The position numbers and the translations under genes were made by a program. From positions 128,001 through 192,000 of IMG/VR virus record IMGVR_UViG_3300033076_001145: a DNA stretch of 64,000 nucleotides; one strand, given 5' to 3'. Shown here one piece after another: positions 1-64,000 of the stretch. This DNA comes from a virus. Taxonomy: Duplodnaviria; Caudoviricetes. Below the pieces are notes generated by a model. It saw nothing but the letters and a program-made list of their open reading frames with translations, was not told where the DNA came from and did not search any database. How positions within the stretch are numbered: position 1 is the first letter of the stretch; every line of letters starts with the position of its first letter.

Positions 1-985
1 AATAAAGGAAGAATATAAAAAGTTGGTGGATGAATTTGAGTGGAATAGAATGGTTTATTCTGCTAACTATAACTTTCAACCCGTAGTTGGTGAAAGATAT
101 TACTTGTATCGTAGAAATAATGGAGAATATTTCTTATCATTAATAAAACCGACTGAGTGGAAACAAGAGTTTATAGGTGAGTTTGAGTTGGACTCTGATA
201 ATAAGTGGAAGAAATGTTAGAGTTTAGAAAACCAATACCGGTAATTGTTGAAAACAATAAAGAAGGTTATGCAATTTATGTAAATAATTCTGGTACCTTT
301 GAAAACGATGTTTGGTGTGTTGTATTATGTGATGGAGGTATTGTTAGACACTACCGTTCAGACCAAATAAGAATATACCATAACGCAACATTTGATATTG
401 ATAAAAATAAATAATATGGAAGATAATAATTGGGAAGTTAAATGGGTAACAAGTGAGCTTGTTAAAAGTTTAGAGTACTGGAAAAAACAAAAAAATCAAA
501 GTATGGAACTATATAAAGTATCCATTGCCGATAAAACAATTTCTATGGATGAAAGAATGACAATTGTTCCTATAGAAGTTAATGGGAAAAAACTACGAGT
601 AATTGTATCTGAGGTGGATTAATCCACCTCATCATACATTTCTTCTATCATCACTTTAGACTTTCTATATTTGGTCTGAACTTTCTTTGGTTTTTCTGTA
701 GATACCAATTCTTCATTTTTGGTAAATGAAAACCATAGTTTATATATGATAAGTTCAATACCAAAATTATAGGTAATACTTTTGGATTGTTTTCCTTTCT
801 TGTTAGTCTTTAGGCTTCCACCTAAATGTTTAGATGTATATAAACCACAGTGTCTATATTGATGAGATGGTGATTCATCACCCATAACATTTCTAAAATA
901 AAGTCCAAACTGTATACTTTCCCCTTTGTGTTCAAATATTTTCATGTAATGAAAATAATATAATTAGTTAATTTGTAAAGTGGTA

Positions 986-1426
986 TTATTTTGCAATTAA
1001 ATAAATTAACACACAGTTAGCAATCACAGAACCAATTCCAATTCCTCTCCACTTTTTCTTCCTATCAGTTTGTATTTCTAACTTTTCTTTTGTCTTAGCG
1101 TGTTCAATAAGTTCTTTATTATACTTCTCTTTCAATCTGTTTGCTTCAGATTCCATATCAGTAAATAACTTATTCATATCAGCATTAGCCTTCTGTTCGG
1201 CCTTTAACTGATTATCACAATTATCTTTATAGATATAAAGTTGTTCAATCTCTTTCTTTTGAGCTTTTTCAGTTTTGATAATAGTCAATAATAACAACTC
1301 TTGTTGTTTGTTGAAGAACACTCCTGTGTCACCTTCATATACTATTCTATGGGGCTTCAAAACTTGACCAAACGCTGTCGCGTTGAGCAAGATTAAGCTT
1401 ACCAAGATTACTAATTTCTTTAGCAT
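986..1426 (-). CDS. Signal-peptide/coiled-coil protein with C-terminal TM; possible lysis accessory (spanin-like partner)
   Basis: N-terminal hydrophobic signal, coiled coil, C-terminal hydrophobic helix; overlaps the upstream TM/coiled-coil gene. Confidence 0.35.
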   Translation of the reverse strand: MLKKLVILVSLILLNATAFGQVLKPHRIVYEGDTGVFFNKQQELLLLTIIKTEKAQKKEIEQLYIYKDNCDNQLKAEQKANADMNKLFTDMESEANRLKEKYNKELIEHAKTKEKLEIQTDRKKKWRGIGIGSVIANCVLIYLIAK

Positions 1427-1673
1427 TTTCTTCTTTGATGTATTTGATTTTGGTGATTACCTCACCCTGTTTATTATCGTAAGCAATTCTAAGTTCTCCC
1501 ATTTGTTTGTTGAGACTATCAACTTGTGAGCGGAGTGCGTTGATTTTGGCACCGTCTTCAATGGTTACAGTAATGGGTTCCCTATTTAAAAGAACTCCAA
1601 CATAAATACCCATAACGATAACGACTAAACCTAATAGAATTTGTGACCAGTATTTTTTTAAGACATCATTCAT
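1347..1673 (-). CDS. N-terminal TM + coiled-coil protein (i-spanin-like)
   Basis: Single N-terminal TM then coiled coil; TATTTATA motif upstream. Confidence 0.35.
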   Translation of the reverse strand: MNDVLKKYWSQILLGLVVIVMGIYVGVLLNREPITVTIEDGAKINALRSQVDSLNKQMGELRIAYDNKQGEVITKIKYIKEENAKEISNLGKLNLAQRDSVWSSFEAP

Positions 1674-1877
1674 GTCTATAAATACTCTCTTACTTACTTA
1701 TTGAAACATAAGTATTTTTATACCATCCAAATACTTCATCCTTAAAATCATTCTCAGGTTTAAAGTCATTCATATTAATTGTTACATCCTCAAAATAAGA
1801 CTCATTTGGAAATCTCATTTTGACTTTGGTCATCTCAGTGGTATTAAAGTTTTTTTCCATAATTAAAAATGTAAAAT

Positions 1878-1912
1878 AAAAAACCCAGTCTTTCAACTGG
1901 GTTTCTTTTTTT
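1878..1912. terminator. Intrinsic terminator, representative of a genome-wide AAAAACCC...GGGTTT class
   Basis: Similar hairpins near 6940, 13305, 19355, 23030, 24050, 24830, 25930, 30255, 32720, 34315, 59650, 62795. Confidence 0.75.
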
Positions 1913-2095
1913 TATAAACTACTTAATCGTTTAACTTCTTCTTTAAGTTGATTCAAATAAGTATCATTACTGTCCTGTTGTCGTTCTATTAAAATTTGTA
2001 ACCTTTCTATCAACACCTCAATCTCTTCTTTGTTATTGAGGGTTTTGATTTTATTCAGTAAATTCTGAATATCATCATTACTATGTTCCATTTTA

Positions 2096-2629
2096 TTAAA
2101 CTTGTTCTTCGTTAGAACCTTCTGTGTAATCTGTTGGGTATGTTTCATCCATAGGTTCTTCATACACCTCAGCAGTGGGTTCTTCGTAAATAACAGGGGT
2201 TTCTTCAACGACAGGTTCAGTAACAACTTCTTCTTTTCTAATAATAACTATTGGTTCTTGTGGTGGTCTTGGAGTTGTTGGGTATTCTGATATGTTTGAT
2301 AAACTATTACCGTCTTCCTCATCAACTTTCTGAATTAACATCTTATCTCTATCTTCAGAGTTAAACCAATAATCAACAACTTTGTTTAGGTTACCAACGA
2401 AGGCACCAAACAAAATCAATAACATTTCTTTCCAGTTCTCAGCAATTTCAACTTGGAACATAACTGCCATGTTGATACCAAAGATGATAAAGAAAAACAA
2501 GAATAATATAATTCCTGTAATCTTCCATCTATTACCTTGCATTTGTTGTAACATGAAATAGAAACGATTTTTATCCTCAACCTTTACATAGGGAGTCTCC
2601 TGAAATAACATTTTTTTTAATCTACTCAT
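2096..2629 (-). CDS. Two-TM membrane protein with acidic Pro/Glu tail
   Basis: Two hydrophobic helices then a low-complexity EEP tail; start taken at MSRL; last gene of the two-component cluster. Confidence 0.6.
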   Translation of the reverse strand: MSRLKKMLFQETPYVKVEDKNRFYFMLQQMQGNRWKITGIILFLFFFIIFGINMAVMFQVEIAENWKEMLLILFGAFVGNLNKVVDYWFNSEDRDKMLIQKVDEEDGNSLSNISEYPTTPRPPQEPIVIIRKEEVVTEPVVEETPVIYEEPTAEVYEEPMDETYPTDYTEGSNEEQV

Positions 2630-2633
2630 TTTT

Positions 2634-3317
2634 TTATTTTTCTTCTTTATTAGGTGAGGTTCCATATTTCACACCGAGTATTGTCCCTACAATACTGAAA
2701 CTGTTTGTTAGTAAAATACCAAACATATTACTCCAAGTCGAACCAATGATATCAGTATCGACATTCAGAGCCATTGAATAAACATAAATTCCAGTAGTTA
2801 TAAATCCAACTCCGATGATTACATATAGAGCAACCCTCACTATATTGTTTATCAACTCAAACTGAGTTCTCTTTTGCATCATATCGAGATTGTTTTCAGC
2901 CTGGTCTTTTGCATTTTCAGCAATAAGTCTTGCTTGTTCCGATTGTTTCATCGCTTCAACAAGTTCGGCACCAATCTTTTCATTCTCCTGTTTCCATGCT
3001 AAAAGTTCAGAGTTTTGACTTTCAATTTGACTTTTTTGTTCCTCCATACTAGTTAAAGTATTTTGGAGTTCATCCATCATTCTTTGGTTTTCACCATTAA
3101 GTTTTGTGAGTTCAGCGTTTTGAGTCTGAACTTGTTTTGTCATTTCCAGTCTCTTTCTTCTTGCCGCAACATCTTTATCTGAACATTGTTTCAAATACGC
3201 AGCAAACTCCTCATCTCCATCAGGGTTGATGAGTTTGACTATATTACCTTCCAATCCAATGTTCTTTGTTTTTAGAAGTTCTATTAGTTCTTTCTTCGTA
3301 TTTTTATCAATAATCAT
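2634..3317 (-). CDS. Coiled-coil protein with two C-terminal TMs
   Basis: Long Q/E/K coiled coil then two hydrophobic helices; coupled to the receiver gene. Confidence 0.6.
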   Translation of the reverse strand: MIIDKNTKKELIELLKTKNIGLEGNIVKLINPDGDEEFAAYLKQCSDKDVAARRKRLEMTKQVQTQNAELTKLNGENQRMMDELQNTLTSMEEQKSQIESQNSELLAWKQENEKIGAELVEAMKQSEQARLIAENAKDQAENNLDMMQKRTQFELINNIVRVALYVIIGVGFITTGIYVYSMALNVDTDIIGSTWSNMFGILLTNSFSIVGTILGVKYGTSPNKEEK

Positions 3318-3748
3318 TACTTATATACTTTGAACGATGCCGTTCTGTTTTTGTATCCGTCGTAGTCCTTCTTAAACTCCTCAAGTCTTGGTTCAATTTC
3401 ATCTGATTTAATTATCCAAAACTGAGCACCTGCCTGAACTGCCTTTGCCTGTTCCTCAGGTTCATTACTTGAAGATATGATTCCAATTACAACATGGTTT
3501 CCATACTCAAAGTTAATCTTTCTAATAAGTTCAATACCATCAAAGGATGAACCAATAATGTTTAAATCCACAAACACACACTCTGGTCTTCCATCAGGAT
3601 TTTTATGCCAATCCGCAAACATTTTAGCCGCCTCATCAGCCGAATTTAGTGATTTTAAAGATAATGTTATGTCCAATAAAGAACAAGAATCTTCAAAAAC
3701 TAAATGAAAAAGGTCTTCATCGTCAACCAACAAAATTGAATCAATCAT
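3317..3748 (-). CDS. Single-domain response regulator (receiver)
   Basis: ILLVDDE, VFVDLNI (phospho-Asp), DGIELIRKI, SSS, GA..WIIK receiver motifs. Confidence 0.9.
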   Translation of the reverse strand: MIDSILLVDDEDLFHLVFEDSCSLLDITLSLKSLNSADEAAKMFADWHKNPDGRPECVFVDLNIIGSSFDGIELIRKINFEYGNHVVIGIISSSNEPEEQAKAVQAGAQFWIIKSDEIEPRLEEFKKDYDGYKNRTASFKVYK

Positions 3749-3759
3749 TTTTTTCTTTT

Positions 3760-5088
3760 TTATTTTATTTTAATTTTCATTTTGGTCCCGTTATCGGTTT
3801 TTTCACATGATAGTTTAAATCCGTGTTCCTCTAAAATTGCAACACATATATTTAAACCAAGACCCTTTTCATCACCCGTAACATCAGCTCTTTTAGCATA
3901 TTTTTTCAGGTGTTTATCAAAGTCTTTTTGTGAAAACCCAACTCCGTTGTCCTCTACTATTAAATAGTCATTTTCGTTATAAATCTTTACTTTTTTCTCA
4001 GAATTATTATTATAAGACAACCCGTTCTTAATTAAATTCTCAACCGCATTACAAAACAAAATCTCATTAACCTCCATCTGACCTAAGTCAGATATTTCAA
4101 CCTGAGAACTGTATGAGTTAGGTGAAATGTATTTCCAAATCAAATCTTTAACATCCACCATAGTTTTATTTAGAACAACATTCTGTTTAACAAGGTTGGT
4201 GAATTCATAAACACTTTTATATACTTTTTGTGTATGGTTAAGACCTTCCTTAATCATCTTTATTGAACCTTCGATTTTTAACTTTTGAATATCTTCAGGT
4301 GTTAATCTTTTCTCTAAGGATGTAATACCTCTTGGCATATAGGTGTTAATACCTGAGTGCATGTCATGTCTGATAATTCTCGCAGCATGTTCCAAGTAAC
4401 TATTCTTTTTGTTAATCTCATTAACTTGTTCCTCAATTTCAACATCCTGAACCTGAATTCTTTTTCTCTGTAATACAACCGCAACAATAAGACCAAGTAA
4501 TGCAATACCACTTAATGCAATATAAAGATACTTTTTAAGTTTATCTTGTTCTATCTTTAACACATCGTTTTCACCCAGTAAGTTTCCATTCTCATCTTTC
4601 AACTCACCCTCAGTTAAAGTTAAATTAATAATACTCTTCTCCTTTTCTAATACGGTTAATGTCCCTTGCTTTGATTTGATGATTTCTTGTTTTGCCCTTT
4701 GAGCAATTAATCGTTCAATCTCTTGTTTCAACTGAACAATCTTATTATCAATTTGGACCAAGACATTCTTTAAATCTTCTTTAGGTAATTCCTTGTATGA
4801 TTGGGGTAAGTCAGTCATGAATTTAACATCCTCCTCAAGTTGTTTAACATCTTCAGGTGATAGTTCTTCTTTTGGTTGTTCAAACACCTTTTCAGGTGGT
4901 GCCCAATTTGGTATTATTCTATCAATTACATCTGTAATTATGTTTGACTTTAAAAGACTATCTGTCTGTATTGTCTCTAAATTTTTTTCAGGATTAACCC
5001 AATTAGGTTTAATTGAGAAGTCTGTGGTATCTTGTGAATACATTTGGAAACTCAACAAAAGTATCGGTATAATCAAAACTTTTCTCAT
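3760..5088 (-). CDS. Membrane sensor histidine kinase
   Basis: Signal peptide, TM, H-box RHDMHSG, N-box ENLIKNG, DNGVG and GLGL G-boxes. Confidence 0.9.
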   Translation of the reverse strand: MRKVLIIPILLLSFQMYSQDTTDFSIKPNWVNPEKNLETIQTDSLLKSNIITDVIDRIIPNWAPPEKVFEQPKEELSPEDVKQLEEDVKFMTDLPQSYKELPKEDLKNVLVQIDNKIVQLKQEIERLIAQRAKQEIIKSKQGTLTVLEKEKSIINLTLTEGELKDENGNLLGENDVLKIEQDKLKKYLYIALSGIALLGLIVAVVLQRKRIQVQDVEIEEQVNEINKKNSYLEHAARIIRHDMHSGINTYMPRGITSLEKRLTPEDIQKLKIEGSIKMIKEGLNHTQKVYKSVYEFTNLVKQNVVLNKTMVDVKDLIWKYISPNSYSSQVEISDLGQMEVNEILFCNAVENLIKNGLSYNNNSEKKVKIYNENDYLIVEDNGVGFSQKDFDKHLKKYAKRADVTGDEKGLGLNICVAILEEHGFKLSCEKTDNGTKMKIKIK

Positions 5089-5696
5089 TCTTTGTCCTCC
5101 TCTTTTTTCTCAATACTCACTCGACTCTTCCATTCTTTTTTATCTTTCATTTTAGAATCATTAAGTCTTTTAACTTTCATTTCATTTCTAAATTGCCAAA
5201 ACGCCTCTTCACTTAAACCATACTTAGATATAAATGCTTGGTATTTTCTATATTCTTTATCAGTCATTCTTACCATAGTGATACCAAAATCATTTGTGGT
5301 CATATAATAGTGTGATAAATCCATCACATATACTGTGCTATCATCAGGATATAATGTATAAAGAATTGACGGTCCTAAAGCCCATGTCCATATACTGTCA
5401 TATATATCCTCATTACATACCCATTTCTGTAAAAGAAGATTTGACAAACTATCAATATATGCATTTTGTTCAGCAAGAACTAATGTCATCTTATTAATTT
5501 GTTCCTCATATTCCTTAGTCTTTTTATTACTTTCTTTTATTGATTTTGATGTCCTATCTAACATCTCATTAATCTTTTCAGATTGCTCAATTGTAAGAAT
5601 AATTACTGAGTCCCCTTTGAATATTGTTTTAATTGGGTATTGACCATACCCAAAAAAAGACATCACTATAAAACAGATTAGTAGTAATTTTTTCAT
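5085..5696 (-). CDS. Exported protein in the two-component operon
   Basis: Bacteroidota-type signal peptide; overlaps both kinase genes by 4 nt. Confidence 0.6.
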   Translation of the reverse strand: MKKLLLICFIVMSFFGYGQYPIKTIFKGDSVIILTIEQSEKINEMLDRTSKSIKESNKKTKEYEEQINKMTLVLAEQNAYIDSLSNLLLQKWVCNEDIYDSIWTWALGPSILYTLYPDDSTVYVMDLSHYYMTTNDFGITMVRMTDKEYRKYQAFISKYGLSEEAFWQFRNEMKVKRLNDSKMKDKKEWKSRVSIEKKEEDKE

Positions 5697-6913
5697 TTGT
5701 ATTTAATTTTCATTTTAGTTCCAATTTCATTTTTCTCACAGGTGATTTTGAATCCGTGTTCTTCTAATATTGCCACACAAATATTTAATCCTAATCCAGA
5801 ACCACTTTCTTTTTGCCCTTCTTTTCTAACATATGGTTTAGACAGATGGTCAAAATCTTCCTGAGTTATACCTCTACCGTTATCCTGTATGAAGATTGTG
5901 TCACCTTCTGAATATATCTTTACGAACTTTGTCGCCGAGTCATTATACTTTAAACCATTTCTAATTAGATTATCCACTGCGGTGCAGAATAATGGTTCAT
6001 TAACTTCAATTGTTGGGAGGTTATCTTCTAATACGACCTGGCTAACATATGCGGTAGATGATAAGTAATCCGAAAGGATTCCCTTAATACTACATTCTTC
6101 TTTATTTAAAACCACATCTTTCTTAACTAAATTAGTGAATTCATAAACACCTCTATAAACTTTCTGAGAATGTTTAAGACCTTCCTTAATCATTTTGAGT
6201 GGGGCTTCAATTTTAAGATTGACAATATCATCGTGAGTTAATCTTCTCTCTAATGAGTTAACTCCTCTTGGCATATAGGTATTAATACCTGAATGCATGT
6301 CGTGTCTTAATATCTTGGCAGCATGTTCCAAGTATGTATTCTTTCTTTCAAGTTCATTAGACTTTTCAATAATTTCAGTAATGTCTTGTCTAATTGATGA
6401 AAATCCTTCTAATTTACCATTAGCGTCAAATCTTGCCCTGATATAAGTATCAACATAATATAAACTACCGTCTTTAGCCTTATTACATACTACATCATTC
6501 CACACCTCACCTTTCAATACCGTAGAATACATTTTACCCCAATATCCATCGGGTTGTGTTCCAGAATTAACTATTGAGTGGTCTTTACCAATTACTTCTT
6601 CAAGTTTCCATCCTGAAACTTTTTCAAACTTTTCATTAACATATGTTATTCTACCTTTAGCATCGGTAATAGAAACAATCGCCGCTTTATCTATAAATTT
6701 ATCAGTTTCATCTAATTTTTTATCCTGAATTTTAGATTTTTCTTGTATTATTTTTGAAAGTATTGGGATGAGTAATAAAAGACAAACATACTCAGTTCCT
6801 CTGGTGATTTTTGTTGATTGAATAAATTCTAACAAAACTGATGTCTTAACAACAAAAAAGACAATCATTATGTTAATCGCAAAAAGTAAATAGATTTTTG
6901 TATTTTTTGTCAT
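5693..6913 (-). CDS. PAS-domain sensor histidine kinase
   Basis: 2 TMs, PAS (ITDAKGRITYVNEKF...NKAKDGSLYYV), RHDMHSG H-box, DNGRG, GSGLGL. Confidence 0.92.
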   Translation of the reverse strand: MTKNTKIYLLFAINIMIVFFVVKTSVLLEFIQSTKITRGTEYVCLLLLIPILSKIIQEKSKIQDKKLDETDKFIDKAAIVSITDAKGRITYVNEKFEKVSGWKLEEVIGKDHSIVNSGTQPDGYWGKMYSTVLKGEVWNDVVCNKAKDGSLYYVDTYIRARFDANGKLEGFSSIRQDITEIIEKSNELERKNTYLEHAAKILRHDMHSGINTYMPRGVNSLERRLTHDDIVNLKIEAPLKMIKEGLKHSQKVYRGVYEFTNLVKKDVVLNKEECSIKGILSDYLSSTAYVSQVVLEDNLPTIEVNEPLFCTAVDNLIRNGLKYNDSATKFVKIYSEGDTIFIQDNGRGITQEDFDHLSKPYVRKEGQKESGSGLGLNICVAILEEHGFKITCEKNEIGTKMKIKYK

Positions 6914-7195
6914 ATTTCATAAATACCTGAAATAAACAAAAAACCCCCTTAACTTAGGGGGTTTAAAGACTATCAATCTTCAATTTTGGTAAGGACTTCT
7001 TGTAATGCGTCCACCATTCCTTGGAAGTATTGTTCTTCTTGTGTCCTTTCTTTGAGTTTTGAGTATATTCCAATTTGTTTTTCAACATACTCTTTCAATT
7101 CTTTCATGTTCATTTTTTTAACATTTGTTTATTCACAAAATACCCGATTAACATTCCAACCCAAATTCCTGTGAGAACACATCCTAAAGCCAAAC

Positions 7196-7465
7196 TCATT
7201 CTTGCTCAATGATAATTGTTCCACTTACCTCAACCAACTTACCAGTTTCACGATTTGTGAAGTAGTAACCATCACTGTGTTCCTCACTGATAACTTTACC
7301 TGTTGAGTGGTAAGTAATTACGGTGTCAGGACCTAATACCTTTACGGTAAAGGTGTCTCCATATCCACCCATTTTACTCATTGTTGCGTCGGTGCATGAT
7401 ACCATACAAGCCATAAGTGTTAACGCTCCCATTAACATAAAGGCATACATTGTTGATTTTTTCAT
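7196..7465 (-). CDS. Small putative lipoprotein
   Basis: MKKST start, hydrophobic stretch, lipobox-like VSC. Confidence 0.5.
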   Translation of the reverse strand: MKKSTMYAFMLMGALTLMACMVSCTDATMSKMGGYGDTFTVKVLGPDTVITYHSTGKVISEEHSDGYYFTNRETGKLVEVSGTIIIEQE

Positions 7466-7717
7466 ATTATTCTTCTTCAGGTTTATCGTTGTTTTTTGTC
7501 TTTTTATCTTCTTCCAACCAATTGTAAAAGTCTTCGGCGTTGTCATAAATTCCACCCTGAAATTTAATCTTTCGGGCTTCAATTGCCATAAGTAAGGCAA
7601 ACTGTCTGTTAGTTAATCCGTTCATAGTATATCTAATTTTAAGACAAATATATATTAAAAAAAATAAAAAATCCATATTTTTTATGAATAATACCATAAA
7701 TGTTGATATTTATAGTT

Positions 7718-8530
7718 ATGGAGCAAAAATTAATATTTAATAAAGAATTTGTATATATGTTAGGTTTAATATGGGCTGACGGATATATTTCTAAAAAAAC
7801 AAACGCAATAACATTAGAAACTAACTTAATTGATAGTCAGGAATTTTTACCTGTGCTGAATGAGAATTATAAATTTAATTTTTATACTAGGGAGCGTAAA
7901 AATAGAAAACCTCAGGGTATTATTAATATTTCATCAAAAGAATTATCATCTATTATGAAATCAGCAGATTACCTCTCAAAATCTTACATGTCTCCCACGA
8001 AAATACTAAGCCAAATACCAACAGAATTAATCAATTTTTTCTATTTAGGGTATAGTGATGGCGATGGTTGTTTTTATAATAATAACAATTATAATACAAT
8101 ACAACACATATCAACAAGTACATATGAACAAGATTGGTCTTTTATGTCTAATATCTGTGATTCAATAGGTGTGAAATATATTATTAAGAAAACTATTAAT
8201 AAAAAAAATAATAATCAATATTCGCAATTTATAATATACCGACACGAATGTGTTATTAAATATGGTGACTTCTTATACAAAAACTCTCCGTTCGGATTGA
8301 AACGAAAAAAGGACAAGTTCTATAATATAAAAAATACTATAAATTCTCGTCCTAAATTCATTATTCAATGCTTTAAAGATTCAAAACTAATTAAAGAATT
8401 TGATTCTTTAAAGTCAGCGTCTTTATGGGTTAATAAATCCCGTAATGTATCAAGTGATATTAATGATTGTATTGTTGGGAGACAAAAAACTTCATTAGGG
8501 TTTGTATGGAAAAAAATACAAATTAACTAA
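7718..8530 (+). CDS. LAGLIDADG homing endonuclease with C-terminal NUMOD1-like domain
   Basis: YMLGLIWADG and FYLGYSDGDG motifs; EFDSLKSAS...KTSLGFVWK tail; free-standing, opposite strand, lower GC. Confidence 0.85.
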   Translation: MEQKLIFNKEFVYMLGLIWADGYISKKTNAITLETNLIDSQEFLPVLNENYKFNFYTRERKNRKPQGIINISSKELSSIMKSADYLSKSYMSPTKILSQIPTELINFFYLGYSDGDGCFYNNNNYNTIQHISTSTYEQDWSFMSNICDSIGVKYIIKKTINKKNNNQYSQFIIYRHECVIKYGDFLYKNSPFGLKRKKDKFYNIKNTINSRPKFIIQCFKDSKLIKEFDSLKSASLWVNKSRNVSSDINDCIVGRQKTSLGFVWKKIQIN

Positions 8531-9209
8531 TATCAACTTCACGAGTTTCCAAATCTATTATAATATCAAAAGGTTTTTGGGTGTATCGGTATCTTTCATC
8601 TAATACTGATGAATTAAAAAAGTGAGTATTCCCTTTTTTAACATAACCTCTACCGGTGTGGATATGACCGCAGTTATGAATTAAAGGATTTAAAGTTTCA
8701 AATCTTTTTGCTAACAATTCACATCCCAAATTCACATCACGACGATTAACAACTGTATCCAAGATGCCCCAAGCCGGTCCGTGAGTTAATAAAATATCAG
8801 TATCATCAGGAATTGCATTCCACTTCTCTTCAAGTTCCTTTCCGTTTCTTGGTAAGTTGAAAGCCCAATTGAAGAACTCAGGTTGCCAAGGACTACCATA
8901 AATCTTTAACCCTTCAAACTCAACAAAGTCATCAATCAAACAACGAACACCTTTATCGTGGAACTCGTTAATCATTTTCCAAGCGTCCCAAGGTTTATTC
9001 TCAATCAATCGGTCATGGTTTCCAGGAATAAACACCTTCATCTTATATGGTAATTCACTGAACCATTGTAAAAACTCATATAAATCTTCAGGGTCGTAAC
9101 CTGAATTCATAATGTCACCACTATGTAAAATCAAGTCACCACCAACTATCCCAACATTCATATGTTTGGTATGTGTGTCTGATAGTAATGTTACTTTAAT
9201 CTTTTTCAT
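8523..9209 (-). CDS. Calcineurin-like metallophosphoesterase
   Basis: SDTH, HSGD, GNHD, THGP, GHIH motifs. Confidence 0.9.
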   Translation of the reverse strand: MKKIKVTLLSDTHTKHMNVGIVGGDLILHSGDIMNSGYDPEDLYEFLQWFSELPYKMKVFIPGNHDRLIENKPWDAWKMINEFHDKGVRCLIDDFVEFEGLKIYGSPWQPEFFNWAFNLPRNGKELEEKWNAIPDDTDILLTHGPAWGILDTVVNRRDVNLGCELLAKRFETLNPLIHNCGHIHTGRGYVKKGNTHFFNSSVLDERYRYTQKPFDIIIDLETREVDIS

Positions 9210-9231
9210 TTTACAAATATACAAATAATTT

Positions 9232-9840
9232 TCAATCCCACCAAGCCCGAAGGTCACTTCCGTCATATAATTTATCCCAATCTTCTTCAGAAGCTCTCAT
9301 AGCCTCATAGTCAGGACCTTTAATGATTGCACATATCTCTTCCCAATATTCTTTTTGAATTTCGTGAGAACGATTAAGAAGTTTTGAGTTGTTTTCTTTA
9401 TCTTCAGGAGTCTCGTTTTGTTTTAGGGTATACGCTTTATCATTACCCAAAACTTCTTCAAACTCAAATGGATAATAAACATACTTAAATCCCAATTCTT
9501 TTTCAGCCTCTTCTATGAACTCATCCTTAACACAAACATCAATCAAATAAGATAGTCGTCTCATCTTTGCAACTTTCTTCAAACGACTTTCATCAACCTC
9601 GTGTCCGTATTTTTCAATTCTCCAAGCCATGTCATCAACAGCAGTTTTTACCCAAGGTAAAACTGAACTGTCACCATTATACCAAGTATGGTTCCATAAG
9701 TTTTTACGGAAGAGCCAAAGATTACGAAAAAATCTTGGGATGTCATATCTGAACAAGTCCCAAAGTTTCCAATGCCATCTTTCTCGGTTAATCATTCTTT
9801 TGAAACTTTCAAAAAAAGTGTTTTTAAATTTTATTTCCAT
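9232..9840 (-). CDS. Hypothetical protein
   Basis: 202-aa ORF in a co-directional run. Confidence 0.6.
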   Translation of the reverse strand: MEIKFKNTFFESFKRMINRERWHWKLWDLFRYDIPRFFRNLWLFRKNLWNHTWYNGDSSVLPWVKTAVDDMAWRIEKYGHEVDESRLKKVAKMRRLSYLIDVCVKDEFIEEAEKELGFKYVYYPFEFEEVLGNDKAYTLKQNETPEDKENNSKLLNRSHEIQKEYWEEICAIIKGPDYEAMRASEEDWDKLYDGSDLRAWWD

Positions 9841-10411
9841 AGTTTAAATATATAACAAAATTATTCTTCATCCAAATCTTCTTCGGGATTAAATTGTTCA
9901 AAGTATGTGTTTTCATCCATAGATTCCCATCCTCCTTCACCTTCCATAGATGTAAAAGCAAGTGTAACAATACAACTTCTGAGTCCCTCTAACTCTCGTT
10001 GGATGGTGTCAACTTCCAAATCTATAATATCATCACCATCAATTCTTTTGTTCAATTTATAAACCAAAGAGTTATAGTTTCTCAATAACTGATTTCTCAG
10101 TCCGTTCATACTTACTTGCATATCTTACTTATTAATCTTATAAATTTCATAGTAAATTGTGTCACCAACTTGGTAGTGATGTAATGTTTTGAAAGTGTTG
10201 GTGTCGTCAATTGTTACATCATAATACAGATTCATTTCATCCTGAACACTACGAGAAATGTGTCTTTTAACATTTGTTACCAAATGTTTTTCCCTAGTGA
10301 CGTGTGTTACCTTTGTCCGACTATTTTCTTTTAAGAATAAACCGACAAAAACAAACAAAAACAATATTAACATAAACACAACTATAGGTGTTCCAAAATT
10401 CACATCTTTTT

Positions 10412-11473
10412 TCATAGTTTTTTATATTCAGGTTTTAAATAATTCCATATTACTTTGTCAGTGCTCTTTCCATCCCACATCAAAAAACATAATGATTTTA
10501 TCTTTGGGTTGGTTTCACATTCTTGTAAATGTAAGGCAAATTCTTTCTTGGTTGGCTCAGGGTCTCTGTCTCCATACTTACCATAACGGAAGTATGAATA
10601 TATCTTGTAAGCATAATCCCCATAACGATAGTGATTATATCTTAAATCCGCAACATACATCTTTATCTTTTGGTAAAATTCGTCAGGAACATCTTTCAAT
10701 AATTCCAATACATCCTTACCCTCACTCAACATTTCCCATATCGCAGTGGTAGATACATTGGTCATTATTTTATGAAGACGAAGATACTCCTCACCCTTAA
10801 CTTTCATTCGGTCTCCGTTAGAGAAACGAACAACAAATCCTTCTTCGTCATTACCTATCATACCTTTCAATTCGGTATAATCCCGTATTCCATCATATTT
10901 TTTGACAACTTTGAAACCAAGATTAGATATTAAATTTTTCAATCTAACATCATTTCCTTCACCATGCAAATCAACTTCGTATCCAGTTTTGGTCTCTATC
11001 ATTCCAAGTAATACCAAATCTTCAAATGGATATTTCACCACTATACGATTTTCATTGTATATTATCTCAAACAAGTAAGTGTAACCTTTGTGAAGTTTCT
11101 CGTAGTCATAGTTCTTCAACATTTCAAATCCCTTAACCGCTTGGTCAGAAGTGAAAGACCCACGAGTTGCCATTATCCATTCACCTTCGTAATTGAATAA
11201 TATTCCTAAAGACCCATCCATCTTATCATAGACATCAAAGTCAGGAGTTGCGGTATGTTTCCCTTCTTCCATATTGAAGAATTTACGAAATGGTCGGGCG
11301 GCGACTGACCCATTTGCGTCAGTAACCAACCCGCGAGTTTGTAGGGTTACATCATCAAAAAGTCCTTCATACTGAACGGTCTCGGTGTAGTTCCATATAG
11401 TCAAAGGAAGAGTCGGATGTATTTGTTTATACACCAACCCTTCCTCAAAATATTTGTTTAGTATTTCGTTCAT
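10412..11473 (-). CDS. RNA ligase, T4 Rnl1-like
   Basis: RPFRKFFN, motif I KMDGSLG, FEII, EGFVV, MKVKGEEY. Confidence 0.88.
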   Translation of the reverse strand: MNEILNKYFEEGLVYKQIHPTLPLTIWNYTETVQYEGLFDDVTLQTRGLVTDANGSVAARPFRKFFNMEEGKHTATPDFDVYDKMDGSLGILFNYEGEWIMATRGSFTSDQAVKGFEMLKNYDYEKLHKGYTYLFEIIYNENRIVVKYPFEDLVLLGMIETKTGYEVDLHGEGNDVRLKNLISNLGFKVVKKYDGIRDYTELKGMIGNDEEGFVVRFSNGDRMKVKGEEYLRLHKIMTNVSTTAIWEMLSEGKDVLELLKDVPDEFYQKIKMYVADLRYNHYRYGDYAYKIYSYFRYGKYGDRDPEPTKKEFALHLQECETNPKIKSLCFLMWDGKSTDKVIWNYLKPEYKKL

Positions 11474-11782
11474 TTAACAAAGATACAAAAAAAGTTTGGA
11501 TAACCAAACTTTTATTTTACATTAATTGACACTGGGAATGATTCGCTTTTACCTTCCATAACATATATCGTATCACCTCCAATACGATATACATATAACC
11601 ATCCCGAGGAGACATTATATTTACCAATCACCACAATTTCTTTGTTAGGGTATGTCGATTCTTGCGGTGAAGCAACATTTTCATACCTATCATCTGCGGT
11701 ACGTTCATTAGAACAGGAGAATAAAAATGTGGCAATGATTACCAATAAGATAATTTTTTTCATTTGACAAAGATATAAAATA

Positions 11783-12169
11783 TTAACGATTTAGCAAATA
11801 ATAGTATGTTAAAAATAACTGACCGTAGTGTAACACTTGGTCAAACCCAACACTTACAAAGAAGTAATGGACTTTACCTGCGGACCACAACTTACTATTC
11901 AACCGACTGGTAAAGTAATCTGTGATGGTATGAACAACCAAAGTAATCATACCAAAATAAAGTGTTGTCCAAACAATCCATTCGGTAGTCGCACCTTCTT
12001 TCATCTTACCAAATACTAAACACATTGGTAATAACCAAACCAAAGAATAGTTTGACGTATGACTCAAGAGAGCAAAATTGTTTTTACTTTTGTTTTGGGC
12101 TTGCCAGTCAGTTTGTAATACAAAGTCGGCAATCCAATGAATAAAAATGATGATAAATGAAACTAACAT
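11783..12169 (-). CDS. DUF3307-like membrane protein
   Basis: HWIADFVLQ, H..TDY, GFDQVLH. Confidence 0.75.
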   Translation of the reverse strand: MLVSFIIIFIHWIADFVLQTDWQAQNKSKNNFALLSHTSNYSLVWLLPMCLVFGKMKEGATTEWIVWTTLYFGMITLVVHTITDYFTSRLNSKLWSAGKVHYFFVSVGFDQVLHYGQLFLTYYYLLNR

Positions 12170-12171
12170 AA

Positions 12172-12771
12172 TTAATCTAATGAATTTGGTAAGTATAATA
12201 AAGTTGGGTTTTTGCGCTGAATATCTATTTCAGGGAAATGTTTTGCAAATTCCATAACATCAAATCTATCAGTAATGAGATGATATCCGTTTTTGGTTGG
12301 GATGGTCGCATAAATCTTATTACCTTCGGGACGGCATCTATTAATAACTCTCATAACATTCAAACGGAAGTTATCATCTTTGTTATCAACATCAACAATC
12401 CATCTTTTTTCGTGAGTTTTAATTTGTCCTACAACTGAATCAAACAATCCTTTCTGAATGTGTTGTCCGTTTCTAATTCTTTCAGCTAAAGACATCATCA
12501 TTTCTAACGATACATCCTTATGATTTTGTTTTTGGACATGGATATACGCCCGAGCTTTAAACATCTCACAAAGTTGTTTAATCTCATCGTATCGTTTGTC
12601 CAAATACTCAACACTATCAACACAATAAGTTTTGATAGTTCTTACTGACTGGTGATTGTCTCTCTCACCTTCAGGTTGGTCTTTCTTTCTTTTGAAAACA
12701 TAGAGCATATAGAAGTCACCTTCATTCTCAAAGTTCAAAAGTTGTTTTATTTGTTCTAAATTGTCAATCAT
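12172..12771 (-). CDS. Hypothetical phage protein (primase/polymerase-like motifs)
   Basis: WIVDVD and TKNGYHLI motifs reminiscent of AEP-like folds. Confidence 0.45.
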   Translation of the reverse strand: MIDNLEQIKQLLNFENEGDFYMLYVFKRKKDQPEGERDNHQSVRTIKTYCVDSVEYLDKRYDEIKQLCEMFKARAYIHVQKQNHKDVSLEMMMSLAERIRNGQHIQKGLFDSVVGQIKTHEKRWIVDVDNKDDNFRLNVMRVINRCRPEGNKIYATIPTKNGYHLITDRFDVMEFAKHFPEIDIQRKNPTLLYLPNSLD

Positions 12772-12772
12772 T

Positions 12773-13099
12773 TTAGTATAAGTCTTCTGAGAATAATCCT
12801 ATTAATGGGTTGTATAGTTTATCATATTCTACTTGTCCAGCATCAATTGCAATTCTCATTGCTTCAAATCTGTCGTAGAATTTATTAAGGTTAGATAAAA
12901 AACCTTGTTCATAATCACCAACAGCGTCAGGACCATTAATCACACTTCGTAATTGTCCGAGTGTTTTCATTATGTCAATACAATGTCCGTGACGATGACC
13001 ACAAACAACAATACCTTTATCAATATTCTTTGGTAGGAATGTTTGGGTCGGTAAGTCTTTATACCATATCGCCGAACAGGTGATGTATTCCTTAGTCAT
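12773..13099 (-). CDS. Hypothetical phage protein
   Basis: GHRH...QGFL...LFSEDLY motif pattern. Confidence 0.55.
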   Translation of the reverse strand: MTKEYITCSAIWYKDLPTQTFLPKNIDKGIVVCGHRHGHCIDIMKTLGQLRSVINGPDAVGDYEQGFLSNLNKFYDRFEAMRIAIDAGQVEYDKLYNPLIGLFSEDLY

Positions 13100-13471
13100 T
13101 TTTATTCCAAGGTTGGTTCTTATGCTTACGCTTACGAGTATAGTCCTTCTTACTCTTTTGGATGATTGGTCGAGTTGCCATCCATATCTCTTGCATTGTT
13201 ACTTCTATAGTTTTCATCGTAGTATTTTTTTATCTGTTAGTATTCCTTAATTGTCTTTGACAAAGATAAGGCAAAATCAACGGTTACACAAATTTTTATG
13301 TAAAAAATCCCCACAAATATTTGCAGGGATTTCATAATCTTTCGTCTGACTCTACGGTTGGTAGGGTTTAAGACCAACTTACCCACTTGGAACCACTTAT
13401 TTGTGTTTGGAGGATGGGACATATACATTCCCTGGCTCACTCATAAATCCAAGACTTTGATAATAAATATC

Positions 13472-13864
13472 TTAAAGTTTAACCTCAAACCTGTTTTTCA
13501 TGATTTGAACCTTATCCTCAGGAACCCCATGTAAGTTTTCTCCACCGTGTCTGTTTTCAACAATCACTGAAAATACAGTGTAACCATAGGTTTTGGCCAT
13601 ATCGTAATAAGGTTTCATTTCCCAATCTTGTGTGAATGTGTTTGACACAGCAACCTTTTCGTGTTGGTTAAACATTTCATCCTCAACCATTTCCTGACAC
13701 CAAGCGTGAGCATCTTTAATCTTTGACCCATCAAAGTTATATACACCTTGTTTATTAACAAAAAACATATCAGCTTCAAACACAGGACAACCAAGTGACT
13801 GAGCAAATGTGGTCTTACCACTTCCTGGTATTCCTCTAACTATATATAATACTTTATTCATCAT
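13472..13864 (-). CDS. P-loop kinase (AAA_33 / polynucleotide kinase-like)
   Basis: RGIPGSGKTT Walker A, EAD, VSNT, HGVP. Confidence 0.85.
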   Translation of the reverse strand: MMNKVLYIVRGIPGSGKTTFAQSLGCPVFEADMFFVNKQGVYNFDGSKIKDAHAWCQEMVEDEMFNQHEKVAVSNTFTQDWEMKPYYDMAKTYGYTVFSVIVENRHGGENLHGVPEDKVQIMKNRFEVKL

Positions 13865-14482
13865 AATCTTCAGGCATTTCAGATATTACATTCTTCTTCC
13901 ACCACTTTGCAAATTTACTATCTTTAAACTTACCAGTCAAATATTCTCCAAGAATAATTAATCCAATAAGGAATATAACAATGACGATACTGATGAATAA
14001 AAAAGCCTTTAAAAAGAAAAACATATTATCGGTATTTGTTATAAAGGTTATTAATAATTTCAAGTTCCTCTTCAGTCATTGAATAATACTTTGATGATAA
14101 GGTATGGAGTTTTCCCATAAATTCTTCCTCCATTTTACTTAACTTATCGTCATAACCAGGAATAAGCGGGTGTTTGGATAAATGTCCGTCTTCAATCAAG
14201 GCATTAATCAGTTCTTTAATTTCTCTACCAGAACATTCTGATACAAATTCGTCAATATCAATATCCACATCAACATCAACATTATAAACTGTGAAATTTG
14301 GCATAGTTTTTATTTTTTATTAATTAAATAAGCAATTGCAGTTTTTGGTATATTAGGATAATTTTGGTTAATCCACTCATGAATATTGACAGGTCCAACT
14401 CCCATATCTAAAATATTAAAGTTCTTGTCGGTCCTTTGTATAAGTTCAATTCTTTGTTCAACAGTCAGATTAACCTCAATTA

Positions 14483-14938
14483 TCATACAGTATGTGGTAT
14501 TGTGTGTCTTACACAGGTTTGCGGTTTTCCTTCGTTCATCCAAAAGTTATTGATGTAACCCATAATGTTAGCAGACCCGATAGGATTAGCAGAGTGGGTT
14601 AATACGATTGGGAACATTACAGGTTCTTTCTTCCTATCAAAGTAACCCATTTCCAATCTTTCAGGATATTGGGAATAAAATTCATCCACCAAGAACTTAG
14701 CTGCGTCGTATCCAGTCTTCTCACTGATGTTGTTGTAGTCCAACTTGAAGTTAGGTGACACATTGGAGTGATACTCATTCATTGCGCTGTCACCCAAGTC
14801 GTGGTCCAAAGAAATGGTTCCAATATTTTTCAAACCTAATTTCTGAACCAAATTAACAAACTCGTGATAGTTTCTTACAACCATCCAGTCTTTGTCCTTT
14901 GGTGTGCGGACATCATCCAAATAAATTTTATGTATCAT
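14483..14938 (-). CDS. Cyclic-phosphate-processing receiver-like domain protein
   Basis: IYLDDVR, SLDHDLG, TGYD, HSANPIG motifs. Confidence 0.75.
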   Translation of the reverse strand: MIHKIYLDDVRTPKDKDWMVVRNYHEFVNLVQKLGLKNIGTISLDHDLGDSAMNEYHSNVSPNFKLDYNNISEKTGYDAAKFLVDEFYSQYPERLEMGYFDRKKEPVMFPIVLTHSANPIGSANIMGYINNFWMNEGKPQTCVRHTIPHTV

Positions 14939-16568
14939 TTTATTTATTTCTTAAATTATCAAAAGCTTCGTCCAACCTTACTTTACCAACATTCATCCCC
15001 CACATTTCAAACACAAAGAAGAATAACCACCAATCGTAATCAATCAGTTCAGTGATTTTCACACCACCAAAGACTGAATACAATAGAATAAACAAGAAGT
15101 ATAGTGGTATTAAAACATATACCACCACCCAAAACCAATTAAAGAATTTTTTCATATATTATATTTTTTACAAAGATAGATTTTTTTGATTGAACTTCCA
15201 AATTTTATTTCAATTTGATTTCAACATTTGTTTTAAAGTCAGGTTTGTTATTAATGTGATACATTATAGATGTGTCGACGGAAAATACTTTATTACTAAC
15301 ACTATCTTCCCACACAAAATAAACCTTAACCGAGTCTCCGATTGGTTGGTAGGCCACGGGGTGTGCCATTCTTGTTTCCTGTCTCTTTGGTTTTTTTGTA
15401 GTTGATGATACTGCAATCATAAACATTAAAAAACTGAAGAGTATTAAAAGGATAATTTCTCTGTATTTATTCTTTTCCATATCATTCATCTATACAAGAA
15501 TACATCCAAGCATAATCATTATATTCTATGGCAATAAACACTCCCTCAGTTCCTTTAATCGGACCCATATATAAATTACACTTAATTCCGTTATCATCAG
15601 ACATTCTATATTGGACCCCATCAACAGTCTCATTTAATTTTGCGATGACATGATAATGTTGTAATGTTTTACTATAAACAAAAACATCATTTTCTTTAAT
15701 CTCGATTAAGATGTTACACTCACTAGGAGAACCATTCCAAACAATTTCATTTGTTGTGAAATCTCTATGACCATATGTGAATAAAAGTGCTCGAGCATGA
15801 GCGGTCTGAGCAATTGTTGTTAAAGTTAAAAACAACAATGTAAAGAGGGTTATTAGTTTTTTCATTTGACAAATATACAAATTAATAATGTAAATCCAAA
15901 TAAAGATTGTTATCATCTTTATATTTTACACAACTCCAAGCAGGATGATATTGTTCTTTCAAATCGTCAGTTAATTCTTCAATGAATTTTGAAGGGTCTT
16001 CCATATCATACTTTGGGTGTTCTCCGTTTTTTCTTCGACGGATTTCTTCTTCCATTCGGATATTATTCTCCTTACTCATATGATAATGATACCCTTCTTT
16101 CAATACAACACCCCATCCGTTCTTCTCATAATACCTATCCTCAACTCTTTGGGTTAGGACAAGAGCATCGTCAGGTAGTTCGGGATGTTGTTCCAAAAAC
16201 TTTTTAAGTCGTCCCACAGTAAGATAATCCTTATATCTACTTAGGTCTTCAATTACATTTATTTTCTTATCAGTATCCATAGTCCAAAATCAAAACATAA
16301 AAAATTAATTCCGATATTATATCTAGTTCCGTAACTCTTGGTTAGGAATGGTGTCGGTATCAAAACAACTTGTTTAAAATCTTTATCCCAAGTTGTAAAA
16401 AAGAATGGTATTATTTTCATATTATTCCTAGTTTTTGTCTTAAATGTTTTGCCTTTTCTCTTAATGGTTGATACACATCATCATTACTTGCTTTATGTCC
16501 CTGAAATACTGCTCTGGTACATATAGTTTCAATCCTGATGATTTCACTTATCATTTCTTGGTCTGTCA

Positions 16569-17327
16569 TTACGATAGGTATTTTGATAAATTAATCGCAG
16601 CTTGTTTAGATTGTCTCCAACTTTTGATAACTTCTTTACCTCTTAGGTTAAACGGCATAACAGCTTTAATTCCGTCACCATAGATATATTTTTTATCAAA
16701 GTCGTCACCCATTTTGTATGACTTTTTATATTTTTTCCAATACTTGTCAAACTCTTTTTTATCGTAGTCCTCAACAACTGGATTATAATCTTCTTCAAAC
16801 AATCTATCACCAATCTTGAATGTTGCACCTCCACGATGAGTGTAGCCATAGTATCCAACAACATCATTATCCGGAACTAAATCAATTGAATGATATTTTA
16901 TACCATACCTTTTGAAGTAGTTATTTTCTTTTAGTTGGATTGCCGCTCCATGTGGGTAGTCCTCACATACAACAAGATTATTATTGTAATACCACCAAGC
17001 GGTTTTAATGTCCCCAATATAAAGTCCATCCTCTGTCAAAAAAGAGTTCTCCAAAGTATATTCACCCTCGTTACCAAATTTATGAGTTCCAATAACACCG
17101 CCTGTGTATTTTTCAATCAGTTCAATCTTCTTGGGGTCAATGTTACTTGGTCCTCCTTCCATTACCTGTCTTGGTATCATACGAGACACCAACTTGGTAA
17201 ATCCAAGATTGAGATGAACTTTATTTAATACGCCGCTTTGACTACCTGAATAGTACGGGTATTTCTCAAACTTGAGAATTAATTTACCAAGATATGGTGT
17301 TGTGTTTTTAATTAACTTTTCTATCAT
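16569..17327 (-). CDS. Hypothetical protein
   Basis: 252-aa ORF. Confidence 0.6.
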   Translation of the reverse strand: MIEKLIKNTTPYLGKLILKFEKYPYYSGSQSGVLNKVHLNLGFTKLVSRMIPRQVMEGGPSNIDPKKIELIEKYTGGVIGTHKFGNEGEYTLENSFLTEDGLYIGDIKTAWWYYNNNLVVCEDYPHGAAIQLKENNYFKRYGIKYHSIDLVPDNDVVGYYGYTHRGGATFKIGDRLFEEDYNPVVEDYDKKEFDKYWKKYKKSYKMGDDFDKKYIYGDGIKAVMPFNLRGKEVIKSWRQSKQAAINLSKYLS

Positions 17328-17567
17328 TATCGTATGTTTCTTAAACTCATTATTTTTGTCTCCGAGAATGGGTAATACTCTGCCGAAATTATCTGACCAG
17401 TAGTATCAATCACTATAAAGTCATACCCTTGTTGTTGTATTAGCCCTGTCGCCGGCTCAATCTTACAATTAGGATAAACCGATTGTAGATGTGATTGTCG
17501 TTTAGTTTGGTCCGCACAACTCATAAGTCCTATTGAAAGTGCGAGTATTAATAGTTTGTTTTTCATA

Positions 17568-18266
17568 TTATTTATCAGAGTTTAATAATCTTTCAAGGTG
17601 GTGGTCGTCAGGCATATCTGACAACAGCTCACGATTTTTCATTAGTGGGACAATCTCCCTCAACAAATTATAAGGGCGAAATTCAGGATGTCCATCAAAT
17701 CCCACATCCATTTTCTTTCCATTACCAAACTTTCTTTCATTTGGTAAATGAACATGCCCGTGTAAGTGAATTACACCTTTATTCATACCATCCCAACTTT
17801 GGATTGGGTAGTGCATACATACGAACTCTTGTCTTTTGGTTTCACCTTTTTTGATTGGTTCCATCACCACAATCCGTAGGTATTCTGAAACAGAACTAAA
17901 GATTGATTGTATGTTCTCCCTGTTTCTCTCAATGTGGTGGTCGTGGTTACCCAAAACCAAATGGACATTCTTACACACAATTCTATCACGGAATTGTTTG
18001 ATGAACTCAAATCCACCAAATGACCAGTCACCAAGACAAATCAATACATCATCCTGTCCGACATTCCAATTAATCCCATCAAGAATTGCTTGGTTCATTC
18101 TTTCAAGTGTATCAAAGTCACGAGTTTGGTCAACAGGGACCTCACCATCAAGTGTTCTCCAGTTGGTAGTTCCACGACAAATGTTTTTGTGGTTGTAGTG
18201 CGGGTCAGAACATATCCAAATGTTTGGGAATACTCCTTTTATATCTTGTTCAATTTTTAATATCAT
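17568..18266 (-). CDS. Calcineurin-like phosphoesterase
   Basis: SDPH, LGD, GNHD, HYP, HGHVH, DVG. Confidence 0.9.
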   Translation of the reverse strand: MILKIEQDIKGVFPNIWICSDPHYNHKNICRGTTNWRTLDGEVPVDQTRDFDTLERMNQAILDGINWNVGQDDVLICLGDWSFGGFEFIKQFRDRIVCKNVHLVLGNHDHHIERNRENIQSIFSSVSEYLRIVVMEPIKKGETKRQEFVCMHYPIQSWDGMNKGVIHLHGHVHLPNERKFGNGKKMDVGFDGHPEFRPYNLLREIVPLMKNRELLSDMPDDHHLERLLNSDK

Positions 18267-18283
18267 AGTGCAAAGATAATGTA

Positions 18284-18676
18284 TTAAACCTCTTCTTCCT
18301 CAAAATATTTTATTAATTTACTTGCAGTCGCATAATTTGTTGCGATTGGTGTGTCATGAACATTACAAAGTCTAAGTAACATCTGAACATCAACCTCATG
18401 TGGGTGTGATGACAACGGGTCCATAAAGAATATTACACAATCAATTTCTTTGGTAACAATCTTTGACGCAATTTGAGCATCCCCACCCATTGGCCCTGAC
18501 AAAAATCTTTCAACATTAAGTCCAGCAAACTCAATATGTTTTCCTGTTGTTCCAGTTGCAAGAATGTGAGCGTTGTGTTTGAAGAAATCTAGTCGTTTCA
18601 TAATGAAGGCAACCATGTCAGCCTTCTTGTTGTCGTGAGCGATTACCGCAATATTTAATTTATTAATCTTTTTCAT
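18284..18676 (-). CDS. mgsA: Methylglyoxal synthase
   Basis: IAHDNKK, ATGTTG, SGPMGGDAQI, DPLSSHPHEVDV, ATN. Confidence 0.95.
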   Translation of the reverse strand: MKKINKLNIAVIAHDNKKADMVAFIMKRLDFFKHNAHILATGTTGKHIEFAGLNVERFLSGPMGGDAQIASKIVTKEIDCVIFFMDPLSSHPHEVDVQMLLRLCNVHDTPIATNYATASKLIKYFEEEEV

Positions 18677-19403
18677 AATATTAAAAAGTTACAAGGGTTC
18701 CAATTTATTTTATCCCTTTAACAGGTCTTTATTTTTTTTGATATCAAAATAGGTATCAATTAATTTATCAATTCGTTTGTCAGTATATGAGTTGGACTCC
18801 TTAATAGAGTCGGAAACTTTGGTGTCCATACCTCTCCATATATCTACCAATTGTCTTTCCAATCTGTCATTATATTCCCTAAAATCAGATTGAATGTTTT
18901 GTCTTTCACTATCAATACGACGAGTAGTATATTCAATTTCCTGAGAAATTGTCCTCAATAATCCTTGAATATCTTCTCTCAGATTTCCAATTTCTGTTTG
19001 TTGTTTGTTAATCTTAAACATACCCCAAGTAATTACCCCAATAAAAATTAGAGCAAAAACCGAGAGCATACCTAAAACAAAATAAGTTGTTTCCATAATA
19101 TTTTCTCCTTTATTTCAAAGAACCCTTGTAACTTCTAAGAAAATATAATAAAGGAATTTTAACTAATCAACCAGATTAATATATCAATAATACTCATTAC
19201 GAAAAATGCAATCGTAAATTCACCAAAGAGACCAATCAGTTCAATTTCAAAATCAATATAATAAACTTTTTTCTTATAATAATTCCAAAACCTAACAAAG
19301 AAAGTCACAAATAGACACTGAAGGATAAAGTTCGTCATTTTACAAATATAAACAAAAAACCCCACCTAATAAAGATGGGGTTTTCAACAATTATGTTTTA
19401 GTA

Positions 19404-21275
19404 TTATTTAACTTCCTCAAAATCTACATCATTCACCTCAGCGTCCTGACCATTCATATTCTCAGTCATTTCTTGTACTTGTGAGTAAATCTTTTCAGAT
19501 ACCTTTTGGAAAGATGTATTAACTTTCTCCATACCTTCTTTGATTTTCTCAATGTCCTTTGATGAATGAGCTGACTTTAGTTCGTCAATTGCCGATGTCA
19601 ATTCAGTCTTTTCTTCTTCTGACAACTTATCTTCCAAATCTTTCATTGTCTTTTCAGTTTGGAAAATTAATCCGTCAGCTTGGTTGATTACCTCAGCATC
19701 TTCTTTGGCTTTCTTGTCAGCATCTGCGTTCATTTCAGCTTCTTGTTTCATTCTTTCAATTTCGTCTTTTGAAAGTCCTGATGACGCTTCAATGCGAATG
19801 TTTTGTTGTTTGTTGGTTCCCTTATCAATTGCCGATACATTAATAATACCATTAGCATCAATGTCAAACACAACTTCAATTTGTGGAACACCTCTCATTG
19901 CCGGTGGAAGACCATCCAAGTGGAAACGACCAATGGTTCGGTTGTCTCTAGCCATTGCTCTTTCTCCCTGTAACACATGGATTTCAACTGATGGTTGGTT
20001 ATCAACTGCGGTTGAGAATACTTGTGATTTCTTGGTTGGGATTGTCGTGTTTGATTCAATCAACTTTGTGAATACTCCACCCATTGTTTCAATACCAAGT
20101 GATAGTGGTGTAACATCTAACAACAATACATCCTTAACATCACCGGCCAATACTCCGCCTTGGATTGCCGCTCCAAGAGCAACTACCTCATCAGGATTAA
20201 CACCCTTTGATGGTTCCTTACCAAAGAATTTCTTAACCGCTTCTTGGATTGCTGGAATACGAGTTGAACCTCCAACCAAAATGATTTCGTCAATTTCTCC
20301 AACTGTAAGGTTTGCGTTTGCCATAGCTTTCTTACAAGGTTCAATTGTTCTTTGAACCAAACTATCAACAAGTTGTTCAAACTTTGCCTTTGTCAATGTT
20401 CTAACCAAGTGTTTTGGAACACCATCAACTGGCATAATGTATGGTAAGTTGATTTCAGTTGAAGGTGAAGATGACAATTCAATCTTTGCCTTCTCAGCCC
20501 CTTCACGAAGTCTTTGTAACGCCATTGGGTCTTTGGTTAAATCCAATCCATTCTCGTCTTGGAATTCTTTTACTAACCAATCAACAATTGCTTGGTCAAA
20601 GTCATCACCACCCAAGTGAGTGTCTCCGTCTGTTGCCAGTACCTCAAACACACCGTCACCAAGTTCCAATACAGATACATCGTGAGTTCCACCACCACAG
20701 TCAAATACCACAACTTTTAAATCTTTTGATTGTTTGTCTAAACCATATGATAGACATGCTGCGGTTGGTTCGTTGATAAGTCTCAATACTTTAAGACCTG
20801 CAATTTCAGCAGCTTCCTTTGTTGCTTGTCTTTGTGAGTCATTGAAGTATGCTGGAACTGTAATAACAGCTTCAGTAACTTCACTTCCCAAATAATCTTC
20901 AGCCGTTTGTTTCATCTTTTGTAAAACCATTGCTGAGATTTCTTGTGGAGAATATTTTCTTCCCTCAATATCTACTCTTGGTGTATCTCCCTCACCTTTA
21001 ACTACCTTATATGGAACACGCTTAACTTCACCTTTACTTTCGGTGAAACTTGTTCCCATAAATCGTTTGATTGAATAAATTGTTTTATCTGGGTTTGTAA
21101 CCGCTTGTCTTTTCGCTGGGTCACCAACCTTTCTCTCACCATCTTTAACGAAACCCACAATTGAAGGTGTGGTTCTTTTACCTTCACTGTTTGTAATTAC
21201 GATAGGCTCTGAGCCTTCCATGATTGCGACACACGAATTTGTTGTGCCTAAATCCACGCCAATTATTTTTCCCAT
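19404..21275 (-). CDS. dnaK: Chaperone DnaK (Hsp70)
   Basis: [52 protein letters not shown]. Confidence 0.98.
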
Positions 21276-21393
21276 AGTTTAACTTAATTTTGTTTAATTA
21301 TATAAAATTTATTTTATGGAGTCAAATCCGAAACCCCATTATTAAACAATGTGCCAATACAAAAAAACTGACATTCTGTCAGTTTATTAGAAA

Positions 21394-21786
21394 TTAAAAA
21401 TCAAAACTTTTTATATCAATGTCAGATAATTCAGGGAAATTGTGTTCAAACCACACTCTAAATGGGTCATGCCAAAGTGACCCAAAAGTACTAGTTAGTT
21501 CTCTACTATATGGTTTATAAAGAGAAATAAGTGGTGAGTTTTCAATTAAATCAACACCTTTATCCCAATAATTGGGTAAATAAATCCTAAAAATTAAACT
21601 ATAATTACCATCATAAACACTTATCGCCGTAGTTTTGTTAGTTCTCTTGTCTCCATGGTATAAATCCCCATCTTCATCAGGGTCACTATATTCAACCCTT
21701 GTTTCTTCAGGCATTAAATCTTCAATATAATCATAGATTAGATTAAACATTCTTGCTTCTTGGGAACTGTTTATTTTAATCTTCAT
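21394..21786 (-). CDS. Distant member of the FSYLD/WVEN paralog family
   Basis: IYDYIE...ELTSTFG...WFEHNF pattern; MKIKINSSQ leader. Confidence 0.5.
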   Translation of the reverse strand: MKIKINSSQEARMFNLIYDYIEDLMPEETRVEYSDPDEDGDLYHGDKRTNKTTAISVYDGNYSLIFRIYLPNYWDKGVDLIENSPLISLYKPYSRELTSTFGSLWHDPFRVWFEHNFPELSDIDIKSFDF

Positions 21787-22883
21787 ATTAAACCATATAA
21801 TTTTGCAAGTTTAACATAATATTCTTTGGCTCTTTTTTTAAATACTCTCTCCCAATGTTCAAAGAATAATACCGGATTATCCAGTATTTTTTCACTAAGC
21901 CCTCTATATGGATTTACTGTTAAACCATTTTTAATCATAAAGTCCCTTATTTTATCAGTCCATATATTCCAATCAGATATAGTGTCTCTACTATACTCCC
22001 ATGACTGAGGAAGTCTGAAAATGTCATCAAGTCCCTTAATTTCTCTATAACTATTAATAATTTTTTCAGCCGAGAAATTTCTTAATCTTTTAATATCTTC
22101 CCAAGCATCAGTCTTTTTTAGAGCTTCAATAAACTCCTGATTTGTTTTTGGGGATTTGGATTTTATAACTCTTAGAGCTTGTGGTATTCTAGCTTGGTGT
22201 TCAAATCTTAATGAAAGATACAAAACATGTAGAAATTCATTGAACTCTTTACTAAAGTCTTCCCTTAAATGACTCGCCATAGTATTGGTAACATTTTCCT
22301 TACCAAATCCAATTTCACCAGATTTAATGTATTTTGCATAGAGTTGAAAGTCGTGGAACACCTCATGAGCAATTGTCGCTTCAACTTTAACTTTTAAATT
22401 ATCAGTTCTGACAAAATCACTCTCACCCGTAATAATACCAAACTCGAACTTACCAATATCAAAAACATTTCCCAATGTCTCCAAATTTCTTACCTCAAAC
22501 TTACCAAGGTCAAAACTATGAGCCCCATTTACTATTGGCATATTTTTAGAGACATGTTGAGCGGCTTCATCATCTACAACATCAACCGTAATTAAAACTT
22601 CGTTTTTATACATAGGAAATTTCTTCCACTCTTCCATATTGAACTTTGGGTGGTTTTTAACAAACTCCCATGATTCATCTTTTGAAACTAATGTTTCATA
22701 TTTTTTAATTAGGGTTGGTCCATAATCGGTGATACTCCCCGGCACTTCTTTATAAGAATTTGAAAGACGAAGAGCCTGAGCTTCTTGCATCACCATATCG
22801 GTGAAAATATCTGTAATCATCTCAATTTGAGATGGGACACCTAACGCCTCATTTAGTAGAACCTGAATCCTTTGGTCTATCAT
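21783..22883 (-). CDS. Hypothetical protein with HExxH motif
   Basis: IAHEVFH; 366 aa. Confidence 0.55.
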   Translation of the reverse strand: MIDQRIQVLLNEALGVPSQIEMITDIFTDMVMQEAQALRLSNSYKEVPGSITDYGPTLIKKYETLVSKDESWEFVKNHPKFNMEEWKKFPMYKNEVLITVDVVDDEAAQHVSKNMPIVNGAHSFDLGKFEVRNLETLGNVFDIGKFEFGIITGESDFVRTDNLKVKVEATIAHEVFHDFQLYAKYIKSGEIGFGKENVTNTMASHLREDFSKEFNEFLHVLYLSLRFEHQARIPQALRVIKSKSPKTNQEFIEALKKTDAWEDIKRLRNFSAEKIINSYREIKGLDDIFRLPQSWEYSRDTISDWNIWTDKIRDFMIKNGLTVNPYRGLSEKILDNPVLFFEHWERVFKKRAKEYYVKLAKLYGLI

Positions 22884-23062
22884 TATTTTTTGTTACCTTA
22901 ATAAGATTATCAGTCATCCACTTCTGAGGGATGTCAGTCTTAGTTAATAATTCCATTAACTGTTTTTTGGTTAAATTTTCAAGTGGGGTTTTCATACCGC
23001 TAATATAGAAATAAATATTAACAAAAACAAAAAACCCCTCCATAAAAGAAGGGGTTTAGTTG

Positions 23063-23345
23063 TAGCTGAGGCGGGGGTCGAACCCGCACGGGCGTTATGC
23101 CCACAAGATTTTCTTACCACTATAGTTTTCACTACCCTTTCGGTTTGTAGTCTGGACTATACCTTAACCATATCATTTCTGATTTAGGTTCTCCGTGTCT
23201 AGTCTCTACACCTTCCCTTTCGGGCTTGGCTCGGGGTTCCCAGATTAAAGGGTTCACCGAATTTACGGAGTTCTACTTAAAGAGTTTCCTCTTTAGCACT
23301 CAAATAGTTAAAGTCTTGCATGTATACCTATTTCATCACTCAGCC
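23063..23345 (-). tRNA. trnL-UAA: tRNA-Leu(TAA) interrupted by a group I intron
   Basis: Exons 23345-23311 and 23112-23063 join to CAAGA-CT-T^AA-AA-TCTTG; long variable arm; GGTTCGA T-loop. Confidence 0.9.
23113..23310 (-). ncRNA. Group I intron (trnL(UAA)/IC3-like), 198 nt, no ORF
   Basis: P AAATTCGGTGAA, Q AACCCCGAGCCAA, R GGTGTAGAGACTAG, S AAGGTATAGTCC; follows U, ends in G. Confidence 0.88.
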
Positions 23346-23365
23346 ATTAAATAAAGAACATTTTG

Positions 23366-23439
23366 TGCGCCCTGCAGGACTCGAACCTGCGACCTCCTCT
23401 TTATGAGAGAGTTTTTCTAACCAACTGAAATAAGAGCGC
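23366..23439 (-). tRNA. tRNA-CAT (Ile2 or Met)
   Basis: Cloverleaf; CTCT-CT-CAT-AA-AGAG. Confidence 0.85.
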
Positions 23440-23994
23440 TTAATTCAACCATTTTCTAACAGTATTGTCAGTAACTCCGAACTTTCGTGCGACTGAACTA
23501 TAACCTTCGTTAGCCACCATTTCAAATATAACTGATTTTTCCGGTCTGTCAACCTTTCTTCTTGATTTGTGAGCACATTCTTTACATTTATTCCCCCACT
23601 TACTTATCTCACATCCACAATCAGAGCAGTTATATTTTTTTGGTTCAGCTAAAGTAATCCATTTATCACTCTTTTCCAAATCATATTTTTCAATTTTTTT
23701 ACTAACATTTTCAATCATTAAGTCAGGAGAATGAACTTCTCTGTGACAATTTGCACACAAAACCATACATTTTTCAAATTCAGACATAATCCACTCCATA
23801 TTTGAATTAGATAGTGTTCTTGAATCTAATTGACTTTCTTTTGTATCTTTATCAATGTGGTGGAATTCTAAAGCCGCTAAATTTTTATTATATCCACAAA
23901 TTTCACATCCACCTCCTTTTAAATTAATTAAATGAGTTTTTCTCTTCAAAGACCTCATTACCTGATATTCATAAGTGTTCCCTTGTTTTCTCAT
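23440..23994 (-). CDS. HNH endonuclease with Zn-finger and HTH tail
   Basis: CEICG, LEFHH, LCANCHREVH, C-terminal HTH; abuts tRNA. Confidence 0.85.
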   Translation of the reverse strand: MRKQGNTYEYQVMRSLKRKTHLINLKGGGCEICGYNKNLAALEFHHIDKDTKESQLDSRTLSNSNMEWIMSEFEKCMVLCANCHREVHSPDLMIENVSKKIEKYDLEKSDKWITLAEPKKYNCSDCGCEISKWGNKCKECAHKSRRKVDRPEKSVIFEMVANEGYSSVARKFGVTDNTVRKWLN

Positions 23995-24099
23995 AACCTA
24001 ACCTTTAACTATAAATATATGAATATGTTCATAAATCTATATAATCAAATAAAAAACCCCTCATTTTTGGTGAGGGGTTCATATTATTTTTAATACCTA

Positions 24100-24360
24100 T
24101 CAAATATATGTATCCTCAATCCCCTCAATAAATCGTAACAATCGTTGTCTTTCACCTTCAGTTAATTCCCCATCACTTTCGATTTCTTCTCTTAACATTT
24201 CCAAACTCTGTAATGAACTTTGAATACATCCTGCCAATTCGTCATCAACATTTTGAATGTATTTACCATACATTTCATAGTTAGACTTTTCCCCTTCAGA
24301 GATTACTTTATTCACAATCTTTATTAATTCAGTTTCAGTAAGTTTTATTGTTTTACTCAT
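24100..24360 (-). CDS. Small protein with 'IKLTE.EL' N-terminal leader
   Basis: MSKTIKLTETELIKIV; TATTTAT upstream. Confidence 0.65.
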   Translation of the reverse strand: MSKTIKLTETELIKIVNKVISEGEKSNYEMYGKYIQNVDDELAGCIQSSLQSLEMLREEIESDGELTEGERQRLLRFIEGIEDTYI

Positions 24361-24390
24361 AATAAAATAAATATCATGTAAAATAAAAAA

Positions 24391-24481
24391 ACCCTCACTT
24401 GGATGGTAGTCTCAACCTTCCTTCAAAAGGGTTAATGTAAAATTTGATATTTGTAACTTTCTTTTTGAGGGTGTGCTCAAC
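24391..24481 (+). CRISPR. Mini-array A: partial repeat 24391-24416, 29-nt spacer, degenerate 36-nt repeat 24446-24481
   Basis: Similar to consensus GGTGTTTGTGACCTTCATTTGGAGGGTATTCTCAAC. Confidence 0.6.
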
Positions 24482-24802
24482 CCATTTACCAATAAATTCT
24501 TTAGAGTCATTGTGTCCCATAGAATAGAAAGAAGAAATTTCTTTGATTAAACCATCACCGATAAAACACGAACCGTCGTCTTTATCATATCTAATTTGAG
24601 CATATTTGTCACTTTTTGAATTGACAAAATAAATTCTATTTTTTTCTTTAATCTGAATGAAGTCCTGATTGTTTAAGTATTCAAATACTGAATTATCTAA
24701 TTCTGACTCTGACTGAGGAATTGTGTCTCCACCACCTTTTTTAATAATTCTTTTTACTAGACTTAGTAAATCTGATTCTGTCAATCTAATTACCTTTTTC
24801 AT
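24395..24802 (-). CDS. FSYLD/WVEN paralog with LTESDL leader; C-terminus encoded by CRISPR-like repeat and spacer
   Basis: VFEYLNNQDFIQI...YAQIRYD...WVEHTLKKKVTN. Confidence 0.75.
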   Translation of the reverse strand: MKKVIRLTESDLLSLVKRIIKKGGGDTIPQSESELDNSVFEYLNNQDFIQIKEKNRIYFVNSKSDKYAQIRYDKDDGSCFIGDGLIKEISSFYSMGHNDSKEFIGKWVEHTLKKKVTNIKFYINPFEGRLRLPSK

Positions 24803-24859
24803 GTTATTATAAATACAGATAAAAACAAAAAACCCCTCAACAAGGAGGGGTTTAAGTTA

Positions 24860-25873
24860 TTATTTTACAATCTTCGTGGTATATAATTTACCTGAGTCAT
24901 CATTAATTAGAATGACATAGGTTCCCTGACTTAGATTTTCGGAATTAATTGTCATCATGTTTGTTGTGTATTTGTTTTGATAAACACATCGTCCATCAAC
25001 TGACATAATCTTAATGTTTCCGTTATTAGATGGTGTAACCACATTAATATTATCCATCACAGGATTTGGACATACCTTAACATTATTGGTCATTGTTTCT
25101 TCAACACCAACAGTATAACTATCAACAACACTCAATGTCCATTCAGTCATAATACCACCAGGATACCAACCTGTTGAGTCAATGGTGAATGTTAAACAAG
25201 TATCAGCAAAACATCCATCAAATGAATAAGCCCATACACAGATTTGATATGTTCCAACACCTCCATAAGTTGTTGTTGGGAATGCAACATTTGCTGAGTC
25301 ACCATTACCAAAATTCCAAGTATATCCAATGCAGTTTGAAGATTGGTTAATCAAAAAGATTACATTATCTTCGATTACAACTGAATCAGAAGAAACAAAA
25401 GACATATCCAAGTATGGGGTCGTTTCAAGTTGTCCGTCACAGTTATTATCAATACCATCACACATTTCCCATGCTCCGGGATATGTATTTGGGTTAAAAG
25501 CATCACAATCATATTCATCATTCCAACCATCATTATCACTATCAATACCAGTAACCAAATCAATTGAGTATTCATTAACTGCTCCGAAGATAACAATACC
25601 ACCATCGCATTGGGTCATCCCAACACAATTGGTCGCACATAGATTAACATAAACACTATTACCAACCACAGGAACCGATGTTGTGTAAACACCTGATGGG
25701 TCGGAAGTAAAAACCAATTCACCTGTTGTTTGGTTTAAGGAGTCAATATACATACCTGTAACGGTATATGGACAATTTGTATCACCAATAACGGTCAAGT
25801 TAATTGGGAATTGAGAAAACACATTAAGTGTTAGGATGCTCATAAGAGCGAAAAGAAAAGTTTTTAGTTTCAT
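24860..25873 (-). CDS. Secreted protein with Cys/Asp metal-binding motif, PKD-like domain and T9SS type A CTD
   Basis: Signal peptide; DCDAFNPNTYPGAWEMCDGIDNNCDG; WNFGNG; VCPNPV...DGR...LSQGTYVI...TTKIVK. Confidence 0.8.
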   Translation of the reverse strand: MKLKTFLFALMSILTLNVFSQFPINLTVIGDTNCPYTVTGMYIDSLNQTTGELVFTSDPSGVYTTSVPVVGNSVYVNLCATNCVGMTQCDGGIVIFGAVNEYSIDLVTGIDSDNDGWNDEYDCDAFNPNTYPGAWEMCDGIDNNCDGQLETTPYLDMSFVSSDSVVIEDNVIFLINQSSNCIGYTWNFGNGDSANVAFPTTTYGGVGTYQICVWAYSFDGCFADTCLTFTIDSTGWYPGGIMTEWTLSVVDSYTVGVEETMTNNVKVCPNPVMDNINVVTPSNNGNIKIMSVDGRCVYQNKYTTNMMTINSENLSQGTYVILINDDSGKLYTTKIVK

Positions 25874-25981
25874 AATTTGTTTTTTTAAAGTTTAGACAAA
25901 GGTAATACAAATTAAGTTGATTGTAAAATAAAAACCCCCACATTTTCTGTGAGGGTTTAAGTGAAACCTTGTTATTATTTT

Positions 25982-26776
25982 TTAGAATTTTGTTCCGCAG
26001 TGTGGACAGAATTTATGATTATCTTTCTTTCTCTTACTTCCACAATTTGTGCAATAAAGAACATTCACCTCTTTTGCTTCAACTGGCTTTTCTGACATTG
26101 GCATTAGTCTCCAAGTTGAATATGACGATGGGAAAGAATTAAAATCCATATTCACTGATGTAAATTCCTGATTTGAACTTCCACCTTTTTCAACACGACC
26201 TGTTTCTTTAAACCTGTCAGTTGATAATGACTTCTTTAGATTTTGAGAAGTGTTATAATCAACATTATTATTTAAGTTATAGGATGTGTTGGTGAAATAA
26301 CTATTATTTCCCGATGTTAAGTTTGTTGTGGTGTTATAGAGTTTAATATTACCACCAGTAGTATTGTAACCACCATAATATCCATAATCACCGTGTTCAT
26401 TTGTAAAAGTTATACTTCCACCATAAGGATTTTCTTCATAGAACTCAACCTCAACAACTCCGTTGTTTTTGATTGCCTCTTGAACCTCTTTGGATTTGGC
26501 ATTGACCTCATAGGTTTCAAACTTGAACTTTCTTGCTTCGTCCAAATACCTTTCAAGAAAAACCCTTTGACCTGGTCTTAATACAACTCCACCACCACCG
26601 ATGTAGTTTCCGTTAATTTTAAGTTTTGCTAAAACTGAATTTTGTTGGGGGTTGAAGATTTCAACTTCAAATTCATCCCCATCTTTTAGATAAACGACAC
26701 TTCCATTTTGTTTTAGTCGTTGTTTCCCTACTGTAATGAAAGCAGTAGGATTCTTTTTAAATGATTTGTAATACAT
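25982..26776 (-). CDS. Hypothetical protein with C-terminal zinc ribbon
   Basis: CTNCG...FCPHCGTKF. Confidence 0.7.
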   Translation of the reverse strand: MYYKSFKKNPTAFITVGKQRLKQNGSVVYLKDGDEFEVEIFNPQQNSVLAKLKINGNYIGGGGVVLRPGQRVFLERYLDEARKFKFETYEVNAKSKEVQEAIKNNGVVEVEFYEENPYGGSITFTNEHGDYGYYGGYNTTGGNIKLYNTTTNLTSGNNSYFTNTSYNLNNNVDYNTSQNLKKSLSTDRFKETGRVEKGGSSNQEFTSVNMDFNSFPSSYSTWRLMPMSEKPVEAKEVNVLYCTNCGSKRKKDNHKFCPHCGTKF

Positions 26777-26888
26777 TTTTTTACCTTATTTTATTGTTTA
26801 TGTTTATTGAACCCCACTTCGTTGGTATTTCTCCAACTCAACTGTCTCAAAGGACAGGTGGACCTCAGCAACAAGGTTTCATTAATAA

Positions 26889-27239
26889 TTATAAGGTAAT
26901 TTGTTTTTGTGTAAAGATTAATTGGGGGGTATTCTCAACCATCAGCTCCTTTGTTGGAAATGATATCGGGGTATTTGTAACCTTCATTTGGGTGGTATTC
27001 TCAACCCATCGTCCAATAACTTTTTCAGAATCAGAGCGTTGTAAAGAAAAGTAGGAATAAATTTCGTTAGTTAAATTAAAATCAATAAAACACCAACCAT
27101 CATCTTTATCAAATCTTATTCGAGCGTATTTATCATTCTCTGAATTTACAAAACAAATTTTATCATTACCCATATCAATCTGAATGAAGTCCTGACTATC
27201 CAAATAAGAAAATATTACTCTTTCTAAATGTTTGTCCAT
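26889..27239 (-). CDS. FSYLD/WVEN paralog; C-terminus encoded by repeat, spacer and second repeat
   Basis: MDKHLERVIFSYLDSQDF...WVENTTQMKVTNT-PISFPTKELM-VENTPQ. Confidence 0.8.
   Translation of the reverse strand: MDKHLERVIFSYLDSQDFIQIDMGNDKICFVNSENDKYARIRFDKDDGWCFIDFNLTNEIYSYFSLQRSDSEKVIGRWVENTTQMKVTNTPISFPTKELMVENTPQLIFTQKQITL
26920..27005 (+). CRISPR. Mini-array B: partial repeat ending 26939, 30-nt spacer 26940-26969, repeat 26970-27005
   Basis: GGTATTTGTAACCTTCATTTGGGTGGTATTCTCAAC. Confidence 0.75.
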
Positions 27240-27253
27240 GATTATAAATATGA

Positions 27254-27550
27254 TTAATAACCAACAATTGGACTAGCAACCTCCACATTAATAGATTCAA
27301 TTCCGAGTTTATCTTCAATCCATTTATTGATTACACTAATGGAATCCCCATAATCTAAAGAAAAGAATTTGCTGACTTCTTCGGCCAAATCATAGTGTAT
27401 TGTGCACCATCGGTCTTTTGGGAGGTATTTAATCTGAGCAAATTCATCATCTTCTGAATTAACAAAATATATCCTATACTTCATTTTAATTACAACAAAG
27501 TCCTGTCCATCCAAATAAGAAAATATTACTCGTTCTAAATGTTTGTCCAT
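27254..27550 (-). CDS. FSYLD paralog without a recognisable DNA repeat
   Basis: MDKHLERVIFSYLDGQDF...FAQIKY...WIEDKL. Confidence 0.8.
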   Translation of the reverse strand: MDKHLERVIFSYLDGQDFVVIKMKYRIYFVNSEDDEFAQIKYLPKDRWCTIHYDLAEEVSKFFSLDYGDSISVINKWIEDKLGIESINVEVASPIVGY

Positions 27551-27570
27551 GATTATAAATACATTAGTTA

Positions 27571-27714
27571 GGTATTCTCAACAGAGCAGTGGAAACGTTT
27601 TCAGAACTATAGGTGTTTGTGACCTTCATTTGGAGGGTATTCTCAACAAGAGATGAATAGCGAATACCTTCCCGCTTGGGTGTTTGTGACCTTCATTTGG
27701 AGGGTATTCTCAAC
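27571..27714 (+). CRISPR. Mini-array C: 12-nt partial repeat, 29-nt spacer, repeat 27612-27647, 31-nt spacer, identical repeat 27679-27714
   Basis: Two identical 36-nt repeats GGTGTTTGTGACCTTCATTTGGAGGGTATTCTCAAC with unrelated spacers. Confidence 0.85.
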
Positions 27715-27951
27715 CCATTTACCAATAACTTGTTCAGAATCAGAGCTTTGCAAAGAAAAGAAAGAAGAAATTTCTTTAACTAAATTAGTATGAATAAAAC
27801 ACCATCCATCATCTTCGTCATATCTAATTTGAGCGTATTCGTCACCTTCTGAACTAACAAAAAAAATTTTATCATTACCCATATCAATCTGAATGAAGTC
27901 TTGGCTATCCAAATAAGAAAATATTACTCGTTCTAAATCTTTGTCCATCAT
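27643..27951 (-). CDS. FSYLD/WVEN paralog; stop codon supplied by the second repeat
   Basis: ...WVENTLQMKVTNT-QAGRYSLFISC*. Confidence 0.8.
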   Translation of the reverse strand: MMDKDLERVIFSYLDSQDFIQIDMGNDKIFFVSSEGDEYAQIRYDEDDGWCFIHTNLVKEISSFFSLQSSDSEQVIGKWVENTLQMKVTNTQAGRYSLFISC

Positions 27952-28466
27952 AACTTAATCCCAGTATTATATATGGTTTCCCAATTATTTTTCTCACAAT
28001 AATCCAAAAAGTCCTTTGGTGAATATCTATATGACTCCTCAATCCCATATACCCATGAAACAAACTCAGAGCAATACATCTTATCCTGTTCATGGTTCAA
28101 TGGTTTTTTATTCCACTTACCAGTTAATAATTCAATCGGTTGTTTGATAATTAATCCCTCAAAGTCATAAGCCGTTAATCCAACTTTGCTCATGGCTTTA
28201 ACCGCAATTTTCTTTTCAGCAATTACCTTTGGTCTTCTTTGGATGATGAAGTTATATTGGTATTCTTTAAGCCAGTTTTCAAATGGTTTAACATTAACTC
28301 CATTATCCTGAGCATCAATGATATATGGTTCACCCCATATCCAAATGAAAAGAGCTGTGTGATTTATTTCAGACTTTGTTGCCCATCTTATGGCTCTACT
28401 CAACCAACTTTTTCCACGACAATGTAACACATCACCGGTTTTTAATTCATCTATATTCAAACTCAT
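27948..28466 (-). CDS. Permuted papain-like (YiiX/YaeF, NlpC/P60) amidase
   Basis: LKTGDVL, HTAL, YDF, MYCSEFV. Confidence 0.8.
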   Translation of the reverse strand: MSLNIDELKTGDVLHCRGKSWLSRAIRWATKSEINHTALFIWIWGEPYIIDAQDNGVNVKPFENWLKEYQYNFIIQRRPKVIAEKKIAVKAMSKVGLTAYDFEGLIIKQPIELLTGKWNKKPLNHEQDKMYCSEFVSWVYGIEESYRYSPKDFLDYCEKNNWETIYNTGIKL

Positions 28467-28548
28467 AATGATAAATATTGGAATATATAATAAAAAAGTC
28501 TTTCCATTTATTCAAACATAATATATTTATTTATTAAACAATTAAATT

Positions 28549-29160
28549 TTGGAAATTTCATCAGAAGTTATAGTTGCGTTTATTACAGGTGTAGTTGGGC
28601 CAACATCTATCATGTTTTTAAAACATTACCTAACCGCAAAGAAAAAGAAACCAGATTTGGTTCATGAGACCTTAAAGGTTAGCGAACTTGTCAATTCAAA
28701 GATTGAACACATTAAAGAAGAATTCAATGCCGATAGAGTATGGATAACTCAATTCCATAATGGTGGGAACTTCTATCCAACAGGAAAATCAATGGCAAAG
28801 TTCAGTATCATTTATGAAACAGTTCATCCCGGTGTTAATTCAATTCAATCAAACTTCCATAACATTCCAGTTAATTTGTTTTCAAAGTCAATCAATGAAT
28901 TATTACAAAATGATATAATTGAAATCCCTGATTTTAAAGATGAAAAAATTTCCACATTTGGTTTAAAATATGTCGCAGAAGAGAACGGATGTAAGTCAGG
29001 TTACCTTTTCGCAATTAAAACAATTGATGGAAGATTTATTGGAACCTTAGGTTTGGACTATACAAAGAGAAAGACAAACTTAGATATGGAATCAATTAAT
29101 CATTTACAAGTCCACGCATCTTCTTTGGGTGGAGTTTTAATGACTCACTTAAATCAATAA
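28549..29160 (+). CDS. N-terminal TM + GAF-like domain protein (possibly holin-related)
   Basis: One TM; ADRVWITQFHNG...FIGTLGLDY GAF-like pattern. Confidence 0.55.
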   Translation: MEISSEVIVAFITGVVGPTSIMFLKHYLTAKKKKPDLVHETLKVSELVNSKIEHIKEEFNADRVWITQFHNGGNFYPTGKSMAKFSIIYETVHPGVNSIQSNFHNIPVNLFSKSINELLQNDIIEIPDFKDEKISTFGLKYVAEENGCKSGYLFAIKTIDGRFIGTLGLDYTKRKTNLDMESINHLQVHASSLGGVLMTHLNQ

Positions 29161-29166
29161 GATTAA

Positions 29167-29520
29167 TTAGAAACTCTTTTTCCACTTTAATAAGTAGAGA
29201 CCTCTTTCTTTGTTGAGAGGTTCAAAACTTATTCTAAAGTTGTCGTTTAACTGAGCATAAACAGGATAAATTGGAAATTTCCATCCTTCGGTTTCTATAT
29301 GGAATCCCGCCATTCCAACAGGACTATTTTTAATTTTATCTATAAAACTTTTTGGAGTCTCCTCTTTACCGAAATTAACTTTAAGTTGGGTTTTAAAATC
29401 GTCAGGGATTTGAATAGTTGAAATTTTATTAATAGGTCCCTTATCAGTTATTTGTTCTTCAATAACTCGTTTAACAATCTTAACCAAATCTGATTCTGTC
29501 AATTTAATAACCTTTTTCAT
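29167..29520 (-). CDS. Protein with LTESDL leader
   Basis: MKKVIKLTESDLVKIVKRVIEEQ. Confidence 0.7.
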   Translation of the reverse strand: MKKVIKLTESDLVKIVKRVIEEQITDKGPINKISTIQIPDDFKTQLKVNFGKEETPKSFIDKIKNSPVGMAGFHIETEGWKFPIYPVYAQLNDNFRISFEPLNKERGLYLLKWKKSF

Positions 29521-29589
29521 ATTAAATAAATATATCAATGTTTTTCTTTTTTATTCCATAAATTTTATATCTTAGCCAAAATTATAACA

Positions 29590-30255
29590 ATGGAACTAAA
29601 CTATCCCAACTTAACGGAAGACCAAAAATCAAAGATTGACAAGTTCGTTTCTGACTTGGAAAAGAAATGTGCTGAAAACAATGTTGAGTTGTTTCTTCCC
29701 AACACACCTGGCGTTCAATACCCAGGTTTGGACACCCAAACCAATGGTTATTTTGATTCAAGAAAACCACTTCTTGCTTGTGCAACAGGTAAGGAACTTG
29801 ATAAGTGGTTGTTAATCTTAATTCACGAGTCATCACATATGGACCAGTTTTTAGAAAAGGTTTCAGTATTTGATGAGTCAATTGGATTAGATGAAACATT
29901 TCAATGGATTGGTGGTCTTGAAACTCCTGACTTTGACAAGATTGATAGAGAAATCACATCAGGTATTGCCGTTGAGGTTGATTGTGAGAAAAGAACCGTT
30001 GAGAAGATTAAAGAATACGGATTGGAGTTTGTGGTTGGGATTGATGAATACATTCAAAAATCAAACGCATATGCTCTCTTTTACCTATGGATGAGAAAGA
30101 ACAGAAGTTGGTATAAGATTGGATTTGAGCCATACAATGTTAAATCCATTTATTCCAAGATGCCAAAAACATTTGATGTTGATTATTCAACATTGACAGA
30201 AGATATGACTGAAGCATTTGACGAGTTGTTAGTAATGTCGGATGGGGTTAAATAA
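29590..30255 (+). CDS. HExxH metallopeptidase-like protein
   Basis: LIHESSH...EVDCE. Confidence 0.6.
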   Translation: MELNYPNLTEDQKSKIDKFVSDLEKKCAENNVELFLPNTPGVQYPGLDTQTNGYFDSRKPLLACATGKELDKWLLILIHESSHMDQFLEKVSVFDESIGLDETFQWIGGLETPDFDKIDREITSGIAVEVDCEKRTVEKIKEYGLEFVVGIDEYIQKSNAYALFYLWMRKNRSWYKIGFEPYNVKSIYSKMPKTFDVDYSTLTEDMTEAFDELLVMSDGVK

Positions 30256-30302
30256 AAAACCCCATCCTTTAGGGATAGGGTAAATCTCTTTTTTAGATTT
30301 GA

Positions 30303-30656
30303 TTACTTGGTGTAAGTTCTTAGACAATGTGCCGCCCAAGCCGCCGCTCCAAGAAAGATTGGCATCAATAGACCTGCTCCACCGAACATTGCAATATGAA
30401 CCGCAACCGCTCCTGACATTACAGATGAAAGAACCAACGCTCCATAAACAGATGTTCTTGGGATACAAAGGGCAATTACACCAGCAACTTCCATAACTCC
30501 AACAAGTGCCATGTAAGGTAACATGTTCATTGCAGTAAAGTTAGTGGTCATAGCCTCGCTTCCCATAATCTTTGACAATCCGCCCATTCCGAGCATAAAG
30601 GTTACGATTACTGTAAGCAACCAACCTAAGTTTTTAAGTGTTAAATAATTTTTCAT
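30303..30656 (-). CDS. DoxX-family membrane protein
   Basis: GLSKI, GVMEVAG, PRT..GA, GAVAVH; 4 TMs. Confidence 0.8.
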   Translation of the reverse strand: MKNYLTLKNLGWLLTVIVTFMLGMGGLSKIMGSEAMTTNFTAMNMLPYMALVGVMEVAGVIALCIPRTSVYGALVLSSVMSGAVAVHIAMFGGAGLLMPIFLGAAAWAAHCLRTYTK

Positions 30657-30700
30657 ATTCCAAGTATAGGATATGAACTTTACAATGTCAATTGATTTTT

Positions 30701-30787
30701 ATTTGGAGGGTATTATCAACGGATTGAAAAATTGCCTTTGCTCAATGCCATGGTGTTTGTGACCTTCATTTGTAAGGTATTCTCAAC
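30701..30787 (+). CRISPR. Mini-array D: 20-nt partial repeat, 31-nt spacer, repeat 30752-30787
   Basis: GGTGTTTGTGACCTTCATTTGTAAGGTATTCTCAAC. Confidence 0.8.
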
Positions 30788-31012
30788 CCACCTACTGATA
30801 ACTTGTTCAGAATCAGAGCGTTGCAAAGAAAAGTAATAAGAAATTTCTTTAATTAAATCCAAACCAATATAACACAAACCATCATCATATCTAATTTGAG
30901 CAAATTCATCATTCTCTGAATAGGCAAAATAGATACTATCATATTTTTTAATCTGAATAAAGTCCTGACTATCCAAATAAGAAAATAATACTCTTTCAAA
31001 ATCTTTGTACAT
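30716..31012 (-). CDS. FSYLD/WVEN paralog
   Basis: ...WVENTLQMKVTNT-MALSKGNFSIR*. Confidence 0.8.
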   Translation of the reverse strand: MYKDFERVLFSYLDSQDFIQIKKYDSIYFAYSENDEFAQIRYDDGLCYIGLDLIKEISYYFSLQRSDSEQVISRWVENTLQMKVTNTMALSKGNFSIR

Positions 31013-31025
31013 GATTATAAATATA

Positions 31026-31355
31026 TTAGTTGGGTATTCTCAACCACTTGTCAATATTCATATACGCATCGGTGGTTTTTGTAACTTTCATTTTTAAGGT
31101 ATTCTCAACCCACCTACTGATGACTCTTTGGGATTCGTCTCGTCCTAAATTAAAGAAAGAAGAAATTTCTCTATTTAAATCGATATTAATAAAACAAACA
31201 CCTCTATCTTCATCATATCTAATTTGAGCAAGGTCGTCACTTTCTGAATTAATAAAGAATAAACTTGTGTCATTACCTGTAATAATAAAATCCTGATTGT
31301 CAAGATACTTAAATATTACTTTATCAAATTGTGATTCGGTTATAAGGTATTTCAT
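31026..31355 (-). CDS. FSYLD/WVEN paralog with ITESQ leader
   Basis: MKYLITESQ...WVENTLKMKVTKT-TDAYMNIDKW-LRIPN*. Confidence 0.8.
   Translation of the reverse strand: MKYLITESQFDKVIFKYLDNQDFIITGNDTSLFFINSESDDLAQIRYDEDRGVCFINIDLNREISSFFNLGRDESQRVISRWVENTLKMKVTKTTDAYMNIDKWLRIPN
31032..31109 (+). CRISPR. Mini-array E: partial repeat 31032-31044, 29-nt spacer, repeat 31074-31109
   Basis: GGTTTTTGTAACTTTCATTTTTAAGGTATTCTCAAC. Confidence 0.7.
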
Positions 31356-31367
31356 ATAAGATAAATA

Positions 31368-31685
31368 TTAATAAGGAACCATTAATATGGGTACCTCATT
31401 TCTTAAATAACTTTGAACAACCATTACATCACTTATTTTAAATTTGTGTTTAATCCACAAACCTATAATTTTTTGAGAATCTTCTTTAGATATAGAAAAG
31501 AAAGAAGAGACTTCCTTACACAAATTATCAGACATCCCAACCCAAGGGATATCATAATCAAATCTAATTTGAGCATATTCATCACCTTCTGAATTAACGA
31601 AGTATATTTCCTCCTCCCCATCAATCTGAATGAAGTCCTGACTATCTAAATAAGAAAATATTACTCTTTCTAAATCTTTGTCCAT
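31368..31685 (-). CDS. FSYLD paralog (repeat decayed or absent)
   Basis: MDKDLERVIFSYLDSQDFIQI...WIKHKF...ILMVPY. Confidence 0.8.
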   Translation of the reverse strand: MDKDLERVIFSYLDSQDFIQIDGEEEIYFVNSEGDEYAQIRFDYDIPWVGMSDNLCKEVSSFFSISKEDSQKIIGLWIKHKFKISDVMVVQSYLRNEVPILMVPY

Positions 31686-31700
31686 GAAATTTAATGGGTA

Positions 31701-32693
31701 TTATCCTTTAACATCCTCTTCTTCATCATCATATTCCTCAAAGTCGTAATCACTGTATTCGTCATCATCATATTCATCTTCATCATATTCATCCCCCTCT
31801 GAATCTACTTCAACTCCTTTGGTAACATATCCGATTTTTTGGAATGGTTCTCTATCTTCATGTCTTGCTTTATAAAACCAATCATTCAACATAGATAATA
31901 GATTATCCTTACCAATTAACTTTTGTAATTTACTACTGACAAGGATGGTTTTACCCAATATTAGTTTTCTAGATGAATTAACACTATACCATTCATATAA
32001 ACTTTCATTAATAATTTCAATTACCTTTTCCTTAGGAACTCCATCCTCAATTAACAATATACGGTCTTTATAGACAATTGCGTTAATATCAGGAGCTTGC
32101 ATTAACTTACGATAAACCTCTTGGACATCCTTTGAAGCGTTGTCCTTAGACTGAATGAATTTAATTCTATTAAGAAGTTTTCTGTATATCTTATAACCCA
32201 AGTTATATCCCAGTAACGACTTTGGAAGTCCCTCAGGGAAGTGAGTTCTGTTTCTTGGATAATCAATATATAAATAAATGTGTTCGTTATAAATAAATTT
32301 GTCATAGTCTGAACACATTTGTTTAATTCTATCTATTGGAGCAAGTCCTGACAAATATTTATTTACATCAAGTTCATGATAAGCCTCACACATTTGAAAC
32401 ATTTTAGTCCTAATCTTAGCAGGTAACATAAAATAGAAAAACTTATCATATTCAACCAAAATAACATCCTCCCACTTCATATTCTTTAATTCGTTAGATA
32501 TTTCTGAATAAAGTTTGTTACACTTTTGAGTTAGTTTCTTCATGTCACTTTTAAATCCAGCAGTTTTTTCTCTGTCTTTCAAAGATTTAACAAGATAGTT
32601 CTTAGGTTGGGCAGCCTTTAATTTACTTAAACTAAGTCCCATTTCCTTAACCTCAGCTTCTTCTCTTAAAATTTGCTTAATGAGCTCTTTCAT
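31701..32693 (-). CDS. Hypothetical protein with acidic tail
   Basis: MKELIKQILREE leader; D/E/Y-rich C-terminus. Confidence 0.65.
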   Translation of the reverse strand: MKELIKQILREEAEVKEMGLSLSKLKAAQPKNYLVKSLKDREKTAGFKSDMKKLTQKCNKLYSEISNELKNMKWEDVILVEYDKFFYFMLPAKIRTKMFQMCEAYHELDVNKYLSGLAPIDRIKQMCSDYDKFIYNEHIYLYIDYPRNRTHFPEGLPKSLLGYNLGYKIYRKLLNRIKFIQSKDNASKDVQEVYRKLMQAPDINAIVYKDRILLIEDGVPKEKVIEIINESLYEWYSVNSSRKLILGKTILVSSKLQKLIGKDNLLSMLNDWFYKARHEDREPFQKIGYVTKGVEVDSEGDEYDEDEYDDDEYSDYDFEEYDDEEEDVKG

Positions 32694-32767
32694 ATTACTA
32701 ATAAATATATTAAAAAATAAAAAAACCCCACCTGTTATAGATGGGGTTTAATCTTATTACTAAATCC

Positions 32768-33799
32768 TTATTTAATAATTCTTGTGGTATAAACCTTACC
32801 TGAGTCATCGGTCATAACAATTACATATGAACCATTACTCAATAGATTACCATCAATCTGAATTTGTTTTTGGTTGAAGTTCTGACTAAACACAACCTTA
32901 CCATCAACTGACATAATCTTTACATTAGTATTATTAGATGGCGCAGAAATGTTAATTACCTCACCGATTGGATTTGGCCAAACCTTAATGTTGTTGGTCA
33001 ATACCTCAACACCTGTTGTATAATCAGGCACAATATTCAAAGTATATTCTGACATAATTCCACCAGGGAACCATCCTGTTGAGTCAATTGTGAATGTCAA
33101 ACAAGAGTCAGTCATACATCCATTAGGTGAAAAAGCATACAAACAAGGTGTATATGTCCCAGGTGAATCGTAGATAAATGATGTATATAACGATAGGCTA
33201 TCTACACCGCTCGCCAATCCCCAGTCCCATCCCCAGAAATTTGCGCCAGTCGTTTCACAAACAACATAGATTGTGTTTGGTTCAGATACCAATGAGTCAG
33301 GAACAAAATACATACTGATTGTTGGTGGGGTGTTCAATACTCCATCGCAGTTATTATCAACACCATCACAAGCCTCGAGAGCACCGGGGTAGGTAAATGG
33401 GTCATAATCGTTACAGTCATTACCTCCAGATTCAATTGATAGGTATCCATCATCATCCATATCATCAAAAATAGGCATTACAATATCAAATGTGGTAACC
33501 GCACCAGGTGTTACAATACCACCGATACATTGTGCCGTTCCCTGACAATCAATCGCACATATTGAAACATATACATCGGTACTATCAATAGGTGGCGCCG
33601 AAGCAATCCAAACCCCATTTGGACTATAAGAAAACATCAAAGGTCCTGTCCAAGTACTATCATCCAATGAGTAATCCCCAACTACGGTAACCGGACAATT
33701 TGGATTTTCACCAACAACATAAACATTGATTGGGAATTGAGAGAACACATTAAGTGTTAGAATGCTCAATAGAGCAAAAAGAAAAGTTTTTAATTTCAT
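32768..33799 (-). CDS. Paralog of 24860-25873: secreted protein with T9SS type A CTD
   Basis: Near-identical signal peptide; DCNDYDPFTYPGALEACDGVDNNCDG; VWPNPI...TTRIIK. Confidence 0.8.
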   Translation of the reverse strand: MKLKTFLFALLSILTLNVFSQFPINVYVVGENPNCPVTVVGDYSLDDSTWTGPLMFSYSPNGVWIASAPPIDSTDVYVSICAIDCQGTAQCIGGIVTPGAVTTFDIVMPIFDDMDDDGYLSIESGGNDCNDYDPFTYPGALEACDGVDNNCDGVLNTPPTISMYFVPDSLVSEPNTIYVVCETTGANFWGWDWGLASGVDSLSLYTSFIYDSPGTYTPCLYAFSPNGCMTDSCLTFTIDSTGWFPGGIMSEYTLNIVPDYTTGVEVLTNNIKVWPNPIGEVINISAPSNNTNVKIMSVDGKVVFSQNFNQKQIQIDGNLLSNGSYVIVMTDDSGKVYTTRIIK

Positions 33800-33880
33800 A
33801 ATTTTTTGTTTTTTAATTAGTGATACAAAGATAGTATAAAAATCGTTAGATGTAAAATAAAAAACCCCACTCTTTTGGAG

Positions 33881-34261
33881 TCACCTTCCCTCATTTTTCC
33901 ATCTATCAGACCTAAAAACACGATATTGTTCTTTACATATTTCACAACGACATTTTTGATTAATATATCCAGATACCCCGTGTTCCCAACTTTTTCTATT
34001 TATCAAATAGTCCCCTTCATTAATTGATTTTTCAATATGACAATCAGAACAAAGTAATTGGCATTTTTTTACTTCATTTAGAAATATGTCAATATTTGAA
34101 GTAAACATTGATGATATTTCATTAACCTTATTTTCAGGAGTTATGTGGTCAAAATGAAGATTGTCTTCAGTCCCACAAACTACACACTTTCCCCCTAACA
34201 TATCTAACGCTAGTTGTTTTCTTTTTTTACGATATTCTCTAATATATTCTTTTGTCGGCAT
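33881..34261 (-). CDS. HNH endonuclease
   Basis: CVVCG, HFDHI, LLCSDCH. Confidence 0.85.
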   Translation of the reverse strand: MPTKEYIREYRKKRKQLALDMLGGKCVVCGTEDNLHFDHITPENKVNEISSMFTSNIDIFLNEVKKCQLLCSDCHIEKSINEGDYLINRKSWEHGVSGYINQKCRCEICKEQYRVFRSDRWKNEGR

Positions 34262-34351
34262 ACTCTTTTATAATAAATATATTAAAGTTTACAAAAAGTA
34301 AATTGCCGTAAATAAAAAACCCCACTATTTTACAAGTGGGGTTTCAATTTT

Positions 34352-34546
34352 AACAAACCATCTACGCTAACCGTAGTTGTAGATTTTACTGATGGTTGGT
34401 TCCCCATCACCTGTTATGTGTGCACCATAGAGCAGGGTCCATCACAGTATACCTTGGGTCATTTTACACTTCATTTGTGGTAGCTACTCCACGGTGAAGC
34501 CAAGGTCTCTTTCAACGGTGCTAATCCGTCTTCTGTAAGGTTTGTT
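34352..34546 (-). ncRNA. Candidate ~195-nt structured RNA
   Basis: Terminal helix AACAAACC/GGTTTGTT, several internal hairpins; lies between tRNA-Tyr and a terminator. Confidence 0.55.
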
Positions 34547-34548
34547 TG

Positions 34549-34629
34549 TTGTGGTGGACGGACTCGAACCGCCAAGCCCGAAGGACCTGATTTACAGTCA
34601 GGCGAGCCAACCAATTGCTCAACACCACA
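34549..34629 (-). tRNA. tRNA-Tyr(GTA)
   Basis: CCTGA-CT-GTA-AA-TCAGG; variable arm. Confidence 0.9.
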
Positions 34630-34635
34630 ATGTAG

Positions 34636-34710
34636 TATCGCGTATCGGATTCGAACCGATGGTCTTTGCCGTGAAAAGGCAACGATTTAAACCAGCTAAT
34701 CTAACGCGAC
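34636..34710 (-). tRNA. tRNA-Glu(TTC)
   Basis: TTGCC-TT-TTC-AC-GGCAA. Confidence 0.88.
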
Positions 34711-34827
34711 ATTTAAAAAAGAAAGCTTATAGTGTCCACATTTTCCACTATAAGAAGTAACGACCAGTCAAGTTGTGAATCTTACTTTATGTCGCCTGCA
34801 ACAGGTGAAACTTACTTCTATCTTTTA

Positions 34828-34978
34828 GTTGACTAATAAGGAATTGAACCTTAATCCTGTTTTACCTTTCCCCGTCCTCATGCGGACTGTCAGTACTCCG
34901 TTCTACCGTGCACCATTACACCATAATCAAGCGAGAGTTTCGAACCTCTCAGGTTTCAGGTTAATTACTCCTGAACTT
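34828..34978 (-). ncRNA. Repeated structured RNA family C, copy 1 (two hairpins + tRNA-like body)
   Basis: Homologous to 47163-47313 with compensatory changes. Confidence 0.7.
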
Positions 34979-34980
34979 TG

Positions 34981-35061
34981 ATGCGGGAGGAGGACTCGAA
35001 CCTCCGAGGCTTTCGCTGAGGCTTATGAGACCTCCCAGATACCAACTTCTGACACCCCGCA
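34981..35061 (-). tRNA. tRNA-Met(CAT) with long variable arm
   Basis: GAGGT-CT-CAT-AA-GCCTC; extra arm GCGAAAGC. Confidence 0.8.
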
Positions 35062-35950
35062 ATTTAATATTTCAATTTAACATTCAGTCGTTCCTGAATT
35101 GTTTTACAAATGTAAGTAATAAATACTCTCGTGTCAAGAAAAATTTTATTTATATACTCTCACTACTCCATTTTTACCTATAATTGAGTCCTGATGTGGT
35201 TCTAATGTGAAATGTACTGTGTGACCTAAACAAGGATAGTATCTATGTTTAACACACTCTTCCCACTCTCTACGAAATTTACCATTATTACCATTAGTAT
35301 ATGTCTTCCATTTAACACATTCTTGACATTCACTATTGTAATAAACAAAATACGATGTTTTGAAGATAGTAAAGACCACTAATCCTATTATCAAAAAAGT
35401 GAATAAGATGTATAGTTCCCCGTCCTTATTCCACTTATCGTATGTTTTTCTCCAGTTACTTTTCATAATTATTTTTTTGTAGTGCGCTTTCTCATTACGC
35501 AATACCTAACTATTTTATTTTTACAGTTGACTTAATCTCTCCCGATAAATTAACACGAATATCTAAAGCGTGTAACGAATCAATAACTATATATCTTTCG
35601 CTGTCTATCTTATACACAACACCATTAGGGTACTTTGTTTGTAACATCTCTATGTCTTGAGATATGGTGGTTGTACTTGTGTCACATCCAGTTAAAAACA
35701 TCCCTATGCTTAATATCGCAATTATTCTTTTCATATTTTTTATTCTTCTTCGTCTTTGGTTAATTCAGTATACTCTAATGCAAATTGTATTAACCCATTA
35801 AGGTATTGCCACTTTTGACATCCGTTTGGGTAACTTGGGAATATCTCTTTAAGTTTTTGTTCTTGCCATTCTCTTTCAGAAGGGGTGGGCGATAGCCATT
35901 GACCATCAACATCATCTGGTTTTATGTACCAACTCATATCTTTATTTTTT

Positions 35951-38141
35951 GTAGTCAGGACAGGATTCGAACCTGTACGTTCAATGTGGCAGACTATCCT
36001 ACCTGCGACCTGTACACTGAATTAAACAGTGACACATTGAACTCACTTAGCGTCTACCAAAATTACTCATTGACCCCGTAATGGATTCGAACCACATTTA
36101 GTAATTTCCCACTTGAACGGGGTTGAAGTAATTATTCCGCCACCTGACTATTTGTTTTAATAATGATATTTTATTGTTGTTTTTAAACAACCATCAACAA
36201 CTTTAGTTGTAATTAAATGAATTACACATTTACCATTAACTTTCATTCTTCCAATTACTTCTTGAGCAATATCAAAAGGTAATGTTAAATACATATCTTC
36301 TGATTTTTGGTTAATAAATGTTTTCATACTTTTATTTTTTAGTTTAGTAGTCAGGACAGGAATTGAACCTGTAAGTAATGGAAGTTCCTCAACCTCTCCC
36401 TAAGTTCAGTGTCTTTGTGCCCTGCCCTTTGTTTTATACTTTGGCTACCATTCCGCCACCTGACTATGTTACCAGTCTTTCCTGGTCGTCACCTTGCTCC
36501 GCAGGTATGAACCCGCATTGCCCTTGGTTGGGTCTATTTGGAAAAGTCACGGTCGGCTCTGTTTCCAAATCATTTTTGTGGTTGACGGCTCAATCCGACA
36601 CGACCGATTACTCCCACATTCGTACTCAGAGAAGGACTTGAACCTTCATGTCATTTCTGACTCGGTAAATTACCTTAGCGTCTTTCCATCGGGTTTAATG
36701 CATTTCACCTCGCTTCCGCCACCTGAGCATCTTTATTTTCTAACATATTCCATCATCTCTCTCATTTTGGAAATCAATAGTTCCATTTCATCTACATTGA
36801 GGTACATACGAGAACTTTCTGAACCATCCAACTCTTTTGTTTCAACGATAATTCCATTATACGTCTCCGTTGGGTATACCTCAACTTCTTGTTCTTCTGT
36901 TGATATTGTTACTTTGTGCCAAACTTTATTCTTCATGCTATAAAATATTAAATTGTTTAAGTTCAATTACTATACCGATTATGGATATCAAGAATAAGGA
37001 TACCTTTATCATACTATCAGTGAAGGTATTGTTTGACCATCTAAAACACATCCATAGTGTGAAGATGATACAGTAAATTGTGAATATGTGTCCTAATAAT
37101 TCCATTATTGTAATTTTTTAATTATTTCAACAAATATATGGATATTTTTCTACCTTACCAAATTTATTTTTAAAAATCTAACATATTCAATTGTAATTTT
37201 GCAATCAAAGTATCTTCTTCGGGTCTTGAGTCCAACCCTAATGAGATACTTCTTCCGTGACAAGAACAAGTTGGGTTACCATCTTTGTTTACACCGAAGG
37301 ATATGAATCCAGCACTAATAGGTTTCCAATCACTGAAATCTGAATGTTGTATCATTTCAGGAAACACGATGATTTCTCTATTTCGTGTTATGATGTATTT
37401 TTGTTTTAAGTCCATACGACAAAGATAATACTAATTTTTTAAATAGACAATTTTTTTTGTAGTCAGGACAGGACTCGAACCTGTATGAGGTAACTGTTGT
37501 GACTTCATGATGCGGAGCAGTGTTATTTCCTTACGCTTACTCTATTACTCACTCGCAATTCGCTATGCCAATTTGCCACCTGACTATTTTTATATTTTAA
37601 TCTTTAATCAATGCTTTGATTAGTTGGGTCGCTATCATCATCACTATTACGGAGAAAAATATTTCCCTCCGTCATAACCACCCAAATCACAATCAATGTA
37701 AAAACAATAAGTCCTATCATAATATCAATTTTAATTTATTTTTATAGTCAGGACAGGATTCGAACCTGTAACAGAGTATTCTTAGTTGCGAACAACGACT
37801 TTCTCCTTTCTGACATTGTAAGCCTTATACCAATGATATCAATAGCGTCTACCATTCCGCCACCTGACTATTTTGTTTTTACAATAAATAATGCCGTATT
37901 AACATACCTAATATGAATGATAATATCGTCATTAAAATAAACATTGTTTTAGATATTTCCTTATGTTTCATATTTCTAATTTTAGTAGTCAGGACAGGAA
38001 TCGAACCTGTATAGGTGTCAGTCATAAACTGATTGCTTCTACTGTTATAGAGTTCTTTTGCTCCACCGAACCTAAACATCTTACGTTCACTACCTCACCA
38101 GGTTTCCGATGTTACGTCTAACCAATTCCGCTACCTGACTA
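35951..38141 (-). repeat. tRNA-scaffold elements, cluster 1 (6 copies)
   Basis: 35951-36150, 36347-36466, 36622-36728 (variant), 37459-37586, 37744-37870, 37985-38141; AGTCAGG-TGGCGGAAT...ACAGGTTCGAATCCTGT-CCTGACT with unrelated middles. Confidence 0.85.
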
Positions 38142-38374
38142 TTTTGTTAAAACTTAAATGGGTCCCAACTAGCAATACTCCATTCAACCATTAGTTCTTT
38201 TCTAACCTGTTTTTTCTTTTTTCTCGGCAAGTTACTAGACTCTCGGTATTTCTTAATAATCTTTTCCTTCCATATTTTACTTGTGTTTGAAAAGGTGTGC
38301 ATTTCGTTAATTGCCATTTGGTAAAATAACTCACCACCTCTACCGAATAAACTATCCATAATTTTTATTTTTTA

Positions 38375-38914
38375 TTAATCATTAAAAAGATTTACTAAAT
38401 AACTAAACATTTCATAATAAGGATGTGTGTTACTATCATCCCAACCCATATTTACGATAAAGTCATCATTCTCCTTCTTATACTTCTCAAACATATGACC
38501 ACCTGTCATTTTTGAGTATTGGACATTGGCAATACGGTCACACAACTTAACGAACACCGCTCCGTGAGTATTTCTGATACCTTCATAATACTTGTCGTTC
38601 GCTCTTTCCTTACGGTTCTTACCTTTCTCGTTGGTAAGTGCGTAGATGATATCAGCGGCAACTATACCTAATTCTTCCTTTACATCGTTGTAAGATACAC
38701 GAGTATCCTCAATCAAATCGTGACCCCATGCTCCAAGTAAGATATCCTCACCTGTCAATCCTGTTCCGTCATTACAAATATCAACAACCAAACTTCCAAA
38801 TTGTTTTGCAACATTCACAACCATTCTCAAATGAAACTCATAGGGAAGATATGTGTCGTACATATGATTTGTACTCTTATGTTGTTCTAATACCCAATTA
38901 ATCTTGTTTTCCAT
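38375..38914 (-). CDS. HD-domain hydrolase (RelA/SpoT hydrolase, Mesh1-like)
   Basis: PY.FHL..V, GHDLIEDT, ALT, VKLCDRIAN. Confidence 0.8.
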   Translation of the reverse strand: MENKINWVLEQHKSTNHMYDTYLPYEFHLRMVVNVAKQFGSLVVDICNDGTGLTGEDILLGAWGHDLIEDTRVSYNDVKEELGIVAADIIYALTNEKGKNRKERANDKYYEGIRNTHGAVFVKLCDRIANVQYSKMTGGHMFEKYKKENDDFIVNMGWDDSNTHPYYEMFSYLVNLFND

Positions 38915-38926
38915 AGGACAAAGATA

Positions 38927-39295
38927 CTACAATTTCTCAAAGTAAAAAAATATTGGTGACTTTTTTTCAATCAATAACCCAAAATCTTTTGCTAACCTAT
39001 AATTGGGGGTGTCCCTTTCCAATCTGTCAAGTGATGTCTCAACAACCTTTCTAAACATTTCAAGAGAATAGGTTGATTTCCACTTATTACATCTAGCACA
39101 AGATGGATTTAAGTTTTCAATGTCGTGGGAACCTTTATTAAGACCAGCTCGTTTGGCTTCACTTTCAGTTAAAGTATGCCAATGTGGTTCAATGTGGTCC
39201 ACTTGCATTTCTTTGTAGGTAATCTCCTTACCACAATAAGCACAATGTCCCTCACACTTTTGATAAACTTGTTCCCTGATTTCTTTTTTCATCAA
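38927..39295 (-). CDS. HNH endonuclease
   Basis: HCAYCG, MQVDHI, NLNPSCARCN. Confidence 0.85.
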   Translation of the reverse strand: MMKKEIREQVYQKCEGHCAYCGKEITYKEMQVDHIEPHWHTLTESEAKRAGLNKGSHDIENLNPSCARCNKWKSTYSLEMFRKVVETSLDRLERDTPNYRLAKDFGLLIEKKSPIFFYFEKL

Positions 39296-40018
39296 TTAGA
39301 TATCCAACACTCTTTTCTTGTAATAGTCATCAAAACCATCTAACATTTCGGTGATTGTCTTAGTGTCATCTCTTTTGATTACCTCATCAATCAATCCAAA
39401 CTCTTTTGCTTCGTCTGAGTTATACCATCTGTCACGAGTGGAGAATTCTAATACCTCATCAAATGTTTTTCCACAGTTCTCGGCCAACATTTTAAATAAA
39501 ATGTAGTTATACTTCTCACCTTCCATTTGGTCAATACGAGTATCTTGGATATTACCATGAGTTCCATGACTTACTTGGTGGGTCATAACCTTTGAATAGA
39601 CAAGTGACGACCTCTTACCTTTGGTCCCTGAAGATAATAATACCGAACCCATTGAAGCGCACATCCCGATATTGGTTGTTACAACATCTGATTTAATGTA
39701 GTTCATTAAATCAACAATACCAAGTCCGCACAACACCGAACCACCAGGTGAGTTAATATATAAAGTAATGTCTTTTTGTTCAACAGAATCCAAAAACAAC
39801 ATTTGAGCTTGGACAATATCTGACATTCGTTGATTAACCGCCCCTGACACCCATAAGATACGCTCTCTCATCAACCTCGAGAAGATATCAATCTGTGTTG
39901 CTCTCATTTCTCTTTCCTCCAACACATATGGTGTTAATGAGTTTTCAAACGCATCAAGGTTCATAGATGAGATACCCTCACTTAATGCAAACTTTCTAAA
40001 TTCTTTTCCGTAATTCAT
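39296..40018 (-). CDS. clpP: ATP-dependent Clp protease proteolytic subunit
   Basis: DIFSRL..ERI, YINSPGG, CASMGS, MTHQ, RDRW, FGLIDEV. Confidence 0.95.
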   Translation of the reverse strand: MNYGKEFRKFALSEGISSMNLDAFENSLTPYVLEEREMRATQIDIFSRLMRERILWVSGAVNQRMSDIVQAQMLFLDSVEQKDITLYINSPGGSVLCGLGIVDLMNYIKSDVVTTNIGMCASMGSVLLSSGTKGKRSSLVYSKVMTHQVSHGTHGNIQDTRIDQMEGEKYNYILFKMLAENCGKTFDEVLEFSTRDRWYNSDEAKEFGLIDEVIKRDDTKTITEMLDGFDDYYKKRVLDI

Positions 40019-40443
40019 TTTTTATTTTAATTGTTTTATACCTCTACAAGTCTCTCTGTGATTAGTCGTGTCCCAAAGTTTGGGATTAACCATATGACAG
40101 GTATGTTTTCTACCTGTTCTTTCAACAAATTCTCGTAATTTTTTATTATGGTTGTTTTCAACCTTCCAAGGACATTCCTTACAACAAGACATAGTTTAAG
40201 ACTCTTGGGTTAGTAATCTGTTGTATCTATTTTCATCAATCGCAATTCTCATTCTTGACTCGGTTGAACGGTATAAATCCGAACCAACACCACCTAATTG
40301 TTTCTCATACATATTAAGGTAATTTCTAACTAACTTACGACAAGCAATGTCTTGCATTGGGTGAGTACAAGAATCAATTACACTTATAACCCACAACATA
40401 GTTTCATACCATCCATTCATAGTTTTATGTATTAAAAAGTTTG

Positions 40444-40519
40444 TGAAGAAGACGGGAATCGAACCTCGTGGCACAAGGGATTTCTGTCCCTCTGCTCTAC
40501 CGACTGAGCTACTTCTTCA
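40444..40519 (-). tRNA. Atypical tRNA (Phe-like, irregular anticodon loop)
   Basis: Good acceptor, D and T arms; GAGGGA-CAGAAA-TCCCTT gives a non-7-nt loop. Confidence 0.55.
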
Positions 40520-40583
40520 TTTAAAAAGGTAAGTCCGACTTCCCTATCCGTGTGGTGTTTCACGAGTCGGACTTGTTTTTGTT

Positions 40584-41057
40584 AGATTCACCAATATAGT
40601 ATTTCCTCGGATATGTCCCAAGAGATTGGGACCATAGTAACCGTCCACCGAGGACCTATACTCTCACACTCCGTCCTGTCCCTACTCACTTAATCAAATT
40701 AGTCATAAGCTTCTCGGTCGAGGCGTTCAGTGTTACCCTCAAGACATCTTCACCCTACCACCATAGTTACTTGGTTAGCCTCACTCGGAAGATGAGTGTG
40801 TATCGTAAGATTGTCTAGTTTTCTTACGACTTGTGGATTTCAACACGACTACTTAAAGCCCCTAACCCTTTTAATCCATAACGAGGGTATCTAATTCATT
40901 GTTCCCTATCATACTTGGTTGAACTTCCCCAAACCAATTAACACCGATTAAGTAGTGCTATATGTATTTCACGTTCTGTGTAGCCTCCCCCATAGCCTTG
41001 GAGCCTTCAAGCCAGGTTCACACTGTCCAACCGCAGATAAACGGTATTGTGGGGTCT
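40584..41057 (-). ncRNA. Candidate ~475-nt structured RNA
   Basis: No ORF, raised GC, terminal helix and nested long hairpins. Confidence 0.6.
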
Positions 41058-41697
41058 TCTTTACAAATTAGATTACTCCGACTTCGGACATTGCTTCATC
41101 AGCATATTCCATGATGATGTCAGATTCAACTAATTCAGTCGCTTCAGTGAAAACTTCTCTCAATTTGTCCTCATCAACGTAAGTGTTAATTTCACGACCA
41201 TCAACATCAAAAGATACTACTTCATCTGAATCAAGGTTTGAGAATGCTTCGTCAAAGATAAACTGATTAACTTTGTTGGTGTATTCAATCAAGAAGTCCT
41301 CAAGTTGTTGTCTTGTGAAGACAATTTCACCTTCCTCAACACCAGCGTCGGATTTAACTTCATTTAATTGTGATTGGATTTCGTTAATACGCTCAATCAA
41401 TTCGTTGTTTTGTTTTTTGTTTTTCTTACTCATAATATTCATTTTTGGTGTTTTCATTTCTTTTACAAATATACAACGAATTTTTTACTTGGACAAGGTG
41501 TAGATGTTATTTTCATCTAAAATAATTTCACCCTTATCACCAATCTGAATACCCAAACCTTCCATAACAATTTGGAAATTTGTTTCACTCATAACATTAG
41601 CCTTAACTAATTTTTTGTATCCTAAAATAAAATCCATCAATTCAGGTTCAGAAATAAATCCTTTTTCAATAACTGGTATCATAGTTTAAAATTTTTG

Positions 41698-41769
41698 AGG
41701 TCGGAGTTGGATTCGAACCAACGTAAGAGCTTTTGCAGAGCTCCACTTAAACCACTCAGACATCCGACC
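41698..41769 (-). tRNA. tRNA-Cys(GCA)
   Basis: GAGCT-CT-GCA-AA-AGCTC; U73. Confidence 0.9.
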
Positions 41770-41838
41770 TTGTTTGTGAATACAAATATATAACATATAT
41801 CTATTCAAAATCAAATTTTTTTCTTAATATTTACTATT

Positions 41839-42498
41839 ATGGATATTGAATTTTTTTTAAAACAGTTTTTAGAACATAATTCTGAAATAGAATGTGATAA
41901 TGGACTTAAATTAGTATGGAATGGCGAATTTGAGACCACAAAATATAAAGATAATGAATATGAAATTCCAGTCTATAAAGTATCTAATCCTAACAATTCA
42001 CCTTACACAAGGAGCGCCTTAGAATATTATGTTGAGAGTTCCCTTTACACATTTAGAAAAATGTTACCTATATTGGAAAACTCTATACCTAGCGTATTTT
42101 TATATATAGTAGATTCTTTAGATTTCTACATATCCCCTAAAACTGAAATGAGATTAACAAAATGTTTAGGTTCAATTAGTATTGAGGATGAGTCGTTTTC
42201 TATTGATGGTCAGAATGTTGTAATTTCAGGTAGTTTCACCGGTGATTATGAAATGGATTTAGATGATGTAACAGTAATTTGTATTTGCGATTTTCAAATT
42301 GATTCCGTAACCGTTGACGGAGAAGACATCTACTACGACGAGGACGAATTTGATAGAATAAAAGACGAAATATATGACTATGATTCTGATTGGTTTGACA
42401 TCCCCACTTGGGGTTGTTTATCACAATTATATAACTCAAATAATTTTGTCAGCAAAGATGACATGGGGTGGAACACAGGTGTTCGTCTTATTATCTAA
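41839..42498 (+). CDS. Acidic hypothetical protein
   Basis: 219-aa ORF. Confidence 0.6.
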   Translation: MDIEFFLKQFLEHNSEIECDNGLKLVWNGEFETTKYKDNEYEIPVYKVSNPNNSPYTRSALEYYVESSLYTFRKMLPILENSIPSVFLYIVDSLDFYISPKTEMRLTKCLGSISIEDESFSIDGQNVVISGSFTGDYEMDLDDVTVICICDFQIDSVTVDGEDIYYDEDEFDRIKDEIYDYDSDWFDIPTWGCLSQLYNSNNFVSKDDMGWNTGVRLII

Positions 42499-44065
42499 TT
42501 AAAACAATGTGTCCTTTTTGGATGTGATTGAATCCTTTATCATCCTTATATGTCATAATCCAATTATAAACTCCATTTGGACAATAATATCCCGAACCAT
42601 CAGTTCCGTTCCAAGTTTGAGTAATTGATTTAATTTCATAAATAATCATCCCGTCTTTATTGAAGATTTTCATATTTGGTTCATATAAAGATTCCCCAAC
42701 AATTTTAAATGCATCATTATGTCCATCTCCATTTGGTGTGAATGATATTGGAACAAACAATCTATGACAAGCCTCAACATCAATTCTTAAAAACCCAACC
42801 TCACTCTTACAACCAATGGTGTCAGTTCCATAAACATCAATAACATGACTCATTGTCGAATCATACCAATTCTGATACAACTCAAAATCAGTGTCCGATT
42901 GTAACTCCCCATCAACATGCCAAGTGTATTCAACCCCAACTTCATCATTAGCATAATAGAATTGCTCAGGAGAATTTTGACATAAATCAATATTCAATAA
43001 TGTTGTGTTTATTATTGGAGCTGTATATAATTCTCTAACAAATACTTCAACTGAATCTGCAACAGGACATCCATGAATATTGACAAAATATGTTGGGTAA
43101 TATGTTCCGGGTTCAAACGCTGTGAACACATCCCCAACCAAATTCTCACCCGACCAAAATCCACCTGATGGAATTGCAACCAATTGTGTTGTATCACCCA
43201 AACAAATTCCAGTTCTTGGTTGATTAAAAACTATTAATGTGTCCGAAACATTGATTGTGGTATCTACCACATCTCCGATACATCCATCAACAGTTGTTTC
43301 AATAACCGATATAACATAATCACCCGGTACTCCACCCCAATCAATATTAATAATATTTGTTCCATCTTCAGTTAATGTTCCACCACCTGAAAGGTTCCAA
43401 TCATATGTTGAGCCAGGAGTATTCACAACAGAATATGTATCAGATAATCCAACACATACCGTATCCATCGGAACATCAATGGGTGAAGTATCAACATCTC
43501 CTCCAACAACCGTTCCATTGAATACTTGGAATGGTCCGTCGAAACATGCCTCGTTTCCCCAACTTCCCATCGTTCCATCCGCATATGGCGTAACCTCAAT
43601 TAATAAAGATAAGGGGTCACATTCATCCGTTACTTGTAATAACACACAAAATGTCCATTGGCAATTCGTTCCAAAGTCACCCCAATCATTCCCAGGATTC
43701 CCATCAATAGGTCCTGTCGGTCCCTCATAAAAATAACCCGGTCCAACAGTTAAAGTTCCTGAATTGTTAGTAACACTTTCCATCCATAACCATCCTTGTG
43801 GTGGTGTCGCACCTCCACAATCATCAGGTCCTGATATAGGTGTATAAGATACCCAACCAGGTCCCAAGTTAATACTGAAACCTTCAAGCCAATTAGCCCC
43901 AAAACCTGTATCCCAACCATTCAAAGTGTAACACATAGTTACAACAGTTCCTGGTTCGTAATTACCATTAACAGGGGCAGGATTTAATGTGAAAGATGGA
44001 ACCCCAGCACATTGTGCAAGTATAAGATTGGGGATTAACAATAGGAGGAATAGGATTTGTCTCAT
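42491..44065 (-). CDS. Secreted Ig-like repeat protein with T9SS type B (gliding-motility-associated) CTD
   Basis: Signal peptide; LFVPISFTPNGDGHNDAF...IFNKDG...WNG...GVYNW...KGHIVLIR. Confidence 0.85.
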   Translation of the reverse strand: MRQILFLLLLIPNLILAQCAGVPSFTLNPAPVNGNYEPGTVVTMCYTLNGWDTGFGANWLEGFSINLGPGWVSYTPISGPDDCGGATPPQGWLWMESVTNNSGTLTVGPGYFYEGPTGPIDGNPGNDWGDFGTNCQWTFCVLLQVTDECDPLSLLIEVTPYADGTMGSWGNEACFDGPFQVFNGTVVGGDVDTSPIDVPMDTVCVGLSDTYSVVNTPGSTYDWNLSGGGTLTEDGTNIINIDWGGVPGDYVISVIETTVDGCIGDVVDTTINVSDTLIVFNQPRTGICLGDTTQLVAIPSGGFWSGENLVGDVFTAFEPGTYYPTYFVNIHGCPVADSVEVFVRELYTAPIINTTLLNIDLCQNSPEQFYYANDEVGVEYTWHVDGELQSDTDFELYQNWYDSTMSHVIDVYGTDTIGCKSEVGFLRIDVEACHRLFVPISFTPNGDGHNDAFKIVGESLYEPNMKIFNKDGMIIYEIKSITQTWNGTDGSGYYCPNGVYNWIMTYKDDKGFNHIQKGHIVLIR

Positions 44066-44109
44066 GCTGATAAATATCTGATAAGACATATTGGAAAAAT
44101 AAATAGTTG

Positions 44110-44182
44110 TACCCCCGGAGAGACTCGAACTCCCACGTCTCTAAATCCGTATTTTAGTGTTTTTCCATTAAACTACAGGGGC
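44110..44182 (-). tRNA. tRNA-Arg(ACG)
   Basis: CTAAA-AT-ACG-GA-TTTAG. Confidence 0.8.
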
Positions 44183-44188
44183 AAAAAG

Positions 44189-44276
44189 CGGAGAGCGGTG
44201 GAATCGAACCACGCACAACTTAATGAGATACTGTTTAGCAAACAGTCGGGGACACCATTTCCCTCCTTCACTCTCC
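44189..44276 (-). tRNA. tRNA-Ser(GCT)
   Basis: ACTGT-TT-GCT-AA-ACAGT; long variable region; G73. Confidence 0.85.
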
Positions 44277-44278
44277 AA

Positions 44279-44356
44279 TGGTGTGTCTAGCGGGATTCGA
44301 ACCCGCGATGACCTGAGCCACAATCAGGCGACTTAAACCTCTTGTCAATAGACACC
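44279..44356 (-). tRNA. tRNA-His(GTG)
   Basis: CCTGA-TT-GTG-GC-TCAGG; G-1; encoded CCA. Confidence 0.88.
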
Positions 44357-44832
44357 GTGTAGTAGTCAGGACAGGATTCGAACCTGTAAAATAACATTAA
44401 TACCTGCACTTTGGAACAGCGGCATGGATAACCAAGAACTGTCTGTTTAATGTTAAGTGTCTAACCACTTTCACCACCTGACTATGTTTTTTATTTTACA
44501 AAAATTTCAGTTAATGGTAAAGAAGCAAATTTATACCCGTAAACTTCATTAGGTAGTGTTCCATCTAAACACTCAACAATATAGTTTGGAATTAAACCAG
44601 TTGAACTTTTACCTACAATTTTTCCTTCAAAATGAGTCTCACCAATTCTAACATTCACTAATGTTCCATCAGTTAAATCCTGTGATTTTACAATTTCTTC
44701 AAATGTTTTATTCATAATTTTTATTTTTTTTTGCAGTCAGAACAGGATTCGAACCTGTAAATTAGAAACCCTCTTCTAATTCCAAACCTCCGTGAATGGA
44801 GCGTTTACCAATTACGCCACCTGACTATATTT

Positions 44833-44922
44833 GAGGATGAGAAGTCCTCTGTGTTGTGAGCATACCGCATAATGCTTGTTCATACCCCATACATTAACTT
44901 CCTTTCTCAAAGGAACAACACA
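44833..44922 (-). ncRNA. Repeated structured RNA family B (kissing-loop), copy 1
   Basis: TGTGTTG-TTCC(TTGAGAAA)GGAA...CAACACA-GAGGA(CTTCTCA)TCCTC. Confidence 0.7.
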
Positions 44923-45362
44923 TTTGTAGTCAGGACAGGATTCGAACCTGACCCTCAAGTATCCGTCTTTACCGTTAGGAATTACCCCACTGACTCGCGT
45001 AAAACCATTTTACTACCTGACTGTATGTGGGCTACCCTCCTTTCGTCGCAACCGCCCACCCGTTGTGATTTCAGATTGTAGTCAGGACAGGATTCGAACC
45101 TGTATGAACTTGCTCCGCATGGCTAGGACTAGGGTTCACTATCTAATATCCATTTATAGCTGGCGTCTACCAATTCCGCCACCTGACTATATTCGTGGTA
45201 AGTCACGACCTACATATCCCTGACATTTAGCTAGCATTTCAGCTCAGGTATTTGTTACACTGTATTTGAAGTCAGGACAGGATTCGAACCTGTATAAACC
45301 AGTTGTTGCTGATTGCTTCCCCATTGATTACGTCTAACCAATTCCGCCACCTGACTATATTT

Positions 45363-45446
45363 GAGGATGAGAAGTCCTCTATGTTGTGAGACTCGAACAC
45401 TTAGTCTCAGTTCTTTCTAATATTCCTTTCTCAAGGGAACAACACA
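45363..45446 (-). ncRNA. Family B, copy 2
   Basis: Same conserved blocks, different internal hairpin. Confidence 0.7.
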
Positions 45447-45759
45447 ATATTTTATTGTCAAACATTTGGGGTGAAACGCTCTGCCGCCTCCTTGTAGATA
45501 GACATTTGAGTCATCATCAAGTGAGCATAAACATTACCACCAACTATATCATTAACCATTTTACATTTCTCTCTAACAATACCTTCTGTACGGACAATAC
45601 CTTGTGGTCCATCTTCTTTCATTTCTCTAACCGCTTGAGCCAATTCCAAGTCAGTCATATCAGAGAATACTTTTGTTACTGTGTTTTCCATAGTTTGTTA
45701 TTTTGATTTGACAAATCTACGGCAAAAATCCTATCAAACAAAATTTATTTTAAGAAAAG

Positions 45760-45837
45760 TACCCCCTGAGAGACTCGAACTCTCACCCTAAGACATCGTT
45801 CTAAGCGATGCGCGTCTGCCTATTCCGCCAAGGGGGT
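45760..45837 (-). tRNA. tRNA-Leu(TAG)
   Basis: CATCG-CT-TAG-AA-CGATG. Confidence 0.88.
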
Positions 45838-45844
45838 AAATAAG

Positions 45845-45931
45845 CGGAAGACGTAGGACTCGAACCTACACATCAGTTTCCCGATACCGGTTTTCAAGAC
45901 CGGGGCGATACCAATTACGCTTTAGCCTTCC
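45845..45931 (-). tRNA. tRNA-Ser(TGA)
   Basis: CCGGT-CT-TGA-AA-ACCGG; long variable arm. Confidence 0.9.
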
Positions 45932-47162
45932 AAGTTCCCCACCCTGAGATTCCAAGTGAGTAGTCATATCGGTTTTTCTCTTTCCAAAAACCTGCTGGGC
46001 ATCCCCGTTGAAAAAAGTCACACTACGTAGGAGGAGTTGTGCTGTCTCCTTTATCCCCACGATGTCCCACTCGCGCCGTAGACATTCTGCGGAATCATTC
46101 TTTAGGTCTTGATTCGAAGACCGTTGAGTATCTCTTACTCATTATCGTTATAAATCCATTGATTGATGTGTTGGGTCACTATCATCATCTTTTTTTCTTA
46201 AAAAATGTTACCTTCCGTTATTATCACCCACGTACCCAATAATATAAACAATAGAATCCCAATCATACTTTTTGTTTTTAAAAATTTGCAGTCAGGACAG
46301 GATTCGAACCTGTTATAAGAGAGGTCACTTACCGCTGATGGGACATATACCATCACCCTCTGTACTGCCGTACCACGTTGCGTCTACCATTCCGCCACCT
46401 GACTATGGTGGAGGGATTGCTTTTTTTATAGAAGAGCTCGCCCACCTCAGAACTTCTTTTGTAGTCAGGACAGGGTTCGAACCTGTAATTTGAATATAGA
46501 GGATATAGTTTTCATACTAGTTCTATAACATGATACTCCATTTAATCGTCTACCATTCCGCCACCTGACTATTTTGTATGTTATGGAGGGTTACCCATAA
46601 AGTTTACTAACACCCTACTTTCGTTTGTCCTGTTAGTACCACTCGGCCTCTCGTAGCCACTACTTCATACATTTTGTAGTCAGGACAGGATTCGAACCTG
46701 TAATACTCCGAAGAGCTTTCTCATATAGGCTATTTCACTATACTTTTGATATCGTATATCCAATTCCGATACCTGACTATTTAGTGTTATTATTGAGTTT
46801 ACTCCCTTATAAATTATAAGTGTTTGCAACCACCTATAGCATTCCTCATTTATTCCGTTCTTAGCTGTGAGTCTAATAACATTTGTAGTCAGGACAGGAT
46901 TTGAACCTGCAATCTCTCCCACATACTGTAAGAGCGCATTACCAATTAGCCACCTGACTATATTCGGGACGGGATTAAGCATCTCCCATATGTCCCTACT
47001 TTTTTCCTATCGTTTGAGTTTTGGGTTTAGGTCTGAAAACTCCTTCGGTAAGGAAAAAGACCGCAGTTTCTGGAAACTTACAAAACCCCAACCTTGCACC
47101 CTTTGTTACTTTAACGTCTCAACAATAGCTCTCACTTGGACGAGTGTCAAAAAAGACGGCTT

Positions 47163-47313
47163 GCTGAATAAAAAGGATTTGAACCTTAATCCTGTGTCCC
47201 CTTTCACCGTCCTCATGCGGACTGTCGTTACTCCGTTCTACTGTGCTCCTTTACACCATATTCAATCGGTAGTTTCGAACCTACCAGGTACCAAGTTAAT
47301 TACTCTTGGACTT
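47163..47313 (-). ncRNA. Family C, copy 2
   Basis: Homologous to 34828-34978. Confidence 0.7.
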
Positions 47314-47413
47314 TGTAGTCAGAACAGGATTCGAACCTATACGTTAGCTTTACATTTCGTTGACTAACCGCACCTTGAAGCGAGCGTCTTCCATTCCGCC
47401 ACCTGACTATGCC

Positions 47414-47489
47414 GAGGATGAGAAGTCCTCTGTGTTGTGTCATAACTGGATGACCTACCAACTAATTCCTTTCTCAAGGGAACAACACA
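47414..47489 (-). ncRNA. Family B, copy 3
   Basis: Same conserved blocks. Confidence 0.7.
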
Positions 47490-47775
47490 ATATTGTTGAT
47501 AGTGTTGGGATACCCGTCTCGTCCCAATCTTAACAGCTTTGTTGAAGTTTTACAAGGCCTTGGCTGAGGGTGGTGATTCCCGATTCCACTCTGGATTGTC
47601 GACATCCGTTAAGTGGGGAAATCCACTATCAAATATTTTTAAAGTTACTCAACCCCTCACGTCCTTTTACTCTTGGGGTTAAAGGTCTTGCGGACCACCA
47701 TAACGGGTTTATCATACTAGGAAGACGCTCAGTATATAAACCTTGCACCTCTCTGAAGTAACTATTTAATTATCT

Positions 47776-47800
47776 GTTTCAAAGAACTTCTACAAATGTA
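47776..47800 (-). promoter_or_regulatory. TAnnTTTG promoter element followed by boxA-like GTTCTTTGAAAC
   Basis: + strand caaatgta 47793-47800 and gtttcaaagaac 47776-47787. Confidence 0.6.
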
Positions 47801-47931
47801 TGGTGTTTTTTTCAATTCACCAAATTTTATTTGTTAATTTTTGAAGTGTGATTTAATCTTCATCCAAACTATGTCGGGGTAATTAAAAACCCACCAAAAA
47901 AACCAATATATCTTTTTCATAATTTTAATTT

Positions 47932-48020
47932 GTGGATACATTGGGACTCGAACCCAAACCAACCAACGGGGCCATCAGTCATACGGTTACCCCAAATTTC
48001 CACCTTCCATAAGTGTACCC
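47932..48020 (-). ncRNA. tRNA-like element, different scaffold
   Basis: GGGTACA/TGTATCC acceptor + TTGGGTTCGAGTCCCAA T-arm; no canonical anticodon arm. Confidence 0.5.
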
Positions 48021-48165
48021 ATATTTGTAGTCAGGACAGGATTCGAACCTGTGATAGTCTCCATCAGCACATTGATTAAAGCAGAGACTCCGTTGTTTGA
48101 GGTTCATGGCGGAACCTATTTCAATGTTTCGGTGCGTGTTTCCATCTCGCCACCTGACTATATTT

Positions 48166-48252
48166 GACCACTGGTGGGATTCGAACCCCAAAGACCTTAC
48201 GTATCGGTCACCCTCCTGTTCGTCCTATCCTGTAGTAACTTTCAACAGTGGT
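48166..48252 (-). ncRNA. tRNA-like element, different scaffold
   Basis: ACCACTG/CAGTGGT acceptor + GGGTTCGAATCCC T-arm. Confidence 0.5.
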
Positions 48253-49442
48253 TTTTAATCAATAGGGGGATTACGAATCCCTAGAACAGGTACTCCTATT
48301 GAAGTTTTTGTAGTCAGGACAGGATTTGATACCTGTATAATTTCATCTCAAGTCTAAGACTCGGAATTACTGTAACTGCCCAGCGCCTGACTATATTAAC
48401 TATGAGAGCACGTTGTTCTTCGCATCTCTTTGGTATTTCCCGTGGTTAGTTAGACCAGATAGAGCGTTTCCCTATCAGAAGTTCCATATAGGTAATCAAC
48501 CTACTTCTCATCGTATTGGACATACTATCTGATGATTAGTCAGAACGTGTAGTCAGGAGAGGATTCGAACCCCCAACGATGCAACCTTTTTATCGGATGT
48601 GATGCCGTTTCCACATTACGCATTACCTGACTAATTATTTTACAAATATACTAATTTTATTTCATAATCCCCTTCCCTTTCAGTTAAAAACTTTTTTGCC
48701 TCGTCAATGGTTGGGTGGGCTCTATACGGAAACCTTGGTAGTAATCCACTTTTTGGTCCGTATATATGAACAGATTTACTACAACTAAAAGTTACAATTT
48801 TTTCTTTATTTGTCATATCTTATCCATTTTTTACCTCTTCATCCCATTCTGATATAACAAACTTTAAATCCATCCATCCACCTTCTTCATCTTCTCTATA
48901 TTCAGCTAGAAATCCACCAGTTGATACGGTTGTCTTTTCCTCAATCGCCATTTTCAAAAGTCGTCTTGCTTCACTTCTTAATTCATATTTTTCAGGAACC
49001 TCAAGACTACCATTCCTATTTGCCCATTTCCAATCAAGGAATACCATTACCTTATGAACTTGGTCAAAGTCAAAGCTATCCATTATGTTGTCAAGAGCGT
49101 CTTGTTGTTTTGGTGTCATATTCTTATCGTTTTGTGATTACAAATATATGGCAAGATTTCTATCAGTCCAAATATTATTTTGATTTTTCTTCAGATACAG
49201 TATCAATAATGGTCCATATTGTAAAAGTTAATCCAGCGACTACCCACAACCAATGTCTGAAACCCCAATGCCAACTTGGACCGTGAGTATCATGAGAATA
49301 TAAACATCCTTCTCTAATCACATTATTATTGATGTATTCAACTTTACCACCATTACATTGCCAATCACCAAATAATTCGTGAGCATATTCTGGTACAAAT
49401 GACATACAGAATATGACGGCAAACATTATTAAAATTTTTAAT

Positions 49443-49709
49443 TTATTTTTCATTTTGAATCCCTTTGATTTTATCTCTCATCCATTTTGCACCATCAATA
49501 AAACTTTCTTTGTTTTCATCTTGAGCATATTCCCATTTACTGACTACATATCCATTAGCATCTTTTTCTATCTCCTCCTCCGTTGGTAGTTGTATTGGGG
49601 TAAATTCAGCAAGTATCTGTTCTCGTTTTAACATTCTACCATCCGTCATATTTTCCCTAATTCTTTTGGCAAAATTAAACATTTGCTCTTCCGTATATAA
49701 CTTATTCAT
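49443..49709 (-). CDS. Small paralog (LYTEEQ...FIDGAKWMRDKIKG)
   Basis: Tandem paralog of 49702-49938. Confidence 0.65.
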   Translation of the reverse strand: MNKLYTEEQMFNFAKRIRENMTDGRMLKREQILAEFTPIQLPTEEEIEKDANGYVVSKWEYAQDENKESFIDGAKWMRDKIKGIQNEK

Positions 49710-49938
49710 TATTACCTCCTTTGATTTTATCTCTCATCCATTTAGCACCATCTATAAATGAAAATGGACTAATGTTTCTTTCTGCTCTTTCTTCCATCTC
49801 CTCATCAGTCGGTAAAGTAACCGGAGTTAATTCGTCAATAAGATTTTGTGCGGTCGGTTTATTCAAACTAAATTCGGCCAGGTTTTGCCGATATTTATAA
49901 ATCAACTCGTGTAGTTGTTCTTCTGTGTAAAGTTTCAT
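49702..49938 (-). CDS. Small paralog (LYTEEQ...FIDGAKWMRDKIKG)
   Basis: Tandem paralog of 49443-49709. Confidence 0.65.
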   Translation of the reverse strand: MKLYTEEQLHELIYKYRQNLAEFSLNKPTAQNLIDELTPVTLPTDEEMEERAERNISPFSFIDGAKWMRDKIKGGNNE

Positions 49939-50543
49939 TTTGTTTCTTCTAAATAAAGTTCATATAATTCTTCTTCGGTGTAGTATTCTTTATACTTGTT
50001 GAAAGTTTCGCGAGTTCTCTCATTCTGCCATTCCCACATCCATTTATCAACAACCCATATAGACATCCAGTCACTAGCTAACCATTTAGCAAAGTCAATT
50101 GCACCTTCCTTTCTTAACTCCTCCTCGTTGTTGTATTGATGTACGTAAGCTCTCATATCATCAGAGTAGTCAGCATACAATCCGTTTTTAGCGTCCATAT
50201 GCATTAATTCAATTAATGCTCCTTTTTGTCGCATCTTATATAATATCTCTAATCCACGTCTAGATACTATAAAGTGAGCATCATTCATAAAGAAATTATC
50301 CCATACCGCTTTTAATACAAATGTGTTCCAAAATCTTTTCCAAAGTGTTTTCATTTTACCTCATCAATTAAATTCAATATAATTTCTTTATTCAGGTTAC
50401 ACTGAGCTACCATATCTTTAATAAGTTGTCTCCCCTCTTCTGTGGAATTAAACTTAACCCATTTCTCATCATCCGACATTAACTCGGTCAATGTCCAAAA
50501 TGGTGTAAGTTTGTTTCTTATTTTTGCGTTAAGGGGTTCCACA

Positions 50544-51002
50544 TTATTTATCATTCTCTTGTTCTTTCTCAACGATTTCAATAAGCCTGATAAGACAAGC
50601 AAGTTCTGCTTCTTCGTAGGTCTTAAATTCAGGACCATCATCCTCTACCTTTGTCTTTCCTCTTTTATTAAGAATCTCATAGTCAAAGCAACCTGGTCCA
50701 GAATTATCATCTTGGTAGTTAGTTGAATGGAATAACCCATACTTCTCTCTAAACCATTTAAATGCCTGTGAGAATGTTGGTACTTGTAATTCTAACTCAT
50801 CAAACCCTGATGAAGGATGTTTTTCAGGAATCGGATATTCAAATTTAATATCGTGACCATTCATAGTAATGTGTGGTTTGTATGGCTCCTTTGTATGACG
50901 GTTTAGACTATTTAACCACCACACTCTTACAAAACAAGGTTCATCAAATCCAAGAGCTTTAAGTCTTAGTGATAGTTCATAGGGCACAAATTCTTTGTTC
51001 AT
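50544..51002 (-). CDS. Hypothetical phage protein
   Basis: LKALGFDEPC...PTFSQAFKWFREK...TYEEAE pattern. Confidence 0.6.
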   Translation of the reverse strand: MNKEFVPYELSLRLKALGFDEPCFVRVWWLNSLNRHTKEPYKPHITMNGHDIKFEYPIPEKHPSSGFDELELQVPTFSQAFKWFREKYGLFHSTNYQDDNSGPGCFDYEILNKRGKTKVEDDGPEFKTYEEAELACLIRLIEIVEKEQENDK

Positions 51003-51251
51003 ATTACTTAATTTTGTTTAATGAATAAGCAGTAAGGATTGAATATTTATCTACTTCCTCGTCATCAGTGAAAGGAATAAATTTGGTCGTTGCCTCATTT
51101 GCCGCGGTTTTCAATGCTGCTTGAACATGAAGTTTAGCGAATTCAATCATCATTTCAGTTGATGTTGCTTCATCATTTTCTGAAATCATTTTATCAAATA
51201 ACTCTTTTGCTGTTGGTATTGTATTCATACAACAAAGATAAGGCGGAATTA

Positions 51252-51647
51252 TTATCCCGCCAAAACTTCTTTCACAATTTCTGAAACAATTTTGTTGTCA
51301 GCCTGTCCCTTGAAGTTCTTATTGAACTCACCCATAATCTGCCCAACATTCAACAAACCATTTAACTTATAGTTTGAAACGATTTCACGGATTCTGTCAG
51401 GTCCCATCTGAGCTGGCAAATATGGTTTAATATATTCCAACTCCTTTAATGAGTCAGGTGTGTTTGTTTGAGTCAAAGATTTTTCCATCTTCCTCAATAT
51501 CGCAACAACAACCTCATCCGTTGCTGAACCACTGCGACCTTCTTCGTTTTGGATTTCTCCCTTAACAACCCCCAAAAAGTTTTTCTTTTCAGTTTCCTTG
51601 TTTTTAAATGCGGACATAAAGTCGGCATTGATTCTTTCTTTTAACAT
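51252..51647 (-). CDS. yqeY: GatB/YqeY domain protein
   Basis: LKERI..D...AFK, YLPAQM, GQIMG, GQADNKIVS..VKEVL. Confidence 0.8.
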   Translation of the reverse strand: MLKERINADFMSAFKNKETEKKNFLGVVKGEIQNEEGRSGSATDEVVVAILRKMEKSLTQTNTPDSLKELEYIKPYLPAQMGPDRIREIVSNYKLNGLLNVGQIMGEFNKNFKGQADNKIVSEIVKEVLAG

Positions 51648-51669
51648 AGTTTTATTTATTAAAGTTTAG

Positions 51670-51740
51670 TTGTCCCTGATGGATTCGAACCACCATTATC
51701 TGAATCAAAATCAGATGTCCTGCCCTTAGACGAAGGGACA
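51670..51740 (-). tRNA. tRNA-Gln(TTG)
   Basis: TCTGA-TT-TTG-AT-TCAGA. Confidence 0.88.
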
Positions 51741-51801
51741 AAATGGAGTGTAGTGGGGCTGCAGTCCCCTGAGGCACCTACACAAGTTATTCCTCTTTTT
51801 G

Positions 51802-51873
51802 CGGTCTATGAGGGAATCGAACCCTCATCCTCCGATAGACAGTCGGATATCGTATCCTTTGGACCAATAGACC
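51802..51873 (-). tRNA. tRNA-Asp(GTC)
   Basis: TCCGA-CT-GTC-TA-TCGGA. Confidence 0.88.
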
Positions 51874-51880
51874 GTATTTG

Positions 51881-51953
51881 AGCAGTGAAATGGAATCGAA
51901 CCATCGTTTCTGAATTGGTAATCCATCGTAATAAACCTCTATACGACCACTGC
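51881..51953 (-). tRNA. tRNA-Gly(ACC), rare anticodon
   Basis: TGGA-TT-ACC-AA-TTCA; G1C2 acceptor, U73; D-arm like the neighbouring Gly(TCC). Confidence 0.7.
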
Positions 51954-52031
51954 AGTTTGGGTGGAATCAGAGGCCTTCTGTCCACCGAGACCTCGTAGTT
52001 GACTTTCGTCAGAGCTTACCGAGACACTAGG

Positions 52032-52104
52032 AGCGGGTTGGGGTAATCGAAACCCCATCTTCACTTTGGAAGAGTGACATAATGAGCCGTTATACGAAAC
52101 CCGC
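52032..52104 (-). tRNA. tRNA-Gly(TCC)
   Basis: TCACT-CT-TCC-AA-AGTGA. Confidence 0.88.
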
Positions 52105-52186
52105 TTATAAAAAAACCCACTTCGTCAGATTAACGGACTGACTGCCATTTCGGAGGTGGGGTTTGTCCTGTTAATTCAGGACCTCG

Positions 52187-52259
52187 TGGAACGGGAGAGA
52201 ATCGAACTCTCATAAAACGATTTTCAGTCGTTCACCTTGACCACGTTGGTAACCGTTCC
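52187..52259 (-). tRNA. tRNA-Phe(GAA)
   Basis: AACGA-CT-GAA-AA-TCGTT. Confidence 0.88.
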
Positions 52260-52294
52260 ATATTTCGTTTGCAAATATACAAACTTTTTCGTTG

Positions 52295-52366
52295 TCCCGG
52301 TAAAAAGAATTGAACTTTTGACAACTTGGATATGAATCAAGTACTCTACCACTGAGTTATACCGGG
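52295..52366 (-). tRNA. tRNA-Met(CAT), weak
   Basis: CTTGA-TT-CAT-AT-CCAAG; AT-rich T stem. Confidence 0.65.
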
Positions 52367-52373
52367 TTAAAAG

Positions 52374-52447
52374 TAGCCCCTGTGTGAATCGAACACACGA
52401 CCTATTGTTTGTAAGACAATCGCCCTAAACCACTGAGCCAAGGGGCT
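52374..52447 (-). tRNA. tRNA-Val(TAC)
   Basis: ATTGT-CT-TAC-AA-ACAAT. Confidence 0.88.
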
Positions 52448-52533
52448 ATTTTAGTGGAAAATAATCTCCACCCATTTTTTCCGTGAAGAGTCGTTTTCCA
52501 CCCATTTTTCACAAGTCCCACCCATTTTTTTCG

Positions 52534-52607
52534 TACTTCCGATTGGAATTGAACCAATGACCTTGACTGTATAAGAGTCCCGCTCTATACCCCTGAGCTA
52601 CGGAAGC
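52534..52607 (-). tRNA. tRNA-Ile(TAT)
   Basis: GACT-CT-TAT-AC-AGTC. Confidence 0.8.
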
Positions 52608-52908
52608 ATTTGTGGAATTACTTCCACTGATTTTTTCTGTTGTATTTCCAAGTTCTATACTCTCGTACTTTAGCCCAAGGAATTTTCTTGTTGGGGTTTT
52701 TATAACCTCTCTTATGGTATGGATAGAAATTTAATCCTTCATCCCAATAAAGTGGATACCATTCGTTTAGAGAAATTAGGTGGTAATCCCGACCACATTC
52801 TGATTGTTTGAGCTTTGCTCTGTTTCTGTTTTTTGACATAGTTATTAGGGTTTACCTAATAGCCATAATAGTGCCCTGGTCTCATAATTTTTGGTTTTTA
52901 AAGTTTAG

Positions 52909-52981
52909 TGGACACGGTGGGGCTCGAACCCAATCTTCCGCATTGCAAGTGCAGCGCTTTAGCCATTTAAGCTACCGGCCC
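52909..52981 (-). tRNA. tRNA-Ala(TGC)
   Basis: CTGCA-CT-TGC-AA-TGCGG; G3:U70. Confidence 0.85.
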
Positions 52982-52992
52982 ATTTTAAATTG

Positions 52993-53064
52993 TCGAAAAT
53001 GTACGAATCGAACGTCTCCTGAATGCCCCAAACATCCCATGCATACCATTACACCTCATTCTCG
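52993..53064 (-). tRNA. tRNA-Pro(TGG)
   Basis: GGATG-TT-TGG-GG-CATTC. Confidence 0.8.
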
Positions 53065-53071
53065 AATTAAG

Positions 53072-53146
53072 TTCTCACGGCTGGACTCGAACCAGCGACC
53101 GTTTGTGTATCAGACAAAAACTCTAAACCACCTGAGCTACGTGAGA
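53072..53146 (-). tRNA. tRNA-Ile(GAT)
   Basis: TTTGT-CT-GAT-AC-ACAAA. Confidence 0.88.
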
Positions 53147-53153
53147 ATGTTAG

Positions 53154-53224
53154 AGCCCCTACTCGGAATCGAACCAAGAACAATTGATTACAAATCAATC
53201 GTTATACCTTTTAACTATAGAGGC
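53154..53224 (-). tRNA. tRNA-Thr(TGT)
   Basis: ATTGA-TT-TGT-AA-TCAAT. Confidence 0.88.
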
Positions 53225-53230
53225 TTGTTG

Positions 53231-53315
53231 CACGCCAGGAAGGATTCGAACCCTCATAGAACATAATAGTTCACGGTTTTGGAGACCGTTGCCTAAACCA
53301 TTCGGCCACTGACGT
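53231..53315 (-). tRNA. tRNA-Trp(CCA) with long variable arm
   Basis: ACGGT-CT-CCA-AA-ACCGT; extra arm GAAC-TATTAT-GTTC. Confidence 0.85.
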
Positions 53316-54036
53316 GTATTATTTTTTCAATTATTTTATCAATATTGTTTTTAACTTCGTAATCGCTAAATCTTAAAATCTTCCACCCCATTTGGGATAA
53401 AATTCTATCTCTTTCAATATCAATTTTTTTAACATTTTTTAAATTATGTGTAGAACCATCAATCTCAATGTTAATTTTTAAATCAACGAATGCGAAATCT
53501 AATGAATATCTTAAAATTGGGTATTCCTGCGTCCACCCATCAATACCATTCTTAATTAACGACTCTCTAAATAACCTTTCAGGATAACTTTCTTTTGATG
53601 AGTGATTTAATAAGTAAGGTATTTTACCTGGATTTTCATCTAAGTATTTTTTCCTAGATTTTGATATTTTCAATTTCTGTTCATCACTCATTTTCCTACC
53701 CTTTCCGATTTTAGATAATTTTTCTTTCCTGTCGTTTAATTTAGGATTTAAATAACAATTAACCTTATGACCTCCGAGAGACCTTCCATCATCATATTCA
53801 ACACCACAAAAACTACAGATATGTTTTTTAATCACTTTATTTTTAATTTCAAGTGATTTAGTTCTTGGTTTTCGTTTATGAACTGACAGATGACCTTTTA
53901 ATTTTGAGATATTCTCAAATGGTCCCTTACCACATTCGTGACAATAAAAATCACCAACATTATGAACACTCATATGTCCAGATAATTGATTTGGTTTTTC
54001 AAATTCTTTTTCGCAGATATTACATTTATACTCCAT
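53293..54036 (-). CDS. C2H2-type Zn-finger repeats + DUF559/Vsr-like endonuclease (probable homing endonuclease) inside the tRNA operon
   Basis: CNIC..H..H repeats; MSDEQKLKIS NUMOD3-like; YSLDFA, IEIDG..H, RD..L...GWKILRF. Confidence 0.8.
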   Translation of the reverse strand: MEYKCNICEKEFEKPNQLSGHMSVHNVGDFYCHECGKGPFENISKLKGHLSVHKRKPRTKSLEIKNKVIKKHICSFCGVEYDDGRSLGGHKVNCYLNPKLNDRKEKLSKIGKGRKMSDEQKLKISKSRKKYLDENPGKIPYLLNHSSKESYPERLFRESLIKNGIDGWTQEYPILRYSLDFAFVDLKINIEIDGSTHNLKNVKKIDIERDRILSQMGWKILRFSDYEVKNNIDKIIEKIIHVSGRMV

Positions 54037-54087
54037 AATTATAAATATTTCGTAGGTCATTTTTTTAAACCACCTAACTAAAAAAAG

Positions 54088-54175
54088 TGACCCCGGTGGG
54101 ACTCGAACCCACAACGGCTATACAGCTTCCCTACTGATTAAAAGTCAGTTGCGCTACCAATTGCGCCACGAGGTC
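54088..54175 (-). tRNA. tRNA-Lys(TTT) with long variable region
   Basis: ACTGA-CT-TTT-AA-TCAGT; ~20-nt variable region containing GCT-GTAT-AGC. Confidence 0.85.
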
Positions 54176-54186
54176 ATTAAATTTTG

Positions 54187-54258
54187 CGGTGATGGGGAAT
54201 TTCGAAATCCCGACCCTCTGATTAACAGTCAGATGCTCTGCCTCTGAGCTACATCACC
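54187..54258 (-). tRNA. tRNA-Asn(GTT)
   Basis: TCTGA-CT-GTT-AA-TCAGA. Confidence 0.88.
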
Positions 54259-54270
54259 ATTTTTCCCAAT

Positions 54271-54282
54271 ATGTCAAAGAAC
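54271..54282 (-). promoter_or_regulatory. boxA-like antitermination site GTTCTTTGACAT
   Basis: Resembles rrn boxA; directly before the first tRNA of the operon. Confidence 0.6.
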
Positions 54283-54296
54283 CTTTTTGTAACACC

Positions 54297-54332
54297 AAAA
54301 AAAAACCCCGAACTTTTTTGTAGTTCAGGGTT
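54297..54332 (-). terminator. Intrinsic terminator/attenuator in the tRNA operon leader
   Basis: AACCCTGAACT-loop-AGTTCGGGGTT followed by a U-run. Confidence 0.8.
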
Positions 54333-54357
54333 CCCTTTTTTATATTTGATGATACGC

Positions 54358-54471
54358 TTACATCTCATTAAGAACCCTTACTACGCTAAAATCTTGTCCC
54401 TTAATCGCAGACCATGTTTGGCCTACGGTTGTCGGTAGATTATTTACGCTATGTATTGAGTTCTGTTTCAT
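54358..54471 (-). CDS. Putative 37-aa leader peptide MKQNSIHSVNNLPTTVGQTWSAIKGQDFSVVRVLNEM
   Basis: Short ORF between promoter and terminator; last codons are complementary to the terminator 5' arm. Confidence 0.6.
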   Translation of the reverse strand: MKQNSIHSVNNLPTTVGQTWSAIKGQDFSVVRVLNEM

Positions 54472-54502
54472 TGTCTTATTTATTAAATATGTAATTGTTT
54501 GA

Positions 54503-54533
54503 CAAAAGTATAACTATTTTTCAGTTATGTCAA
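54503..54533 (-). promoter_or_regulatory. Promoter TTGACA-N17-TACTTTTG
   Basis: Bacteroidota -7 consensus TAnnTTTG; same spacing as the three promoters at 63.76-64.0 kb. Confidence 0.7.
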
Positions 54534-54540
54534 GTTTTTT

Positions 54541-55017
54541 TTAAATTTTTATTTCAAAATGTATGAAATTATAGTCATCTTTGAAGTATTCTATGTTGTA
54601 TTCCATTCCTTCCTTCACTCTTTTTCTTATTGAAAGGAGTCCAATACCTGCTCCTCCCTTTTCACTAAACCCTTCTTGTCCGAGTTTATTGATAATCTTT
54701 TCTTTAATTTCTTCTTCACTTGAAGTGGTTACACATTGTAACCTTTTCTCGAGTTCCTCAGTTTTTTCTTTAAGTAATAAGTTACCTGTTTTGATGGTGT
54801 ATGACTCTTCATTTTTAAGTAATTCAAAGTATGCAAATGTTTCACCATTTGGTGTTTTATCTGAGTGATGAATTACATTTTGTAGAGCTTCAACAATTAG
54901 GAAAGATATTTTTCTAATTAATGTTGGTTTTTCGTCTAATTTACTAACAAACTCAATCACCCCATCAAGATATTCTTGGGTGATGTTGCCTGAGTGTTGA
55001 AGTAAAGAGTTTTCCAT
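54541..55017 (-). CDS. SiaB-like GHKL (HATPase) protein kinase
   Basis: IVEALQNVIHHS, TGN, GGAGIGLLSI. Confidence 0.7.
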   Translation of the reverse strand: MENSLLQHSGNITQEYLDGVIEFVSKLDEKPTLIRKISFLIVEALQNVIHHSDKTPNGETFAYFELLKNEESYTIKTGNLLLKEKTEELEKRLQCVTTSSEEEIKEKIINKLGQEGFSEKGGAGIGLLSIRKRVKEGMEYNIEYFKDDYNFIHFEIKI

Positions 55018-55093
55018 TTGATTTATGTCAGTATGCTAATATACTATACATAAATAGTTTTGGTTACACCTTTGGGATTTATTTAACAATTAT

Positions 55094-55606
55094 TTACTCG
55101 ACAATAAAATAATATCCTATCTTATTTCCGATTTCACTATTAAGTATTTCGTCAACTATATCTTTAATTTCGAGTCTAACTTCCCAATATGCATCACTAT
55201 GATTTAAAACATCCTCAATATTCTCGTCTCCATTTCCAATATTAACAACCCCATCAACATAACTTAATTTAACATATACATCTGAATTTTCCATGTCAAT
55301 ATCAACAATATCAATTTCAAAAATAAAATCATATGTTCCCATACTGATATTGGGATAGTCACTTGTATCAAATTGTTTTTTGGAATAATCCATAAGTAAC
55401 TTATACGCAACAGTGTCTCCCAAGAATTCTCTTAATAACCCTAACAACTCTTTATACTTAGGTCCGAATCTTTTGATGTTAAACATCTTTAGGTGTATAT
55501 CATCAATACTTGGGTCTTCACCAGAACTTATTTGGTCTTTCCAAATAATGTTGAATATCTCAGATAATGAGTTATTGCGCTGCGACTCTGTGATGATATA
55601 CCTCAT
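55094..55606 (-). CDS. Protein with ITESQ leader
   Basis: MRYIITESQ. Confidence 0.65.
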   Translation of the reverse strand: MRYIITESQRNNSLSEIFNIIWKDQISSGEDPSIDDIHLKMFNIKRFGPKYKELLGLLREFLGDTVAYKLLMDYSKKQFDTSDYPNISMGTYDFIFEIDIVDIDMENSDVYVKLSYVDGVVNIGNGDENIEDVLNHSDAYWEVRLEIKDIVDEILNSEIGNKIGYYFIVE

Positions 55607-56571
55607 AACTTTGTTGTAACCACCGATTCATGGTCCACATAAAATGAACCCCTTGGATTTGATGGGAATTGATTAACAGGAGTATCAACACATTTCATCC
55701 CAACAACTGTTACTGGCATGTATTTTTTAACAAGTAATATTTTCCCACTTGTTGTTACATAGGCCACCAAATTAATATCATTTGGTCTAATGAAAACTCC
55801 ACCTCGAGAATAAACCAAATAACCACCAGGTCTTTGTTTATTTGTAAATTTGGTCCCATCTTCCTCACATGGAGTCTGACTAACCTCTTTAATTGAGCCA
55901 ACAGTTTTAACCTGGATTTTGGCAATTCTTCCATCCTTGGTTCTCATAATAATATCAATTCCAAGTTTGGTGTCGATTGGACTTCCTTCAGTTGCTTGGT
56001 AAATCAATTGCCAACTATATTTTTTTGTTAGTAAATCAATAACATCTTGTTCGCTCTTGTCACCAACTTTTGTATTTCTTGTATTGTTTTCAGTATATCT
56101 ATCAGTATTTGTTTCAAGATATTCTCGATAATATTCCTCAGGATTGTTTTGAATTTTAACAGCAAGTTCTGATAACTTTGATTTGTCATTATTGTCTAAC
56201 ATTTCCAAAATCTCACAAGTATCTTCACCCTCATTTAAAAGTATATCAATAACAAGTCTTGTAATGTCAGAATAATTTGTATTCAACTTATTAAGTCTTG
56301 TCCAATTTCCTTGGGAATCATAAACAAATTCCATGTCAAGAATTGAGTCGAATTGAGAAGGGTCTTTTCCGATTAAAGTTAGAATTTCATTGTATTTCTC
56401 TCTATCCCCATTCCATTTTTGAATGTGGGGTTTAATCATCTCCTCAACAGGTTTTCTAAAAGTCGTTAAAATTTGTCTGTTATTTAATTTGGCAAATAAA
56501 TCCTTCTCACAAAGATTTTCATTCTCTTTGATTACTTTTTTTAACTGACTCTCCGTTAATATTACTTTCAT
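55603..56571 (-). CDS. LTESQ-leader protein with C-terminal PD-(D/E)XK-like nuclease motif
   Basis: GDKSE, GIDIIM, KIQVKT. Confidence 0.55.
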   Translation of the reverse strand: MKVILTESQLKKVIKENENLCEKDLFAKLNNRQILTTFRKPVEEMIKPHIQKWNGDREKYNEILTLIGKDPSQFDSILDMEFVYDSQGNWTRLNKLNTNYSDITRLVIDILLNEGEDTCEILEMLDNNDKSKLSELAVKIQNNPEEYYREYLETNTDRYTENNTRNTKVGDKSEQDVIDLLTKKYSWQLIYQATEGSPIDTKLGIDIIMRTKDGRIAKIQVKTVGSIKEVSQTPCEEDGTKFTNKQRPGGYLVYSRGGVFIRPNDINLVAYVTTSGKILLVKKYMPVTVVGMKCVDTPVNQFPSNPRGSFYVDHESVVTTKL

Positions 56572-56897
56572 TTTCTATCTCGGTAAATTCTAAATGTGGT
56601 AACCCACGGTTTTATGTTATCCTCAACTTCAAAACCGTATTTTTGGATAAACCACTTTTCTATTAAATAGTCAGCATCAGCGTACCTTAATCTGAAATAT
56701 TTTTTCAGTTCCCTAATTACATTATCATGAAACTCAAGTGTTTTCTTTTCAAAATTATATCTGAAATCAAAATAGTCAGGGTCTTTTTGATTAACCAAAA
56801 AGAAATCATACTTATCTTGAAAGGTGTCATAATCATTCCCATCTAAATAGGAAAATACAATTGATTCTATTTCTTTATCGTATGCCATAATTACCAA
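56568..56897 (-). CDS. Distant FSYLD paralog
   Basis: IVFSYLDGNDY...FRY...YF.L...IEKWF. Confidence 0.6.
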   Translation of the reverse strand: MVIMAYDKEIESIVFSYLDGNDYDTFQDKYDFFLVNQKDPDYFDFRYNFEKKTLEFHDNVIRELKKYFRLRYADADYLIEKWFIQKYGFEVEDNIKPWVTTFRIYRDRK

Positions 56898-57262
56898 TCA
56901 ATACCGGGGCCAGATGTCCTTTCATCTATTATTTCATTTTCAATAAAATTAATTTTTGGGAAATGTGTTTTGCTGAGTCTATATCCAATTTCATTTAAAG
57001 TATTTTCAAAATCGTATCTTGGGTAATTTAAATATATATTAACATAAACATTTAATACTTCATCGTTTTCAATCCTGTCAATTTTAATTTTATCTATCGC
57101 CTCAATTTCATGTAATTCATCCATTTCACCCATTCCCCATTCCTCAGATTCATCCCTAATCTTATCCAAAGTAAAATCAACATAATATTGAATAACCTCA
57201 GTTAAATCGTTTTCATAATTCTTTAACTTTTGATGTTGTGACTCTGTGATGATGTATTTCAT
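56891..57262 (-). CDS. Protein with ITESQ leader
   Basis: MKYIITESQ; TATTTAT upstream. Confidence 0.65.
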   Translation of the reverse strand: MKYIITESQHQKLKNYENDLTEVIQYYVDFTLDKIRDESEEWGMGEMDELHEIEAIDKIKIDRIENDEVLNVYVNIYLNYPRYDFENTLNEIGYRLSKTHFPKINFIENEIIDERTSGPGIDW

Positions 57263-57274
57263 TAATAATAAATA

Positions 57275-57847
57275 TTACCCTTCCAAGAAAGATATTACCT
57301 TTTCTTTAACCCCAACTTGTTTGATACCTTCATTACGCATTGGTGTTAAAACAAAGTTGTCCAATCCCCATTCATGTTCAAATTCCATTCCATAATGAAG
57401 TCCGGTCTTTGCCATATTCAAATCATCAATCGCAACCCAATGTGTAACTTCGGGATGGCCATTTAACCACTCTGTAATTTCTAAACTTCTTGTTCCTTCC
57501 AAATCCCAATTTCGGTACCAAGTAACTTTACCGCCATCAATCATGTTTCCTGTAAAATCAATTGGTCGTTTGATGATACCCTGTCTTTCGTAGTAATCAC
57601 CCATTTCTTCAACTGAACACCAATTTTTCCAATCAGAGGATACAACAATCTCAGCACCAGTCTTTTCCAAGATTTCGTTTAATACCTTAATTGCCTTCTT
57701 GTCAAAATTATCAAAACGAGCATCAACCGGCATTGACATAACATCCTGACTCAACTTCTTTCTCTCCTTTTGCTGTTTCTTAAATCGTGACCCCCAATTA
57801 CCTGATAAACAGATAACTCCATCGTGGTCAAGTAGTATAATGCGCAT
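57275..57847 (-). CDS. HAD-family phosphatase (Swiss-army-knife RNA-repair type)
   Basis: LDHDGV, IVVSSDW, EI..WL, WVAIDD. Confidence 0.8.
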   Translation of the reverse strand: MRIILLDHDGVICLSGNWGSRFKKQQKERKKLSQDVMSMPVDARFDNFDKKAIKVLNEILEKTGAEIVVSSDWKNWCSVEEMGDYYERQGIIKRPIDFTGNMIDGGKVTWYRNWDLEGTRSLEITEWLNGHPEVTHWVAIDDLNMAKTGLHYGMEFEHEWGLDNFVLTPMRNEGIKQVGVKEKVISFLEG

Positions 57848-58590
57848 TATATTATATGTTTTTCTTTAATATAGTTTTTAATTTCATTCAAATATACATC
57901 ATCAACATCACTCATCCAAAAATTTCTTTTTTTATTATTTTCACTTTTAGTCAATAACTGTAAATTTCTAAAATCATTAACCACAGATGCCGGTGTATCT
58001 TCTTTAAACCACGTTATTGGTATTTTATGGTCAATTTCATACTTAACCCAATCCGAAGATAAAGTTTCTAAGTATTTTTTAAGTTCTTCAGGGGAATATC
58101 CTAATAAAACTATTGTTCTATCATCTTTATCTTTTTTTATTTTTTTCAAAGTTTCCTTTAATAGATATCTCCATCGGTGTTTTTCAGGATTTTCCTTTCT
58201 ACTTTTCTGAGCAGATTTTCTATTATATTCTTTGTGTTTTTCAATATTTTCTTCCCTCCATTTTTTATTTTTTTCACCAACTTTTTCATTATTTTCAGAG
58301 TAATATTCTTTATATCTATCCCTAATGTATTCTTTATTATCATCCCTATATTTTTGAAAATACTCTTTATTTTTTTCCCTATACTCTTTTGATTTTTGTC
58401 GGTAATATTCTTTATTCTTTTCCCAATTTTCTTTTGATTTTTTCCTGAAGTAATCTTTACCTCTCAAATCATTAAGTTTTTTTGAGCACATCTTACATAA
58501 TGAACTACCCTTATAAAATTCATTAACCGTTTTTTCAATTCCACACGCTGTAAAATTGACTCGTTTAGTTTTACATATTTTTGTCTCCAT
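57847..58590 (-). CDS. HNH-type homing endonuclease
   Basis: K/E/Y-rich repeats; EIDHKIP...NLQLL...N. Confidence 0.75.
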   Translation of the reverse strand: METKICKTKRVNFTACGIEKTVNEFYKGSSLCKMCSKKLNDLRGKDYFRKKSKENWEKNKEYYRQKSKEYREKNKEYFQKYRDDNKEYIRDRYKEYYSENNEKVGEKNKKWREENIEKHKEYNRKSAQKSRKENPEKHRWRYLLKETLKKIKKDKDDRTIVLLGYSPEELKKYLETLSSDWVKYEIDHKIPITWFKEDTPASVVNDFRNLQLLTKSENNKKRNFWMSDVDDVYLNEIKNYIKEKHII

Positions 58591-60006
58591 ATATATAAAT
58601 ATATGTGTAGGTCAAAAAAAATTACTTTTACTTCTTCTTTGAGAATTTCTCTCGGTTTGTTTGTTTCTTTTCGGGCGGGTGTTTATACTTAATCTCAACT
58701 GAGATTGGCCCGTTTTTGAATTTGGTTAAATCATAAGTCCAGATTGTAACCGCTTCGTCATCTTCATAAACTTGTTGGTATTGTTCCTTTTTACTCATAA
58801 TGGGAACAAAGATACGACATTATTTGTTATTTTCCAAATCTTTTATAAGGGGGACAAAATCTTCAGATGGTGAAAATTCAAAGTTATCAATAACGATAGG
58901 TATCGTTATATTGAATAATTTTAAATAATCCTCAATGTCTTGCCTTGTTTGAACATAAAATTCAAACCATTGATTGGCAACATTTTGTCTTCCGGTCGTC
59001 TTATGTTTGTGACCAAAATGTGATAAGTATAAATTAATCATACCTTCACCATTAACTAATTTAACTGAAACAAAAAGGTGGTCAATATCTTCACCAACAC
59101 TTCTTAATTTTCCAACACCATCAATATGGAATTGGTAATATGCTTTAGCAGTTTGACTATCATTAAAAGAAACTTTATGTTCATACTCAAAAGTCTGACC
59201 CTCTATAAAATTATTAATACTCGATATCTGCTCCTTAGAAATTGTTTCATTAAGAGACATTCTTATCTTTTTTAATTGTTGTTCAGATACTATGATATTC
59301 ATCACTTACCAATTACTAATTCGTCATAACTTAGATTATCCATACCCTTACCCATCTCATCTTCCATTTCTTCATAAAAGTATGATTTTGCCACGGATGT
59401 TATTGATTGTTCAGATTGAGCGATTTTACTTTCCATCCAATCCTCTAACTGAGCACCTTCCTCTAAATTTTGCCACATCTCATAAGCCAAAGTTGCAATA
59501 ATAAAAAGTTGTTGCTTTGCCATATAACTACCTTCAGGTTTTTTTCCACCTGTTTCGTTATTTAAATTTTCTTTGATTTTCTGTAGTTGAGCTTCGCTTA
59601 ATTTATATTTAGCCATGATAGTTTTTATTATAAATATTATGTAAATAAAAAAAAGGGAACTTTCGTTCCCTTTTGAGCCCGATTCGGATTGAATCAGTCC
59701 ACCACTTTGGGTTTTCCAAAGATTATTTAGAGACCTTTGCCAAGACTTGCTCAGTGTAGGTAACAGTTTCGTTTTTAGTGAATATAATACAGTTTTTCAA
59801 AATATTACTCGGAATTTGAATCAATGTGTCTGTCACATTGAAGTATTTGAATGTCTCACCGTACTCGATTGAATCATTAACCAATTTCAAAAATAATTTA
59901 CACTGAACTTCATCTGTGAATGAAATTGATAATACATTTCCGATTACTTCGTGGTATATGTTTAATGTTGTCTGTTTCATACCACAAAGATAATTATATT
60001 TTCTTA

Positions 60007-60966
60007 CTATCCAAACTTTTTTAAATAATAATCAATAGTTTTTTCAATCCCTTCATCAATACCTACTTTAGGTTTCCATCCTAATTCATTATTAATTTTA
60101 CTATAATTAATTGAGTACCTGAAGTCATGTCCTTTTCTATCTTCAACAAAGGTGATTAAGTTCTTAGAATCTCTTCCCCATTTTTTTAACTTATCAATCT
60201 TTTCACAAATCAATTTTGTCATTTCTAAATTTGTGATTTCATTATCTCCACCAATACAATAAGTCTCACCAATTTTCCCATTATGAAAAATCATATCAAT
60301 CGCATCAACATGGTCCATAACATATAACCAGTCTCTAACATTTGAACCATTACCGTAGATTGGTATTTTTTTACCCTCCAAAATATTTTTTATCGCCTTT
60401 GGAATTAACTTTTCGTTGTGTTGATTGGGTCCGTAGTTATTTGAACAATTTGAAATTACAACGGGTAAATTATATGTGTGGTGATAAGCCCTAACGAAAT
60501 GGTCTGAAGATGCTTTAGATGCCGAATAGGGACTTCTTGGGTCATATGGAGTTTCTTCATTAAATGACCCTTCATTACCTAATTGTCCAAAAACCTCATC
60601 TGTCGATATGTGGTAAAACAATTCAATACCATATTTAACACAAGCATCCAATAAATTAGCAGTTCCAATAACATTTGTATAAATGAACTCCATAGGATTT
60701 TCAATTGAATTATCAACATGTGACTCCGCAGCAAAATGAATAACCTTATTAAATTTATACAAATCAAATAAAGAGAATAATCTATCCCTATCAGTTATAC
60801 TAAATTTAATTATTCTTGCGTGTTTATGGTCTTCAATATTATTAATATTGGATGCGTAAGTACCAGAATCTAATATTGTTATATTATAATTCGGATACTT
60901 TGTTTTAAAATAATTGTAGAAATTGGACCCAATAAATCCCAATCCACCTGTGATTAATAAATTCAT
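60007..60966 (-). CDS. rfbB: dTDP-glucose 4,6-dehydratase
   Basis: GGLGFIG, HFAAESHVD, STDEV, YSASK, NNYGP, RDWLYV, RKGHD.RY. Confidence 0.95.
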   Translation of the reverse strand: MNLLITGGLGFIGSNFYNYFKTKYPNYNITILDSGTYASNINNIEDHKHARIIKFSITDRDRLFSLFDLYKFNKVIHFAAESHVDNSIENPMEFIYTNVIGTANLLDACVKYGIELFYHISTDEVFGQLGNEGSFNEETPYDPRSPYSASKASSDHFVRAYHHTYNLPVVISNCSNNYGPNQHNEKLIPKAIKNILEGKKIPIYGNGSNVRDWLYVMDHVDAIDMIFHNGKIGETYCIGGDNEITNLEMTKLICEKIDKLKKWGRDSKNLITFVEDRKGHDFRYSINYSKINNELGWKPKVGIDEGIEKTIDYYLKKFG

Positions 60967-61671
60967 TTTTCGATTTTCAAAATAAATTCTGACTTTGTTT
61001 TGTCGAACTCTTCCTTTTCAATTTCATTCCAAGAAAGTTCATTTAAGAACCTCTTAAATTCCTTATCTTTTATTTTTTTCAAATACTTCAATAAGTCTTC
61101 TTCAGTTGCAGTTGGATTAACTTCCATGAATTGTTTAATTAATGGAAACTTTTCCAAGTCTATATCTTCCAGTTGTCTTACACCTGTATAGTAGTGTTTC
61201 TCAACAACTCCTATTTTTACTTTCATAAGATAAGTTTAGTAAAAATTATTTTAATTGTCTATACGTATTCAACAGATATTGTTTTTGTATCAATACCATA
61301 AGAGGTAAGTAGAGGATGTAATCCGTATCTGATTAAAAATGCCCACGGTTGGAAGAATTTATTAATGTAGTTACTAATCTTTCCACTTGAATCCGGTAGA
61401 TACTCTTCCTTCTCAAAATCATAGAATTCAGATTGCTCTTTTTTAACTTCTTCTTCAAAAGATTTATCAATATATAAAGTTAGAGTAACATTTTGGGGTT
61501 TCCAAACAAGTTTTCTGACAAAAGGGGTTGAATACAAATATTTCATATCCCCTTCTAGTTTAATATCTTTAATATATGGAAATACCTCTTGTAATTCATC
61601 TAACATTATTTTACCAATTTCATCAGGTAAAATCATTTTTTTAGTATCTCCCAAGTAATGAGTTTCTTCCA

Positions 61672-62508
61672 TTATTTAAGTAAGTTGTAGTATTCTTTGA
61701 AGTGTTTGATTCTATCAGGTAATCCAATTGTTCCTCCGTTTACTCTTTTAGTTACCGCAGTTACCGTAGCGTCATCAGCACCCTTATCACAAATAGACCA
61801 AAGTTTATTTGAGTCAAAGAAAAATGCCGCAGATGCTAATGGATATTTGGTAGCAACTAAATCAGGGTTAGATACAGTATCTTCTCCGATAAACTTTGCG
61901 AAGTTAGTATAATTTTGCTTACCAGTCAACTGAATATACCCTCTTCCGCGAAATTTAAACCCTTCACCTGTTGATTCATCACCATTACCCATTCTTCCAC
62001 CATACACTTTAGATGCAATCTTTTCAGGGTTTCTAGCATATCCTTCAGCTAAATTACCAGGGAAATACTTTGGGAAGATTTTCTTTAGTCCGTCAGCAGA
62101 ATAATTTAAATTCTCCTGAACTGCCTTAAAACCTCCTGATTCGTGACCACACTGAGCCAAGAAATGAGCAAGTCTTAATGGATTTGTAATATTAAATTTC
62201 TTAGCAGTGTCAGGAATTTGAGCAATTACACTATCAGGAATATGTCCTTTCAAATTTTGTAATTTAAATTCTGAACTTACAGGAATTACAACATCTTCTT
62301 TTATCACTTGAGCTGGTTGGGTAGGAGCCCCAAACATTTTTGACCAAGTCCCATCACCAACAATTCCGTCAGCAGTTAATCCGTTTGCCGCTTGCCATTC
62401 TTTTACTTTAGCTGCAGTTCCGTTACCGAATATTCCATCAGCAGTTAATCCTAATTTTGCTTGGAGTTTTTTAACATCTTCTCCGTTTGAACCAATTTTT
62501 AATAACAT
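61672..62508 (-). CDS. Endolysin: peptidoglycan-binding domain + glycoside hydrolase family 19
   Basis: DGIFG/DGIVG PG-binding motifs; FLAQCGHES, ENLNYS, RGRGYIQLTG, VNGG. Confidence 0.9.
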   Translation of the reverse strand: MLLKIGSNGEDVKKLQAKLGLTADGIFGNGTAAKVKEWQAANGLTADGIVGDGTWSKMFGAPTQPAQVIKEDVVIPVSSEFKLQNLKGHIPDSVIAQIPDTAKKFNITNPLRLAHFLAQCGHESGGFKAVQENLNYSADGLKKIFPKYFPGNLAEGYARNPEKIASKVYGGRMGNGDESTGEGFKFRGRGYIQLTGKQNYTNFAKFIGEDTVSNPDLVATKYPLASAAFFFDSNKLWSICDKGADDATVTAVTKRVNGGTIGLPDRIKHFKEYYNLLK

Positions 62509-62821
62509 AATTTTATAGTTTTAACTATAAATATTTTAAAATTGATTACTTTTTGGTGTAAATGTAAAAATGTTCTCCGATTTCTTTCGTATATCTTTCA
62601 ATATACTTACCCTCACAAGCTTTTTTTAGGTCACTGGTCAATGCAAAATGTTCATCCTCATCTAAGGTAGGTTGTATTTTTATTTCATATTCCATCTTAT
62701 TTGGTAATTCTTTTTCTTTCACCTCAGCCCAAGATGGAAGAACTTCTTTTAAGTTTTCTAGTATTGACATATTAGTAATTATCTACTTATAACAAAAAAA
62801 CCCATCAGAACGACGGGTCAA

Positions 62822-63656
62822 ATAAACGAAGCCTGAGATTACAGCTTTGATTGAGAACCTTTGGAAGGATTATTGTTTCCCTTCGTATCCACTTCCTTTT
62901 GAGAAGTATTTCTCAGTGACGGTCTTTTAAGTTTACCACTCTTTGAGGTTTGAATTACTCTATCAGTACTCAACTCTTTCCGAGGTTGCCACCCCAGTTC
63001 GTCCTTGCGGGATTAAAGGTCTTTCGTAACAATACACATTGACTTGGGGTCTTTGTGTGCAATGAACGGCTCATTACTATGTAGTCACCTTTCACTCAAA
63101 CCTGATGGACACTTTTCCTTAATGTATTTTAATTAATTGGATAATTTAAATTCCATTTAGTTTTGTGTCGTAGATGTGTCAGAGTAGTGGTCCACCGTAA
63201 GCTCCGTTTCCTTTTGAGAAACGAAATACTAAACTACTCCGTGAAGTGTCCCCACCTCCATATTCCAAGATTACTTCATAAAGAGACCTTGGTAGGTCTG
63301 ACTTTAGGGGTAGTAGCGACACCACTCGTTCTCCACCTTACCTTTCGGTTTTAAGTCCTCTATCATATTGGGACCCGCAATAGTGTGATTGGATAATCAC
63401 ATTTCTTACAGAGTTCCTATGGGTTATTCTTATTACTCTTCCGAGTTCAACCTGACAATCTACTTTGCCAGGTCACCCTACCATTTTCCCTACGAAGTTA
63501 TCCTCGGTACCGAAGGTTTGGTGATATCCCACTTGTGTACTTGAGTTCAATTTCCCTTACGGGATTTCAAACCGCAGTCTCCTCAACACGGGGGAGACCA
63601 CTTTATCCTACTTTCGTAGTTTATTTAAGGACCATACACGGCCCATTATCGTTTAT
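62822..63656 (-). ncRNA. Candidate giant (~835 nt) structured RNA, GOLLD-like in size and context
   Basis: No credible ORF; terminal helix ATAAACGA/TCGTTTAT; many GNRA-capped hairpins on the minus strand; promoters and boxA upstream, terminator downstream. Confidence 0.7.
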
Positions 63657-63720
63657 CAGATTAAATGTCTCATAATCAACCCGAAGGTCTCATAATCAAC
63701 TACTGAATGGATAATCTATT

Positions 63721-64000
63721 TTTTCAAAGAACGTTTCGGACATTTCCGAATTGTTTTACAAATTTACGACATTTATTTCTATTTGTCAAGTTATTTGTTA
63801 ACTTTTTTTTGAGATTTGGAAACTTTAATCGTTTTACCACTCTGTGAACCTTAATCTCAAATCCTTTACAAACTTACAACATCTTTTCCAATTTGTCAAA
63901 CTTTTTGTAAAGTTTTTTTTAGTTTTGACTACCGAGTATCTTTCATTTCCTATAAGTGTCAAATCTTTTACAAACTTAAAGCAAATATTCGGTAGTGTCA
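63721..64000 (-). promoter_or_regulatory. Three tandem TTGACA-N17-TAnnTTTG promoters plus boxA
   Basis: -7 boxes at 63759-63766, 63869-63876, 63971-63978, each with (T)TGACA 17 nt upstream; GTTCTTTGAAAA at 63721-63732. Confidence 0.7.

What the first reader, a model, noticed from the sequence alone, without database searches (positions are those of the whole stretch)
24391..31109. Cas13b-like mini-CRISPR units built into the 3' coding ends of a phage paralog family
Seen: five paralogous ~100-135-aa genes (24395, 26889, 27643, 30716, 31026) all end in a 36-nt repeat, + strand consensus GGTGTTTGTGACCTTCATTTGGAGGGTATTCTCAAC, which on the minus strand encodes VENTLQMKVTNT. Each repeat is followed by a unique 29-31-nt spacer and then a second repeat. 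In total there are 6 full repeats, 5 truncated repeats and 6 mutually unrelated spacers (29, 30, 29, 31, 31, 29 nt). Locus C (27571-27714) has two identical repeats and two spacers, the pattern expected from spacer acquisition. Knowledge, from memory: 36-nt repeats ending in TTTGGAGGGTA.TC.CAAC with ~30-nt spacers resemble Bacteroidota type VI-B (Cas13b) direct repeats, whose crRNA is spacer followed by repeat. The + strand reads partial repeat, spacer, full repeat and folds better (ACCTTC/GAGGGT with a G-U pair). No cas gene is in the window. Inference: either the phage makes crRNAs antisense to these genes to hijack or decoy host Cas13b, or it uses host Cas1/Cas2 acquisition to diversify protein C-termini.
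Basis: partly seen in the sequence, partly recalled or inferred. Interest (0 to 1): 0.96.

Follow-up and report, generated by a model that had tools for sequence, protein, structure and literature searches.

The report
Host DNA captured into phage gene tails
Five small genes of a large lake phage end in CRISPR-style repeat-spacer units; at least two of the six spacers are exact copies of the likely host bacterium's chromosome and form the protein's tail, a layout I found in no paper searched.

Summary

- **Repeat class.** The repeat resembles the 36-nt repeats of Bacteroidota type VI-B (Cas13b) arrays.
- **Spacer origin.** Spacers C2 (27648-27678) and D (30721-30751) are exact copies of one Bacteroidota species' chromosome. 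F1 spacers across related phages average 42% GC against 32% for the phage.
- **Host.** That species has type II-C Cas9, Cas1 and Cas2 with 29-30-nt spacers. I found no Cas13b in its genus.
- **Phage.** The phage record (71% complete) holds no cas gene that I searched for.
- **Growth.** Arrays appear to grow at the gene-proximal end and decay at the far end.
- **Translation.** The first spacer is translated as the protein's tail. Among 112 close homologues there are 94 different tails.

Best reading: CRISPR-type spacer capture, probably by host Cas1-Cas2, rewrites the C-termini of a phage protein family. The antisense Cas13b crRNA or decoy idea is not supported.

This scan had already reported the same phenomenon on other DNA, including a sister family elsewhere in this genome. 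The papers I searched do not describe it.

The parts
24395..24802 (-). Paralogue A gene (135 aa). It ends ...WVEHTLKKKVTNI, then the spacer-coded tail, then ..LRLPSK.
   Evidence: aligned
24446..24481 (-). Locus A first repeat (8 mismatches to the consensus)
24417..24445 (-). Spacer A, 29 nt, GC 0.28. No source was found.
24381..24416 (-). Locus A degenerate end copy (first 22 nt kept, 3 mismatches)
26889..27239 (-). Paralogue B gene (116 aa). The 30-nt spacer keeps the frame, so the degenerate copy is read as VENTPQLIFTQKQITL.
26970..27005 (-). Locus B first repeat (4 mismatches)
26940..26969 (-). Spacer B, 30 nt. No source was found.
26904..26939 (-). Locus B degenerate end copy
27643..27951 (-). 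Paralogue C gene (102 aa). Its tail QAGRYSLFISC is encoded by spacer C2 and closed by the TGA inside the next repeat.
   Evidence: AlphaFold2 model pLDDT 91.7
27679..27714 (-). Locus C first repeat (consensus), encoding VENTLQMKVTNT
27648..27678 (-). Spacer C2, 31 nt. It is an exact copy of bacterial chromosome, covering 5 nt upstream plus the first 26 nt of a 106-aa host gene. The phage gene strand is antisense to that host gene.
   Evidence: G738:C35:7306-7337, 100%
27612..27647 (-). Locus C second repeat, identical to the first and out of frame
27583..27611 (-). Spacer C1, 29 nt (the distal, presumably older one). No source was found.
27547..27582 (-). Locus C degenerate end copy. Only the first 12 nt are kept, then TAACTAAT... 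runs into the ATG of the next paralogue.
30716..31012 (-). Paralogue D gene (98 aa), tail MALSKGNFSIR
30752..30787 (-). Locus D first repeat (2 mismatches)
30721..30751 (-). Spacer D, 31 nt. It is an exact copy of the same bacterial species' chromosome, from inside an FG-GAP/ASPIC repeat-protein gene next to nadC, and is antisense to that gene.
   Evidence: G738:C85:10846-10876, 100%
30685..30720 (-). Locus D degenerate end copy
31026..31355 (-). Paralogue E gene (109 aa), tail TDAYMNIDKWLRIPN
31074..31109 (-). Locus E first repeat (6 mismatches)
31045..31073 (-). Spacer E, 29 nt. Related phages carry the same spacer with mixed synonymous and non-synonymous changes. No source was found.
31009..31044 (-). 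Locus E degenerate end copy (first 12 nt kept)
27254..27550 (-). Paralogue without a DNA repeat. It keeps the protein motif W-I-E-D-K-L at the homologous place.
31368..31685 (-). Paralogue without a DNA repeat (W-I-K-H-K-F)

Best explanation
The last 12 conserved codons (VENTLQMKVTNT) of a small phage protein family double as a 36-nt CRISPR-type repeat.

A spacer-integration reaction inserts 29-31-nt pieces of the host's chromosome right after this repeat and duplicates the repeat. The integrase is most likely the infected host's type II-C Cas1-Cas2 acting on phage DNA.

New units enter at the gene-proximal end. The far copy decays and holds stop codons in all three frames. As a result every insertion gives the protein a new roughly 10-17-residue C-terminal tail.

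The family therefore carries hypervariable tails on a constant, confidently folded alpha/beta domain of unknown function.

**Shown:** the repeat-spacer anatomy, the likeness to VI-B repeats, the host origin of two window spacers, the end decay, the host's Cas1-Cas2, and the tail diversity.

**Inferred:** which integrase acts, and that the tails (rather than an RNA) are the selected product.
For: **Anatomy.** Sharp 36-nt repeats with 29-31-nt unrelated spacers. Locus C has two identical repeats.

**Repeat class**
- 36-nt GTTG..CAAC repeats of Bacteroidota arrays lie beside Cas13b (NF038190; 782, 676 and 467 bits).
- The phage repeat is far closer to 24 such repeats than shuffles are (z 4-7).
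- The F. columnare repeat is printed in PMC5395568.

**Spacer origin**
- Spacers C2 and D are 100% copies of species genome G738. C2 also hits metagenome contigs that carry GldH, RecO, holB, RlmN, AspRS and PorP.
- Sister species have the C2 site at 84-88% identity, so the sequence is native to the bacterium.
- The two family loci outside the window match the genus at 93-97%. Spacers of the sister family match at 100, 97 and 94%.
- Spacer GC across related phages is 42.3% against 32.0% for the phage (z 6.7). The host contig is 41.6%.

**Integrase candidate.** G738 and G741 carry Cas9, Cas1 (cas1_NMENI) and Cas2. G741 also shows the full array of 47-nt repeats, with 30-nt (31 cases) or 29-nt (3 cases) spacers. 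In G738 only the first repeat is seen, at a contig end. Type II-C Cas1-Cas2 is known to fill 36-nt VI-B arrays in trans, and II-C repeats in other species are about 11 bp longer (PMC8092290).

**Polarity**
- In locus C the host-identical spacer is gene-proximal and the far copies are degenerate.
- Sister-family arrays differ at the gene-proximal end and share their distal spacers.
- Some homologues look like an old tail with a new unit added in front.

**Translation**
- There are 94 distinct tails among 112 close homologues.
- First spacers have an in-frame stop in 6 of 35 cases against 61 of 175 in the other frames (p=0.047).
- Codon changes in shared spacers are 8 synonymous to 8 non-synonymous.
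- In the sister family 0 of 65 spacers has an in-frame stop and all are exactly 30 nt.
Against: - Four of the six window spacers (A, B, C1, E) have no source in the 14 genomes of the host genus.
- Spacers of two related phages did not match this genus either.
- The host's own repeat is 47 nt and unlike the phage repeat in its middle, so compatibility with host Cas1-Cas2 is assumed, not shown.
- No PAM emerged from 8 protospacers.
- Evidence for selection on the tails of this family is weak: p=0.047, and the pairs compared are not independent.
- Spacers of 29 and 31 nt are much commoner here than in the host array, which is unexplained.
- The function of the protein is unknown: no Pfam or PHROG family and no fold match.
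- The phage record is only 71% complete, so a phage-borne integrase or effector could be missing.
Confidence: 0.55

Rival explanations
1. These are working guide-RNA arrays of the Cas-less kind known from huge phages. The units would be transcribed and processed, and would use a host or unseen phage effector (Cas13b or another) to silence host genes or to soak up the effector. Overlap with the gene ends would be incidental.
For: - Huge phages carry compact arrays without Cas1, Cas2 or Cas4, often without an effector, and some have spacers against the host chromosome (PMC7162821).
- On the gene strand, spacer C2 followed by a full repeat has the spacer-then-repeat order of a Cas13b crRNA (10.1101/092577). 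It is complementary to the start region of a host mRNA.
- The + strand hairpin of -6.9 kcal/mol looks like a VI-B repeat.
Against: - No Cas13b was found in the host genus, with a positive control that worked. No effector was found in the phage record.
- Neither strand has both the GUUG and the CAAC end.
- Protospacers are sense to host ORFs in 3 cases and antisense in 5.
- Most loci have a single spacer followed only by a 12-nt stump, so on the gene strand no complete crRNA could form.
- Sister-family arrays are kept open in frame, which a pure RNA role does not need.
Confidence: 0.2
2. The spacers are neutral scars. The repeat-like codons are kept for the protein's sake. Host Cas1-Cas2, loaded with fragments of the degraded host chromosome, now and then integrates by mistake into replicating phage DNA. 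The new tails are tolerated, not used.
For: - Off-target integration at repeat-like sites is cited in several papers found, whose reference lists I did not read further.
- Spacers come from ordinary host genes in either orientation.
- Arrays of this family are short, and evidence for selection on the tails is weak.
Against: - The DNA-level repeat is kept at synonymous sites and in out-of-frame second copies (locus C).
- The family is large: 1041 protein clusters in the database, seven array-bearing copies in this genome, and nearly every close homologue has a different tail.
- The three-frame stop design of the end copy is conserved.
- The sister family keeps 65 of 65 spacers open and at exactly 30 nt.
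Confidence: 0.2
3. This is an ordinary tandem duplication of a coding motif with fast-diverging linkers, and the likeness to CRISPR repeats is a coincidence.
For: The motif W-V/I-x-x-K/T-L is ancestral to the protein family, including paralogues without the DNA repeat.
Against: - Periods of 65, 66 and 67 nt break the frame.
- Spacers are unrelated to each other, and two are exact copies of a bacterial chromosome.
- Spacer GC is foreign to the phage.
- Likeness to VI-B repeats is z 4-7 above shuffles.
Confidence: 0.03

Closest known systems
Type VI-B (Cas13b) CRISPR arrays of Bacteroidota, filled in trans by type II-C Cas1-Cas2 (F. columnare; PMC8092290; Smargon et al., 10.1101/092577)
   Same: - 36-nt repeat and about 30-nt spacers.
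- Sequence likeness of the repeat: up to 27 of 36 positions on the + strand and 22 of 36 on the gene strand.
- No cas1 or cas2 next to the array.
- Growth at one end and a degenerate last repeat.
- Spacers that can come from the host genome.
   Different: - No Cas13b in the phage record or in the host genus searched.
- Only one of the two GUUG/CAAC ends is present on either strand.
- The array sits in a phage, its 'leader' is a protein-coding gene, the first repeat is codons, and the spacer is translated.
Compact Cas-less CRISPR arrays of huge phages (Al-Shayeb et al. 2020, PMC7162821)
   Same: - Large uncultured phage.
- Short arrays.
- No acquisition genes.
- Spacers that match the host chromosome.
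   Different: - Those arrays are described as non-coding guide-RNA loci.
- Here seven scattered one- or two-spacer units each form the 3' end of a paralogous gene, and the family's tails vary with the spacer.
Hypervariable cassettes between conserved flanks in multi-core peptide precursors such as cyanobactin PatE
   Same: Constant DNA segments flank unrelated short coding cassettes.
   Different: The cassettes here are copies of foreign (host) DNA with CRISPR-type geometry. No processing enzymes were seen.

Membership tests
Type VI-B (Cas13b) CRISPR array | 36-nt direct repeat with about 30-nt spacers | tested here: met
   36-nt repeats with spacers of 29-31 nt. The definition is from 10.1101/092577.
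Type VI-B (Cas13b) CRISPR array | Complementary 5'-GUUG and CAAC-3' repeat ends and a poly-U loop | tested here: not met
   The gene strand reads GUUG...CACC and the + strand reads GGUG...CAAC. Only the + strand has a U-rich loop, with a fold of -6.9 kcal/mol against -10.9 for the F. columnare repeat.
Type VI-B (Cas13b) CRISPR array | cas13b next to the array or in the same cell | tested here: not met
   None in the phage record, which is 71% complete. None in the 14 genomes of the host genus. The control genome G001 scored 773 bits.
Type VI-B (Cas13b) CRISPR array | Processing into 66-nt crRNAs (spacer then repeat) | not testable with these tools
   This needs small-RNA sequencing.
CRISPR array in the general sense (product of Cas1-Cas2 integration) | Spacers are copies of foreign DNA with identifiable protospacers | tested here: met
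   C2 and D are 100% identical to G738. Two loci of the family outside the window match at 93-97%. Four window spacers have no source.
CRISPR array in the general sense (product of Cas1-Cas2 integration) | Insertion duplicates the repeat, new units enter at one end, and the last repeat is degenerate | tested here: met
   Locus C has identical repeats around the host-identical proximal spacer. End copies have 11-16 mismatches. Sister-family arrays vary at the proximal end.
CRISPR array in the general sense (product of Cas1-Cas2 integration) | A compatible Cas1-Cas2 is available | tested here: inconclusive
   Host species G738 has type II-C Cas1 and Cas2. Its own repeat is 47 nt and shares only the end motifs with the phage repeat. 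The phage has none.
CRISPR array in the general sense (product of Cas1-Cas2 integration) | A shared motif (PAM) beside the protospacers | tested here: inconclusive
   No clear motif in 8 protospacers.
Cas-less compact arrays of huge phages | Phage-borne, short, no Cas1/Cas2/Cas4, some spacers against the host | tested here: met
   Description from PMC7162821.
Cas-less compact arrays of huge phages | A non-coding locus that gives guide RNAs | tested here: not met
   The first repeat and first spacer lie inside the ORF of every locus. RNA was not testable.
Protein tandem repeat made by duplication | Units in frame and linkers related by descent | tested here: not met
   Periods of 65, 66 and 67 nt. 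Spacers are unrelated to each other and two are host copies.

The most novel reading that the evidence does not exclude
A phage protein family uses CRISPR spacer capture, borrowed from the host's Cas1-Cas2, as a diversity generator. Each captured piece of host DNA is written in as a new peptide tail (or, in the sister family, as an in-frame cassette), and selection then keeps useful ones. CRISPR adaptation would here act on a protein rather than make a guide RNA.
Probability: 0.45. Interest if true: 0.95.

Novelty: new variant of a known kind. Interest (0 to 1): 0.85.

Why it matters
CRISPR adaptation is known only as a way to store guide sequences. Here the same geometry (36-nt repeat, 29-31-nt captured host DNA, growth at one end) sits inside the reading frame of a phage gene family with over a thousand members in public data, and it sets the proteins' C-terminal tails.

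If the tails are the selected product, this would be a new route to protein diversification. It would also be a new use of a host immune enzyme by a virus.

If instead the RNAs are the product, it shows guide arrays hidden inside genes, which array finders and gene callers would both misread.

Either way the spacers give a direct phage-to-host link for uncultured jumbo phages.

Tried and rejected
- **Exact repeat in bacterial arrays.** A scan of genome contigs for arrays with the exact repeat core found nothing. No bacterial array with this very repeat is known to me.
- **Rfam.** No CRISPR-repeat family hit in the window.
- **Self-targeting.** Spacers match nothing elsewhere in the phage beyond 12-17 nt.
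- **Host spacers against the phage.** The 34 spacers of the G741 array give only 14-16-nt chance matches to the phage sequences held.
- **Spacers A, B, C1, E.**
  - They had no match in 401 sampled genomes of the F. columnare order, although that search scored only 2 candidates per genome.
  - They also had no match in five genomes that carry VI-B-type arrays, nor in the host genus.
- **Spacers of related phages.** Those of L123 and L116 gave no match in this genus.
- **Protein function.**
  - Pfam and PHROGs showed only sub-threshold noise.
  - Foldseek against the PDB gave E above 0.3, and VIA-align gave at best Z 4.7 with homeodomains, which is within noise.
  - The protein atlas gave scores of 0.77, which is noise.
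  - GenBank phages gave no hit.
- **Naming the host.** I can only say Bacteroidota, from GldH, PorP/SprF and CHU_C.
- **Orientation.** Repeat likeness and folding give conflicting answers between this family and the sister family. I therefore relied on homology and polarity.


Full report
**What the window is.** It covers bases 128001-192000 of a 208,634-bp IMG/VR virus record that CheckV rates 71% complete. The window holds 28 or more tRNA genes, a GOLLD RNA and a freshwater-1 RNA. The phage genome is 32% GC.

**Observation.**
- There are six full 36-nt repeats and five degenerate end copies.
- The six mutually unrelated spacers are 29, 30, 29, 31, 31 and 29 nt long.
- All units lie at the 3' ends of five minus-strand genes of 98-135 aa.
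- No match to the repeat is expected by chance.
- The repeat starts right after an invariant Trp codon and encodes VENTLQMKVTNT.
- Its edges are sharp. The unit periods are 65, 66 and 67 nt, so second copies are mostly out of frame. This cannot be a duplicated coding motif.
- Two more loci of this family (F1) lie at genome 102280-102703.

**A sister family.**
- At genome 105443-107081, outside the window, two tandem genes of a related family (F2) end in 8 or more units. F2 is 22-28% identical to F1, with the same invariant Trp.
- The F2 repeat is GGTGGAAGAGGTCTTAAATCATAAGGTATCTACAAC, encoding VEEVLNHKVSTT, and its spacers are exactly 30 nt.
- In 13 related phage contigs all 65 distinct F2 spacers are 30 nt.
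- None of the 65 has an in-frame stop, against 17 and 43 in the other two frames. Those arrays are therefore translated.
- Related phages share the distal spacers and differ at the gene-proximal end.
- Earlier agents of this scan reported these F2 arrays and similar ones in other lake phages. I repeated the key checks myself.

**Repeat class.**
- A scan of species genomes found about 35 Bacteroidota arrays with 36-nt GTTG..GGTATnnnCAAC repeats and periods of 65-67 nt.
- The large neighbouring ORF is Cas13b in three of the four I tested (NF038190; 782, 676 and 467 bits).
- PMC5395568 prints the F. columnare repeat. The last 12 nt of the F2 repeat are identical to it.
- Against 24 such repeats, the F1 repeat matches 19.2 of 36 positions on the gene strand and 24.3 of 36 on the + strand. 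Shuffled versions match about 9 (z 5.2 and 6.8).
- In the 24 positions that my scan pattern did not fix, z is 4.2-4.8.
- VI-B repeats are near-palindromes, which is why both strands score.

**Orientation.**
- Folding favours the + strand for F1 (-6.9 against -2.5 kcal/mol) but the gene strand for F2 (-4.2 against -2.2). Folding therefore cannot decide.
- Homology between F1 and F2 places the repeat at the same codons on the gene strand in both families.
- In both families the degenerate copy is the one furthest from the gene.

**Where the spacers come from.**
- A metagenome scan with spacer C2 hit two contigs of 41-42% GC. They encode RecO, the DNA polymerase III delta' subunit, a PSP1 protein, GldH and RlmN.
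- An 82-kb contig with the same genes also has AspRS, OmpA, PorP/SprF and CHU_C.
- Its AspRS is 99% identical to that of species genome G738, which belongs to a genus with 14 species genomes.
- In G738, C2 matches 32 of 32 nt and spacer D matches 31 of 31 nt.
- The sister species match the C2 site at only 84-88%. The sequence is thus native to the bacterial lineage and was copied into the phage.
- C2 covers the start codon region of a 106-aa host gene.
- D lies inside an FG-GAP/ASPIC gene next to nadC.
- The two F1 spacers outside the window match this genus at 93-97%. F2 spacers match at 100, 97 and 94%.
- Across related phages, 41 F1 spacers average 42.3% GC, 6.7 standard deviations above phage 30-mers.
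- Spacers A, B, C1 and E found no source.
- Of 8 mapped protospacers, 3 are sense and 5 antisense to the host ORF. No flanking motif stands out.

**Enzymes.**
- The phage record has no Cas1, Cas2, Cas4, Cas13b or Cas12f/TnpB-type domain.
- The host genus has no detectable Cas13b, although the same search finds it in F. columnare.
- G738 and G741 carry Cas9, type II Cas1 and Cas2.
- In G741 these sit beside an array of 47-nt repeats with 30-nt (31 cases) or 29-nt (3 cases) spacers. In G738 the array is cut at a contig end.
- Hoikkala et al. showed that II-C Cas1 fills the Cas1-less VI-B array in trans, also with host-genome spacers. They also note that in other species the II-C repeat is about 11 bp longer than the VI-B one (PMC8092290). 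That is the situation here.

**Consequence for the protein.**
- A 31-nt spacer meets the TGA inside the next GTTGA.
- A 29-nt spacer reads the next copy as LRIP(N/SK) and then stops.
- A 30-nt spacer reads VENT and then TAA, or continues into another unit.
- Every insertion thus gives a closed ORF with a new tail.
- The family has 1041 clusters in the 5.8-billion protein set. None has a name or a Pfam domain.
- Among 112 close homologues there are 94 different tails. About half end in the LRIP type.
- First spacers carry an in-frame stop in 6 of 35 cases, against 61 of 175 in the other frames (p=0.047).
- Shared spacers show 8 synonymous to 8 non-synonymous codon changes. This is weak evidence that the tails matter.
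- AlphaFold2 gives a confident alpha/beta domain (pLDDT 91.7). The repeat encodes the end of its last helix.
- No solved fold resembles the model convincingly.

**Verdict.**
- These are real CRISPR-type repeat-spacer units holding host DNA. They are built into the coding ends of a phage gene family.
- Capture by the host's Cas1-Cas2 and use of the tails as protein are my best inferences.
- A guide-RNA role and neutral mis-integration remain open.
- The papers I searched describe Cas-less phage arrays (PMC7162821) and off-target integration. None describes arrays that are part of a reading frame.

Noticed in passing
G000 genome 105443-107081 (L092:5443-7081), outside the window: Two tandem genes of a sister family end in 8 or more in-frame units of a 36-nt repeat plus a 30-nt spacer, all translated. 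A third paralogue at L092:7083-7718 keeps only a diverged protein-level version of the repeat.
   Followed up: yes
window 24860-25873 (-) and 32768-33799 (-): Two paralogous secreted proteins carry a T9SS C-terminal sorting domain plus MopE and PKD motifs. The first is 93% identical in DNA over 743 nt to a gene of host-genus genome G741 (C52:9225-9967), which suggests recent gene exchange between phage and host.
   Followed up: partly
window 62830-63241 (-): A full-length GOLLD RNA (326 bits).
   Followed up: no
window 34384-34446 (-): A freshwater-1 RNA (76 bits) next to the phage tRNA genes.
   Followed up: no
window 34548-54258 (-): About 28 tRNA genes, several with oversized or odd anticodon regions. 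Earlier notes of this scan treat them as tRNA-like shells.
   Followed up: no
window 23440-23994 (-): An HNH-endonuclease-like protein with extra Cys-rich and helix-turn-helix parts, next to tRNA-Met. This was a weak Pfam hit only.
   Followed up: no
window 27948-28466 (-): A permuted papain-like amidase (Peptidase_C92, YaeF/YiiX type) overlaps the start of paralogue C by 4 nt.
   Followed up: no
window 27547-27582 and 31009-31044; genome 102345-102380 and 102692-102727: The degenerate end copy is followed by a conserved TAACTAAT(G/A)TATTTATAAT..ATG block that leads into the next paralogue's start codon. It may be a shared promoter or ribosome-loading region.
   Followed up: no
L186:5987-13546 (G741) and L187:1-4968 (G738): The host genus has a type II-C locus (Cas9, Cas1, Cas2). 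In G741 its array has 35 copies of a 47-nt repeat, and none of the 34 spacers matches the phage sequences held.
   Followed up: partly

Follow-up and report, generated by a model that had tools for sequence, protein, structure and literature searches.

Candidate CRISPR-type spacer insertion at the coding ends of a multi-copy gene family in a lake jumbo phage

Hypervariable C-termini of phage proteins are known to arise through diversity-generating retroelements, which rewrite adenine positions by means of a reverse transcriptase and a template repeat. The RNA anti-CRISPRs (Racrs) of phages are said to be solitary, non-coding repeats that gain no spacers. Huge phages carry orphan compact arrays without adaptation genes and often without effectors, for which reliance on the host's Cas proteins is presumed (Al-Shayeb et al. 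2020, PMC7162821). In virus-borne mini-arrays the repeats match those of the host exactly, and most spacers target related viruses (PMC11656645). The type VI-B arrays of Flavobacterium columnare lack cas1 and are filled in trans by the type II-C Cas1-Cas2 (Hoikkala et al. 2021, PMC8092290). These arrays take up host and phage DNA, and the GTTGT end of the repeat is leader-distal in both the II-C and the VI-B arrays (PMC8092290). Neo-CRISPR integration is, in the account given in PMC7054753, an experimental rarity of E. coli overproducing Cas1-Cas2 (Nivala, Shipman and Church 2018, Nat Microbiol 3:310). No published description of CRISPR-type spacers rewriting phage protein tails was found in the literature.

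The window analyzed here is the whole stretch of 64,000 nt, part of a 209-kb contig of a lake jumbo phage. It harbors a multi-copy, phage-specific family of ~100-aa proteins. Five paralogs in the window, and two near 102 kb (genome 102,316–102,691), end in a repeat-spacer-repeat unit, in which a 36-nt repeat is followed by a unique 29–31-nt spacer and a degenerate repeat (Table 1); 0 chance matches of the full 36-mer are expected in the window. There are 7–8 repeat-bearing paralogs per genome, and more than 1000 metagenomic homologs keep WVENTLQMKVTNT, with unrelated tails after it. The coordinates and reading frames assigned to the units in the initial annotation were all correct on re-examination. 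A third repeat copy, the stub at 27571–27582, had been missing from it. The N-terminal leader of paralog 24395 is common to many proteins of the phage. A repeat search agreed with the earlier view that paralogs 27254 and 31368 have no recognizable DNA repeat. Two further ORFs had been taken as distant members: 56568 is a true one (hhalign 97%, E 2e-11), and the membership of 21394 is not supported (probability 0.2%).

Table 1. Family members and their repeat-spacer units, in window positions
Feature	Position	Strand	Description
Paralog gene, 135 aa	24395..24802	-	N-terminal MKKVIRLTESDL-type leader; end ...KFYINPFEGRLRLPSK*
Unit of paralog 24395	24381..24481	-	repeat 24446-24481, 8 mismatches to consensus; 29-nt spacer 24417-24445; degenerate terminal repeat 24381-24416
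Paralog gene, 116 aa	26889..27239	-	30-nt spacer in frame into degenerate repeat: VENTPQLIFTQKQITL*
Unit of paralog 26889	26904..27005	-	repeat 26970-27005; 30-nt spacer 26940-26969; degenerate repeat 26904-26939
Paralog without DNA repeat, 98 aa	27254..27550	-	homologous segment WIEDKLGIESINV, then 9-aa native tail
Paralog gene, 102 aa (P0002)	27643..27951	-	tail QAGRYSLFISC; AlphaFold model made
Three-repeat mini-array of paralog 27643	27571..27714	-	repeats 27679-27714 and 27612-27647, 100% identical, around newest 31-nt spacer 27648-27678
Distal part of the mini-array 27571..27714		-	older 29-nt spacer 27583-27611 and 12-nt repeat stub 27571-27582; now untranslated
Paralog gene, 98 aa	30716..31012	-	tail MALSKGNFSIR
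Unit of paralog 30716	30685..30787	-	repeat 30752-30787; 31-nt spacer 30721-30751; degenerate repeat 30685-30720
Paralog gene, 109 aa	31026..31355	-	tail TDAYMNIDKWLRIPN, ending WLRIPN*; old spacer common to related phages
Unit of paralog 31026	31033..31109	-	repeat 31074-31109; 29-nt spacer 31045-31073; 12-nt stub 31033-31044 entering the upstream region of the next paralog
Paralog without DNA repeat, 105 aa	31368..31685	-	native 16-aa tail ending ILMVPY
Distant member without repeat	56568..56897	-	EKWFIQKYGFEVEDN aligned to GKWVENTLQMKVTNT, then 15-aa native tail

The length of the spacer had been proposed to set the reading frame and the tail of each paralog, and this holds for all units. 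A 29-nt spacer shifts the next repeat into the -1 frame, where it reads LRIP(SK/N) and is ended by the TGA in AAATGAAGG or by TAA; a 30-nt spacer is read through with the next repeat in frame; and a 31-nt spacer leads to an immediate stop at the TGA of GTTGAG. Three end formats coexist, namely an 11-aa tail, a ~16-aa tail of the LRIPSK type and read-through, and an insertion exchanges the last ~10–16 residues of the protein. Most of the later spacers lie out of frame and go untranslated. As had been claimed, the translated frame contains no stop in any of the eight phage spacers (six in the window and the two near 102 kb), a count that takes in 27583–27611, which is situated past the stop, outside what is now translated.

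The set compared comprises 75 distinct arrays from phage contigs, with 2–6 repeats each, in which 36-nt direct repeats alternate with 117 distinct spacers of 28–33 nt, the generic form of a CRISPR array. First spacers are 29 nt (33), 30 nt (23) or 31 nt (13) long, and those of 30 nt are under-represented in the first position (23/73 vs 24/45, p 0.02). Among the 33 arrays with at least three repeats, repeat 1 equals repeat 2 in 19, and in 25 the terminal repeat is degenerate, with 10–24 mismatches to the preceding repeat; retention of the first 12 nt of the terminal repeat is partly imposed by the search pattern. Two contigs from different metagenomes, L069 and L070, share ~540 nt in which nothing but the gene-proximal spacer varies. 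Since they differ solely there, growth is polarized, with the gene in the leader position. The orthologs of paralog 26889 and of the 102.6-kb unit have ~97% identical gene bodies and unalignable spacers, and where homologs have bodies at least 93% identical, ~26 of the 39 pairs have unrelated tails. There is no non-coding AT-rich leader: the gene body stands in that position, and VENTLQMKVTNT is encoded by the first repeat; the GTTG end of the repeat points toward the gene. Spacer insertion at the gene ends is well supported. The initial annotation had attributed the tails to CRISPR-style insertion followed by fixation. The first part is supported by the CRISPR-type repeat, the unique 29–31-nt spacers, the identical repeats around the newest spacer, the degenerate terminal repeats and the polarized turnover; the second, for some of the tails, by their persistence and divergence, as the spacer of 31026 recurs unchanged in L050 and with five substitutions in L018 and L021.

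By its sequence, the repeat is of the Bacteroidota type VI-B-like CRISPR class. It is identical at 23/36 positions to F. columnare CRISPR-2 and at 25/36 to the F. branchiophilum repeat (PMC5395568, Table 4), as well as at 25/36 to a true array repeat of a Flavobacteriaceae MAG (L006), the closest bacterial repeat; no shuffle out of 100,000 attained matches of 23–25/36. On the plus strand the ends read GGTG...CAAC, with a central hairpin of -6.9 kcal/mol; together with the ~30-nt spacers these features conform to type VI-B. The phage arrays resemble the Flavobacterium type VI-B (Cas13b) arrays in the 36-nt repeat with GTTG/CAAC-like ends and central hairpin, the 29–31-nt spacers, the lack of adjoining cas1/cas2, the polarized growth and the degenerate terminal repeat. 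They differ in that only those 23–25 of 36 repeat positions are in common, the GTTG end lies on the leader side and is therefore reversed, the phage, whose contig has no ORF of at least 1000 aa, apparently lacks cas13b, the first repeat is coding with a gene as its 'leader', and the usual length of a first spacer is 29 or 31 nt, not 30 nt. The exact 29-mer of the repeat does not occur in 185,579 species genomes; the periodic 12-mer core was found only in L006, L005 and L007, and the genomes searched yielded no bacterial array with the identical repeat.

The repeat is also constrained at the nucleotide level, as seen across the homologs. Pairing of the central hairpin is preserved in 86% of cells, versus 34–54% when it is slid, and C13/T13 is associated with G23/A23 (Fisher p 0.0014). 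Pairing is nearly equal by strand (86.2% of cells plus vs 83.6% minus), leaving the relevant strand of the hairpin ambiguous. Codon usage in the repeat is skewed to GAG (59:4) and ACC (62:3), and at its 3′ end to AAC (34:2) and ACC (57:1); upstream of the repeat, at least 95% of Glu codons are GAA. The paralogs that lost the DNA repeat indicate that the protein does not need the exact repeat sequence.

The spacers look foreign in origin, judged by a GC content of 0.42 versus 0.32 for 30-mers of the phage (p 1e-25). None of 136 spacers matched outside arrays in 638 kb of the phage and fetched relatives; two spacers tested, the newest of the window and the variable one of L070, had no exact match in IMG/VR, and 11 had no match in 401 Flavobacteriaceae or 401 Flavobacteriales genomes. 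Searches for cas genes in the same genome found no Cas1, Cas2 or TnpB in the phage record (71% complete); a relative of 294 kb, 100% complete, yielded neither Cas1 nor Cas9. The loci examined show no other candidate gene accompanying the units. Because cas1 was found in neither phage nor complete relative, we infer, by analogy with F. columnare, that a host integrase acts in trans.

Like the orphan arrays of huge phages and the virus-borne mini-arrays, the units are phage-borne, have 1–5 spacers and lack adaptation genes; unlike the mini-arrays, they carry a repeat seen in no bacterial genome searched and spacers that, for the two tested, have no IMG/VR match, and they overlap an ORF in a frame predicted to be translated. 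They share with diversity-generating retroelements the hypervariable C-terminal segment on the constant scaffold of a phage protein, but insert whole unrelated 29–31-nt cassettes between direct repeats. With the Racrs, as far as described in PMC10651486 (Camara-Wilpert et al. 2023), they share a many-copy CRISPR repeat mimic in a phage without cas genes; the units, however, gain and replace spacers and lie inside genes, being neither solitary nor non-coding.

Translation leaves its own trace in the spacers. Stops occur in codons 1–5 of 1/69 spacers vs 20.9% in other frames (p 3.8e-6), and in codons 6–10 at the neutral rate of 11.6% vs 13.6% (not significant), so that the depletion of stops expected in the initial annotation stands for the first five codons and fails for the next five. 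Of 101 unique protein tails, all but one are at least 5 aa long. In two AlphaFold models (pLDDT 91 and 89) the last beta-strand spans the repeat-spacer junction, and VENTLQMKVTNT, rightly suspected of being a core element of the fold, makes up the end of the last helix, the linker and the last strand. The early-codon stop depletion and the strand across the junction together suggest that tails are translated and screened for whether they complete the fold; a constraint confined to the first ~5 spacer codons is a concrete, testable structural prediction. Tail composition is close to that of random-frame translation. Weak residue preferences in the tail (no charge at position 3, hydrophobic residues at positions 5 and 8) and the first-position deficit of 30-nt spacers show that it is not entirely neutral. 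The stop pattern fits a need for fold completion and does not show that tail diversity is selected; neither stop rates by codon nor tail composition gave evidence of selection for diversity itself. With stops neutral in codons 6–10 and composition near random, the 'new protein-diversification route' proposed earlier stays a possibility, not a finding.

The reading we favor, with a probability of about 0.55, combines a coding CRISPR repeat, integration by the host in trans and a filter on the fold. The conserved coding part would close with a 36-nt CRISPR repeat, the gene body being in the leader position, and a Cas1-Cas2-type integrase of the host, as the type II-C Cas1-Cas2 does in F. columnare, would insert 29–31 nt of foreign DNA at the gene-proximal repeat and duplicate that repeat. 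Because the first repeat is coding, each insertion would replace the protein tail, with the spacer in frame 0 and its length setting the frame of the next repeat. As the first ~5 residues complete the last beta-strand, spacers with a stop within these codons would be removed by selection and the rest of the tail would drift. The arrays would be kept for a CRISPR-related nucleic-acid role, as guides for, or to occupy, the host CRISPR machinery, with tail variation a tolerated by-product. What the data show is the CRISPR-type anatomy, the polarized turnover, the constraint on the repeat's nucleotides and the filtering linked to translation; the identity of the integrase and the gain to the phage are inferred.

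Should this be correct, CRISPR adaptation acts on phage genomes in nature inside protein-coding sequence, a lytic phage without cas genes can offer a working leader-repeat junction to a host integrase, and spacer capture can be read out directly in the proteome. The units would also serve as a natural system for the minimal sequence need of a type II-C/VI-B integrase, for the cause of reversed polarity and for the role of phage orphan arrays as guides, decoys or generators of protein diversity.

The same insertion may instead, in line with the initial annotation, be selected through the protein, ever-changing C-terminal peptides allowing, for example, escape from a host sensor that recognizes it. 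The first spacer is always translated with early stops purged, the tail carries weak residue filters and a deficit of read-through spacers in the first position, tails are very diverse on near-identical bodies, one of the 7–8 paralogs bears the leader common to many phage proteins, and such a system would need nucleotide-level conservation of the repeat. Yet codons 6–10 have neutral stop rates, tails of 4–6 aa and three end formats are tolerated, later spacers go mostly untranslated, composition is near random, and the conserved hairpin has no protein-level rationale; we consider selection on the protein an outside candidate. A bolder version, that freshwater Bacteroidota jumbo phages domesticated host spacer integration, so that a leader-plus-repeat mimic writes random C-terminal peptides at each infection with variability itself selected, as for sensor evasion, strikes us as rather unlikely. 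Between the new tails as a purpose and as a by-product we lean to the latter, judging that the arrays are kept for a nucleic-acid role.

A swap of 30-nt cassettes by something other than Cas1-Cas2, either an unrecognized phage integrase or recombination or gene conversion between repeat copies, would suit the polarity, opposite to canonical VI-B/II-C arrays, the single-spacer units that show replacement and not growth, and the many repeat copies per genome as recombination substrates; no integrase was identified in the phage record or the complete relative. It seems improbable to a high degree, as recombination cannot make new, unique sequence of GC 0.42 absent from the phage, the 29–31-nt length with repeat duplication and terminal-repeat decay is the signature of Cas1-Cas2, and Cas1 was not found in the complete relative, nor any other candidate gene next to the units in the loci examined. 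Host Cas1-Cas2 hitting a repeat-like gene end by accident, with no gain to the phage, is scarcely to be expected either: off-target integration by E. coli Cas1-Cas2 is documented with duplication of a repeat-like site outside the canonical locus, in the portion of Nivala et al. (2018) relayed in PMC7054753, and the phage lacks Cas1 and Cas2 as far as searched, but here, in a site kept under selection across a large natural gene family (more than 1000 homologs, 7–8 paralogs), the repeat has fixed non-preferred codons at either end and preserves its hairpin family-wide, although the exact sequence is dispensable for the protein, and the same phage also keeps a second repeat family, in long arrays.

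Five small minus-strand genes of the paralog family carry at their 3′ end, according to a repeat search, two copies of a 36-nt element with a distance of 65–67 nt between them. Its coding strand is GTTGAGAATACCCTCCAAATGAAGGTCACAAACACC and its translation VENTLQMKVTNT. The reading frames are as the initial annotation had described them. After the 29-nt spacers of 24395 and 31026 (paralogs are named by their starts), the next repeat is read in the −1 frame and the proteins end in LRLPSK* and LRIPN*. The 31-nt spacers of 27643 and 30716 lead to a stop at the TGA of GTTGAG, and the 30-nt spacer of 26889 lets the protein continue in frame as VENTPQ.... None of the eight spacers of the phage carries a stop in the translated frame, including one that now lies beyond the stop codon. 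Paralog 27643 also has a third repeat copy, a short stub absent from the initial list, and two further units lie elsewhere in the genome. ORF 56568 is indeed a distant member of the family (hhalign 97%), but the same proposal for ORF 21394 was not borne out by hhalign comparison.

Features of the repeat units and their surroundings
Feature	Location	Strand	Details
Gene end, candidate integration site			GTTGAGAATACC, with GGTAGATGG upstream
Identical repeats flanking the newest spacer	window 27612-27647 and 27679-27714	minus	
Third repeat copy of 27643	window 27571-27582	minus	12-nt stub, after second spacer (29 nt)
Spacer now beyond the stop	window 27583-27611	minus	
Two further family units	genome 102,280-102,703	opposite to window units	
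Two longer arrays	genome 105,708-107,058 (21-22 kb before window)	minus	~6 and ~8 repeats; second but related repeat family GTTGTAGATACCTTATGATTTAAGACCTCTTCCACC; 30-nt spacers, strict 66-nt period
Four short arrays, Flavobacteriaceae MAG	L006:3520-6402 (CAZBXQ010000008.1; G001:C8:35.5-38.4 kb)		36-nt repeat GTTGAGAATACCATCCAAAATGTGGTCGTTCCCAAC; 30-nt spacers
Tandem repeat, Bacteroidales MAG contig end	L007:4621-4787		65-nt unit starting with the same GTTGAGAATACCTTTCAAAT core
GOLLD RNA	window 62830-63241	minus	326 bits
freshwater-1 RNA	window 34384-34446	minus	76 bits
Two paralogous secreted proteins	window 24860-25873 and 32768-33799		~340 aa each
ORFs opening with a helix similar to MK..I.LTES.L	window 24100-24360, 24395-24802, 29167-29538, 55603-56571, 56891-57262; genome 102 kb		

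Other repeats occur beside this one. In addition to the two longer arrays of the phage, related phage contigs (L043, L048, L054 and L058) harbor a further variant, translated as VVDTLLFNTSST, in in-frame arrays with 30-nt spacers. These arrays adjoin VENT-family members, showing that several repeat families coexist in these phages.

A protein search returned 1041 metagenomic homologs. Among the best 120 of them, all but one contain a W[VIL][EDK][ND][TKS] core, mostly WVENTLQMKVTNT, the exception being WVENVLQMKVTDT. The tails after the core in these 120 are unrelated, and each ends in one of the three ways that spacer length predicts: X10-11 plus stop, X10 plus LRIP.. or X10 plus VENT.... Pattern scans of IMG/VR and JGI metagenomes yielded 75 distinct arrays of 2–6 repeats each; in those listed, the conserved ...IGRW codons, or close variants of them, stand immediately before the repeat.

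Homolog pairs whose bodies share at least 93% identity number 39, and in about 26 of them the tails are unrelated; two of these pairs have bodies that are 100% identical. Two family loci from different metagenomes, L069 and L070, are identical for about 540 nt, from the gene body through its two full repeats, the distal spacer and the truncated repeat into the next gene, apart from the gene-proximal spacer. One of them has a spacer of 30 nt there, containing an in-frame TAA, and the other a spacer of 29 nt. Likewise, paralog 26889 and the unit at 102.6 kb have gene bodies about 97% identical to those of L092 and L093, and the spacers can not be aligned. Among 33 arrays of at least three repeats, 19 have identical repeats on both sides of the newest spacer, a pair in the window among them, and terminal repeats are strongly decayed. 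Judged from the sequences, this is the signature of active, polarised insertion by Cas1-Cas2 adaptation, the gene body taking the place of a leader. The proposal that the tails arise by CRISPR-style insertion is thus well supported by the CRISPR-type repeat, the polarised spacer turnover, the duplicated repeats and the decayed terminal ones.

By its base sequence and predicted pairing, the 36-nt repeat is a CRISPR repeat. Read on the plus strand of the window, it agrees at 23/36 positions with the F. columnare CRISPR-2 repeat and at 25/36 with that of F. branchiophilum, both published and 36 nt long (PMC5395568 Table 4), and at 25/36 with the array repeat of a Flavobacteriaceae MAG (L006). Identities of 23–25/36 were reached by none of 100,000 shuffles. 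Across 72 distinct repeats, 86% of the cells of a central hairpin are paired, compared with 34–54% when the partners are slid, and C13/G23 covaries with T13/A23 (Fisher p 0.0014). The plus strand has 40 wobble pairs and the minus strand 23, a difference too weak to assign the strand of action. No array with exactly this repeat was present among the bacterial genomes searched. The polarity also differs: in the phage the leader side is next to the GTTG end of the repeat, but in F. columnare II-C and VI-B arrays the GTTGT end points away from the leader (PMC8092290).

The L006 arrays are genuine, each preceded by the same conserved leader-like block of about 100 nt and having a degenerate distal repeat. 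They flank a gene for a 390-aa TnpB-like protein (NCBIfam guided_TnpB E 3e-13, below cut-off). The mobile element to which the locus belongs also carries primase, Fic and SNF2-helicase genes; for 19 kb in both directions there is no further cas gene. A type V origin of the phage arrays, prompted by this gene, was set aside, as the phage is without TnpB and the L006 locus is on a mobile element. The L007 element is, on comparison of its units, a tandem duplication and not an array, because its "spacers" share 95% identity.

Codon usage in the repeat is GAG 59:4, ACC 62:3, AAC 34:2 and ACC 57:1; Glu codons further upstream in the gene are at least 95% GAA. Members that lack the DNA repeat have other peptides at the homologous site, WIEDKLGIESINV in 27254, WIKHKFKISDVMV in 31368 and WFIQKYGFEVEDN in 56568. 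The repeat is thus kept at the nucleotide level. The protein does not require the exact sequence, since the repeat-less members have homologous but different peptides; a reader of nucleic acid probably does.

Two paralogs were modelled with AlphaFold (pLDDT 91 and 89), and in both models the chain forms the same small alpha/beta domain. Its last helix is closed by VENTL, and its final beta-strand consists of the last two repeat-encoded and the first two or three spacer-encoded residues. No known fold matching the domain was found in the PDB, BFVD and VIA-align searches: Foldseek against the PDB gave no match with E <= 0.001, and BFVD gave only uncharacterised paralogs from one uncultured phage. 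Homeodomain-like helices (best VIA-align Z 4.7) were judged a common arrangement. Nothing in Pfam was above threshold, and an ESM Atlas feature score of 0.76 is uninformative on function.

The initial annotation had described the translated spacers as stop-free; in the larger set of arrays the depletion of stops covers about the first five spacer codons. Across 69 distinct first spacers, a single one (1.4%) has a stop within codons 1–5 of the translated frame, whereas the other five frames reach 20.9% there (p 3.8e-6). Further on, in codons 6–10, the translated frame has stops about as often as the others (11.6% against 13.6%). The scarcity of early stops agrees with an independent set of 101 unique protein tails, where a length below 5 aa occurs once (p 2e-9) and a length of 5–9 aa 14 times, the latter a number that chance would give. 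In composition the tails resemble a random-frame translation; the departures are small, with few charged residues at position 3 and greater hydrophobicity at positions 5 and 8. Spacers of 30 nt are rarer in first (23/73) than in later positions (24/45, p 0.02). We read translation as a filter, in which a new spacer has to supply the few residues that finish the fold and the remainder is largely free.

We favour the reading that the arrays are kept for a CRISPR-related nucleic-acid role and that tail change is a tolerated by-product, with a rough probability of 55%. Protein diversification selected through the tails, the purpose originally proposed, is rather unlikely; the insertion mechanism creating the tails is well supported, but the stop data do not show that purpose. 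Phage-borne orphan arrays, mini-arrays and repeat mimics are already known (PMC7162821, PMC11656645, PMC10651486), and so is off-target Cas1-Cas2 integration (Nivala 2018, as cited in PMC7054753). In the literature searched, no relevant paper contained the repeat string and none dealt with translated or gene-embedded phage CRISPR arrays. None of the papers searched describes the combination of a first repeat that is the coding gene end, a gene as leader, spacer gain in a cas-less phage and spacers that are translated and subject to selection.

The spacers look foreign in composition: their GC is 0.42 +/- 0.09, and that of phage 30-mers is 0.32 (p 1e-25). A local BLAST search with 136 spacers found nothing outside arrays in the whole phage contig or in any of the fetched loci, and two spacers, the newest of the window and the variable one of L070, had no exact match in IMG/VR. 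Two window spacers compared by BLAST with 401 Flavobacteriaceae, and nine spacers of locus L044 compared with 401 Flavobacteriales, matched non-spacer sequence by chance only; a search with the long arrays of the phage matched gene-body sequence only. In F. columnare VI-B half of the spacer acquisitions are reported to be phage-derived (PMC8092290). At that rate, zero self-matches among the phage's own spacers (counted as 24) has a probability of about 3e-5, therefore pointing to a biased source or purging of self-derived spacers.

Profiles of Cas1, Cas2 and TnpB had no match in the phage contig (71% complete), nor were Cas1 and Cas9 present in a 294-kb relative (100% complete). In F. columnare a VI-B array that lacks cas1 is filled by the II-C Cas1-Cas2, although the leaders and repeats of the two differ (PMC8092290). 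The spacer-acquisition motif of F. columnare is TAAA, at a distance of five bases. Because Cas1 was found in neither the contig nor the complete relative, we infer by analogy that the phage units may use a host integrase in trans.

The window spans bases 128,001-192,000 of a single virus contig of 208,634 bp, 71% complete by CheckV, with about 32% GC and 28 tRNA genes, all on the minus strand. Some encoded proteins have C-termini that by eye resemble sorting signals of T9SS, a Bacteroidota secretion system. We take the phage to be a jumbo phage that infects Bacteroidota in freshwater. For the region, a BLAST search of 50,697 deposited phage genomes yielded no relative that was informative.

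The two secreted proteins that bracket the region have T9SS-type-looking C-terminal tails, again by eye. An old segmental duplication of the block with the paralog clusters is suggested by their 3′ ends, which share 72–75% identity and lie 7,908 nt apart. A similar MK..I.LTES.L helix opens many unrelated ORFs, and the N-terminus of the paralog family (MKYLITESQ...) is of this type. The shared N-terminus could be a targeting or packaging signal.

Follow-up and report, generated by a model that had tools for sequence, protein, structure and literature searches.

In the genome of a large lake phage, 19 genes encode RNAs with tRNA-type ends around unrelated folded middles, and this locus raises the question of what these RNAs are and why one frame should hold so many different inserts. 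The answer is developed here from the window, i.e., the whole stretch of DNA analysed (64 kb), which is part of a 208.6-kb genome.

Elements of the array

A script search for AGTCAGG...CCTGACT recovered 18 elements between 35953 and 48632, every one on the minus strand, and none in the rest of the 208.6-kb genome. These elements, here called shells, share the acceptor stem and the T arm, and measure 73–197 nt (positions 1–72); a variant shell is the 19th element. The pattern of the 5′ arm matched 12 times and that of the 3′ arm 16 times in the 64-kb window, with 0 matches of either in 100 shuffles. The original prediction of about 19 minus-strand tRNA-scaffold elements with constant acceptor and T arms was therefore borne out. 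The features are the following, where cargo denotes the middle of a shell and L numbers are loci of related phages.

35953..36149 (−), shell, 197 nt, two independent cargo modules (D loop and the place of the anticodon/variable arm); the D-loop module is found with other middles in L150, L068 and L131
36349..36465 (−), shell, 117 nt, purine-rich cargo (pattern script); the cargo is also free-standing, without shell, in L009, L233 and L229
36624..36728 (−), variant shell, different acceptor stem and T arm
37461..37585 (−), shell, 125 nt, cargo also in L075 and L244
37746..37869 (−), shell, 124 nt (pattern script and fold)
37987..38140 (−), shell, 154 nt, cargo partly common to L020
44364..44483 (−), shell, 120 nt (pattern script and fold)
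44735..44826 (−), shell, 92 nt; ARAGORN takes it wrongly for tRNA-Pro
44833..44922 (−), second scaffold family, copy 1, variable middle in a kissing-loop frame, immediately 5′ of a shell
44928..45022 (−), shell, 95 nt, non-Leu D region (pattern script)
45080..45188 (−), shell, 109 nt (pattern script)
45270..45356 (−), shell, 87 nt, cargo also in L243
45363..45446 (−), second scaffold family, copy 2
46290..46404 (−), shell, 115 nt, GNRA-loop cargo hairpin with a compensatory change
46463..46570 (−), shell, 108 nt, cargo also in L029 and L382
46678..46778 (−), shell, 101 nt (pattern script)
46887..46959 (−), shell, 73 nt, miscalled tRNA-Tyr by ARAGORN; long stem, short loop, no 7-nt anticodon loop
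47317..47408 (−), shell, 92 nt, cargo also in L010 and L420
47414..47489 (−), second scaffold family, copy 3
48029..48159 (−), shell, 131 nt, cargo also in shells with another, compensated acceptor/T stem (L082, L234, L235)
48312..48392 (−), shell, 81 nt, altered T loop, without Leu D arm
48551..48632 (−), shell, 82 nt, at the head of the array, with a promoter element 10 nt upstream

The promoter element, of the Bacteroidota type TAnnTTTG, lies at 48650-48643; such elements are upstream of only a minority of shells. The position of the variant shell is conserved in an ortholog of close relatives, in contrast to the mobile copies, and a D-loop insert is present both in this variant and in shell 35953..36149.

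tRNA likeness and processing signals

The family collection comprises 635 distinct copies from freshwater phages; the phages that carry shells probably infect Bacteroidota. Like canonical tRNAs, shells have an acceptor stem of 7 bp, a T arm, a discriminator and a C at position 74, and the T loop is kept in 97% of copies and U8 in 98%. Nevertheless, a canonical anticodon arm (5-bp stem and 7-nt Y32-U33-R37 loop, in register) is present in only 2 of 635 copies, which speaks against the proposal that decoys of anticodon nucleases are their general role; as had been predicted for this arm, 0 of the 17 window copies tested passed a cloverleaf test, versus 466 of 567 control tRNAs. On the other hand, the Leu-like D arm is not constant as claimed, since the GG-N-AGA D loop occurs in 318/635 family members and in 8/17 window copies. 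ARAGORN was expected to return pseudo or undetermined calls, and it did so once (47315-47408), but it also called Pro-CGG at 44733-44826 and Tyr-GTA at 46885-46959; these calls, as well as the Rfam tRNA scores of 31–44 bits on six window shells, are false. Across the family 99 of 561 shells were called tRNA by ARAGORN, with scattered anticodons that include Pyl and Sec; therefore such calls should be filtered out before tRNAs are listed, or recoding is claimed, for these phages.

The flanks at −1/−2 and 73–76 have the profile of true tRNAs: T at −1 (87% of shells versus 67% of true tRNAs), A at −2 (74% versus 63%), C74 (98% versus 97%) and A76 (77% versus 73%). This signature makes it likely that shells are matured by the host tRNA machinery. 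Pair-preserving changes also confirm the expected covariation of the constant arms. When copies were found via the 5′ arm alone, the acceptor was still paired in 109 of 110 closing strands, with G-U where it is changed; compensated acceptor pairs number 6 in 174 unbiased copies and 14 in 641. There were 6 double and 51 wobble changes in the acceptor stem, and 56 double and 43 wobble in the T stem, an asymmetry that depends on the mismatch caps chosen and is only suggestive of a separate inheritance of the arms. Strand orientation is uniform within each of the 185/185 multi-copy loci.

Structure and exchange of the cargo

The middles are about 5 to 150 nt long and form 403 clusters among 599, with a Chao1 estimate of about 1,090. 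In energy-only folds, cargo pairs showed 37 double and 24 wobble changes versus 26 breaks, counts that, like those of the shell stems, are not independent of phylogeny. One cargo helix has double changes at 6 of its 9 pairs with 100% paired cells, and its covariation score was reached by 0 of 500 shuffles; a second cargo family shows the same pattern, and cargo loops are invariant beside compensatory stem changes. Some cargo occurs free-standing or in other shells. In the window and ten shell-rich loci no Rfam family was detected for shells or cargo, apart from partial tRNA scores. Likewise, 13 middles had no match in 401 Bacteroidota genomes, where matches were confined to shell arms or AT-rich gene starts, and middles were absent from GenBank phages and, homologous RNA modules excepted, from 2.7 Mb of related phage DNA outside shells. 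Across the middles, no k-mer dominates as a shared motif beyond D-arm remnants. A hammerhead reading of the cargo at 48029 was discarded, given that inspection by eye revealed a wrong stem order. Because there are at least 403 types, with compensatory changes, without Rfam or host match and in part shell-free, the middles are best regarded, from these comparisons, as selected structured RNAs and not as introns, guides or junk. Taken together, the middles are only a little more stably folded than their shuffled versions (median z −0.26, with 9% below −2); given this weak signal, some may be unselected or decaying.

The constant ends of the shell are swap points across hundreds of related phages, with more than 400 different inserts. 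Several upstream partners were found for 27 of 31 middle clusters and several downstream partners for 29 of 31; there is hardly any linkage among the upstream flank, the middle and the downstream flank. Near-identical middles share neither flank in 18 of 30 pairs versus 15 of 137 for the tRNA controls; the true tRNAs of the region also change neighbours, less often than shells. In 174 of 216 pairs, homology stops at 10 nt or less from the 5′ end of the shell; for the 3′ end this holds in 149 of 216. At the same site, 39 pairs have a different middle and 27 do not, and six or more different middles were seen at one site; both arms were present in 227 of the 250 comparisons of the same site, and no consistent target duplication was seen at the two empty sites that are clean. 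Where related phages differ by an insertion, deletion or replacement, the breakpoints are marked by the shell repeat; shell copy number in these phages ranges from 0 to 18, and collapsed, one-armed and fused copies are seen. The gaps between shells are filled by small ORFs and RNAs. Members of the second scaffold family end a few nt before a shell in 44/78 cases, and many of the remaining ones end before a tRNA. The original prediction had missed the role of the arms as recombination junctions, through which middles and flanking modules are shuffled independently.

The search for partner enzymes found no TROVE, RtcB, reverse transcriptase, integrase, RecA or CCA enzyme in the phage's own genome, which is 71% complete. 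Reverse transcriptase was found in 0 of 26 genomes (0 of 11 near-complete ones), and a retroelement or retron-like identity was discarded. An integrase above the cut-off occurs in 2 of 26 genomes, and of 80 integrase relatives only 1 is adjacent to an array; the integrase immediately upstream of the array in G408 is thus unlinked and was rejected as a dedicated enzyme, as was an integron or site-specific cassette array with a linked tyrosine recombinase. TROVE is present in 8/26 genomes, shell-less ones included, and in 4/11 near-complete carriers. The shell family is thus not associated with a gene for reverse transcriptase, integrase or Ro60, and no partner or effector protein linked to shells was found. 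There were no shell carriers among GenBank phages, whose best 3′-arm match was the canonical tRNA-Gln of Enterococcus phages; a GTDB search gave 17 matches, all in metagenome-assembled genomes and probably mis-binned phage contigs. In the literature searched, no account of the family was found.

The closest known systems are T5 RNA1 for the architecture and the PeSL cassettes of T4-type phages for the shuffling. T5 RNA1 and RNA2 are labelled 'tRNA-like stable RNA with unknown functions' in GenBank (AY543070.1). In the fold of RNA1, the acceptor stem, a D arm of the Leu type and the T arm surround unrelated hairpins that replace the anticodon arm; this RNA lies in a tRNA cluster among stable RNAs and small ORFs, as do the co-oriented shells; the likeness is limited in that the Leu-type D arm is intact in about half of the shells. 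However, the T5 RNAs are single copies with their own ends and cargo without sequence homology to shell cargo, whereas a genome can have as many as 18 copies of one shell frame, among which more than 400 cargo types are exchanged across phages. Species 1 and species 2 of T4 (rnaC, rnaD) are also stable RNAs of a tRNA cluster, and species 1 has a terminal T arm, but they are single-copy, lack an in-register Leu D arm and have no cargo exchange shown. PeSLs are short functional motifs, repeated in hyperplastic regions, through which modules are shuffled by recombination (Arbiol et al. 2010, PMC2839356), as they are through the shell arms. Unlike shells, PeSLs are promoter–terminator stem-loop units that shuffle ORFs; the shell repeat consists of two split tRNA arms, and both the inner RNA and the outer modules are shuffled.

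YrlA (RF02553) and tmRNA (RF00023) likewise combine a tRNA-mimic domain with a second functional one. The tRNA-like domain of YrlA has a circular permutation and the RNA is bound by Ro60, and tmRNA requires G3-U70 and a tag ORF. Neither model matched any shell, weak RF02553 matches being found only across tandem true tRNAs; there was neither a permuted domain nor a Ro60/TROVE partner tied to shells, G3-U70 occurs in 0 of 635 copies, and mini-ORFs are present at 10.4% versus 9.9% in shuffles. Both identities were rejected. In engineered tRNA scaffolds of the Ponchon and Dardel type, the cargo in the anticodon region is reportedly matured and protected by the host tRNA machinery; these are laboratory tools, of which shells would be the natural, diversified counterpart. 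The D arm is of the tRNA-Leu type, although shells lack the anticodon arm, whereas the acceptor and the T arm are almost the same as those of tRNA-Gln(UUG) of Enterococcus phage EFDG1 and close to the 3′ half of Bacteroidota host tRNA-Arg(CCU). This combination suggests a chimeric origin of the frame, a resemblance to be taken as a lead.

Explanations and implications

The explanation that we favour, with a probability of about 0.6, is that a natural tRNA scaffold serves both for the maturation and stability of cargo RNAs and as a connector for recombination; the outcome would be a shuffled library of RNAs that may act as aptamers or decoys. Each shell gene would encode a stable non-coding RNA in which the top half of a tRNA (acceptor, T arm and often a Leu-type D arm) frames structured cargo. 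The host RNase P, 3′ trimming and CCA enzymes would cut the transcript of the tRNA cluster at the tRNA-like ends, and the cargo would be released and protected as in the laboratory scaffolds. The comparison of phages shows that crossovers in the arms exchange middles, and independently the small ORFs and RNAs between elements, because the arms, both inside one phage and from phage to phage, are near-identical direct repeats of 25–30 bp. The most likely route is general recombination, homologous or by annealing, and the result is a shuffled library with hundreds of cargo types. The weakest step is the last, in which the cargo could be the selected payload, an aptamer or decoy that binds proteins of the host or of competitor phages during infection, and an arms race would keep the pool diverse. 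A broader version stays tentative, with the odds somewhat against it: a phage-wide combinatorial library of RNA effectors, the RNA counterpart of an integron, in which the tRNA frame expresses and exchanges about 1,000 aptamer-like RNAs, each of them against another defence or regulatory protein of the host, and in which the kissing-loop frame adds a second set of variable cargo.

The tRNA body itself could be the effector, an elbow/acceptor mimic that may be leucylated and would titrate synthetases, RelA, EF-Tu or toxins that act on tRNA, with the middle being secondary. The conservation of the T loop and U8 agrees with this, and the bacterial leucine identity set (A73, A15-U48, G18G19, A20a and T loop; PMC9976931) is complete in 252/635 copies and in 6/17 window copies, for example in shell 46463..46570 but not in 48551..48632, which has none of it; however, it is missing in 60%, anticodon loops are absent, the covarying cargo exists without shell, and a dose effect would need just one or two copies and leaves 400 cargo types unexplained, which makes this reading unlikely. 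Similarly improbable is that shells are mostly neutral or selfish repeats whose arms are recombination hot spots that collect RNA fragments, the tRNA fold being kept only to spare the processing of the tRNA operon. Their variable copy number, the degenerate copies and the weak overall folding are in line with it, but not the compensatory changes with invariant loops, nor the same cargo being kept in different frames.

The original prediction also offered processing punctuation, in which shells are RNase P and 3′-processing sites that free neighbouring non-coding RNAs and small-ORF messages from long transcripts. The placement of the second scaffold family before shells or tRNAs and the contents of the gaps fit this, yet it does not need structured, conserved middles and ordinary tRNAs do the same job at equivalent sites; as the sole function it is rather improbable, and it could accompany the scaffold-and-connector explanation as a secondary function. 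Repeats that are constant around exchangeable, hypervariable inserts recall a CRISPR-like or TIGR-like guide or antisense system whose middles would be spacers addressing host or phage nucleic acid. This reading is largely refuted and very improbable, considering the failed target searches, the wide range of insert lengths, the covariation of inserts as stems and a linked effector protein not being found. Least probable by far are intron-containing tRNA genes or TA-duplicating miniature transposons, which the tRNA-like ends and the 8-bp terminal inverted repeat with TA at both ends could evoke: the geometry for rejoining an anticodon arm occurs in 1.8% of copies versus 1.6% of shuffles, Rfam detects a real group I intron in the window but none in the middles, the flanking T and A-C are those of true tRNAs, and the occupied and empty sites do not reveal a consistent duplication. 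A MITE of the IS630/mariner type, with TA duplication and clean empty sites, was likewise rejected. As a whole, the original prediction is partly supported, its ideas of a tRNA-like scaffold that displays variable RNA and of signals for tRNA-type processing being the parts that were upheld.

The oddities represented by T4 species 1 and by RNA1 and RNA2 of T5 are now joined by hundreds of natural variants with a fixed frame, and therefore frame and cargo can be separated by swapping. In these elements, RNA-processing signals would double as recombination connectors. Bacteroidota-type lake phages hold a large uncatalogued set of small structured RNAs, with more than 400 types seen and about 1,000 estimated, and the cargo RNAs of the shells are candidate RNA anti-defence factors or natural aptamers.

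The shell array and its genomic setting

The window belongs to a viral record of 208.6 kb (71% complete), of which it covers bases 128001-192000. Two neighbouring proteins carry C-terminal domains of the type IX secretion system (T9SS), which suggests that phage proteins may be exported via the T9SS of the host; together with the TAnnTTTG promoter elements upstream of genes, these domains lead us to infer a host within the Bacteroidota. About 25 true tRNAs are clustered on the minus strand of this region, together with GOLLD and freshwater-1 RNAs, clpP and small ORFs.

Features of the window
23064-23345 (-), tRNA-Leu(UAA)-like gene with a group I intron at 23131-23321 (Rfam RF00028, 54 bits)
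34384-34446 (-), freshwater-1 RNA, flanking the tRNA cluster
38375-38914 (-), HD-motif protein within the shell array (by eye, no Pfam match)
38927-39295 (-), HNH nuclease within the shell array
39296-40018 (-), ClpP protease within the shell array
42491-44089 and 32768-33799 (-), phage proteins with T9SS signals (CHU_C, Por_Secre_tail; domain match)
62830-63241 (-), GOLLD RNA (326 bits), flanking the tRNA cluster

As originally predicted, there are 18 shells, i.e., tRNA-like elements with constant ends around a variable middle, plus one variant (36624-36728) that differs in its acceptor stem and T arm. All lie between 35953 and 48632, measure 73-197 nt, and have no counterpart in the rest of the genome record; the arm patterns gave 12 and 16 matches, and 0 in every shuffle. 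A canonical anticodon arm is absent from all window shells tested, in agreement with the prediction. The acceptor stem and T arm are constant, as had been claimed, whereas the supposedly constant Leu-type D arm occurs in about half of the copies. ARAGORN, proposed as a check, and Rfam returned some shells as tRNAs, calls that were judged erroneous.

Other elements were seen nearby. Three more tRNA-like elements, which have T loops and different acceptor stems, at about 47165-47266, 47935-48020 and 48165-48255 (-), were spotted by eye and not recovered by a strict scan. The shell 5' heptamer also occurs in three similar repeats (27198, 30971 and 31644, minus strand), followed by non-shell sequence, where small paralogous ORFs form a block. 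A long stretch free of ORFs (about 40520-41060, minus strand), upstream of the clpP region, is 70-90% conserved in relatives, and between tRNA-Lys and tRNA-Trp an ORF with zinc-finger and DUF559 endonuclease-like regions (53293-54114, minus strand) is probably a homing-type nuclease.

Pattern and neighbour searches recovered 784 shells (635 distinct) in 384 loci. Among 26 large records the number of shells ranged from 0 to 11, the window with 18 being the richest seen, and no carrier was found among cultured phages in the GenBank set. The shell family is real, widespread and uncatalogued.

Selection on the frame and its cargo

Copies found by the 5' arm alone have the 3' arm in 110 of 116 cases, and in 109 of these 110 the acceptor stem stays paired, with G-U where altered. 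Changes in the T stem are compensated, fully compensated acceptor pairs are also present, and the same cargo was found in frames with other, paired acceptors. These sequence comparisons show that the tRNA-like frame is under pairing selection. At the positions beyond the mature RNA (-1 T, -2 A, C74 and A76) the base profile is the same as in the true tRNAs of these phages, which suggests that the shell ends are cleaved by RNase P and trimmed at the 3' side with CCA repair.

The 599 middles form 403 clusters, and the Chao1 estimator puts the total near 1,090; they have no match to Rfam families, and short ORFs are not in excess among them. When middles of one cluster were compared, stems predicted from energy only showed 37 double and 24 wobble changes versus 26 breaks. 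One cargo family has a 9-bp helix with double changes at 6 pairs and 0 broken cells, and its covariation exceeds that of 500/500 shuffles and all slid controls; a second family shows like covariation and invariant single-stranded tracts. In families with enough members, the covariation shows the middles to be selected structured RNAs. The cargo of shell 36349-36465 was also found without a shell; there a plain helix closes it.

A second scaffold, with a closing helix, two hairpins and a hypervariable middle, has three copies in the window.

Copies of the second scaffold
44833-44922 (-)
45363-45446 (-)
47414-47489 (-)

The complementary loops of its hairpins predict a kissing loop. It has 101 matches in IMG/VR (78 distinct) and none in Rfam; in 44 of the 78 it stops a few nucleotides short of a shell, and otherwise often of a tRNA.

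Independent exchange at the arms

Linkage among upstream flank, middle and downstream flank is nearly absent. In pair counts that are not phylogenetically independent, near-identical middles had neither flank in common in 18 of 30 pairs, versus 15 of 137 for true tRNAs of the same loci; of 216 pairs of copies with the same middle, 174 lost homology no more than 10 nt from the 5' end and 149 no more than 10 nt from the 3' end, whereas in tRNA controls homology continued for more than 50 nt in half or more; and where both flanks were homologous, the middle differed in 39 pairs and agreed in 27. One site held at least six different middles. Gains and losses involve whole units (middle, 3' arm, outer module of small ORFs or RNAs, and 5' arm), and D-loop inserts move independently of the middles, indicating a third crossover point. 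Relatives that have a middle in common with a shell of the window almost never share a flank with it. Within the window, a small ORF is repeated after two 3' arms, and the kissing-loop scaffold is repeated before three 5' arms. By these comparisons, exchange at the arms is shown to be independent. A shell from another viral contig (L036:13032-13101, minus strand) contains the complete canonical D and anticodon arms of tRNA-Lys(UUU) (Rfam 66 bits); it is possibly a captured tRNA, as expected if true tRNAs are captured now and then.

No dedicated enzyme could be linked to the family: among 26 genomes, reverse transcriptase occurred in none, integrase in 2 and TROVE in 8, two of these without shells, and the single integrase adjoining a shell array is not representative. 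Recombination between short repeats has been documented for PeSL cassettes (PMC2839356), and ordinary recombination between 25-30-bp direct repeats would be the simplest account of the shuffling; the single orientation of all copies, seen in 185/185 loci with at least two shells, fits it. Separately, a 266-aa tyrosine recombinase in other viral contigs (L496:5841-6641, minus strand, and L502-L581) has 151 viral-contig relatives. Conservation of the sequence upstream of it starts only at a TAAC motif, past which the DNA varies, and by eye the locus resembles a phage-borne integron.

Function of the shells and related RNAs

The reading we favour, with a probability of about 0.6, is that the shell is a tRNA-like frame that matures a structured cargo and whose arms exchange independently. 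The foremost alternative, though an unlikely one, is that the frame itself is the decoy; the complete bacterial leucine identity set, defined as in PMC9976931, is present in 40% of the copies, so that charging with leucine may be possible for some shells and cannot be a general role. Next in likelihood, and likewise doubtful, is a neutral recombination hot spot: the folding signal averaged over the middles is weak, and therefore selection is not required for all of them, so some may lie outside it; nevertheless, the double changes and the unbroken helix in the cargo families argue against neutrality.

Processing punctuation has a small probability. A guide system is very improbable, given that 13 middles had no match in 401 Bacteroidota genomes. 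That the elements are introns or transposons is scarcely credible: no target-site duplication was found at shells, and the middles failed the intron test, which goes against the splicing once envisaged, in contrast to the true group I intron of the tRNA-Leu(UAA)-like gene, which had escaped both ARAGORN and the whole-window scan.

If the shell is a maturing frame, host tRNA enzymes would process its RNA, and the cargo might, more speculatively, be a protein-binding decoy or aptamer in conflict with the host. T5 RNA1 has the same architecture as the shells, and T4 species 1 has a T-arm end in common with them; the annotation of each is a stable RNA with no known function. No description of a standardised multi-copy frame with an exchanged cargo pool was found in the literature searched. 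Thus, the architecture is already known from T5 RNA1, and what appears to be new is its use as a multi-copy standard frame with exchanged cargo.

Follow-up and report, generated by a model that had tools for sequence, protein, structure and literature searches.

E. coli pheST is controlled by attenuation at the pheM leader. Paralogues of hisS are controlled by a His-leader (PMC2965389) and, in both systems as in the phage leader described here, attenuation sets, or would set, the supply of charged tRNA rather than that of the amino acid. The leaders of amino-acid operons (trpL, hisL, pheL, thrL and the multivalent ilv leaders; PMC11857589, PMC3082878) resemble the phage leader in having a short uORF with alternative antiterminator and terminator helices, besides a protector helix that is putative in the phage, in the course, predicted for the phage, from a stall to read-through, and in codons that mirror what the operon supplies. 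In toiL (PMC12121999), too, a stall at many positions of the uORF opens expression, and the T-box (RF00230) converts tRNA status into a choice between terminator and antiterminator. The nearest functional parallel is the trn operon (L-arrays) of Anabaena, a silent tRNA array that is induced by translational stress (PMC8421152) and is accompanied, as the phage array probably is, by a gene for a homing-type nuclease. The reason for tRNA genes in phages has been debated for 50 years, with codon compensation set against replacement of destroyed host tRNAs, and the action of host anticodon nucleases has been put forward in print to explain their presence (PMC10264068).

The window, by which we mean the whole 64,000-nt stretch of DNA that was analysed, comes from a virus record of 208,634 nt that is 71% complete and has a G+C content of about 33%. 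The promoter consensus TTG-N19/21-TAnnTTTG, which we take to be the mark of a Bacteroidota host, is found throughout this phage genome, and the source appears to be a giant uncultured phage of a Bacteroidota-type bacterial host. The window contains 28 tRNA genes (default settings), one GOLLD RNA and one freshwater-1 RNA. The GOLLD RNA (62830-64000, minus strand) is preceded by three tandem promoters and a boxA, and the stretch at about 35950-48650 (minus strand) holds many tRNA-like elements in which the acceptor, D and T arms are constant and the middle varies. The minus strand carries the leader region, which is flanked by a SiaB-like kinase gene on one side and the main tRNA array on the other (Table 1); a synteny search through the SiaB-like gene upstream of the leader gave no matches.

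Table 1. Positions in the window of the leader elements and of the tRNA array behind them
Feature	Positions	Strand	Remarks
Predicted promoter, Bacteroidota-type housekeeping (TTG-N20-TAnnTTTG)	54503-54533	-	TTG 54533-54531, 20 nt, TAnnTTTG 54510-54503
AT-rich motif before start codon	54482-54490	-	conserved in 28/29 homologues
Leader ORF (proposed sensor), 37 codons	54358-54471	-	conserved as 114-nt ORF
Segment 1 (proposed protector), codons 3-5	54458-54464	-	7 bp with segment 2, invariant 16/16
Inner hairpin, codons 15-22, nested in 1:2 fold	54406-54427	-	9 pairs, kept mostly via one-sided changes
Array-amino-acid stretch, codons 13-28	54388-54435	-	15/16 residues, 11/13 kinds
Segment 2 (predicted antiterminator 5' strand), codons 30-34	54370-54384	-	pairing computation
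Post-stop spacer word, small hairpin over stop codon	54341-54355	-	common to three dissimilar peptide families
Segment 3 (terminator 5' arm and predicted antiterminator 3' strand)	54320-54335	-	pairing computation
Predicted intrinsic terminator	54297-54332	-	11-bp stem, 7-nt loop, T9
boxA, putative Nus-factor loading site, 3' of terminator	54267-54282	-	12-mer match to rRNA spacer
15 tRNA genes	51669-54258	-	Asn, Lys, Trp, Thr, Ile(GAU), Pro, Ala, Ile(UAU), Val, Met/CAU, Phe, Gly(UCC), Gly(ACC), Asp, Gln
tRNA-Pro(UGG), low-scoring 15th gene	52992-53064	-	same place as tRNA-Pro in most homologous arrays

The promoter, ORF, terminator and boxA were all found where the original prediction, made from the sequence of the window, had placed them. 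The terminator hairpin (54332-54306) is followed by nine T's that extend to 54297, and its folding z-score is -4.7. A sigma-70 scan picked up neither the promoter nor the terminator because its patterns are unfit for an 11-bp stem with an A-rich loop and for a promoter that is not of the E. coli type. The boxA lies 15 nt past the T tail, and its 12-mer (54282-54271) is identical to one in the 16S-23S spacer just before the 23S rRNA of a Chitinophagaceae genome (L049). It is the boxA word of a Bacteroidota rRNA spacer and, as in rrn operons, stands before a long non-coding transcript; by sequence it is of the rrn type and, by analogy with rrn boxA/Nus antitermination (PMC13753749), would bind NusB-S10 and support antitermination. 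Motifs similar to the AT-rich motif upstream of the start codon precede 66 of 244 ORFs in the genome, compared with 22 in shuffles, and this motif is possibly a second (phage) promoter or a 5' UTR signal.

Homologous loci were searched for with the post-stop spacer and the T tail, a combination that selects neither the ORF nor the antiterminator; the conservation of the spacer itself is a product of its use as the search word. Including the window, there are 29 distinct locus groups of this leader family, all of them ahead of tRNAs. The promoter is kept upstream of 28 of the 29, the remaining one being truncated, and no promoter motif was found between the terminator and the first tRNA in any of them. 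In the cultured phages searched the leader was absent, tRNA-Asn being the sole match, and a two-motif DNA pattern search gave no matches. A second leader family (L176, L207, L218, L231, L252, L266) shares the post-stop spacer word, differs in peptide, antiterminator and terminator, and runs directly into tRNA without the boxA word.

The leader ORF is under coding constraint. The 21 distinct coding sequences among the 29 loci are all 114 nt long, with a fixed start and stop and without an internal stop or indel, and indels at the homologous loci are confined to regions outside the ORF. Variable columns number 11, 13 and 20 at the three codon positions, pN/pS is 0.34 (0.28 over codons 2-27), and the alternative frames are closed in 20/21 and 21/21 of the coding sequences. 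Pfam and NCBIfam searches of the peptide gave no match. Codon choice in the leader is unusual, as a CAI-like score places it among the lowest 0.8% of windows of the genome, and no codon run is longer than two. The use of 18 of the 20 amino acids, which had been put forward as a sign of a sensor, was counted correctly; it is not significant when compared with 37-mers of the phage proteome (P 0.10), and we dropped it as evidence.

The original prediction also described a 9-bp pairing between the end of the ORF and the terminator. This pairing is real and longer than stated: 54384-54370 and 54335-54320 form 14 bp interrupted by a 1x2 internal loop, and the resulting antiterminator has a folding energy of -18.3 kcal/mol (intramolecular fold), compared with -14.8 kcal/mol for the terminator without its U tail. 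Codons 3-5 can also pair with segment 2, and the resulting set of alternatives, 1:2, 2:3 and 3:4, is that of trp-type leaders. The 7-bp 1:2 helix is weak and is invariant, with no two-sided change, in 16/16 family members; its invariance is compatible with function yet is not proof by covariation. The 1:2 pairing is somewhat stronger for own than for swapped segments (-7.8 vs -6.0 kcal/mol, p 1.4e-4, again for a weak helix). The inner hairpin nested in the 1:2 fold is a possible pause or folding element. The 2:3 duplex both persists and covaries among the relatives. Its energy lies between -16.9 and -23.6 kcal/mol in all 27 variants of the family. Its distal part repeats the terminator 3' arm in most members, and the window lineage, L285 and L258/L270/L278 have rebuilt this part from different letters; in L285 and L258/L270/L278 matching changes in the terminator loop accompany the rebuilt helix.

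We modelled the switch by forcing a 27-nt ribosome footprint to be unpaired while the terminator 3' arm was still inside the polymerase. In this folding model the probability of the antiterminator is about 1 for a ribosome with P-site codons 1-27 and 0 for codons 28-35, both for the window and for the mean of 21 variants. The antiterminator is predicted to exclude the terminator, and a ribosome close to the stop codon is predicted to cover the antiterminator. In the ribosome-free case the 1:2 fold is predicted to form first (P 0.87-1.0 before segment 3 is made), and the window model then gives the antiterminator as the intermediate equilibrium and the terminator as the final one, so that the models are ambiguous about this state. 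Once the full hairpin is out, the equilibrium model of the window favours the terminator with a ribosome placed at any of codons 12-27: segment 1 then pairs again around the ribosome, which is sterically doubtful. This return to the terminator at equilibrium implies that the switch would be kinetic.

It is very probable, in our view, that the leader is a multivalent ribosome-controlled attenuator in which slow decoding induces the tRNA genes. The original prediction of a ribosome-controlled attenuator is supported by the conserved ORF, the covarying pairing and the lack of a promoter motif downstream. The in silico basis for this reading is the anatomy, the conservation of the ORF, the covarying alternative pairing, the match between leader codons and array, and the position-dependent switch; what we infer is that the ORF is translated, that transcription pauses and is coupled to translation in the host, that Nus factors load, and that a shortage of tRNA is what naturally triggers the switch. 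Host RNA polymerase would initiate at the promoter and a ribosome would translate the leader. When decoding is fast, the ribosome would move beyond codon 28 and cover segment 2, the 3:4 terminator would fold, and transcription would stop before the tRNAs. When a charged tRNA is scarce, the ribosome would be held within codons 1-27, and 2:3 would pair before the terminator 3' arm emerges. The polymerase that reads through would load Nus factors at boxA and then transcribe the 15 tRNA genes, and the newly made tRNAs would close the operon again (negative feedback). If no ribosome is present, segment 1 would sequester segment 2 and termination would be favored. Because boxA lies 15 nt behind the T tail, it should be unable to override the attenuator; after read-through it might, again by analogy with PMC13753749, protect the long non-coding transcript.

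The array behind the terminator yields 14 tRNAs at default thresholds, and the fifteenth predicted originally is the weak tRNA-Pro(UGG), seen at a relaxed threshold only. With this gene counted, the array serves 13 amino acids. Two of the tRNAs have unusual anticodons: tRNA-Ile(UAU) (52533-52607), which does not need lysidine, and tRNA-Gly(ACC) (51880-51953). Between tRNA-Lys and tRNA-Trp is an ORF for a zinc-finger and DUF559 nuclease (53293-54060, minus strand), probably a homing-type element, and a YqeY-like (GatB-related) gene (51252-51647, minus strand) lies immediately 3' of the last array tRNA. The array also contains three conserved structured RNAs that are not tRNAs (52105-52185, 51954-52029 and 51741-51800, minus strand), which lack an Rfam match and whose stems change on both sides in homologues; the first of these ends with a terminator-like stem and a T7 tail.

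The leaders hold the amino acids that their own arrays serve. Across 17 families with at least 5 tRNAs each, and leaving Met out of the count, 151/154 array amino acids are present in the family's own leader compared with 100/169 non-array amino acids (p 1e-5), and the leaders of narrow arrays are strongly enriched in the amino acids of those arrays. The window leader covers 13/13 array amino acids (P 0.018), and these make up 27 of 36 of its residues. In codons 13-28 they account for nearly every residue (Table 1), although this stretch was picked after inspection (P ~0.02, scan-corrected). Under standard wobble rules the leader offers a codon to each of the 15 array tRNAs. The match has full coverage and is not exclusive, and we rejected an exact match at this locus: the array lacks tRNAs for 10/37 leader residues (Ser, Leu, His, Arg, Glu), and the compositional excess is small (+0.08, rank 4 of 17). 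Within the family, an Ala codon accompanies tRNA-Ala (6/7 vs 2/17, at three different positions, in counts that are not independent of descent) and ATA accompanies tRNA-Ile(UAU) (4/5 vs 1/19, not phylogenetically independent and on a poorly resolved tree); co-tracking of leader and array within the family was not significant for Met and Cys.

The tRNAs for the Ser, Leu, His, Arg and Glu codons of the leader sit in clusters 4-17 kb downstream. No typical terminator was found between the array and position 34341 except the inner hairpin at 52160-52109, plus two weak ones, so a Nus-modified polymerase might reach these downstream clusters, which also have their own predicted promoters.

Since the leader has at least one codon for each array amino acid, loss of any such tRNA could open the operon. 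The control codons are not in runs, and one codon per amino acid is a weak stall signal unless depletion is deep. A stalled ribosome would report a missing charged tRNA whatever the cause, and a drug that acts on the ribosome would flip the same switch. Induction of tRNA genes helps against tRNA loss or limitation and not against a shortage of amino acids, which favours tRNA depletion as the trigger. A special case of the attenuator reading is that the switch evolved as an alarm against host defences: host tRNAs would be cleaved by anticodon nucleases, toxins or Cas13, and the operon would replace them. We regard this as a real possibility that falls somewhat short of probable. Extra tRNA would cure tRNA loss and not amino-acid starvation, phage tRNAs have been proposed to act against tRNA-depleting defences (PMC10264068), and the leaders match their tRNA sets. 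The phage also encodes an RNA ligase of the T4 Rnl1 type (10790-11338, minus strand), a possible tRNA repair enzyme, although RtcB, a CCA enzyme and TilS were not found in the 71% complete record. However, the sequence names no trigger, and heavy phage translation or general tRNA decay would act alike.

The leader could instead be a general sensor of translation speed, responding to starvation, ribosome drugs, hibernation or nascent-peptide arrest, with the identity of its codons secondary. The 18 amino acids and many rare codons of the window leader would suit such a sensor, multipurpose uORFs such as toiL are known (PMC12121999), and a stall at any of codons 1-27 suffices in the model. However, the leaders track their own arrays across the 17 families, which a generic sensor would not need, and 20 dissimilar peptides speak against an arrest motif. 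We therefore consider this explanation unlikely. Of the general sensor of the original prediction, the sensing of stalls is retained and the generality needs qualifying: since the leaders contain the amino acids of their own arrays, the array-covering multivalent attenuator is the better description.

The leader belongs to a wider class of loci. A pattern of terminator tail and boxA gave 44 viral loci, chosen without regard to ORFs, and class counts were made after dereplication over all fetched viral loci. An ORF of 22-38 codons is present at 64/66 sites that have a terminator, boxA and tRNA, compared with 28/278 other terminators and 5.3/66 in shuffles, and the two exceptions appear to have ORFs that start with GTG. 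These ORFs form 20 peptide families with <40% identity between them, some perhaps distantly related. The final 39 nt of an ORF pair with the terminator arm of the same locus at -16.4 kcal/mol and with swapped arms at -9.3 kcal/mol (permutation p 1e-5), and the pairing peaks 5-20 nt before the stop codon; the ends of ordinary long genes pair with their own terminators at -8.0 kcal/mol (p 6e-9). This covariation of ORF end and terminator across dissimilar sequences is the strongest evidence for a switch. It also bears on the idea that the ORF is a small gene in its own right, closed by a terminator of its own, with the tRNAs transcribed through constitutive leak-through or from an unseen promoter. 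The class ORFs end 23-36 nt before the terminator stem, a distance that we rejected as stand-alone evidence because ordinary genes of the phage, which end about 10-45 nt before similar terminators, overlap this range; moreover, in an unselected scan for boxA only, 30/36 tRNA-linked sites had no terminator directly in front. However, the complementarity is absent from ordinary gene ends, the geometry is fixed despite dissimilar peptide families, leader codons match the array, and no promoter motif lies downstream, all of which make an independent gene very unlikely. Least likely of all is an RNA-only switch (T-box-like or a protein-bound leader RNA) with an incidental ORF, for although the fold of the leader is better than that of shuffles (z -3.3) and its nucleotides are themselves constrained, it has no T-box or riboswitch match, its pN/pS is 0.34, indels are restricted to regions outside the ORF, and the amino-acid match to the array is frame-specific.

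The attenuator reading applies to some tRNA arrays and not to others. In the same boxA scan 6/36 tRNA-linked sites had a terminator directly in front, and not all phage tRNA arrays would thus be gated by such leaders. In this phage genome the leader is the sole one of its kind, and the second tRNA/ncRNA cluster starts (47786-47823, minus strand) with a promoter and boxA and no terminator or attenuator, so that the phage has one gated and one ungated array. Three contigs (L025, L037, L039) each carry two tandem attenuator-array cassettes with a separate leader for each. The layout of leader, terminator, boxA and tRNAs is also present in four bacterial-bin contigs (L090, L047, L088, L099), possibly mobile elements, whose bins carry the labels Paceibacterota, Anaerolinea, Muribaculaceae and Deltaproteobacteria; the leader of L090 (L090:100-3500) is rich in Asp, Glu, Val, Leu and Ala and lies ahead of tRNAs for the same amino acids. 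We tentatively suggest, while leaning slightly against it, that these are widespread, undescribed sensors of the tRNA pool, in which phages and some bacterial-bin elements write the inventory of an array into a leader ORF and destruction of any listed tRNA by host immunity switches on the replacements. If so, a leader would be a genetic read-out of the tRNAs that a host attacks.

An array opened only by slow reading of its own codons points to replacement on demand, and the question of why phages carry tRNAs becomes testable with a 260-nt reporter: which defences or stresses open the array, and via which codons. The leader would also be useful as a naturally occurring sensor of the tRNA supply in vivo. 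In the literature covered, which leaves out most subscription journals, we found no published attenuator that controls tRNA genes. No Rfam leader model matched the phage leader at cut-off (Thr_leader scored 23.5 against a cut-off of 55), and neither the T-box model (RF00230) nor Bacteroid-trp (RF01692) matched it, although the RF01692 leader-peptide family has matches in B. thetaiotaomicron; the presence of such a family in the host phylum speaks for the attenuator reading. The T-box differs from the proposed attenuator in that it binds tRNA directly, without a ribosome, and toiL differs in using translational control with Rho termination, in responding to antibiotics and in having a toxin-antitoxin target. 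In Anabaena the L-arrays are controlled by a protein repressor, TrcR (PMC10272220), and the word attenuation is absent from PMC8421152. Unlike the boxA of rrn operons, that of the phage would be gated by an upstream attenuator and serves tRNA genes. The pheST and hisS systems each control a synthetase for one amino acid, whereas the phage leader would control tRNA genes. Similarly, the leaders of amino-acid operons regulate biosynthesis or synthetase genes and have runs of codons for 1-3 amino acids, whereas the phage leader would regulate tRNAs, has the codons of 13 amino acids about once each, and is followed by a boxA behind its terminator. The phage leader would thus carry attenuation beyond amino-acid operons, to tRNA genes and to a sensor design of many codons.

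What the first reader, a model, noticed from the sequence alone, without database searches (positions are those of the whole stretch)
62822..64000. ~835-nt structured RNA driven by three tandem promoters and a boxA
Seen: ORF-free and GC-elevated, with paired ends. Minus-strand hairpins include CTAC-GAAA-GTAG, CCC-GTAA-GGG, CC-GAAA-GG and a twice-repeated TTC-TCAAAAG-GAA loop (~62890 and ~63205). Upstream are three equally spaced TTGACA-N17-TAnnTTTG promoters and GTTCTTTGAAAA, an rrn-like arrangement implying very high expression. Knowledge: GOLLD (~800 nt) and ROOL RNAs occur in phages near tRNAs. I cannot confirm the family.
Basis: partly seen in the sequence, partly recalled or inferred. Interest (0 to 1): 0.7.

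Follow-up and report, generated by a model that had tools for sequence, protein, structure and literature searches.

The report
Phage GOLLD RNA with rRNA-style leader
The gene-free stretch is a complete copy of GOLLD, a known giant phage RNA that builds protein-free cages, so the element itself is ordinary. The less familiar part is that it is driven by three host-type promoters and the same boxA signal that its host phylum places before ribosomal RNA genes.

Summary
Window 62822-63657 (minus strand) is an ORF-free, GC-richer, highly structured RNA. It is a full-length GOLLD RNA: Rfam RF02032 scores 326 bits (threshold 150, E 1e-92) over 62830-63241. The 403 nt upstream (63242-63644) are the GOLLD 5' domain, shared with 22 other non-redundant GOLLD loci and strongly supported by covariation.

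The expression signals are also real:
- Three tandem TTGACA-N17-TAnnTTTG promoters of the Bacteroidota type.
- A small covarying hairpin.
- GTTCTTTGAAA.

That word is kept in 22 of 23 non-redundant related GOLLD loci. It matches, exactly or with one mismatch, the word found 78-305 nt upstream of 16S genes in sampled Bacteroidota genomes, that is, the rrn boxA position.

I infer, but did not show, that host RNA polymerase modified by Nus factors makes this RNA in bulk and resistant to termination, as it does rRNA. GOLLD's function remains unknown.

I found no paper in the searched library linking GOLLD to boxA. This scan has already noted the same GOLLD-plus-boxA leader on other phage DNA several times.

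The parts
63971..64000 (-). Distal promoter P-A: TTGACA (64001-63996, first base just outside the window), N17, TAAGTTTG (63978-63971)
   Evidence: Sequence match only; the transcription start was not mapped.
63869..63899 (-). Middle promoter P-B: TTGACA-N17-TAAGTTTG, with an A-tract upstream
   Evidence: repeat families D1/D2, spacing 110 and 102 nt.
63759..63789 (-). Proximal promoter P-C: TTGACA-N17-TAAATTTG. The predicted start lies in TAAAACAA (63758-63751).
   Evidence: The same promoter-leader module is seen in relatives. TAnnTTTG is the Bacteroidota -7 box (PMC7366714).
63735..63750 (-). Leader hairpin TTCGGA-aatg-TCCGAA (boxB-like), 2 nt before boxA
   Evidence: In relatives the stem sequence differs but pairing is kept: TTAGGG/CCTAAT, TCGGG/CCGA, GTTACTC/GAGTAAC, GATTT/AATC.
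63722..63732 (-). boxA-type word GTTCTTTGAAA
63703..63716 (-). Conserved leader word GATTATCCATTCAG, role unknown
63664..63700 (-). Window-specific 20-nt tandem duplication (GTTGATTATGAGAC twice) around a UUCG hairpin, in the variable part of the leader
   Evidence: family D6. The box-to-core distance varies from 36 to 135 nt among relatives.
63242..63644 (-). GOLLD 5' domain, about 403 nt, 22 helices
62830..63241 (-). GOLLD 3' domain (the part modelled by Rfam RF02032), including an AU-rich variable linker at about 63180-63110
   Evidence: 326.1 bits, model 1-416 of 416.
62821..62829 (-). 3' arm of a 9-bp end helix with 63657-63649. Present here and in a few relatives, not conserved.
62792..62819 (-). 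Intrinsic terminator: 9-bp stem GACCCGTCG...TGATGGGTT followed by a T run

Best explanation
The locus is a stand-alone gene for a full-length GOLLD RNA in a large, roughly 209-kb uncultured phage of Bacteroidota. The conserved core is about 815 nt (63644-62830). The primary transcript would be about 960 nt from the proximal promoter to the terminator.

Shown:
- Family membership of the 3' domain.
- Homology and covariation of the 5' domain.
- Presence and conservation of the promoter, hairpin and boxA leader.
- Match of the box, exact or with one mismatch, to the word in Bacteroidota rrn leaders and spacers.

Inferred:
- Host RNA polymerase with the primary Bacteroidota sigma factor starts at three tandem strong promoters.
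- The nascent leader's boxA binds NusB/NusE (S10) and converts the polymerase into the termination-resistant form used for rRNA. This would let an untranslated 0.8-kb RNA be made in bulk without Rho termination.
- The RNA then folds into its two domains. By homology with the solved env-38 GOLLD, it would assemble into a homo-14-mer cage.

What the cage does is unknown.
For: - GOLLD identity: RF02032 at 62830-63241 scores 326.1 bits against a gathering score of 150, E 1.1e-92, over the full model. It is the only copy in the 208,634-bp record.
- 5' domain: a 31-nt motif from it recurs in 95 IMG/VR stretches, usually 750-806 nt upstream of the GOLLD 3'-end motif. All 16 representative loci tested pass the Rfam GOLLD threshold.
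- Covariation: in 23 sequences of 59-91% identity, 99 pairs form in 96.2% of cells, against 36-45% when partners are slid. 76 pairs show changes on both sides, against 17-29 when slid, and 0 of 500 shuffles reach this.
- Leader box: GTTCTTTGAAA (at most 1 mismatch) lies 36-135 nt upstream of the core in 67 of 69 loci and in 22 of 23 representatives. Box columns are at least 90% conserved while most flanking columns are 40-60%. In 16 of 22 representatives the box starts 25-28 nt after a TAnnTTTG box.
- Enrichment: 94 boxes lie within 150 nt upstream of GOLLD, against 62 in the other 1.77 Mb of those loci.
- Host rrn: 17 of the 21 Bacteroidota 16S loci with at least 190 nt of upstream sequence have the word (at most 1 mismatch, exact in 5 genomes) 78-305 nt upstream of 16S. 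Many also have GTTCTTTGACA in the 16S-23S spacer, often just after a hairpin.
- Promoter rarity: only 7 TTGACA...TAnnTTTG promoters occur in the whole record. Three stand before GOLLD and three before tRNA groups.
- Published facts: the cage structure and domain sizes (5' region 1-420, 3' region 421-833) come from PMC12286853.
Against:
- Nus binding and antitermination were not tested and cannot be tested here.
- The link is not universal. An Acinetobacter phage GOLLD embedded in a tRNA array shows no gamma-proteobacterial boxA nearby, and one huge-phage locus (L004) lacks the box.
- From my own memory, GTTCTTTGAAA-like boxA words also occur in other phyla, so the word alone does not identify the host. 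The host call rests on the -7 box.
- The many loci are related phages, so the counts are not independent events.
- Cage formation is extrapolated from a different GOLLD member whose sequence I could not compare directly.
Confidence: 0.85

Rival explanations
1. GTTCTTTGAAA and the neighbouring GATTATCCATTCAG are not a Nus site. They would instead be part of the mature GOLLD fold, a processing site for 5' maturation, or a contact site for another partner. The likeness to rrn boxA would then be convergent or incidental.
For: A second conserved word (GATTATCCRTTCAG) follows the box and has no known rrn counterpart. A similar UUAUCC loop occurs in a 5'-domain hairpin and is complementary to the invariant GGAUAA of the core. 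In L003 and L023 the box follows a tRNA rather than a promoter.
Against: The distance from the box to the core varies from 36 to 135 nt with unrelated sequence in between, which does not fit a fixed structural role. The same word stands in host-phylum 16S leaders and spacers. It also stands after another promoter in this phage (47777-47787). No conserved complement was found.
Confidence: 0.12
2. The leader hairpin plus the U-rich GUUCUUUG acts as a weak intrinsic terminator or pause that limits GOLLD synthesis, not as an antitermination signal.
For: The simple scan lists 63750-63735 with the tail ACGTTCTTTG as terminator-like.
Against: The stem has only 6 pairs and the tail is interrupted. The same hairpin-box syntax precedes 16S genes, which are not attenuated there. 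Three tandem promoters argue for high output.
Confidence: 0.03

Closest known systems
GOLLD RNA (Rfam RF02032); env-38 GOLLD, 833 nt, D7 homo-14-mer cage solved by cryo-EM (Kretsch et al. 2025, PMC12286853)
   Same: Full-length match to the conserved 3' domain. A two-domain layout of about 403 + 412 nt, against 420 + 413 nt in env-38. An AU-rich variable linker between the domains. A phage genome rich in tRNA genes. Many GNRA-type loops.
   Different: A stand-alone gene with its own promoters and terminator, 8.5 kb from the nearest tRNA array, and no tRNA in the linker. The 5' domain belongs to a lake-phage clade and I could not align it with env-38. Oligomerisation was not tested.
Bacterial rrn operon leader (tandem P1/P2 promoters, boxB-boxA-boxC, Nus/SuhB/S4 antitermination complex)
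   Same: Tandem strong host-type promoters, then a hairpin, then the host phylum's boxA word, in front of a long untranslated structured RNA.
   Different: The cargo is a phage RNA of unknown function. No boxC equivalent was identified. There are three promoters rather than two. No spacer boxA is needed. Function was not shown.
Phage T7 early region (promoters A1-A3 followed by boxA) and lambdoid nut sites
   Same: Phages placing a host boxA behind strong early host-polymerase promoters. The T7 boxA antitermination element is cited in PMC3709561.
   Different: There the antiterminated transcripts are mRNAs. Here the transcript is a single non-coding RNA ending at its own terminator.
ROOL RNA
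   Same: A large ornate phage RNA near tRNAs that forms a cage (PMC12286853).
   Different: No Rfam match in the window. Its sequence and fold are distinct.

Membership tests
GOLLD RNA (RF02032) | Match of the conserved 3' domain to the covariance model above the gathering score | tested here: met
   326.1 bits against 150, E 1.1e-92, model 1-416 of 416, not truncated.
GOLLD RNA (RF02032) | Long-range enclosing helix of the 3' domain (the [[[ ]]] pairs of the model) | tested here: met
   In the alignment, CAGGUUUGAG pairs with UUCAAACCU and no non-canonical marks fall in those columns. The bases differ from the consensus on both sides.
GOLLD RNA (RF02032) | A structured but less conserved 5' domain of about 400 nt joined to the 3' domain | tested here: met
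   63242-63644 aligns with 22 other non-redundant GOLLD loci. 99 pairs are 96.2% paired, and 76 pairs show changes on both sides.
GOLLD RNA (RF02032) | Phage or prophage setting, often near tRNA genes | tested here: met
   IMG/VR virus record of 208,634 bp with 29 tRNA genes. An endolysin gene lies directly downstream.
GOLLD RNA (RF02032) | RNA-only homo-14-mer cage | not testable with these tools
   Known for env-38 only (PMC12286853).
GOLLD RNA (RF02032) | Expression during the lytic cycle | not testable with these tools
rrn-type boxA antitermination leader | boxA word matching that of the host phylum's rrn leaders | tested here: met
   GTTCTTTGAAA (at most 1 mismatch) lies 78-305 nt upstream of 16S in 17 of 21 usable Bacteroidota loci. 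Spacer copies read GTTCTTTGACA.
rrn-type boxA antitermination leader | Position in the transcribed leader just after a promoter, preceded by a hairpin | tested here: met
   The box starts 26 nt after the -7 box and 2 nt after a covarying hairpin. The start site itself is inferred.
rrn-type boxA antitermination leader | Conservation of the box among related loci beyond that of its flanks | tested here: met
   Present in 22 of 23 representatives. Box columns are at least 90% conserved and most flanking columns 40-60%. 94 boxes lie within 150 nt upstream of GOLLD against 62 in the other 1.77 Mb.
rrn-type boxA antitermination leader | Binding of NusB-NusE and termination-resistant transcription | not testable with these tools
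   Needs biochemistry or genetics.
rrn-type boxA antitermination leader | boxC-type element after boxA | tested here: inconclusive
   A conserved GATTATCCRTTCAG follows the box in GOLLD leaders. It has no evident counterpart in the sampled rrn leaders.
ROOL / HEARO / group I-II introns / RNase P | Match to the Rfam model at gathering score | tested here: not met
   No such match anywhere in the window.

The most novel reading that the evidence does not exclude
The rrn-style leader may do more than raise yield. In Bacteroidota phages GOLLD would be built as an rRNA mimic. Either the Nus-modified polymerase chaperones its co-transcriptional folding and cage assembly as it does for rRNA, or massive GOLLD transcription from three rrn-type promoters draws Nus factors and S10/S4 away from host rrn operons and so curbs host ribosome synthesis late in infection.
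Probability: 0.12. Interest if true: 0.75.

Novelty: new member of a known kind. Interest (0 to 1): 0.38.

Why it matters
GOLLD is one of the largest natural RNAs with no known function. Knowing how it is made narrows the options for what it does.

A conserved host rrn-type promoter and boxA leader implies three things:
- The phage needs a great deal of this RNA.
- The RNA is made by host polymerase.
- The phage uses the cell's rRNA-specific, Rho-resistant transcription mode to make it.

This gives direct experiments: NusB-NusE binding, boxA mutants and Rho inhibition. It also gives a practical rule for annotating GOLLD transcription units in Bacteroidota phages. The RNA itself is an ordinary member of its family.

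Tried and rejected
- Relatives of the virus record cannot be drawn by the genome search.
It proved to be a chance match inside a coding gene with no GOLLD. I used it only as a handle to sample Bacteroidota genomes, not as host evidence.
- A literature search for the box as a text string returned only primer sequences.
- Generality across phyla: no gamma-proteobacterial boxA (GCTCTTTAACAA, up to 2-3 mismatches) lies near the GOLLD of Acinetobacter phage Bestia. I therefore do not claim the link for all GOLLD RNAs.
- 'Paired ends' as a conserved processing stem: the 9-bp helix exists here and in 3 of the 18 other loci tested. Relatives 90-91% identical (L006, L011) keep the 5' arm but lack the 3' arm, and no compensatory changes were seen. 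I rejected it as a family feature.
- A third UUAUCCA copy in the linker (63145) is shared with only one relative, so I did not pursue it.
- ROOL and other large RNA families gave no Rfam match.

Full report
**What is there.** The window is C1:128001-192000 of a 208,634-bp IMG/VR virus record estimated 71% complete, with GC 0.32. Between 62822 and about 63700 no ORF exceeds 63 aa. GC there rises to 0.39-0.44, against 0.25-0.35 around it. The TTC-TCAAAAG-GAA loop occurs twice, at 62888-62905 and 63203-63220. The two ends pair, 63657-63649 with 62829-62821.

**Identity.** cmscan of the whole window against Rfam 15 gives GOLLD (RF02032) at 62830-63241 on the minus strand. The score is 326.1 bits against a gathering score of 150, E 1.1e-92, over model positions 1-416 of 416. 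It is the only copy in the record. ROOL, HEARO, introns and RNase P gave no match. The Rfam model covers only the conserved 3' half of GOLLD.

**The 5' half.** The upstream half aligns with the regions upstream of GOLLD 3' domains in two huge uncultured phages (LR745206, LR756502). It aligns more distantly with Acinetobacter phage Bestia.
- A 31-nt motif from its start recurs in 95 IMG/VR stretches. In most of those long enough to hold it, the GOLLD 3'-end motif lies 750-806 nt downstream.
- All 16 representative loci that I ran through Rfam pass the GOLLD threshold at 221-330 bits.
- After clustering at 92% identity, 23 sequences remain, 59-91% identical to the window.
- RNAalifold on their 5' domains gives 99 pairs in 22 helices.
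- 96.2% of cells pair, against 36-45% when partners are slid by 1-3 columns. 76 pairs show changes on both sides, against 17-29 when slid. None of 500 shuffles reaches these values.

So 63242-63644 is a genuine GOLLD 5' domain. The conserved core is about 815 nt, split 403 + 412. The solved env-38 GOLLD splits 420 + 413 (PMC12286853).

**Ends.** A 9-bp stem with a T run at 62819-62792 is a good intrinsic terminator. The end helix exists in this sequence and in 3 of the 18 other loci tested. Relatives 90-91% identical keep the 5' arm without the 3' arm, and I saw no compensatory change. It is therefore not a family feature.

**Promoters.** Three copies of TTGACA-N17-TA(A/G)(A/G)TTTG lie at 64001-63971, 63899-63869 and 63789-63759, spaced 102 and 110 nt apart. 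The last two have A-tracts upstream.
- TAnnTTTG is the -7 box of the primary sigma factor of Bacteroidota (PMC7366714). This points to a Bacteroidota host.
- The full pattern occurs 5 times in the window against 0.17 expected, all on the minus strand.
- It occurs 7 times in the whole record: three before GOLLD, three before tRNA groups (23552, 35137, 54533) and one elsewhere.
- Related GOLLD loci carry 0-2 such promoters. The window's closest relatives also carry three.

**The boxA word.** GTTCTTTGAAA lies at 63732-63722, 26 nt after the proximal -7 box and 2 nt after the hairpin TTCGGA-aatg-TCCGAA. It has three exact copies in the window against 0.17 expected, all on the transcribed strand.
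- Among related GOLLD loci, 67 of 69 have the word (at most 1 mismatch) 36-135 nt upstream of the core. So do 22 of 23 representatives.
- Box columns are at least 90% conserved while most flanking columns are 40-60%. In 16 of 22 representatives the box starts 25-28 nt after a -7 box.
- In the fetched loci, 94 boxes lie within 150 nt upstream of a GOLLD core. Only 62 lie in the remaining 1.77 Mb.
- The hairpin before the box changes sequence while keeping its pairing: TTAGGG/CCTAAT, TCGGG/CCGA, GTTACTC/GAGTAAC, GATTT/AATC.

To see what the word is, I sampled 41 Bacteroidota genomes and took their 16S loci.
- 17 of the 21 loci with at least 190 nt of upstream sequence have the word (at most 1 mismatch, exact in five genomes) 78-305 nt upstream of 16S.
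- Many have GTTCTTTGACA in the 16S-23S spacer.
- In several leaders the word follows a hairpin and a TAnnTTTG box at a similar distance.

A leader copy plus a spacer copy is the signature of rrn boxA. That last statement is my own knowledge of rrn operons.

**Mechanism.**
- Shown: a GOLLD gene with its own terminator sits behind tandem host-type promoters, a covarying hairpin and the host phylum's rrn boxA word. This syntax is conserved in its clade.
- Inferred: the nascent boxA recruits NusB-NusE and the rest of the rrn antitermination complex. An untranslated 0.8-kb RNA would otherwise be a natural Rho target. Recruitment would let it be completed at a high rate. The product would then assemble into the 14-mer cage described for env-38.
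- I put about 0.65 on the Nus step and about 0.98 on GOLLD identity.
- Limits: there are no expression data. The link is not universal, since Bestia has no gamma-type boxA near its GOLLD and L004 lacks the box. The loci are related phages rather than independent events.

**Context.** Directly downstream are a 74-aa acidic ORF without family and an endolysin (PG_binding_1 plus GH19; phrog_181, E 1e-67). This fits the published rise of GOLLD expression during lysis (PMC12286853) but proves nothing. Upstream lie a NUDIX hydrolase, a DUF192 protein, a weak DHH-like protein below the Pfam cut-off and a DNA methylase.

**Novelty.** The RNA is a new member of a known family. In the searchable library no paper links GOLLD with boxA or antitermination. 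The cryo-EM paper mentions no native promoter. Phages placing boxA behind strong early promoters is known for T7 (PMC3709561) and for lambdoid phages. This scan has already recorded the same GOLLD-plus-boxA leader on other phage DNA several times. I re-derived it here independently before reading those notes. They are not independent evidence.

Noticed in passing
window 34384-34446 (-): freshwater-1 RNA (RF02979, 76.2 bits against a gathering score of 72). It lies at the end of a unit that starts with the strong promoter at 35137-35107 and holds tRNA-Met, tRNA-Glu and tRNA-Tyr.
   Followed up: no
window 23523-23552, 35107-35137, 54503-54533 (-): The TTGACA-N16-18-TAnnTTTG promoter class seems reserved for stable-RNA units. 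Apart from the three before GOLLD, each of these copies stands upstream of tRNA genes. Only one further copy exists in the 209-kb record.
   Followed up: partly
window 35085-35137 (-): This tRNA promoter shares TTTGTAAAACAATTC and a following hairpin (TTCAG-gaacga-CTGAA) with the proximal GOLLD promoter. It has GTTAAATTGAAA where GOLLD has the boxA word.
   Followed up: no
window 47650-47830 (-): An exact GTTCTTTGAAA (47787-47777) lies 5 nt after a TACATTTG -7 box with TTTG 20 nt upstream. A GC-richer, apparently structured stretch follows, upstream of the odd 'tRNA' at 47315-47408. It has no Rfam match at gathering score.
   Followed up: no
window 54272-54282 (-): GTTCTTTGACA, the form of the box seen in Bacteroidota 16S-23S spacers, sits 14 nt before the first tRNA of the 15-gene array. 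It comes just after the terminator-like hairpin of the leader region.
   Followed up: no
window 19113-19123 (-): The third exact GTTCTTTGAAA lies in a 5' untranslated leader, just before a ribosome-binding site and the ATG at 19096.
   Followed up: no
window 63715, 63397, 63145 (-): AUUAUCCA occurs three times in the transcript: in the leader, in a 5'-domain hairpin loop and in the linker. UUAUCC is complementary to the invariant GGAUAA at 63608-63603. The leader and hairpin-loop copies recur in relatives, while the linker copy does not.
   Followed up: partly
window 61672-62508 (-): An endolysin gene (PG_binding_1 + GH19, phrog_181) lies immediately downstream of the GOLLD terminator, after a 74-aa acidic ORF of no known family.
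   Followed up: partly
L018 2090-2488, L055 9868-10288, L014 2479-2849, L007 2717-3112: Several related phages carry a tmRNA gene within about 1-2 kb of their GOLLD gene. ARAGORN found no tmRNA in this phage's record.
   Followed up: no
L005 491-1269 (Acinetobacter phage Bestia, MW316733.1 about 26116-26894): A full GOLLD (221.8 bits) lies unannotated between tRNA-Asn and tRNA-Asp of this cultured phage.
   Followed up: partly
L049 6002-6189: A group I intron match (61.3 bits) lies close upstream of the GOLLD gene of a related phage.
   Followed up: no
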